DNA of 59,082 nucleotides from Ginglymostoma cirratum (Eukaryota). The notes below the pieces were generated by a model. The model did no database searches. It saw only the letters and a list, made by a program, of their open reading frames with translations, and was not told the DNA's origin. The position numbers and the translations under genes are program-made. The first letter of the stretch is position 1, and every line of letters starts with the position of its first letter. The stretch spans positions 1-59,082 of the forward strand of contig JAHRHZ010000209.1 in NCBI GenBank assembly GCA_024137785.1, written 5' to 3'. Positions 1 to 59,082 of this stretch are shown here, piece after piece.

Positions 1-257
1 CCCCCCTACCTACACTCACCTTTACTGGCTCCATCCCCGCCTCTTCGACTTCTCTGCCTCCTCTCCACCTATCCTCTCCTCTATCCATCTTCTATCCGCC
101 TCCCCCTCTCTCCCTATTTATTTCAGAACCCTCTTCCCCTCCCCCATTTCTGATGAAGGGTTTAGGCCCGAAACGTTGAGTTTTCCTGCTCCTATGATGC
201 TGCTTGACCTGCTGTGTTCATCCAGCCCCACGCTTGTTATCCCTGTGTCTGACCTAC

Positions 258-3200
258 CGAGTGAAACAATGAGAGGCTGTTGCAGACTGATGTGATCCAC
301 ACGGCAAGTGTAGGTGTCCCCACTGCCCCGCTCCATCCCGATATATTTCAGGATGTTAAATGTCCAGTCCGGTTCCACCACTAACTGCGATGAGTTCACC
401 TCGCCCCGAAACGGCCTCCCATTGATCAGGAAACTCAGCTCAATCCCGAACGGGTAGAATTTCTCTGCATAACAGTACAGGATGTCCGAATGTCCCAGGC
501 CACCGTTCCGCTCCACGTAGATGTGCACAGACGGTTTCTCTGTCGGAGAAAGTGATCGCAGCATTAATGGCCGGCCGTTTGGTCCATTTTTCCTGATATC
601 CCACAGGAACTGTGGTGTCCCTATGGAGTATGGGCCTCTCCCATTCTTCACCAACCGTGGGGGCAGTAGTGACAACCCTCCAACCACCTCCTCCATCAGA
701 CCAGCTGGGGGTAGGGCGGCACGGTGGCAATGCCTTGCGCTCTCAATGCTCTTGGGGGGACAGTGTAGAGGGAGCTTTACTCTGTATCTAACCCTGTGAT
801 GTCCCTGTCCTGGCAGTTTTTGATGGGGGGACAGTGTAGAGAGAGCTTTACTCTGTATCTAGCCCTGTGCTCTTCCTGTCCTGAGAGTGTTTGCTGGGGG
901 GACAGTGCAGAGGCAGCTTTACACTGTATCTAATCCCATGCTGTCCTTGCCCTGGGAGTGTTTGATGGGGGATGCGGAGAGTGTAGAGGGAGCTTTAATC
1001 TAACTTGGTGGTGTCCCTGTGCTTTTTGGGGGAAAATGTTGAGGAAACTTTACTCTGTATCTTCTCTGTAACAAAAAAGACCATGCAGATCTAGGATCTT
1101 GCTGTGCACTGGAGGTGTCCTGATGTCCAACGTACCCTCTGCCATCGACTCTAGACTCCAGACTCCAAGCCCACTGCCCCCGGCTAGGGGCAGATCATCC
1201 CTCCCTTTGTAGACCATATAGACCCATACATGTGCGAGACAAGGAGAAGGGAGCTGGGGTTGTGTGCGTGAAAATTATCAAAAGTGGCATGACGAAGAGA
1301 GAGCAGTCAAGAAAGAACACAGTATTCGCCAGCTTCATTAATCGAGGCTGTGGTGGGAATGAAATTAAAGAACGTTATAGAAACTGGGCAGATCTTTCAT
1401 GGTGGGGGGGAAGAGAAGGAGATGATTAGCTTTTTGAGTTCTTCCTGAGAGGGGCGCCGTAGGCGGAGGGGGGTCAGGTGTAAAAGATGGTAAGGGTGAC
1501 CCAGACAAGACAAAGGGAGAGCTCACGGCTGTCAAGGAGTGCTAGGGATGTAAAATGGGTGTTAATGGTCGAGGGCTTTGGTGAGGGTTGACCAGACACA
1601 GGTGAGGGAAGGGGGCACAGTAGAAAAACTGAAGATGCAGCAAAGTCAACACTGAGTTTTGAAGGAGGTAAGGTCCCCAAGCAGAACGTGAGGGATTGTC
1701 CCTCCAGCTTGTGTTGAGTTCCATCCAGACATTGGGGCTGTCTCAGGACAGAAACTCCCGCTGTCCAGGAGGTTGTTGGGTGGGTCATTCTTAGATACTG
1801 GTCCGGCCTCCACTAGACGATTGCTTCCAGTTTCTGGGGCACTCCACAGCCCAACGTCCTCCGCGCTTTAGGTGAACACATTAAAGGGAGAGCAATTCCT
1901 GGGAACAGTTCCTGGCACGAGGGGGAGGTCAGAGCAGGGAAGGCCAAAGAGGAGATCCCATTGAGGTCTTGCCAAGACACGAGGGTGTGGTGCAGTCTGG
2001 GGCGGAGTAAAGGGAGAGAAGCCGCTTCCCGTTGGTGGAAGCATTGAGAGCCAGGGAGGGGACAACATGAAGAGAAACATTTCCACACAGTGAGCGGTTG
2101 GGGTCTGGAACATGTTGTCCGAGACAGTGATGGGGGAGGCTTTTGAGGGGGAACTGGATGGTTATCAGAAAGAGGAGGATGTTGTCGTGTGGGGAGAAGG
2201 CAGGAGAGTGGGATTGGACGGGGGGCTCATCAGGAGATTCAGTGCGGAGAACACGAGCTGTCGTACGAAAGGGATGTCATGTGGATGCTGATGGGGGAGG
2301 CCTGGCGAATCTCAGCGTGTGCCCATTCTGTCTCACCCTGCACTGCTCGTCCTGCTCCCTGGGGAACCAGCGACTTACTCTTGGCGATGGCTGTGGAGTT
2401 TGTCAAGTGGATCATCTCCCTGGTTGTGCCCCTCAGCCGGGCTTGGAAACCACGTGCTCTCTCACGGTAATAATCCACCTCCTCCTGACCCAGCTCCTGG
2501 ATCCCGTCCGTCACTTGGCCATTGATAACGAACGTCTGTGCTCCGTAATCGTAGAACAGGAACGGGACGTAGTTTATGCTGAACATGTCCAGGATGTTCT
2601 CGGAATGTGGAGTGTGGACGTAGTACAGACTCTCTGTCACTGCGCTGACCTCTAGCCCGGAGAAAGGAATTAAAAAATAGGTGTCAGAGTTTACCATTCT
2701 CTGACACACTCACCCCCTTACACACTCACCTGTTCATATCCTCACACACTCACATTCACCCCCTTACACACATGTTCACACCCTTACAAGCCCAAATCCT
2801 TTCACACTCATTCTCACGTTTGCACACTTACACATGCATTCAAATGCTTACACACTCATGTTCGCACCCTTACATGCTGAAACCCTGTCACACTCATGTT
2901 CACACCCTTAGACACACACACCCTTACACACATTCAAATTCTCACACACACATACCTTTACACATTCAAACCCTTACACACTCAAATTCAAGTTCTTACA
3001 CACTCACACCTTTACAAACTCACATCTTTACACACATGCCTTACCCACTTACCTTCAAACTCATACACACTCACACCCTTACACACTCACATTCAATCTC
3101 TTATCCACTCACCCTTACATGCACTCACAATCTTACACACTAACACCCTTTACACACTTGTACCTTTACATACTCAAACTCTCACACTCACACCCTTCAC

Positions 3201-3679
3201 ACACTCACGTTCAAACTCTTACACCCTTACACACGCAAACTCTTACACACCCACACTGTTCCACAACCCATTCAAACACTTGCACACGTGCAGTTTAAAA
3301 TTGCAACTCTAACACATTCAGTCTTACGCTCACACATATTCTCTTACACACAGACTTTCACACTTACACACTGACATGTTTATGGACACACACTCCTACA
3401 CACTCGGTCTTACATTTGCACATTCTCTCACTCATATTCGCTCACTACCACATTCACACTCCATCTCACTCTCACGCTCAGATTCACACACACGTGCACT
3501 CACACCACAACATACTTGGCTATGGGCCAAGTGCGGGTGAATGGGATTGGAATAGATAGATGCTCGAGGACTGGCATGGACAGAATGGGCCGAAGGGCCT
3601 GTTAAAAACTCTGCGACTCACCAATCTGTGCCCTGACTGCCATCGCCAGGATGAGAAGGCAGATCCCGCAGAATTCCAT
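258..3679 (-). CDS. WA: Gene A: W-category-type MHC alpha chain (class II-like architecture, beta2m-like Ig domain); 3' end lies outside the window
   Basis: Exons: leader 3679-3622 (gcgccATGG; MEFCGICLLILAMAVRAQI, G|gtgagt); alpha1 2651-2379 (273 nt, EVSAVTESLYYVHT...FLFYDYGAQTF...TNSTAIAK); alpha2 C1-Ig 539-258 (282 nt, KPSVHIY...LYCYAEKFYPFGIELSFL...LVVEPDWTFNIL...YTCRVDHISL). All introns are phase-1 GT-AG. The TM exon would lie left of position 1. Confidence 0.85.
730..1060. repeat. ~70-bp satellite/minisatellite (acagtgtagagggagctttactctgtatctaaccc...)
   Basis: Four to five degenerate tandem units; the same family occurs at 45110 and 53820. Confidence 0.85.
2705..3510. repeat. Degenerate CA-rich low-complexity repeat
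   Basis: Repeated cacactcac/cccttacaca units in gene A intron 1. Confidence 0.8.
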
Positions 3680-4649
3680 GGCGCGTGAACGTGTGGGTCC
3701 CTCTCCTGCGCGCTCCCAGATGGTGCGATGGGAATCGGAGAGTCGCTCAGAGGCAGATCGATAGGGTTGAGCTTTACCTGACGCCGTGATTCAGCACTGT
3801 AACTGAATCTCAGCACCAACACACACACCCCGCCCGCTTTCACCCCCGCTGTCAGCTAGCTCATTTCACAATCCCGGATATTTTAATCCGACACTTGGCT
3901 CCCATCCAGACGGACAGGTTCTGTGGGAACGAAGCACGTTTCAAACCACTGGGGGAATTTTGCAAAGCATCAGCGTCAGAATAGGGAGGAGAGAGGGGGA
4001 TCTCAAAGATGCTGGGGGAGGGGAGGAGATCTAACTCAAGGGGAATCTGTGAGGGAGTAGAGAGGGAGAGACCCTTTCCCGTTGCTGGAAGCATCGAGAC
4101 TCAACAGGAGGGGGGTTGGGGCAGGCACGGACTGACGGGGACAGGGACAGGGGACGGTGAGGGGTCGGCATCTGCCTGAGGCTGCCCAGGAGAATGTGGG
4201 GCAGGGGGAGGCAGGTTCGATCCAGGCCCTCACAAGAGGAGGGGATAGGATCGTCCGCTGCCAGGCCGAATGGATGTCATCTGCTCTGGATGAGTGGCGG
4301 GATTCACTGGTGGAGAGTGAGAGAAAGGGGCCAGTTGGAGCAAGAATGCCAGGAGATCAGCCCATGGAAGGTCGGGGACATGCAGACCGAGGAGGGGGCA
4401 CGTGCGGGTGCGGAGTCCTTGGTCGAGTGAGGGGTGGGTGTGCAAAGTGTATCCAGGAGTGACTCTCCTGCCCTGAAAATGGGCTGATTGTTCACAACAA
4501 GGTGGAAGGTCAAGAGCTGTTGAAGAGAGAGCATCAGTGTGCCTGAGGAGGAGCGGTGGGTGGGGATTGTGATAGACGCACCTGCATCTCAGGAATGTGG
4601 ACCGAGCACTGCTCACTCCAGGCAGTCTCACTCAGAGAACGCGTTTGAG
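3680..4649. promoter_or_regulatory. Putative bidirectional promoter / 5'UTR interval of pair A/B
   Basis: About 970 bp between divergent ATGs; unique sequence with a GC box (ccccgccc near 3827). Confidence 0.55.
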
Positions 4650-7600
4650 ATGACAGCTCTCTACCAGTGGGCACTGCTCACCGCTGTGGCTTGTGTCCTG
4701 GAGGTGGCGGGCAGCTCGACGGGTAAGTGGGGGGGGGTCTTGCGCGCCGGGGAGGGGGATGATGGGTAGTGAACCCTCCCTTATCTGAACCACCACCCCT
4801 CCCCCGCCTCGAGAGACAGGGAGGGTGGATTTAGAATGTGGAACAGCTCAGGAATGGGCCCTTCAGCCAACAATTTTGTGCCAAACATGATGTCATGAGC
4901 TAAATAGCGAAGTTCAGGGGTCAGGGGAGTCCAAAACTATAGGGGCAAAGGTTTAGGGTGAGAGGGGGAAAGGGACCTGAGGGGTAACTTTTTCACACAG
5001 AGGGTGGTGCATGTACGGAATGAGCTGCCAGAGGAGGTGGTGGAGGCTGGTACAATTACAACATTTAAAAGGCATCTGGATGGGGGCATGTATAGGACGG
5101 GTTTACAGGGTTATGGGCCAAATGCTGGCAAATAGGACTGGATTAGTTTACGATATCTGGTTCGGCACGGACGAGTTGTACCGAAAGATCTGTCTCTATG
5201 CTGTACAATGCTACAACTCTCTGAATTAAACTAATCCTTTCTGCCAGCCCTTGGTCCATATCCCTTCATTCCTTGCATATTCATGTGTTTATCTAAAAGT
5301 CTCTTAAACGTCCCTATCGTATCTGCCTCCTACACCACTCGTGGCAGTGCATTCCAGACACCTACCACTCTGTGTAAAAAAAATACTTGCCCCTCACTTT
5401 GCCATTGAACTTGCCCCCTCACCTTAAATTCATTCCTCCCCCCACCCCACCCAGTATTCGACATTTCAATCTGGGGAAAGGATTCTGACTGTCAACCTGA
5501 TCTATCAAGTCTCTCCTCAGCCTCCACTGCTCCAGAGAAAACAACCTGAGTTTTTCTAGAGCCTCCTTAAAGCTCATACCCTCTAATCCCGGCAGCATTC
5601 CGGCAAACTTCTTCTGTACTCTCTCTTGTTTGTCAATGTGACGTTGGCCAGCGATTGTGCCCAGTTCAGCCCCACCCCCCGCCACTTTAATTCCAAGCTA
5701 TATCCCCCTCATCCAATAGGGTTGTTATTGTAGCCAGTGGACATTGCAGAGGGACAGAGGATAGAAGAATGGGGGAGGAGGGGAGTGGTTTGTGAGGCCA
5801 CTCTAGCTCTCCCTGCCATTCCATTTGACTCTGGCTAATGGTTCCTGTAGGAGGACATTCCCTCCCCTCCCTCCTCCTCTCTTCGATATCTCTCTTGATC
5901 TCAGAGATTGAGTTTTGGGGCCCCATATCTAAGCAAAGATAGTCCTACATTGGAGGCAGTCCAGAGAAAGTTCACTCAGCTGATCCCAGGGATGGAGGGA
6001 CTGCCCTGCAAGGAGAGGTTGAGTCAGCTGGGCCCGTACCTGTTGGAGTTTAGGAGAACAAGAGGCGACCTTATTGAAACAGAAAAGGGGGGACCTGACG
6101 GGAGATGTGGCGAGATCGTTTCCCCCCTTGTGTGGGAGAGTCTAGGACCAGAGGGGACATCATCTCAGAGTAAGGGGGTCGCCCATTGAAGACAGAGATG
6201 GGGAGCAATTTCTTTCCTCTGAGGGGTGTGAGTCTGTGGAATTCTTTACCACAGAGGGCTGTCGGGGCTGTGTTGTTCAGGGCTGATATTTTTAATCAGG
6301 AAGGGGAATCCAAGGGTTATATCTGAGGCTGAGATAGAGAGATGTTTAATCAGGAAGGGGGAATCGAGGGGTTACATATAATCATAGAATCCCTACAGTG
6401 TGGAAACAGGCCTATCGGCCCAACAGGTCCACACCGACCCTCAGAGCATCCCACCCAGACCCATTCCCCTATAAACCCACCTAATATACACACCGCTGAA
6501 CACTATAGGCAATTTAGCATGACCAATCCGCCTAGTTAGCACATCTTTGGGAGGAACCCGGAGGAAACCCACACAGACATGGGAAGAGTGTGCAAACTGC
6601 ACACAGACAGTCGCCCGAGAGTGGAATCGAACCCAGGTCCCTGGTGCTGTGAGGCAACAATGCTAACCACCATGCCGCCCAAATATTTGAGACTGAGAGA
6701 TTTTTAATCAGAAGGGGAATCAATGGTTATGGGGATAAAGGCAGGAAAGTGGAGTTGAGGAAGATCAGATAAAAGTGATGTAAGGTGTGTGATTTATTGA
6801 TGATTTAACATGATTAGTTTTAGAGTTTGAGTTTGAACGCATGGCACATCTGTTTATTGTGTGCCTGAATAGGTTGAATGATCAACTTGATTATCTGTAG
6901 CCATGGTGATTTAGAAAAAACAACACGAGAAAGACAGAGTTCCTGGTGTGTCATGGGGTTCGGTTTTCTCTGGGAGAGTTGGTGAGTGAGCAACATAAAC
7001 TGTGTACCTCTGAGTTTAGAAGATTCTGGAAATCATGTTTTATTTTTAAACACTGAAATCTTGAAGTAAGCAATTGCATTTCAGTTCAGGTAGTTTTGTA
7101 GGGTGAAGCTTGAGGTAGGGTAAAACAATCTCTCCTGAGAAAGGATGTTTCCAACCTTTTAGAAATAAGTTACCTCCATGAAACGAGATTATTTTGAGAG
7201 CTCCAGACCCGAAGTGTTTGGATAACGCCTTGAAGGGGCTCTTTGAAGCTCGGTTGTATGATGGCTGAAGGAAGGGACTATTGGGTTCCTGTGACCAGGG
7301 TATGAAACAAGAGCCAAGTCAAAACCCTTGTGAGATGCAAATTCTGTCAGGAATTTGAGTGTCATAATTAGGATCATATTTTATCGGGCGTTGCAAAATC
7401 TTGAAACGTGTAGACAGACAAATGGTTTGGATTTTCTCGGTTAATTTCATATCTGTTACATAATAAACTTCTGCTCTATTGCGCAAACCAAATCTACAAT
7501 TTATGTTTCAGCGGAAGACCAGTTTATTATAAACGTTAAAAAAAGGTCTATCAAGCCACATTTCAGCCTGGGATTGAAATAGCCACAAGGTCCCATTAAC

Positions 7601-10600
7601 TGCCAGAGCAGACACGAAGGGCCAGATGGCTGACTCCTGCTCCTACATCTTATGGTCTAATTTGCAAGGCAGGATGACAGGCAGAACCCCCCACCCCCAC
7701 ACCCAGTCCACTATGTTCCTCCTTTAATTAACCCCCAAGTACAACAATTGGTGACTCAGCTTCACGTAGTCAAGGCTGTGGCTCTGGGGAATGTCGACAT
7801 GACGATCTGCATTACAACAGCCAAGAGATGTCAACATTGGAAATGTTCAGCAAGCAGGGAGAACACATCCTCAGCAAATCCAGCTCCCTCCATCCCCCTC
7901 CCTATCTCTACCACCTCCTCCAGCCCCTACACCCCCCTCCCTATCTCTGTCACCTCATCCAGCCCCCTACAATCCCTCCCTATCTCTGNNNNNNNNNNGT
8001 CACCTCATCCAGCCCCCTACAATCCCTCCCTATCTCTGTCACCTCCTGCAGCTCCCTACACTCCCTGCCTCAGTTCTGACAGAGAGCAATTAGTCCCGAA
8101 CAGACCTGAAGCCATGACAACTCTAAGCGACCCTTCCCTGAGCTTATAACAATTAACCTCTGACAGATCGTCAATTGTGACTATTCGCAATTAGACACTA
8201 ACTGGCCCTGTGCTCTGATTAATTGTAAATAATCCTGAAGTGGTTCACAACGTTGGCCAGCAGCCTCAGACTATGAGTGACCCCAAGCTGTGAAACTGAT
8301 GACCGTCAGTATCTAACTGACCCCATTAAAGGCAATTTTCTTTAAACCCACCCGAAGTGGTGACTAAAAGCTCTTGCGCTCTAGCTGAACTGTCACTGAA
8401 GCAATTAGCCTCGAGCTGACCTTCTGCCAAGACAAATGCCAGTTAACCTCTGATGGGCAGTGGGTTGGCATAACCAGGCATCCAGCTTCTGAACGAGCCT
8501 CGGGCTCCCACAAATTGTCTCTGACTGACCCGGCCCACCTTCATTCCCGTGACCACCCGTTGTTGCGTTCCTTTGCCAGGTCTCCACATTCTGCACGTGC
8601 TGTGCGACTGCGTCTATCGGGAGCAGCAGACCGTCATATTGTGGGAGGATGCTTATGATGGTGCCACCATAATGTACTATGACCTGGCGAACAAGAGCTT
8701 CGTAGCAACACAGCCTTTCGCACAGGGACAGGCAGACAGACGCAATTCAAATGGAGACTTTGTTCAGTCCGTCCCTCAGCAGATTGGCAGTCTGTGTGAG
8801 AAAATTAAGCAAACGGCAAACTTAACACATGTCAGACAGCAGCAAATAGGTAGGACTTTTCTTTTTCTCTTTTTTTTAGAAAAAATCAGAGCAGTGACAC
8901 TTCCCAAAGCACAGAGCGAGGGGATTGGGCAATGAAAGACTGGGATGCCAGATCGGAGTGGGGAGGTTGTTTACAAGGAGACAGTAGCAACACACACTTC
9001 TCTGACCACCTTCAACATCCCCTCCCTCCACCATCGGCACCCCGCTGCGGCTGGGTTTATTAGAAATGCTCGGCTAAGCTCCAACACTCGCTGTCTCCAC
9101 CACCGATGCACAGTGGTGGCTGGGCTTATTAGGAATGCTGGACTGAGCTCCACATCTCTCTCTCTCCCTCCATCACCAATGCACCGAAGCAGTTGAGCTT
9201 ATTAAGAATGCTGGGCTGAGCTCCAACACTCCCTCTCTCTACCACTGATGCACAGAAGCAGCTGGGCTTACTAGGAATGCTCAGCTGAGCTCCACATCTC
9301 TCTCTCCCTCCATCATCGATGCACAGAAGTAGCTGGGCTTATTAGGAATGCTTGGCTGAGCTCCACATCTCTCTCTCCCTCCATCATCGATGCACAGAAG
9401 TAGCTGGGCTTATTAGGAATGCTTGGCTGAGCTCCACATCTCTCTCTCCCTCCACCACCAACGCACCGAAGGAGCTGGGCGTATTAGGAATGCTCAGCTG
9501 AGCTCCAACACTCCCTCCTTCCATAACCGAGGCACAGCGCCAGCTGGACTCATTAGGAATGGTCAGCTGAGCTCCAACACTGTACTGGGTCAAATTCCCT
9601 GACCCTAACCCTGTGACTAATGACAATTAACTTCTAACTGACCCTATCCCATAATTAATAGCAATCCTTGAACTGACCCAAAGTTGTAAGCAAAAGTAAT
9701 GGTCCTCTAACTGACCGGCTGCAGTGGGAAATGGACCCACAACAGCGCAGGCCGAGACTGCCTGTACGGGGGAGGGTTTGGAGATAGAGAAGGTTCCTGA
9801 GGACAGTGAAAGGGGAGGGAAGGGTGGATCTTCAGCTGTTTGGGCGTCACTTTGCAAAGGGCTGTAGTTTCTGACGACTCTAACCTCTGACCCCATGCCA
9901 CATCTGGGTCCACAGCCCCCACGTCCGTCAGAGCCTTTATGGAGGAGCGAGCCGGGCAGAGGTCGCTGCTGTGTGAGGTGAGGAATTTTTTCCCAGCGGA
10001 TGTTACAGTGAGCTGGCTGAGAGATGGCGTAGTCATCGCCGACAGTTCAGAGACGGTGAGGGTCGTGCCTCAGAGGGACCAGACATACCAGGCCTGGAGC
10101 CGTCACACGCTGAGGGGCGACGTGGGCGGTTCATATTTCTGCCAAGTGGAGCATCCGGCCCTCGCCAGGAAACTTCTTGTCCCGCTTGGTAAGATCTCAA
10201 GGAATGGCAGTCCCTGTCCTCCTTTTGCCCACACTGGGCCGAATCTCCGCACTAAACCCAAATATTTACATGCTCAACAAACACGCCATCGTGGGGCACG
10301 CAGGCATCACTGGGAAGGCCAGCATTTGCTGCCTGCCCCTTCCCCTCCCCTCACTCCACCGATTGCCCCTTCTCAGTGTCTCGGACCCTCGCTGCGGGTC
10401 TGGAGTCACATGTAGTAGCGGTTGGTACCTCCATCGCTAAAGATCCAGGAGGGATCTGGGGTCTTGAAGTTGGTCGGGGAGGCTTTTTTTCTTGTTAATT
10501 CATTGTGTTAAATTCCCACCCCCCCCATCCACCTGCCAGTGTGGGATTTGAACCTGTGACCCCCGCCTGGAGAGGGGTGGTGTGGGTGGGTTGGTGGGGG

Positions 10601-11961
10601 CAGGGGATCTGTGTCCCAGGGATATTCCCACGAGGGGTGTTGTGGGAAGTGGGAAGGGGAAATGTGCTGGGGGTGGGGGTTCCTGTGCGGGTGTCACAAA
10701 CACAAAGTAAATTCTGACCCCCCCCCCCCCACTCTCTCACTGCCTCCTTTCCTCAGAAAGTGACCAGACCATCACTAGTGAAGCAGCATTGACCATCATC
10801 GGGGCAGTGCTGGGCCTCCTGGGATTGAGCTTCGCACTGGTCGCTGCCATTCTCTACTGCCGCTTCTTCAACCGTAAGCAACGACGAGATGTTCCCTTGG
10901 GATACAGGAGCCCACAGACAGCAGTGGAGAGAAAGAGAGGGGAGAGAATGGGAGCGAGAGAGAGAATGGGGGAGAGAGAGAGAATGGGAGAGGGAGATGG
11001 GGAGAGATAGTGAAACAGACAGAGAGAGGGATGGAGAGAGATGGGGAGAAGGAGGGAGAGAGAAATGGGGAGAGGTCCGGAGAGAGACAGAGAGAGGGAG
11101 GAAGAGAGATGGGGAGAGGGAGAGAGAGAGAGACGGGGAGAGGGAGTGAGCGAGGCACTGGGAGTGGGGGCGGTGTGAGACCGAGAGAGGGCCCGCCCCC
11201 CCCTCCCCCCCCGATCGCCCAATGCGCCCCCTGGTTCGGGGGTTTGGTGGGGGGGGGGGGGTGGCGCTAGTGGTGGGACGTCAGTGAGGGCCTGAGCCTG
11301 GACTGAACCTGTTCCCTTTGTTTGTGCCGCAGGTTGTCCCCCGGCCCGTGCAGACCCCCCAGGTGAGAGAGACCGTCCCCTCCCCCCGGTCCGTATTCCG
11401 GGGGGGGATAGTGGGAGGGAATGTGCTGGAGATGACAGGGCAACAGTTCCAACGTTGTGGTTTCCCTCTCCCTTCCAGCAAAGTTCACCAGCCGCGGAGG
11501 AGTTCTGTGTCGCTCCAATGTGTGTAACAGCAGTGTCCGATCCAGCAGCTCTGACACTTCCAGCAGCAGCACCACGTCAGGTAACAGCGAGGCCGGGAAT
11601 CTGGGAATCATTCTCGGGAATCTCGGCACGTGACCCTTGGGAATCTGGGAGCGGGGTCCTCAGGAAACTGGGAATGCATCCCTTGGGGAATTTGGGAACC
11701 ACTCTGAACCTGGGATGGAGAGGGGAGAGGACAGTGGAGGAGGGCAGGGGAGGGAAGGAGAGAGGAGGAGATGGGGAGGGGCACGAGGGCAAAGGAGAGG
11801 ATGGGAAAGGGACGGGAGGGCAGAGGAGGGAATGCGGGGGTAGGGGAGGAGAAGGAGGAGGAGGGAGATAGCGAGCAAAGTGGGATTTTCCCAATGAGTG
11901 AAGCTGACCTCTTGCCTCTTTCCCCTTTACAGCTGACAATCTGACCAAAACACACGCCTGA
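4650..11961 (+). CDS. WB: Gene B: W-category-type MHC beta chain, divergent partner of gene A
   Basis: Exons: leader 4650-4722 (MTALYQWALLTAVACVLEVAGSST); beta1 8580-8849 (GLHILHVLCDC...EDAYDGATIMYYD...LCEKIK); beta2 C1-Ig 9916-10188 (LLCEVRNFFPADVTVSWLRDG...VVPQRDQTYQ...YFCQVEHPAL); TM 10757-10873 (LTIIGAVLGLLGLSFALVAAILYC); cytoplasmic exons 11333-11362, 11479-11580 and 11933-11961 (ADNLTKTHA*). All phase 1, followed by AATAAA at 12158. Confidence 0.87.
4915..6280. mobile_element. Cluster of CR1 3' fragments, both orientations, in gene B intron 1
   Basis: Translations include LERVQKKFAGMLPGLEG, LEAVQRKFTQLIPGMEG and RGDLIE. Confidence 0.75.
6380..6682 (-). mobile_element. HE1/V-SINE-type SINE
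   Basis: Same A/B boxes and V domain as the copy at 14405-14730. Confidence 0.75.
7880..8070. repeat. ~39-bp minisatellite
   Basis: ccctccctatctctgtcacctcatccagccccctac units; reverse complement of the 23830-24295 array. Confidence 0.8.
9010..9580. repeat. ~60-bp tandem repeat
   Basis: Repeated gctgggcttattaggaatgctyggctgagctccac...ccatcaccgatgcac units. Confidence 0.85.
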
Positions 11962-12157
11962 CCTCCCGGTTCTCACAAACGGATTTGATGGGGGCAGGAG
12001 TGGGAGTGTGGGGAGTGATGGCAGTAACCTGGGGTTGGGACTCGGGGTGTCCCTGTGTACACACATCATCCGTCGGGATCTCTGCAAAGCACCAGGGGAG
12101 AGCGTGAAGCGGGGAGACAGAGGATGGACTGTTTCACCAGCAGGACTACCAGCCTCA

Positions 12158-12163
12158 AATAAA
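12158..12163 (+). terminator. Putative polyadenylation signal of gene B
   Basis: AATAAA about 200 bp after the gene B stop codon (11959-11961). Confidence 0.55.
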
Positions 12164-12179
12164 ACCTCCCAAGAACCGC

Positions 12180-12412
12180 GTGTTACAGACGCTGTCTCTG
12201 TGTGTTACAGTCACCGTCTCCGTGTGTTACAGACACCGTCTCCGTGNNNNNNNNNNTTACAGACACCGTCTCTGTGTGTTACAGACACCGTCTCTGTGTG
12301 TTACAGGCACCGTCTCTGTGTGTTACAGACACCGTCTCTGTGTGTTATAGACACCGTCTCCGTGTGTTACAGACCCCGTCTCTATGTGTTATAGACACCA
12401 TCTCTGTGTATT
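12180..12412. repeat. 22-bp minisatellite
   Basis: (tgttacagacaccgtctctgtg)n. Confidence 0.9.
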
Positions 12413-12414
12413 AA

Positions 12415-12790
12415 GTCCTTGCCTATTTACCCTGTCTGTGCCCCTCATGATTTTATAAACCTCTATAAGGTCACCCCTCAGCCTCTGACGCTCCAGGGAA
12501 AATAGCCTGAGCCTATTCAGCCTTTCCCTGTAGCTGAAACCCTCCAACCCTGGCAACATTTTCACAATGTTGTCTGAGCCCTTTCAAGTTTCACAGCATC
12601 CTTCCTGTAGCAGGGAGACCGGGATTGAACGCAGTATTCCAAACGTGGCCTCACCAATACAGCCGCAACATGACCCTCCCAGCTCCTACACTCAATGCAC
12701 TGACCAATAAAGGCAAGCGTCCCAAACCCCTCCCTCACCGCCCTGTCAACCTGTGACTCCACTTTCAAGGTGAACTATGAACCTGCACCC
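12415..12790 (-). mobile_element. CR1 3' fragment
   Basis: LVRPRLEYCVQ...YRKDAVKLERAQ motif. Confidence 0.75.
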
Positions 12791-12809
12791 CAGGGTCTCT
12801 ATGTTGACG

Positions 12810-25100: not shown

Positions 25101-26350
25101 TCTTATCTATTTTTGACCAGCCTGCTGTACTCAAAACAGGCTGGGGTTATATTCGAGGCTCAGAGAGAGATGTTTAATCAGGAAGGGGGATTGAGGGGTT
25201 ATATTCGAGGCTGAGAGAGAGAGAGATGTTTAATCAGGAAGGGGGATCGAGGGGTTATATTCGAGGCTGAGAGAGAGAGAGATGTTTAATCGGGAAGGGG
25301 GATCGAGGGGTTATATTCGAGGCCGAGAGAGAGAGAGATGTTTAATCAGGAAGGGGAATCGAGGGGATATGGACATAGGTTGAAGTCAGGTAAGGCTCGA
25401 CTGGGAGACCCTGAACGCAATCTGGGGGCAAATGGGGTTGCAGGTGGTGGACAAGGGGGTGTAATGAATAACAATTGACTCTTCTTCTCCTTCACTGTTC
25501 CCCTGCACACCCCTCCCCCCAGAATTGACGGTGAAAGCCTGGCCATCGGGAGGATATGCTGTCGGGATAACATTTGGGATTATTGGCATCATCTGTACTG
25601 TGACTGGCATGGTTGGCCGACGGCTAGGTAGGTGTGGAATCTGTGCGTCTGGCCCAGCCAAAGGAACCCTGTCCCCCCACTTCCCCCCCCCCACCCACCC
25701 CACCCCACCACCATCCTTCCCGAACACCGGGAGCAGTATCCCTCCCCAGCACACTGAGCCATTCCAGGTCATATTGAGCACCGACAAGTCTCCAGGCTCC
25801 CTGGCAGATGTTTCCTCTCTGCTCCGGACTGCATTTCCAAATGTTTCACTCTCCCACGGAGAGCCGTTTCCAGGAAGGGGTGAGGTTGAGGTTCTGGGGG
25901 TGCCGGGTGGGGGGGGAGGGGGGGGAGTGGGGGGGTGGGGGGTTGTGGGGGGGAGGGGGCAGGTTGGGGTGTTGGGGGGGAAACACGGAGAGCAGGAGGT
26001 GGCTGCAGTGGGTCAGCCCCAATCTCAGACCCATCTCTCGGTTACTTTCTCCCCAGGGCACCATGCTAGGGGCTCACCAGCCTGGACCAACCAGAACCAA
26101 CGCAACACCCATTCAGAGGGTAGTTCGGGCATCAATGGCTCAGGTAACACCAACCCCCAACCCCACAACCCCTAACATCACCCTCCCGCCTCCCCCCCTC
26201 CACCAACACCGCTCTATCCCTCACTCAACACTGCCCCATCCCCCCAAACACCGCCCCATCCCCCACTCAACACTGCCCCCACCCCCCAACCCCTAACATC
26301 ACCCTCCCTCCCCCCCACCAACACCGCCCCATCCCCCCAAACACTGCCCT

Positions 26351-26403
<53 letters not shown>

Positions 26404-29400
26404 TATACACACACACTCACGGACACGGACACACACACACAGACACAAACACACGTACGCACACACACACACAAACGTACACACACACACGTATACACAC
26501 ATAGACACACACATATCCTCCGCTGTCCCACTTTTCTCCCCCCAGACCCTTTAGGCCCTCAGAGCCAAATCCAGCTCCTTCCTGAATATTATTCAGTGTT
26601 TCAGCCCTGACTGCTCTTTGTGGCAGAGAATCCCACAGGATCCCTCCCCCATCCAACTCTCTGCGGCAAGGCCTTTCTCCCCAACTCAGTCTCCTTTAGA
26701 CCGTGACCCTTAGACTTCCCCAAAATCGGAAACATTTTCCCCACGTCTAGCCTGTCCATCAGGATTTTATCCATATCTAGAAAATCACCCTCGCGAGTAC
26801 AAGCCCAGTCGATCTGGTCTTTCCTCATCTGTCAGTCCTGCCATCCCAGGAATCAGTCTGGTGAACCTTCGCTGTACTCCCTCAATAGCAGGAATGTCTT
26901 TCCTCAGACTAGGAGACCCCAATATTGCATCCAATACTCAAGGTGCGGCCTCACTGCAGGAAGACATCCTTACTCCGATACTCAAACCCTTTCTCCCTAC
27001 GAAGGCCATGATGCCATTAGCTTTTCTCACCGCCTGCTGCACCTGCATGCTAACATTCAGTGACTGTTCCACCATAACAGCCAGGTCTCAGTGCACCTCA
27101 CCGTTTCCTAAACTGTCCCCATTTAGATCATAATCTGCCTTCCTGTCTGTTTTTGTCACCAAAGTCAATAACCTTATATTTATCCACATTATATTGCATT
27201 TGCCCACTCTGCCAGTATGCCCAAGTCACCCTACAGCCTCTTAGCATACTCCTCACAGCACACACTGTCACCCAGCTTAGGATCATCTGCAAATTTGGAG
27301 ATATTGTGCACAATTCCTTCGTCCAAATTGTTGCTGGTGCTCACACCAGAGTTCCCATCTTGGTAGGTTTGAGTGACTTATAATTTCAATCTATGGGCTG
27401 GAATGCGGGCTGATTTCTCCTGGTTATCCGTACACCTAAGCCTTAATAGGCTGAAGTATAAGGAATCTCTTCAGGGTTCTGTCCCAACACTCCTGGCGCA
27501 GATCTAAGGCCAGCTCTTTCCTCGGAAGTAATCAAGTTTAAATTATATCCTTCCCTTCCCTCTTCAGCTGGCAACTTCACAGAACTGTTCAAAGCTTCAA
27601 AAGAACTAAAGACAAACTCTCTCTCTCTCGCTGTCTATCTACGCTCTCTGTCTCTCTCTCGCTCCTCTCTTTCTCTCTCTTTAAGTTGCAGGTGTTTTCC
27701 AGCTAAAGCAGAACTTTCTGTATCTAGTTTGTGCAGACTTGCATGCAGGTAGACAGGGCGGTAAAGAAGACGTATGGCATTATTGGTTAGGGAACTGAGT
27801 ACAAGCATCAGGATGTCAATGTTGCAGCTTTGTAAACGTTTAGTTAGGGCACACGTTAGAATATTACATTCAGTTCTGGCCGCCGCGTTACAGGAAGGAT
27901 GTGGGGGCTTTGGAGACGGTGCAGAAGAGGTTTAAAAGAACAAAGAACAAAGAAAATTATGGCACAGGAACAGGCCCTTCGGCCCTCCAAGCCTGCTACC
28001 CGTCACAACTAAAACCCCCTACCCTTCCAGGGACCCTATCCCTCTATTCCCATCCTATTCATGTATTTGTCAAGACGGCCTTTAAAAGTTGCTATAGTAT
28101 CTGCTTCCACTACCACCTGAGCAGCAAGTTCCAGGCATCCACCACCCTCTGTGTAAAAACACTTGCCTTGTACATCACCTTTAAACCTTGCCCCTTAAAC
28201 CCCTGCCCCCTGGTAACTGACTCTTCCACCCTGGGAAAAAGCTTCTGACTGTCCACTCTATCCACGCCCTTCATAGTCTTGTAGACCTCCATCAGGTTGC
28301 CCCTCCAGTGAGAACAACCCAAGTTTCCCCAACATCTCCTCATAGCTGGTGCCCTCCATACCAGGCAACATCCTGGTAAATCTTTTCTGTACCCTCTCCA
28401 AAGCCACCACATCCTTCTGGTAGCGTGACGATCAGAATTGAACACAATATTCCAAACACGGCCCTAACTAACTGCTTGGATTAGGGGGTATGAGCTATAA
28501 GGAGAGGCCAGAAAAACTCAGGTTATTTTCTCTGGAGCAGTGCAGGGGAGACTTGATAGAAAAGCATGAGATAAGATTGATGGTCAGAATCTTTTTCCTA
28601 GAGTTGAAATGTCTAATACTGATGGAATGAGCTGCCAGAGGAAGTGGTGGGGGCTGGTACAGCGACAGCATTTAAAAGGCATCTGGATGGGTGCATGGAT
28701 AGGAAGGGTTTAGAGGGATAGGGGCCAAATGCTGGTAAATGGGACTAAGCCCATTGCACTGAAGGGTCTGTTTCTGTGCTGTACGGCTCTATGACCGGGA
28801 GCGTGCATTTAAAGTGAGTTCAAAGGAGATGTGAGGGGCAAGTTTTTTTACACACAGAGTGGTAGGAGTGTGGAATGTGTTGCTAAGTGTGGTGATGGAA
28901 GCAGTTATGATAGGGGCATTTAAGGGACTTTTAGACAAGCACATAGATATGCAAGGAACGGAAAGATATGGACCAAGGGCAGGCAGAAGGAAATAGTTTC
29001 ATTTGGGCCGAAGGGCCTGTTCCTGTGCTGTGCACTGTTCTATGTTCTATGACCGAGTGTCCTGTCTGGCCTGTACAGATGAGCCTAAACGTAAGGAGGA
29101 CACCCCCTCATCTACATCAATAGAAGGTGGAGAGTGTCAAGTTCCTCGCAGTGATGATAAACTGACGACTTGTCCTGGGCTCCCCCCGTAGATGTGACAG
29201 TACAACAATGTCCTCCTCTTCCTCAGGAGGCTCAGGAAATTTGCCGTGTCCATAAAGTCCCTCACCAACTTCTACAGATGCACCATAGAAAGCATACCGT
29301 CCGGATGCATAGTGGCCTGGTACGGCAACTGCTCTGCTCAGGACCGTAAGAAACTACAGAAGGTGGTGTGCACAGCCCAGACCATCACAGAAGCCAAACT

Positions 29401-29856
29401 CCCACCTATTTACACAACTCAGAAAGGCAGCCAACATCATCAGAGACCCTGGTAATGATCTCCCACAACCTCTTCCATCAGGCAGAAGGTAGAGAAGCCT
29501 GAACACACGCACCAGCAGGTTCAGGAACAGCTGTCATCAGACTGATGGATGTGCTTCTCTCATTTCAAATGTAATGTCGATCTGTGCACCTCCTGTACAG
29601 CCGCAACCCCGTACGCACCTCACGACCTGCCTGCACTGCTCGCAAAACAAAACTTTTCACTGTACTCGGACACACACAATAACAATGCATCAAGTTGGGA
29701 GTGTTACAGACCAGTGCTGCCTCAGGACCTGCTCTGACCTGTTTTTTTTTTCCCTCATGTTTTGCAGGGATCTGCACACAGGCAGAGGCAGAACGCCTGT
29801 GCGGGGAAGGTGAATGGCATCCCAGTCCCACTGACATCAACCTGAGTCTAGCTTGA
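22106..29856 (+). CDS. WB: Gene D: W-category-type MHC beta chain, divergent partner of gene C
   Basis: Exons: leader 22106-22154 ([16 protein letters not shown]); beta1 23517-23771 ([15 protein letters not shown]); beta2 24549-24827 ([17 protein letters not shown]...[11 protein letters not shown]...YTCQVEHSS...W); TM 25523-25627 ([20 protein letters not shown]); cytoplasmic 26057-26143. A candidate last exon at 29768-29856 (...[10 protein letters not shown]) is less certain. Confidence 0.85.
23830..24295. repeat. 39-bp minisatellite
   Basis: (gagggggtgacggagatagggagggggtgtagggtgatg)n. Confidence 0.9.
25140..25370. repeat. ~55-bp tandem repeat
   Basis: ggggttatattcgaggctgagagagagagagatgtttaatcaggaaggggga, four copies. 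Confidence 0.85.
26560..29050. mobile_element. Cluster of CR1 fragments
   Basis: ADD-like MILSW fragment, [30 protein letters not shown] and [10 protein letters not shown] motifs. Confidence 0.7.
29070..29550 (+). mobile_element. Rex1/L2-type LINE 3' fragment
   Basis: [12 protein letters not shown]...[19 protein letters not shown] is typical of the C-terminal part of Rex1/L2-type LINE ORF2. Confidence 0.7.
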
Positions 29857-32269
29857 GGATGGGGTGCATTTCCAGCCTCTTGACTACACGTAAGAGGAAG
29901 GGGATGCCCAGATAAAACTGTTCCGTTTTAAGCATGCTTTCGATAAGATTTCTGCTGCTTCTGATGAAGATACAGGAGGGACGAACTTACAAAAGTTTGT
30001 AAAATAAGGAGGGGGAGGGATACAGTTAACAGTAGTTGTGGGGGATTTCAAGTCTGGGGGCAGACTTCAAAGGTGAGAGAAGAGAGATTTTAAAAAGGCA
30101 GGAGGGGTAAATTTTTTTGCACAGAGAGCAGTTTGTGTGCACAATGGACTTCCTGAGGTGGCGGTGGCTGTGAGTACAGTTACAACGTCAGTAGATAAGT
30201 ACACGGATAGGAAAGGTTTGGAGGGATATGGGCCAGAAGCAGGTGGGCAGGACTAGTTTAGTTTGGGATTATGAGTCAGCACGGACTGGTTGGACCGAAG
30301 GGTCTGTTCCCTTGCTCTATGACATATCTCGCTGTTGAGATGTGTTTTTGAGGTTATGTATTTGAAGGATTGTCGCTCATTTGAAAAGTTTTCTCTTTCA
30401 GTGAAGGACATAATTGTGTCATCAAAGACCTCTTTGGTGAGTGACATCATGTAAGCTAATTACTCAGGCCCGTCCACTGGAAATCTCATGTCTGGGCTCA
30501 TGGTGGTCAAAAGTTATTTCTTGCTTGGGAGATTGCCACCCGCTGAGAGAGAGAGAGAGGAGCTACAGAACTGAAACACCGTCCCATCTAGGGAAACGTT
30601 GCTGGAGCATTCCCAATTTCCTTTGAGTTTGTGCCAGTTTCCCAGAGAAAACTGCCCTGTGCCCAGTGACATTGAAGAACAAACAATCATTGGCTAAAGT
30701 GCTTATTTTTTCGGAAAAGCATTTTCTTGCAAAAGGTCACCTTTTACCAAACCATTCCTTCCGTCCTTGTGTTATCAGTTCTCTGGATCAGGTAGATTGA
30801 GGGGTATTCATTGGAGGGGTCAGTTCTGTTATATTTAAGGCCAGAGATACATTTGTGCCTTGGAAGCTAACATTGCAGTCCCCCTAACAATGAATTCCCA
30901 TGTGACAATGCTGTGGTTTTAAGGGTTATTTTGTCCTGTCCTTTCTTTTGAAAGTTGGGGGGACGGTGGTTGCTGGCTAGTAAAGACCCGTAAACGAGAC
31001 AGCTTGTGTTTCTTTGTAAAATAAAGCATTGGAACAATAGAAGCAGACTGGCCGGGTGTGGCCAGCTCTCACACACCGGGGTTCTGATTTTGTGTTTTTA
31101 TGGTTAGCTTTAAGCTGTTGGATCTCCAAGGGGGCAGAAGTAGTGGAAGCTATCTTTCTCCTCTCTCGTTTTCACCTAGAAACTGGGGCGGGGGGTTTCT
31201 CTCTGCTCCTGGGCAACCTGTGAGATAAATCTATTTGTCTGATTTTGCCAAGGGGTGCGCTTTTATGGGAATAGTTACTGTGTCTATTGTTCGGTTAAGT
31301 ATGCCAATGAGAGTTGCCATCCTAAATTCTTCTTTCTCTTGCTGTATTTTAACTGTGGTGTTCCAATAAATTGTGTTGCAGCTTAACTGGTCGAATTTTG
31401 CATCTGGAACACAGCACCTCACCCTCACCTTTGAAATACGGAAAAGTTAGGGTCTACACGACCCTCTGTTGTGAAGTTGAATAGAGTACTTGTGGATTGG
31501 AAGGCAGGATGGTAGAATTTTTTGTTTGTGAAACGGAAGGGGGAGAAGAGTGTGTGGTCCCTTTGAAAGATGATTTTTTTTTAGGCTTAGAGATTTTTTT
31601 AAAAAGAAGGTCTCTGCAGGGAGAACAGAAGTCGAAACTTTGGAATAACCTTCCCATGATGCACTTCTCACCAGCCAGGAACAGGCCATTCACACAGTTT
31701 GTGCCCCCAGGCATCCTCCTGTGATGACCCCTCCCCCATCCTAGCATCCCCCTCTCCCCCTCTTTGGGCAGCAGAGTCTAGTTTCCTGTCTCACCCCATT
31801 CCCCTCCATCATTGCCTCCTCCTCCCTCCCTCCCCAAAAGCAACTCAACGAGGGAGCTTCACCCCCTCACCCTCCACCCCAACACTCTACCCTCTGACCC
31901 CTCACCCTCCCCTCCTCCCCTCCTGCTCCACTCCACCACCTCACCCTCCCCTCACCTTCCCCTCCACCCCATCACCCTCCCTTCCACCGCTCACACTCCC
32001 CTCAACCCTGTCACACTCCCCTCCACCCCTCTCCCCCACCCTCCATCCCTCTCTCTGATCACCCCCTCACCCTCCATTCCCCTCACCATTCACCCCCTCA
32101 CTCTCCATCACCCTCCCCTCCAACCCCCTCTCAGCTGCGGCTCCCAAGCTTCCCATGGCTACCTGCCATATCACGTCAATATGTGACCCACACTCGTGCC
32201 CCCCACCCCTGGCCCTGGTCTCCTGGTCACCGGCTTCCTTTACAGAGAAAGATCCCACCCCACCCCAAC

Positions 32270-32960
32270 CTCGTGAGGGCTTGTATCGAACCTACCTGCC
32301 CCCGGCCCCACTTCATTCCCCTGAGCAGCCCCAGGTAGACCCCGACCCCTCACCATCCCCTCCCACCGTGTGTCCCCAGTCCATGCCTGACCCCTGTTCG
32401 CAACGGGAAAGGGCTCTCTCCCTCTCTACTCCCTCACAGATTCCCCTTGAGTTAGATCTCCTCCCCTCCCCCAGCATCTTTGAGATCTCCTTCTCTCCTC
32501 CCTATTCTGACGCTGATGCTTTGCAAAATTCCCCCAATGGTTTGAAACGTGTTTCGTTCCCACAGAACCTGTCCGTCTGGATGGGAGCCAAGTGTCGGAT
32601 TAAAATATCCGGGATTGTGAAATGAGCTAGCTGACAGCGGGGGTGAAAGCGGGCGGGGTGTGTGTGTTGGTGCTGAGATTCAGTTACAGTGCTGAATCAC
32701 GGCGTCAGGTAAAGCTCAACCCTATCGATCTGCCTCTGAGCGACTCTCCGATTCCCATCGCACCATCTGGGAGCGCGCAGGAGAGGGACCCACACGTTCA
32801 CGCGCCATGGAATTCTGCGGGATCTGCCTTCTCAGCCTGGCGACGGCAGTCAGGGCACAGATTGGTGAATCGCTGAGTTTTTAAAGCAGGCCCTTTGGCC
32901 CGTCCTGTCTGTGCTAGCCCTCAAGCAATTGCTCTGTTCTCATCCCATTTCCCTGCACTC
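32270..32960 (+). repeat. Inverted duplicate of the gene A promoter and leader (3520-4250)
   Basis: Core 32400-32885 is a near-identical reverse complement of about 3600-4085, with the same incidental ORF translations (e.g. MKAGGVCVLVLRFSYSAESRRQ). The flanks are homologous but visibly more diverged. Confidence 0.9.
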
Positions 32961-35073
32961 AGCCTGCAGCTGTGCACATTTGTCCGAACACTTTTTCGAA
33001 TGTCTTGACACCCTTTCTTCAGTCAGTTCTGCCAGCCCTCCGGGTGAAAATTGATTGTGTTACATCCCCTTCCCTTAAAACTCTGCCCCCGGATCATTAC
33101 AAATTTCATTTGTGGGATGTGGATGCCGCTGGCTAGGCTGATAGGTATTGCCCATCCCTAATTGCCCATAGGGCAGTTTAAGAGTCACCAGCATTGATTT
33201 GGGGATGGAGTCACATGTCGGCCAGACTGAGTAAGTTTCATACAGTGCACAGCACTGCAGCAGGCCCTTCAGCCCATTACATTGTGCCGAACATGACACC
33301 AAATTAAACTAATCCCTCCTGCCTGCCCTTGGTCCATATCCCCTCCATTCTTTGAGTTTTCATGTGCTTATCTAAAAGCCCCTTAAATGCCCCTGTAGCA
33401 TCTTCCCCCACCGCTGCCCCCTGGCAGCGTGTTCCAGACCCCTACCACTCTCTGTGTAAAATAAAAACCTGCCCCTCTCATCTCCTCTGAACGTGCCCCC
33501 TCCCACCTTAAATGTATGACCCCTACCATTAGACATTTTATCTCTGGGAAAAAGATTCTGGCTGTGAACTCTATCTATGCAGCTCATAATTTTATAGACT
33601 TCTATCAAGTCTCCCCTCAGCCTCCAGAGAAAACAGCCCAAGTTTTCTTGCCTCTCCTTATAGCTCAGATCCTCTAATCCAGGCAGCATCCTGGTAAACC
33701 TCTTCTGCACCCTCTCCAAATCCTCCAACATCTTTCCTGTAACACGGCGACCAGAACTGAGCCAGGTATGTTTCCTTCCCTTAGGGCCATTAATGAACCA
33801 GGTGGGTCTTTATTCCCGATATTTGGAAATTTAAACTCTCGATTCTAGACCTTCTCTTTAATCGAGATCCCAGAATTGGGCTGATGGCCCCCACCACCCC
33901 CACACCCCCACACACCCCTCAAGCAATTTACAAATTTGAGGAGGTCTATACGTGCCGAGGACCTATGGAGAGGTTGGGTGCCCTGCTGGGTGGGGTGGGG
34001 TTTAAATATAGACGTTCATGCACATCCAAAAGACAAAGTTAAGGAACTGTACACACACCAGGTCATTGCTCCTGGCCCGTGTCCCTCCAAACCTTTCCTA
34101 TTCATGTACCTATCCAAATGGATTTTAAACATAGTAACTGTACCCACATCCACCACTCCCTCAGGCAGTTCATTCCACACACAAACAACCCTCTGTGTTA
34201 AATGTTTGTCGCCACCCTCCAACCTTGTCTTTTTTAAATCTCTCTCCTCTCACCATAGAAATGTACCCCCTAGTCTTGAAATCCCCCACCCTAGGGAGAA
34301 ACAAGTACCATTCACTACCTATATCTTTCTTGATTTATAAACTTCTATAAGGTCTCCTCTCAACCTCCAGTGGGAAAAGTCCCAGCCTTTCTTTATAACT
34401 CAAACTCATTCCCAGTAACATCCTGGTAAATCTCTTCTGAACCCTCTCCAGCATCATAATATCTCTTCCTAAAACTGCTTGACCAAAATTGGGCACACTG
34501 CTCCAGAAGAGGCCTCGCCAATGTGCTGTACAACCTCAGCGTGACGTCCCCAACTCCAACACTCAAAGGTTGATTGATTCTTCTGTGTCTTCGATGTGGG
34601 CCTGTGAATGCAACTGTTTGCTTTTATTAAGAGATTAAGTGCTGGAAGAGATTTAAAATCAGGGATGTTTAGGCTCACATCTTGATTAATTTCAGCCACG
34701 GCTCCTGGCATGGAAGGTGAAAGGGGAGACGATGGTCCTGAAGTTGGCGTTAGGTTGGCCTAGAGGCTATTACGGGGCATGGAACGATCCCACTGTGTTT
34801 GACATAAAAGATATTTTGTCCGTTCTGCTTGCCCTGCCCAGAGATGGAAACCGTCAACGCAAGACAATTACACAGTGGAGTCTGAGATCCTTCTCCAGGC
34901 TGTATGATGTTGGGAGGCGAATGTTCATCATCAACGGAAATGCGACAGACCTGGGTGGCAGAGCTGGGCCAGGGTGAGGCGACGCATTACAGAGAAAGAT
35001 CCCACCAGTCCCCCCAAAACACGATGCGTTGCCGGAGACCTGATAAAGACTGCGGACCCCATAACCGTCCGCA
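32807..35073 (+). pseudogene. Gene E: alpha-chain (WA-type) pseudogene, paralog of gene A
   Basis: Leader 32807-32864 (MEFCGICLLSLATAVRAQI) is nearly identical to gene A. The degenerate alpha1 exon 34842-35073 is 232 nt (not a multiple of 3), has an early TGA and a frameshift near 34950, and aligns to gene A: YDVGRRMFIINGNATD/WVAELGQGEATHYRER vs [32 protein letters not shown]. No Ig exon was found. Confidence 0.75.
33240..34570 (-). mobile_element. CR1 3' fragments in the intron of pseudogene E
   Basis: [16 protein letters not shown]...LRGDLIEVYKIM; TQRVVCVWNELP. Confidence 0.75.
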
Positions 35074-35139
35074 GTGAGCTACTCTCGGTCAATAGGCCGA
35101 GTTAGGTTTGGGCTGTCAGGGGTACACAGATGTTTTGGA

Positions 35140-35810
35140 ACATATGAAACAGGAGCAGGGAGTAGGCCATTCGGCCCCGTTCAGCCTGCTCTGCCACTCA
35201 ATAAGATCGGTTGCGTGGACTCAGCTCCACTCACCATAACCCTTAACTCCTTTGCTGTTCAAAAATCTATCTTCGCCTTAAAAACATTCAATGAAGTAGC
35301 CTCACTGCTGGGAATTCCACAGACTTACAACCCTCTGGGTGAAGAAAGTCCTCCTCAACTCAGTCCTAAATCTGCTCCCCCTTATTTTGAGGCTATGCCC
35401 TCTAGTTCTAGTTTCGCCCATCAGTGGGAACAACCTCCCTGCTTCTATCACATCTATTCCCTTCATATGTTTCGATAAGATTCCTCCCCCTCCCATTCTT
35501 CCAAATTCCAATGAGTATGGTCCCAGTTTACTCTATCTCTCCTCCTAAGCCAACCCTCTCAACTCCAGACTTAACCTCCTCTGCACCCCATCCAGTTCAT
35601 CCTATCTCAAGCAAGGAGATCCAAAAGTGTACACAGTACTCCAGATGTGGCCTCACCAGCACCCTACACACCATAACCTCCCTATTTTTAAACTCCATGC
35701 CCGCCAGCAATGAAGGACAATATTCCATTTGCCTCCTTAATTAGTTGCAGCATCTGCCAACCAACATTTTGTGGTCCATGTACAAGGTCACCCAGGTCCT
35801 TCTGCACCTT
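35140..35810 (-). mobile_element. CR1 3' fragment
   Basis: RTRGHSLKIRG...FFTQRVVSLWNS. Confidence 0.75.
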
Positions 35811-36547
35811 CTCACTGTTTAAATCCTCGGTACACTTTCAGTGTCCTCTGCCCATTTTGCTCAGCACTTATTTTAGTGTCTTCGGCAAACAGGAAGAGGC
35901 GCAGTGGGGTCACAGAGGATTCATAGATAGGTATTGGGATTGGGAAAGATAGAAGCAGCAACTTTTTTTTAAACCCACAGCAGCATCCTTGGCAGATACT
36001 CAACCCCAGCGAAGTCTCACTTCAGTTTTCTCTCGCTAATTTCTTACTCAGCTGTTGACACTTCAAGTGCTCCTTTCTAGTGACCTTTCACATCTTCACC
36101 AGGTGTAATTCTCTCCATTACCCAAGACACACACAAATGCGCTCAACTCCAAAGCCCAGCAATCTCTGCTTGGACTTTCTTCCAGCTCTGATGGTCTGGA
36201 GCCTTCCAAATCTAAACTGGCCTTCCGACTATCATGAATATTTTCCTTCTGAACTAGATCCACCTTTATTGATTGATTGATTGTTCTCACATGTCCAGAG
36301 ATACTGTTTACAGTTTCTGTCAATATGTTAGACAAATAGACTAAATGTATGCCTGCCAAATTCGCTGATAGGTCAGAAAGTGAGTTGCAAAGGGGACGTA
36401 AAGAGGCAATTAAAGGATGTTGGTTTGATTTACTGTTGTCACATGCTCTGAGATACAGTGTGAAAGGTGATGCTTTGTGTGCTATATGGGCAGATCGTAG
36501 TCTACAAAGTGCAGCAGGTTTAGTACACGGTGCAGAATACAGTGTTA

Positions 36548-38385
36548 CATAAGAACATAAGAACTAGGAGCAGGAGTAGGCCATCCGGCCCCTCAACCCT
36601 GCCCCGCCATTTAATAAGATCATGGCTGATCTTTTTGAGACTCAGCTCCACTTACCCACCCACTCACCACAGCCCTTAATTCCTTTACTGTTCAAAATTT
36701 TATCTCGCCTTGCCTTAAAAACATTCAGTGAGGTAGCTTCAACAGCCTCACTGGGCAGGGAATTCCACAGATTCACAACCCTTTGGGTGAAGAAGTTCCT
36801 TCTGACCTCAGTCCTACATCTGCTTCCCTTCATTTTGAGGCGATGCCCCCTAGTCCTAGTTTCACCTGCTAGCGGAAACAACCTCCCTGCCTCCACCTTA
36901 TCTATTACTTTCATAATCTTATATGTTTCTATAAGATCTCCCCTCATTCTTCTGAATTCCAATGAGTATAATCCCAGTCTACTCAGTCTCTCCTCATAAT
37001 CCAACCCTCTCAACTCTGGAATCAACTGAGTGAATCTCCTCTACACCCCCTCCAGTGCTAGTATATCTCTTCTCAAGTAAGGAGACTAAAGATGCACACA
37101 GTACTCCATGTGTGGCCTCACCAGGACCCTATACAGCTGCAACATAGCCTCCCTGTTTTTAAACTCCATCCCTCCAGCAATGGCAGATAAAATTCCATTT
37201 GCCTTTTTAATTACCTGCTGCACCTGCAATCCTACTTTTAGCGATTCAGGCACAAGGACACCCAAGTCCCTCTGGATAGCAGCGTGCTGCAATTTTTTAC
37301 CATTTAAAACATAGTCCATTTTCCTGTTATTCCTACCAAAATGGATGACCTCACACTTATCAACATTGTACCCCATCTGCCAGACCCTTGCCCACTCACT
37401 TAGACTATCTATATCCCTCTGCAGACTTTCAGTGTCTTCTGCACACTTTGCTCTACCACTCACCTTAGTGTCATCTGCAAATTTTGACACACCACACTTA
37501 GTCCCCAACTCCAAATCATCTATGTAAATTGTAAACAATTGAGGCCCCAACACTGATCCCTGAGGCACACCACTAGCCACTGACCGCCAACCAGAAAAAC
37601 ACCCATTTACCCCTACTCTTTGCTTTCCACTGGTCAACCAATCCTCTATGCGTGCCAATACATTACCTGTAATACTGTGCAACTTTATCTTATGTAGCAG
37701 CCTTTGGTGTGGCACCTTGTCAAATGCCTTCTGGAAATCCAGATACACCACATCCACAGGTTCCCCATTGTCCACCATGCAAGTAATGTCCTCAAAGAAT
37801 TCCACCAAATTAGTTAAACATGACCTACCCTTCATGAACCCATGCTGGGTGTTCCCAATGGGACAAGTTATATCCAGGTGTCTTGCTATTTCTTCCTTAA
37901 TGATAGATTCAAGCATTTTCCCCACTTCCGAAGTTAAGCTAACTGGCCTGTAGTTCCCTGCTTTTTGTCTACTTCCTTTTTTAAACAGTGGTGTCACATT
38001 GGCTGTTTTCCAGTCTGCGGGAACCACCCCAGAGTCCAGTGACTTCTGGTAAATAATTACTAGCGCATTTGCTATTTCCCCCATCACCTCTTTTAGTACC
38101 CTGGGATGCATTTCATCAGGGCCAGGAGACTTGTCTACTTTTAGCCCCATTAGCTTGCCCAGCACTGCCTCCTTAGTGATTATGATAGTTTCTAGGTCCT
38201 CACCTGCTGTAACCTTCTTGCCATTAGTTTTCGGCATGTTATTTGTGTCTTCCACTGTGAAGACCGACATGAAATAACTGTTTAATGCCTCGGCTATTTC
38301 CTCATTCCCAGTTATTAAATTGGCCTTCTCATCCTCTAAAGGACCAATGTTTACCTTCGCCACTCTTTTACGATTTATATATTTA
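36548..38385 (-). mobile_element. 5'-truncated CR1-clade LINE with reverse transcriptase domain
   Basis: ORF 37086-38426 has KSPGPD, WKTANVTPLFKKG, NYRPVSLTS, LDFQKAFDKVPH, SGVPQGSVLGP and FADDTK. It continues past one stop into 36642-37025 (RRMRGDLIETYKI...FFTQRVVNLWNSLP). The 3' tail is a (ttcttatg)-type repeat near 36550. Confidence 0.93.
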
Positions 38386-38819
38386 CATACAGCTGCAGCA
38401 AAAGTACAGAGAGAGAGAATTAACATTTGGGAGCAATGTTCAAAAGTCCGATAACAGCAGGGAAGAAGCTGTTCTTCAATCTGTTGGTACGTGTATCCAA
38501 ACTTTTATATCTTCTGTCTGATGGAAGAGGGTGGAAGAGAGTATAACCAGGGTGGGGGGGGGTCTTTAATTATGTTGGTTGCTTTCCTGAGGCAGCAGGA
38601 AGTATAGATGGAGTCAGTGAATGGAAGGCTGGTTTGAGCAATAGATTGGGCTGTGTTCACGACTCTCTGTCGTTTCTTACAGAATTGGGAAGAGCAGTAG
38701 AAACTGGGATCAGTGGCAAATGTAAAAAACTGACCAGAGCAATTGATATACAGAAGGATGCCAACAGGGGAGCATTAGGTTGAAAAGTTTGCAACTTTTG
38801 CAGCCGCATGAAATATTAG

Positions 38820-40460
38820 TGAGGGCCCTGTGCACAATTCTGTTCGCCGTTCTATAGGAAGGGTTTGGAGAAAGGGGCAAAAGAGATTGGCCAGGATGTC
38901 GCCTGGTTCAGAGCCCGTTAGCGATGAGGACAGGTTGGGAAAACTTGGGTCGTTTTCGCTGGAGCTGAAGTGCGGGGTGGAAAATGACCTGACAGAAATC
39001 CAGAAAATTATGAGAGGCATGGATTGGGTGGATAGTCTGAGACTTTTTCCCCCAGGGTGGTTATGTCAAATTCACATTCCAGCGAGGTAAAAGGAGATGT
39101 GAGCAGCAAACTTTCTTACACAGGGGTGAGTAGAACAGGGTGCCGGGGGGTGGGGGGTGATGGGGGTGTGTTGATGGTCGGGACAGATATATTAGTGACG
39201 TCGAAGAGGCATTTATTGAGAGACATGAACAAGCAGGGAATGGAAAAATAGCAACATTATAGAAGGTTATAAAATAATGAGGGGTATGGATAGAGTTAAC
39301 AGTAGGTGCCTTTTCCCTAGGGTGGGGGATTTCAAGACTAGGGGACACACTTTTAAGGTGAGAGGAGAGACAGAGAAAGACAGGAGGGACAAATTTTTTT
39401 TTCCCACACAGAGGGTGGTTTGCGTGTGGAAAGAACTTCCTGAGGAAGTGGTGGATGCGGGGACAGTTGCAAAGTTTGACAGACATTGGGATAAGTACAC
39501 GAGTAGGAAAGGTGCGGGAGGGAAATGGGCCAGGAGCGGGCAGGCGGGCCTGGTTTAATTTGGGGATTAGGGTCGGCACGGACTGGATGGGCCGAAGGGC
39601 CTGTTTCCGTGCCGTATGACTCCAGGTGCAGGCAGACACGGCCAATAATAGATTCTGAATGAGCTACAATTGCATAATGAAGTTACGCTACTCTTCTACA
39701 AATTATTGGTCAGACCACGATTGGAGGAATGTGGAGGAATGGGCACCTTAGAGTCACAGAGCTGTACAGACCCTTCGGCCCAAACCGTCAGTGCTGACCC
39801 AGAAATCCTAAATTAATACGGTCCCATCTGCCAGCGTTTGGCCCCTATCCCTCTTAAACCCTTCCTGTTCATTTGCCTTTTAAATGTTGTCATTGTTCCA
39901 GCCCCCACCACTTCCTCTGGCAGCTTGTTCCACACACGGACCACCCGCTGCGTGAAAAAGTTGCCCCTCAGGTTCCCTTTCCCCCCCTCCCACGTTAAAC
40001 CTATGCCCTTCTAGTTTTGGACTCCCCTATCCCAGGGAAAAGACCTTGTATATTCACCCTATCCATGCCCCTCATGATCTTATAAACCTCTGTAAGGTCA
40101 CCCCCTCCAGCCTCTCCCTATCGCTCAAACCCTCCAACATCCTTTTCTGAGCCCTTTCACAACTTCCTTCCTGTAGCAGGGAGACTGGGATTGAACGCAG
40201 TATTCCCAAAGTGGCCTCACCAATACAGCCGCAACATGACCCTCCCAGCTCCTACACTCAATGCACCGACCAATAAAGGTGACCGTCCCAAACCTCTCCT
40301 TCACCGCCCTGTCTACCTGTGACTCCACTTTCAAGGAACTATGTATCTGCTCCCCTCAAGGTCTCTCTGTTCAGCGACACTCCCCAGGACCTTCCCATGA
40401 AGTGTATAAGTCCTGCCCTGATGTGCCTTTCCCCAAAATGCAGCGTCTCACATTTATCTA
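38820..40460. mobile_element. CR1 fragments, both strands
   Basis: TRGHTFKVRG...TQRVVCVWKELP; LVRPLWEYCVQ. Confidence 0.7.
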
Positions 40461-41669
40461 AGGCAAGTGTACCAAACACTTTCTTCACTTCTCTGTCTTC
40501 AGCCACAGAAGCACAAAGGTCTTACTCATGGGGATATTGCGATGATCTCCTGACCAGCATCATTTCATTTTACCAGCTTTACAATGTTTCAGTTCCAGTA
40601 ATTTCTTGTTCATAACCTCTGCCCAAACTCACTGAGATGATGCTTTGGAAATTCCTCGGAGTTGTCACTGTTGTGAATATTTGATTACATGGCCAAATTG
40701 CTTAATTCCTCCGAACCGTCTAATTCCAGTTCTCAACCCTGAACAAGACAATAACTATCTCATTGTCAACAAATGTGTTTTTAATCAATGGCAAGCTGTA
40801 GACAAGGTTCATTGCTAATTTGTAACCCTGTAACTTAAACTCTGCACCCCTTTTTATCGAAATCCTCACACACAAACACACAAAGAGATGAGCCGTAGAT
40901 GTTGTGGGTCGGGAAGGAAATTGAAGGCAAGGAGCACAGACCTGACACCAGCCTAGATCAATGATGTGATTCCTTGCNNNNNNNNNNNNNNNNNNNNNNN
41001 NNNNNNNNNNNNNNNNNNNNNNNNNNNNNNNNNNNNNNNNNNNNNNNNNNNNNNNNNNNNNNNNNNNNNNNNNNNNNNNNNNNNNNNNNNNNNNNNNNNN
41101 NNNNNNNNNNNNNNNNNNNNNNNNNNNNNNNNNNNNNNNNNNNNNNNNNNNNNNNNNNNNNNNNNNNNNNNNNNNNNNNNNNNNNNNNNNNNNNNNNNNN
41201 NNNNNNNNNNNNNNNNNNNNNNNNNNNNNNNNNNNNNNNNNNNNNNNNNNNNNNNNNNNNNNNNNNNNNNNNNNNNNNGTGTGTGTGTTNNNNNNNNNNN
41301 NNNNNNNNNNNNNNNNNNNNNNNNNNNNNNNNNNNNNNNNNNNNNNNNNNNNNNNNNNNNNNNNNNNNNNNNNNNNNNNNNNNNNNNNNNNNNNNNNNNN
41401 NNNNNNNNNNNNNNNNNNNNNNNNNTACCCCTTCCCCTTTCAAAGTGGGATTGGCAGAGGAGGCAAGTTATAGAGAAAAGGGAGGGTGAGTTGCTGGACA
41501 CAGAAGGGAGACAGAGACAGTGACAGAGAGAGAGAGGAGTAGAGAGACAGAAAGTGAGAGAAGACGGAGAGACAAAAGGAGAGAGACAGACAGACAGAAA
41601 GAGACAGACAGACAGAAAGAGACAGACAGACAGAAGGAGAGAGACAGACAGAAGGAGAGAGACAGACAG

Positions 41670-42365
41670 GGTGGGGTTTTCAAGACTAAGGTGCACATTT
41701 TTAAGGCGAGAGGAGAGAGATTTAAAAAAAGACGTAAACAGCAGACCTTTTACACAAGAATTTGGTTCACGTGTGGAATGAGGAAATGCTGGATGCAGCC
41801 ACACTTACAACATTTAAAAGACATTCGGATAAGTACATGGTTAGGAAAGGTTTGGAGGGATAGGGGCCAGGAGCAGGCAGGTGGGACTAGTTTAGTTTGG
41901 GATTATGGGTCAGCACAGACTGGTTGAGCCGAAGGGCCTGTTTCCATGCTGTATGGCTATATAACTCTAAGATAGGCCAGGTCTATATTCACTGGAACGT
42001 CGGAGGCTGAGGGGGTGATCTTATAGAGGTTTATAAAATCATGAGGGGCATGGATAGGGTGAATAGATGAGGTTTTTTTCCCCCCAGGGTAGGGGAGTCC
42101 AAAACTAGAGGGGCATAGGTTGAAGGTGAGAGGGGGAAAGGGACCTGAGGGGCAACTTTTTCATGCAGAGGGTGGTGCCATGTGAGGAATGAGCTGCCAG
42201 AGGAAGTGGTGGAGGTTGGTACAATTACACATCTAAAAGACATCTGGATGGGGACAGGAGTAGGAAGGGTTTAGAGGGATATGGGCCAAATGCTGGCAAA
42301 TGGGACTGGATTAATTTAGCATATCTGGGTCAGCACGGACCAAAGGGTCTGTTTCCGTGCTGTAA
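41670..42365 (+). mobile_element. Two CR1 3' fragments
   Basis: Typical CR1 3' sequence (gtgatcttatagaggtttataaaatcatgagggg...). Confidence 0.7.
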
Positions 42366-43069
42366 AACATCTAAGATCCTGATGGGGTCAGGGAGAGATG
42401 CAGAGAGAGAGATTGGCGGTCCAGGGGGCCAGGAGCCTGTTGGGGAATTGGATGGTTATGCGAGGTGAGGTGGCGGAGGGGGGGGGGCCCCGGCGGGGGG
42501 TGGGGGTTGGGGTTGATGGCACTGCGTGAGCTAGTACAGACGACGACGGGCAGAACGGCCTCCCTTTCAGCGTCACGGCGATAATCCCTCGGTCCATGCC
42601 CCGCCCGCAGAGGGCCCAGCCTCTCCCTCGTCCTGAGGTCAAAAAATGATGATGTCAGGACTGGTGATTTTCCAGGAGTGGGGCCACTACAGTCTGTCTC
42701 CCCCACGCACGTTTCCCTGCCCCGACCTCCCCACTTCCCCCACATTTCCCATCGCATCCCCCAGCCTCCTCCCTCAGTGAGCGGCATGCAGGAGCAGAGG
42801 GTATTTGGGTGCAGCAGTGGGATATATACAGGGGCAGTGGGGTATATGGGGGCTGTTGGGTAAATAGAGGGGCAGTGGGGTATATGCAGGGTGTGGGTTA
42901 TGTAGAGGTACAATGGAGTAAGTAGGACAGTGGGGTAAATAGACAGGGCAGTGGGGTAAATAGGGGCTGTGGGGTAAGTAGATAAGGCAGGGGGCAGAAG
43001 GGCGGATGGTTGAGTTTGAGGCAGTACCCCAGGAGTTGGCAGAGTATGGGCGGGGGGTGAGATGATTAA

Positions 43070-43475
43070 GGGCAGTGCCCTCGGGGTGGAGGCGGGTACA
43101 TTTTAAGGGCAGCAGCCTGGGGGTTGAGGGAGGTACATTTTAAGGGCAGCACCCTGGGGTTGGTGGGACATTTTAAGGAGAGCACCCTGGGGGTGGGGGG
43201 AATTTTAAGGACAGAACCTTGGGGGTGTGGGGGGGGGAGATGTTAAGGACCGTGCCCTGGGGGTGGGGGGGGAATGTTAAGGACAGTGCCCTGGGGGTGG
43301 GGGGACATTTTAAGGGCAGCACCCTGGGGGTGGGGTGGAATTTTAGGGACAGTGCCCTGGGGATGGGGGGACATTTTAAGGGCAGCATCCTGGGGGTGGG
43401 GGGGACATTTTACGGACAGTGCCCTGGGGGTGGGGGGGACATTTTAAGGGCAGCACCCTGGGGATGGGGGAGGGG
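43070..43475. repeat. ~31-bp G-rich minisatellite
   Basis: cattttaagggcagcaccctgggggtgggggg units. Confidence 0.85.
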
Positions 43476-43698
43476 TGGATATTTGTCCCATACCCTGACC
43501 AGGCCAAATAGCCCCATTCTCCTACTAGCCCCGAAACCATGTGCTCCTCCATCGGACGGCCTGGACCCTGGTCTGTGCGGGCGCAGTGGATATCCCGAAC
43601 ACGTGGGCCGAATGGCCTTCCCCCTAGGCCGGGGGTGGGGGGTTGGGGAATTACCCACTTCGATAACCACGCAGGGATCGATGAAGAGTGAGCTCACC

Positions 43699-46165
43699 TC
43701 ACATCGGGTGCTGGGTCAAACCATCTCCTAGGAAACAGAGAAACGATAACGTCAGTGCAGGGGCAGGGTCTAGGAGCAGCTCCAGAGTGGCTAGCAGGAT
43801 CTGGCCATTCGGCCCCTCTAGATCCTGCTCCCGTGTATAACTGAAGCATGGCCTCCCTCCGCTTGTATTCACTTCCCCTCACAATAAACCGTTCCGGCCT
43901 TCCTGATTACTTGCTGTGCCAGCAAACTAACCTTTATTTGTCGGTCATCATGTACACAATCCTCTTGATGTGCATTACACAAATGCAAGCCTTCCGGGCT
44001 TTTCTATCCAACTCCCTTTGGGATAAATACCCCGACTACTTGCTGTGTGTGCATCCCAACCTCTCATTTGCTCTAATGAATATCCCTGTTCCTCAACACC
44101 CCCCAACACCATCAGTCCCTATTTTATCTGTTCGAACTCACAAACAGCTTGCAGACAAGTGCAATATGAGCCGTCATGCATGCGCTGGGTATATATTTTG
44201 GGTTACGCCGTGCCCAGAGCTTTTACCTGAAGTGGCACTGGTGTTCGAACGCATGCTGGTTTGGCTCCGCTCCGAATGGCCGTGCTGTCGGTTTTTCAGG
44301 AAAAGCACTGTGGGGGAAATCGGGAAATGTCAAGAGCCTACTGCGAACGCAAATTTCTCACCGGCGTCCGCGTGCGTGGCCGCTTCGACGTGATCCGCGT
44401 CGCAAATTACCTGTGGGCTCGAAGATCTCAGCATGGCGACCTGCGCAGGAGATAAAGCAGGGATTAACACTCAGCAGCAAGCGATTCGTGAGTTCGAACT
44501 GATGCAACAGGAACGGGCGGGAGCAACTCGGCAGGGGATCGAAAGGGGGAGGGTTAGGGACAGATTTTTAAATCGGCAATGGGTTTGAAGGAGAAAGGAA
44601 AGTGGACGGAGGCCGAGATGGGGTAGGCCCACCATGGGACTGAATGTAGTGATTTCAAGGGGCCGACTGGCCTGCCCCCGACCTAGTTTCAGGGTTTTAA
44701 GAGGGGGTCAGGGATCGCAACATCCTCTGTGACCCTTCCCTGATGCTGAACACCATCCCTCACCCTCCCATCCCAGGCCGCCTGGGGTTAGAAGTGACTG
44801 TGTCCAGCCGTGACATTTTGGCCAATGGTGATGGGGAGCAGGGACGTCCATTTTAATGTGGACAACACGAGGGCAGGGTGTACGGAGGGGGCAGGAGGGT
44901 CATCAGCGATGATGGGGGGGGTGGCTCTCCCTACACACACACCCCCCCACCACCCCACTTCCCTCCCACCGTTACCTTGAAAATTCAGGCGAATGTAGAT
45001 CCCAGCCAAGGCAAAGGTGACTCCCAGAATTCCAAACAATATTCCCACAATGGCAGCCGGAGACAAGGAGAGCTTTCGGTCATCGACTTGTGAAAGGGGC
45101 AAAGACAGGGACAGGGGGTTAGATACAGAGTAAAGCTCCCCCTACACTGCCCCCGCATCAAACACTCCCAGGGACAGGGACAGCACGGGGTTAGATACAG
45201 AGTTAAGCTCCCCCTACACTGCCCCCGCATCAAACACTCCCAGGGACAGGGACAGCACGGGGTGAGATACAGAGTAAAGCTCCCCCTACACTGCCCCCAC
45301 ATCAAACACTCCCAGGGACAGGGACAAGGGGTTAGATACAGAGTAAAGCTCCCCCTACACTGCCCCCACATCAAACACTCCCAGGGACAGGGACAGCACA
45401 AGGTTAGTTACAGAGTAAAGCTCCCCCTACACTGCCCCCACATCAAACACTCCCAGGGACAGGGACAGCACGGGGTTAGATACAGAGTAAAGCTCCCCCT
45501 ACACTGCCCCCACATCAAACACTCCCAGGGACAGGGACAGCACAAGGTTAGTTACAGAGTAAAGCTCCCCCTACACTGTCCCCGCATCAAACACTCCCAG
45601 GGACAGGGACAGCACGGGGTTAGATACAAAGTAAACCTACGTCTACTCTGTTCCCCCACCCCCCCACTGCCCCCCCCCACGACCCGGGACAGGGACAGCA
45701 CGGGGTTAGATGTTCTCCTAGCAGCGAAATCTTGCCAGCGCCGTCTATCTGACAAACGATGCTGCTGCACCGGGGTCCCTGTCGGACACAGGGGCGGGCG
45801 TCGTGATGTTGGCAGACGTACCCCAGTCGAGGCGGTATCCCTCGGGGTAGGGGTAAGCGGCGTGCTGAACGAGGCAGGTGTAGGTAGTGGCAGAGCCAGG
45901 CTCCAAGTTGACGTACGCTGCTGTCTGGAACGTGCCATCGCTGGTCGGGAGGGTTGGGCTGCGCAACACCACTGAATGCATGCCCTCGCCGTTCCTCAGC
46001 CAAGTCACGTTGACTGCTTCGGGATAGAACCCTGCCACGGTACAGCGCAGCTGGTTCGGGTGGCCGATGATGTGCAGGTCGACCAAGGTAATCCTCACTG
46101 ACGGAGGCACTGAGAGGCGAGACACGAGATACTCACAATCTGACATTCACTCCACCTGTGTCCTA

Positions 46166-46210
<45 letters not shown>

Positions 46211-49200
46211 NNNNNNNNNNNNNNNNNNNNNNNNNNNNNNNNNNNNNNNNNNNNNNNNNNNNNNNNNNNNNNNNNNNNNNNNNNNNNNNNNNNNNNNNNN
46301 NNNNNNNNNNCCCCCCACCCCAAACTTTCCAGCCCTCCCCCCTCCTCCTTGAGCCTGTTACACAGGAACACGAGGCCATTCAGCCCACTCCTCCATCCTG
46401 TTACACAGGAACACGAGGCCATTCAGCCCACTCCTCTGTCCTGTTACACAGGAACAGGAGGCCATTCAGCCCACTCGTCGAGCCTGTCACACGGGAACAG
46501 GAGGCCATTCAGCCCCCTCGTCGAGCCTGTCACACAGGAACAGGAGGCCATTCAGCCCCCTCGTCGAGCCTGTCACACAGGAACAGGAGGCCATTCAGCC
46601 CACTCCTCTGTTCTGTTACACAGGAACAGGAGGCCATTCCGCCCCCTCCTCGAGCCTGTCACACAGGAACAGGAGGCCATTCTGCCCCCTCCTCGAGCCT
46701 GTTACACAGGAACAGGAGGCCATTCAGCCCTCTCCTCCATCCTGTTACACAGGGACAGGAGGCCATACAGCCCTCTCCTCCATCCTGTTACACAGGGACA
46801 GGAGGCCATTCAGCCCTCCTCCTCAAACCCTCTGAGACAGCATTCACTCAGAGTTGCTTTTTAAAAGATGAAGCAATGAGTGGTTTGTTTAAAAAAGAAC
46901 ACCCCGGGCCATTGCAAGTGGCCAACCACGAACCAGGAAACATAAAAATAGAAATGTTTGTTTCATAAGCAATAAAGATTATGGACCAAAAATACGACCA
47001 TGATACAATCCGCAATGCAGCAAATGTGCAGTAACTGAAAAACAGGAACTATTCACTTGTGGTACATTGAACTCTAAATAACGCTAAGCACTGCAAACAG
47101 GGAGCCTTGTTTAACAATCGCAGATGGCATCGAAGTTGGGGGTGGAGGGCAGAGCTAAGGAGGTTAGCTCAGAGTACGACAGGACTTCGATCAGATGGGC
47201 CAAGGAGGGGCAGATGGAGTTTAATTCAGATAAATATGAGGCGCTGCGTTTTGGGAAAGGCCCATCAGAATTAATGGGAAGGTCCTGGAGGAGCGTCGCT
47301 GAACAGAGAGACCTCGGTGGGGGGGGAGCAGGTACATAGTTCCTTGAAAGTGGAGTCGTAGGTAGACAGGGCGGTGAGGGAGGGGTTGGGGACGCTCGCC
47401 TTTATGAGTCGGTGCGTTGAGTGTAGGAGTCGGGAGGGTCATGTATTGGTGAGGCCGCTTTTGGAATACTGCGTCCAATCCCGGTCTCCCTGCTCCAGGA
47501 AGGACGTTGTGAAACTTGAAAGGGCTCATAAAAGATTGACAAGGATGTCGGAGGGTTTGAGCGATAGGGAGAGGCTGGGGCTATTTTCCCTGGAGCGTCA
47601 GAGGCTGAGGGGATGACCTTATAGAGGTTTATAAACCCATGAGGGGCATGGATAGGAGGAATAGACAAGGTCTTTTCCCCCCAGGGTAGGGGGGTCGAAA
47701 ACTAGAGGGGCATAGGTTTAAAGTGAGAGTGGAAAGGGACCTGAGGGGTAACTTTTTCACACAGAGGGTGGTGTGTGTATGGAATGAGCTGCCAGAGGAA
47801 GTGGGTAGAGGCTGGTACAATGACAACATTTAAAAGGCATCTGGATGGGTACATGGATAGGAAGGGTTTAGAGGGATATGGGCCAAATGCTGGCGAATGG
47901 GACTGGATTAATTTGGGATATCTAGGTTGGCACAGATGGGTTGGACCGAAGGGCCTGTTTCTGCGCTGTAGGGCTCTCTGGCTCTAAGAAAGGTGTTCAG
48001 GACATTGCAAGTAATTACAGTGAAGTTTAACTTCAAAACAGAATTACTCTGGAACTGATGTTGTTAGTGCGTAGGGGAAAGGCGTGGCTTGACTTGGAAG
48101 AGCCAGCACAGATTTCTAAACACGGAAAACCATTGAAGTAACTTGCTGAAGTTTTTTTTTGAAAAAGAGGGAGGATCGATGAGGGGAACACAGTCGATGC
48201 TGTGTATATGGACTTCTAGAAGACAGACCATCTCACAACAGGAAAGTTATGGATCAGGGCATAGAAGGGACGGCTGCGATGCGGATGTACAGTCGGCTGA
48301 GGGGGCAGGGAGGCAGAGTTGTGGTCCAGTGGGTATTTTTCGCCCTGGAGCACAGTTCGCAGTGGGCAACTCCAGTCCTGGGATTCTCGCTTTTCCCTGA
48401 GATGTATCGACGACCTGGCTGCAGGCGGGGGTGGGGGGAGTTTCAGAGTTTGCGGAGGACGCTTAAAGCGTGGAAGAGCAGCTCCGACAGTGCCCGCTCC
48501 CTCAGCACTGACCCTCCCACATCGCCCGCTCCCTCGGCGCTGACCCTCCGACAGTGCCCGCTCCCTCGGCGCTGACCCTCCAACAGTGCCCACTCCCTCA
48601 GCGCTGACCCACCGACAGCACCCACTCCCTCAGCGCTGACCCTCTGACAGTGCCCGCTCCCTCAGCGCTGACCCTCCGACAGTGCCCACTCCCTCAGCGC
48701 TGACCCACCGACAGCGCCCGCTCCCTCAGCACTGACCCACCGACAGCACCCACTCCCTCGGCACTGACCAGCAGAAATCTAAAAGGACAGCGACAAGTCA
48801 GTGGATTGAGGGGGGGGACAGATGAGTTTCAACACTGAGAATAGATGTATTTTACTCAGTCAAACATTACAGACAAGGTAAAACAGAAGCTGCAATTGTA
48901 AAGGGGGTTAAGGAGCAGAGAGAGAGAGAGAGAGATGGGTGTACATTTGCACAGATCACTGAAGGTGGCAGGACAGCTGGAGAGGGCAGTTCATAAAGTA
49001 GGCAGTGCCCTTGTGTTTATTAACGGGGTGGGGGAGGGAAACATTGAGTCTGAGAGTGAGGAGGTGACGTTGAGCTGGTTAGACCCCAGCTGCAGTACTG
49101 TGCGCTGTTGGGGGCCCTGCGTTATAGGAGGGATGTGAATGTATTGGAGCGAACGCGCAGAATCGACTGGTTCCGGGGGGGGGGGAGAAACAACAAGGAG

Positions 49201-51272
49201 AAACCGGCCCCGCAGGGGGGTCCGTTCACTCTCAGGGAGAGAGACAGAGAGAGAGAAGGGGGGGTCTGACAGAAACCACGAGCCTGGGAGGTGTTGGGTG
49301 CTGGACAGAGTGCGCCTGTTTGGAGAAGGATCAAGATCGAGAGGGGCGTAGATTTTACAAAGCGATGTGCCGAAGGGCTGAAGGGAGGAAGGTCTTTCTC
49401 CCCCCAGGGAGGGGTTAGGGTCTGGAAGGCAGTGCCTGGGAATGCGGGGGATGGGGAGGTAAGCTTCTATTCGACGGTGGAGTGGCAACAGAGTGAGATT
49501 CAGCGGGCGACAGGAAGCGGATGGATCTGCAAAATCAGTGAGCAAAAGCTTCCTGCTAGCCAACAACCCTGTGTCTGGCTCCTGGGTACAGCTTGTGGGG
49601 GCGTACAATAACGCCAGAAGCCTTTTGGACTTCCAGAGAGGGGAAGCGATATTATCTCTGTCTCTCCCTGCCGTTGAAGTTAAACACCTTGGGGTTACAA
49701 AAGCAATCCCAGGCTCCCTTCATATGTCACTCCTGCCACCCCACATCCCCCCCGCAACCCGTTTGCGCTCCCGGCACTAAATTTGCAAAAAATGTAAAAT
49801 CCCAACCCGAGTGCGGAGGGGGCTGTCCCCTGCATTCGTAGCGAGCCTGAGAAGGAGACCACAGTCGAATAGCAGCAAGCCTTGAGTTGGAAGTCCAAAG
49901 CCACAAGATTCAGGGACAGACAGAGAGAGAGAGAGAAACCCTACCTTTCCGATCCACAACTGGGTCTGCAGACTCCCGCAGCTGATGGAGAAATGTCAGG
50001 ATCATCTGCAAAATTTTGTCAACGTCCTCCAGTAATTTGGGATCCTTGTTCAGGCTGTCCACGTCGTTTTTCACGATTGAAGCCTCCACGGAGAAACGGC
50101 GCGCGCGGGTGTCATAGTGGGTGAGCGTTTGCCTGTTGTACGCCACACTCAAGGTACATCCAGACAGATCCTCTCGAACTACTGCCTCATGGTCGCAGTA
50201 CAGTAGCTGTTGTAATGCATCTGGAGGGTGAGAAAGGGATAGTGCAGAGAGACACGTGCTGAGGGAGAGCAGAGAGCTGGTGGGGAGCTGGGCGGGCATG
50301 CAATGCAGACCTGGCAGATTCATAGACACCACTGGACAGTGACCCTTCAGCCCATCATGGCTGGACTAGTCATCGGGCACCAATCCATTCAGTTCTAAAC
50401 AACAGTCACAAACATGGTACCTCACTCAAAACCTGAGCTCTATGTTTGTCTCTTTCTTTCTCCTTCCCTCTCTCTCTCTCTTTCTCTCCCCCCAGCTACC
50501 TCTCTGCCTTTTTTCTCTCCCTCCCTCTCTGTCTCTTTCTTCCTCCCTCTGTCTCTCTTTCACTGTCTCTCTCTCTGTTTTTTTCCTCTCTCTCTCTCTC
50601 AACCCCACCTCCCTCTCCCCAGCTCGCCCTCTCTTTCTCTCTCTCTCCCTCTCTTTCTGTCTCTATTTCTCTCTCCTCAGCTTCTTTTCTGTCTTTCTCT
50701 CTCTCTTCCTTTTTCTCTTTCTCTCTCTGTCGCCCCCCAGCTCCCTCTCTCTCTTTTTCCGACTCCCTTTTTTTTCTTTCTTTCCCTCTTTTTTCTCTCT
50801 CCACCTCTGTCTCCTCTCTCTGTCTCTTTCTGCCGCTTTCTCTGTATCCATCTCTCCCTTTCCCCATGTCTTTCCCTATTTTCTCTCTCTCTCTCTCTCA
50901 ATTTCAATCCCTCTCTCTGTCTCATTCTCCTTCTCCTTCTCTCTCACACTCTCCGCAGACACAGCCAGACCTGCTGAGTTTCTCCAGCAATTTCTGGTTG
51001 ATTTCTGCGGTTCATTGCCTGAGATGTTTCCTGGGCTGGAATATCTCAGCGACGCATAGCACATTGGATCGTCCCGGACTGTTTTTACAGGGAGACCCTG
51101 GAGGGTGGGGGTAGGGTGTCAGTACTTACAGGGGGTCACACACACACACACACACACAGAGACAGACGGAGTGAACCTTACCCAATGCTGAGATTGCGGT
51201 GAGGAAGCCGCAGATACACAGCACAGTGGGGAGCAGCGTTGCCCTGTCAGTCGGGTTCCAGACACGGACCAT
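43699..51272 (-). CDS. WB: Gene F: W-category-type MHC beta chain, divergent partner of gene G
   Basis: Exons: leader 51272-51182 (gaggccATGG; MVRVWNPTDRATLLPTVLCICGFLTAISAL); beta1 50220-49945 (LLYCDHE...GCTLSVAYNRQTLTHYD...LNKDP); beta2 46109-45822 (LRCTVAGFYPEAVNVTWLRNG...TLPTSDGTFQ...YTCLVQH...LDW); TM 45086-44976 (AIVGILFGILGVTFALAGIYI); cytoplasmic 43727-43699 (GDGLTQHPM*). Confidence 0.86.
45108..45715. repeat. ~70-bp satellite tandem array
   Basis: About eight units of gggacagggacagcacggggttagatacagagtaaagctccccctacactgcccccacatcaaacactccca. Confidence 0.92.
46330..46820. repeat. ~39-bp minisatellite
   Basis: cctgttacacaggaacaggaggccattcagcccactcctcgag units. Confidence 0.88.
47120..47985 (+). 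mobile_element. CR1 3' fragment
   Basis: QMEFNSDKYEALRFG, LVRPLLEYCVQ, LFSLERQRLRG. Confidence 0.75.
48483..48770. repeat. ~32-bp minisatellite
   Basis: ccgacagtgcccgctccctcagcgctgaccct units. Confidence 0.88.

Positions 51273-59082: not shown

Follow-up and report, generated by a model that had tools for sequence, protein, structure and literature searches.

The W-category, which has been proposed to be intermediate between class II and class I of the MHC, is the closest described system to the genes considered here. In the parts of the literature on which we draw, WA and WB genes are reported as head-to-head pairs in sharks, teleosts and coelacanth, and three presumable WA/WB pairs are clustered in the great white shark (Okamura et al., 2021; PMC8713811). 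Salamander WA and WB depend on each other, as a heterodimer, to mature and be displayed at the surface, and a teleost WB is no substitute (PMC8713811). The W-type genes of elasmobranchs are described as multicopy, syntenic and located outside the MHC (Verissimo et al., 2023; PMC10751288). Two other systems are relevant for comparison. Conventional class II genes are also paired and encode two chains of two ectodomains each with glycine motifs in the TM region, and many of the pairs are divergently transcribed (PMC8713811, Fig. 8 legend). TAP1 and LMP2, two immune genes of the human MHC, are transcribed away from a short spacer between them, and their shared bidirectional promoter has been characterised experimentally (PMC2191963, in the part used here).

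The window analysed here is an entire contig of 59 kb, from a shark genome of 4.36 Gb other than those described. We put a probability of roughly 0.8 on the reading that it holds three old head-to-head W pairs, which probably arose by duplication of entire cassettes; each would likely make its own heterodimer and be transcribed, again likely, from two cores that are separate but have nearby upstream elements in common. The gene order is A(-) B(+) C(-) D(+) F(-) G(+), and the facing start codons are at 3679(-)/4650(+), 21659(-)/22106(+) and 51272(-)/53525(+). WA and WB are head-to-head in all three intact pairs. Pairs 1 and 2 are alpha(-)/beta(+) and pair 3 is beta(-)/alpha(+), that is, inverted. 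A first-pass annotation of this DNA had described the facing pairs, spacings of about 970 bp, 446 bp and 2.25 kb, the inversion of pair 3 and an insertion of about 0.9 kb between F and G, all of which are confirmed. The bases between paired ATGs number 970 for A/B (3680-4649), 446 for C/D (21660-22105) and 2252 for F/G (51273-53524), and the interval 3622-4722, singled out in that annotation, spans exactly the A exon-1 donor to the B exon-1 donor. The statement that each alpha gene faces one beta is right for A, C and G and wrong for a broken seventh alpha copy, the pseudogene E, which is unpaired. The insertion in the F/G spacer is a truncated LINE piece of about 0.93 kb (~52018-52946), multicopy in the window, whose broken minus-strand frames resemble the end of a CR1 reverse transcriptase; CR1 is the family to which we take it to belong. 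Were three alphas and three betas set down in random order and orientation, three adjacent divergent pairs would occur in 8 of 1280 arrangements, a figure to be read in the knowledge that duplicated genes are not independent draws. The head-to-head layout is the arrangement already published for the W-category and adds nothing to the 2021 description.

Models of the six genes, based on splice sites and reading frames, comprise leader, membrane-distal and C1-set exons. Every exon examined is open and flanked by AG and GT, the Ig exon is of the C1-set in all six genes, and TM exons were found for four of the six, those of A and G not being in the contig. Both chains have a class II-type architecture: a leader, a membrane-distal domain, a C1-set Ig domain and a TM/cytoplasmic region (TM seen in 4/6). 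Gene A (258-3679, minus strand), a WA DS5-like alpha, consists of exons 3622-3679 (leader), 2379-2651 (alpha1) and 258-539 (alpha2 Ig). Its neighbour B (4650-11958, plus), a WB Nds5-like beta, has exons 4650-4722, 8580-8849, 9916-10188 and 10757-10873 (TM), and short tail exons to ~11958. In pair 2, the WA DS10-like alpha C (15476-21659, minus) has exons 21584-21659, 19442-19702, 17517-17798 and 15476-15672, and the WB DS1-like beta D (22106-29847, plus) has exons 22106-22154, 23517-23771, 24549-24827 and 25523-25627, with tail exons near 26056 and 29764. In pair 3, the WB DS3-like beta F (43705-51272, minus) has exons 51182-51272, 49945-50220, 45822-46109 and 44976-45086, with tail exons to ~43705, and the WA Nds3-like alpha G (53525-58379, plus) has exons 53525-53615, 55398-55652 and 58101-58379. 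Introns of A, F and G carry a related minisatellite of 71-74 bp (753-1001, 45104-45635 and 53816-54021).

Judged by sequence, all six are orthologs of MHC W-category genes: WA-DS5L/WB-Nds5L (A/B), WA-DS10L/WB-DS1L (C/D) and WB-DS3L/WA-Nds3L (F/G), the same six lineages and the same three-pair cluster as reported for sharks (PMC8713811, PMC10751288, in the parts used here). Ig domains were compared by eye with rows of Dataset S2 (PMC8713811), and the identities were then confirmed in trees with database proteins, where every gene groups with named shark orthologs in a separate clade. The Ig domains have their closest matches, at 84-94% identity, in the whale shark and the zebra shark, so the source is a carpet shark. 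For each of the six paralog lineages there are named orthologs in other sharks, and for three of them in rays as well; an extra search for Nds3L orthologs added one new protein. Ectodomain identity among the paralogs is only 21-25% for the alpha and 24-31% for the beta chains.

The diagnostic residues are likewise those of published W genes, with a mixed picture at positions 55 and 57 of alpha2. In alpha2, numbered after the Dataset S2 rows, W61 is present in all three domains (A, C, G) and W37 in none, position 37 being F in A and G and L in C; Y8 is present in 3/3. Of the W-category alpha2 residues L55 and F/Y57 (L55 and F57 in beta2-microglobulin), L55 occurs in one alpha2 (A; G has S55) and F57 in two (C and G; A has V57). 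Published shark WA rows likewise depart, with V at 57 in DS5 and I55 in whale shark DS10 (PMC8713811, Dataset S2). In beta2, P57 is present in 3/3 (B, D, F) and W61 in 0/3; D and F have G61, and B has Q61 rather than G61, at a position that is also variable in the published Nds5L rows of the same dataset. That the genes are conventional class II alpha/beta pairs is suggested by their domain architecture and by the automatic database names of their homologs, which read 'class II histocompatibility antigen ...-like'. This identity is refuted by the trees and the diagnostic residues, and we give it practically no weight. The W-type residues at 37, 57 and 61 differ from those in this genome's own conventional exons (W37/F61 in IIA, W61 in IIB), and the trees set the W genes apart from both IIA and IIB. 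In a 45-row tree, a 99/99 branch separates WA alpha2 together with beta2-microglobulin from class IIA, and the best PDB matches of a DS5 profile are beta2-microglobulin fusions. It is likely that every pair encodes a separate heterodimer of class II shape, whose domain interfaces are of class I type.

A single class IIB and a single class IIA Ig exon were found in the genome, at C2:4349368-4383456, both on the minus strand and 34 kb apart, so head-to-head orientation marks the W genes here. The location of W genes outside the MHC (PMC10751288, in the part used here) fits the presence of class I, class II and beta2-microglobulin exons on a contig other than the window. A beta2-microglobulin exon lies at ~C2:4687700 with many class I alpha3 exons nearby, and class I alpha3-like exons are also present away from this main cluster, at C197:370794 and C2:668192. 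Head-to-head orientation is not required in the W family, since in a lungfish a WA and a WB gene are listed as a pair on the same strand with 275 kb between them.

The window differs from the described shark clusters in having an extra, partnerless WA-DS5 pseudogene, E (32270-35005, plus strand). It comprises an inverted copy of the A promoter and exon 1 at 32270-32959 (ATG 32807) and a frameshifted alpha1 remnant at 34900-35005. The former is the only other match in the genome to A's promoter and first exon, and lies 29 kb from A. Identity to A is 397/402 upstream of the ATG (99%) and 56/58 in exon 1, and drops to 112/164 and 73/95 in the flanks. Only the A-proximal 557 of the 970 bp of the A/B spacer are retained. 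The alpha1 remnant is matched in tblastn by 23 of 45 queries (best E 7e-5) and by two adjacent weak profile hits (E 0.03 each); it scores 115 against other DS5 alpha1 types, 102 against A, 42 against C and 39 against G. The null of the DNA scan for this remnant contained A's own exon (maximum 242) and was for that reason set aside. DNA scans with six exons across 26.2-43.7 kb gave no convincing match to an alpha2 or beta remnant near E, in a region where N runs at ~41.0-41.4 kb could hide an exon. The top-scoring match, to exon 3 of A near 26.8 kb (score 48; mean 24), was dropped, having no protein-level support. A near-identical promoter next to far-diverged flanks and a diverged alpha1 remnant suggests recent gene conversion between A and E: E is likely an old second DS5 gene that decayed, and whose promoter was recently homogenised with that of A. 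The transcript contig of RNA run X1 carries the A letters at both sites that distinguish A from E, and E transcripts left no sign in X1, where contigs drop rare variants. As E shows, alpha genes need not have a partner beside them. It is an addition to the published description, although the SI Appendix of PMC8713811 (Figs S4, S11 and S12) may already cover E-like copies, as well as spacing and expression. In the parts used here of the W-category and W-type literature (PMC8713811, PMC10751288, PMC12619710 and PMC13399432), we found no promoter or pairing tests among shark W paralogs. The window, with six intact and deeply diverged chains and their spacers, is a compact set for such partner and promoter questions.

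The first-pass annotation had proposed that the facing genes share promoters, a claim that the spacers do not uphold. In local alignments of the three spacers, none of six comparisons exceeded the highest of 100 shuffles each, which is unsurprising for paralogs only 21-31% identical in protein. A motif scan found no element common to the three spacers. Neither CCAAT nor TATA was matched in the spacers of A/B and C/D, and none of the three has a Y-box, which is a further difference from conventional class II pairs, along with the W-type interface residues. Matches to X1/RFX-like, kB-like and E-box motifs are scattered through the spacers, in a scan run without a null. RNA reads and contigs were placed on 2300-10300 of the window, within pair 1. 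In run X1, a contig joins A exons 1 and 2 at a depth of 635, and the B joints have depths of 811 (exons 1-2) and 1062 (exons 2-3). The A contig ends at 3800 and explains all the depth of its bin, and B coverage starts at ~4614-4646; in between, depth is 3-8, like that of repeat-free intron bins. The 5' coverage ends of A and B are ~0.8 kb apart, as given by contigs, which cannot fix starts or levels. This distance suggests two core promoters in the A/B spacer. That of A would comprise a GC box at 3835, 35 bases from the contig end, and an initiator-like site at 3804, 4 bases from it; the initiator-like match is weak, since such hexamers occur by chance once per 63 bases in the window. Bidirectional promoters are generally those with divergent starts within about 1 kb.

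Co-regulation is the companion claim. Run X1 contains spliced transcripts of A and of B, and run X3, from which only repeat-derived reads were placed, has reads of neither gene; from a further run, X4, nothing at all could be placed, which carries no weight either way. In run X2, however, B exons 2 and 3 are joined at a depth of 52 whereas the A exons and B exon 1 are at 1-4, an observation that argues against strict co-regulation, with the reservation that levels cannot be read from contigs and that filtering can leave holes. X2 lists no joint of B exons 1 and 2, and the 30 letters ahead of exon 2 in its contig are unplaced; the pattern may reflect a second first exon of B, or a hole left by the contig filter. 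The genes of each pair are likely transcribed from two separate core promoters with common nearby upstream elements, and co-regulation would follow from their proximity.

Duplication of the pair as a unit, also put forward earlier, can be examined by comparing the alpha and beta topologies. Trees were built from 45 rows for alpha2, 47 for beta2, 30 for the alpha ectodomain and 29 for the beta ectodomain, all hand-picked from the matches, with no bony-fish WB among them. The best alpha and beta trees are ((pair 2, pair 3), pair 1) in all four builds, which share data; with three lineages, agreement by chance is one in three. DS10 and Nds3 group with support of 88/76 (alpha2) and 87/85 (alpha ectodomain), and DS1 and DS3 with 93/90 (beta2, with two class I rows inside the group) and 74/52 (beta ectodomain). 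The grouping of pairs 2 and 3 thus has a bootstrap of 74-93 and was never starred. The best trees agree with the claim, but in none of nine AU tests was the grouping tested rejected (p 0.07-0.42; two were run with bony rows free), so the congruence is consistent with cassette duplication and is not proof of it. Duplication of the pairs as whole units is plausible from these comparisons. Two bony-fish-type WA proteins, P0154 (which matches the zebrafish row of Dataset S2) and P0161, join shark DS5 at 98/92, both on long branches; the grouping would date the split of pair 1 before the divergence of bony and cartilaginous fishes.

How far does the layout bear on regulation and partner choice? In the strong form of the first-pass annotation, each spacer is one true bidirectional promoter with equal and simultaneous output, and each chain pairs with its cognate partner alone. 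In favour are the short spacers of 446 and 970 bp, X1 contig depths of A and B that differ less than twofold and, weakly, the lack of A and B reads in X3. TAP1/LMP2 has a similar layout, but there the shared promoter was established by experiment (PMC2191963, in the part used here), whereas the W spacers are known from sequence and the A/B transcript ends are ~0.8 kb apart. That coverage gap, the 0.93 kb retroelement within the F/G spacer, the 557 bp that E retains, B without A in X2 and the want of a motif common to the spacers make this strong form unlikely. The opposite view, that the layout is merely inherited from one ancestral pair, that the genes are now regulated separately and that the chains can cross-pair, draws on some of the same observations, namely B exons 2-3 without A in X2 and the partnerless E, and on the lungfish pair on one strand. 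Some mammalian class II isotypes do cross-pair. WA and WB labels are also unequal in number in other elasmobranch clusters (PMC10751288, figure text of Supplemental Fig. 3). Set against this are the retention of all six lineages with named shark orthologs, three of them also in rays, the conserved order and strand of C and A in two lamniform gene models, paralogs about as far apart as different MHC classes, and the failure of a foreign WB to support salamander WA (PMC8713811, in the part used here). We regard this view as slightly less improbable than the strong form, though still doubtful.

Our preferred reading is that of three heterodimers, each likely made by one pair from separate but neighbouring cores. 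Deep divergence of the paralogs and the keeping of all six lineages across sharks make it likely that each chain prefers its neighbouring partner. We infer that such a preference would come from co-evolved interfaces between the chains, in paralogs only 21-31% identical. Cassettes that are not closed units are improbable: a second first exon would express WB-Nds5L without WA-DS5L, and read-through splicing from WA-DS10L to WA-DS5L, as modelled in two lamniform sharks, would make a four-domain alpha chain. If this long shot were true, the repertoire of shark W molecules would extend beyond three fixed heterodimers and include a form with a multi-domain chain, such as exon-shuffling models of class I origin require.

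Two further observations concern database entries. Models from the basking shark and the great white shark (P0001, P0002) fuse DS10 exons to downstream DS5 exons; the corresponding splice would be in frame here (17517 to 2651), and the fusion is either a read-through transcript or an annotation error. Same-species copies of DS5 or Nds5 are 44-61% identical in the distal domain and 87-99% identical in the Ig domain, in all four pairs compared (P0006/P0007, P0011/P0013, P0015/P0018 and P0046/P0050). Given gene order, this divergence of the distal domains would allow a finer comparison of co-evolution between the chains. Similar distal-domain types of these copies, which are alleles or paralogs, recur across species.
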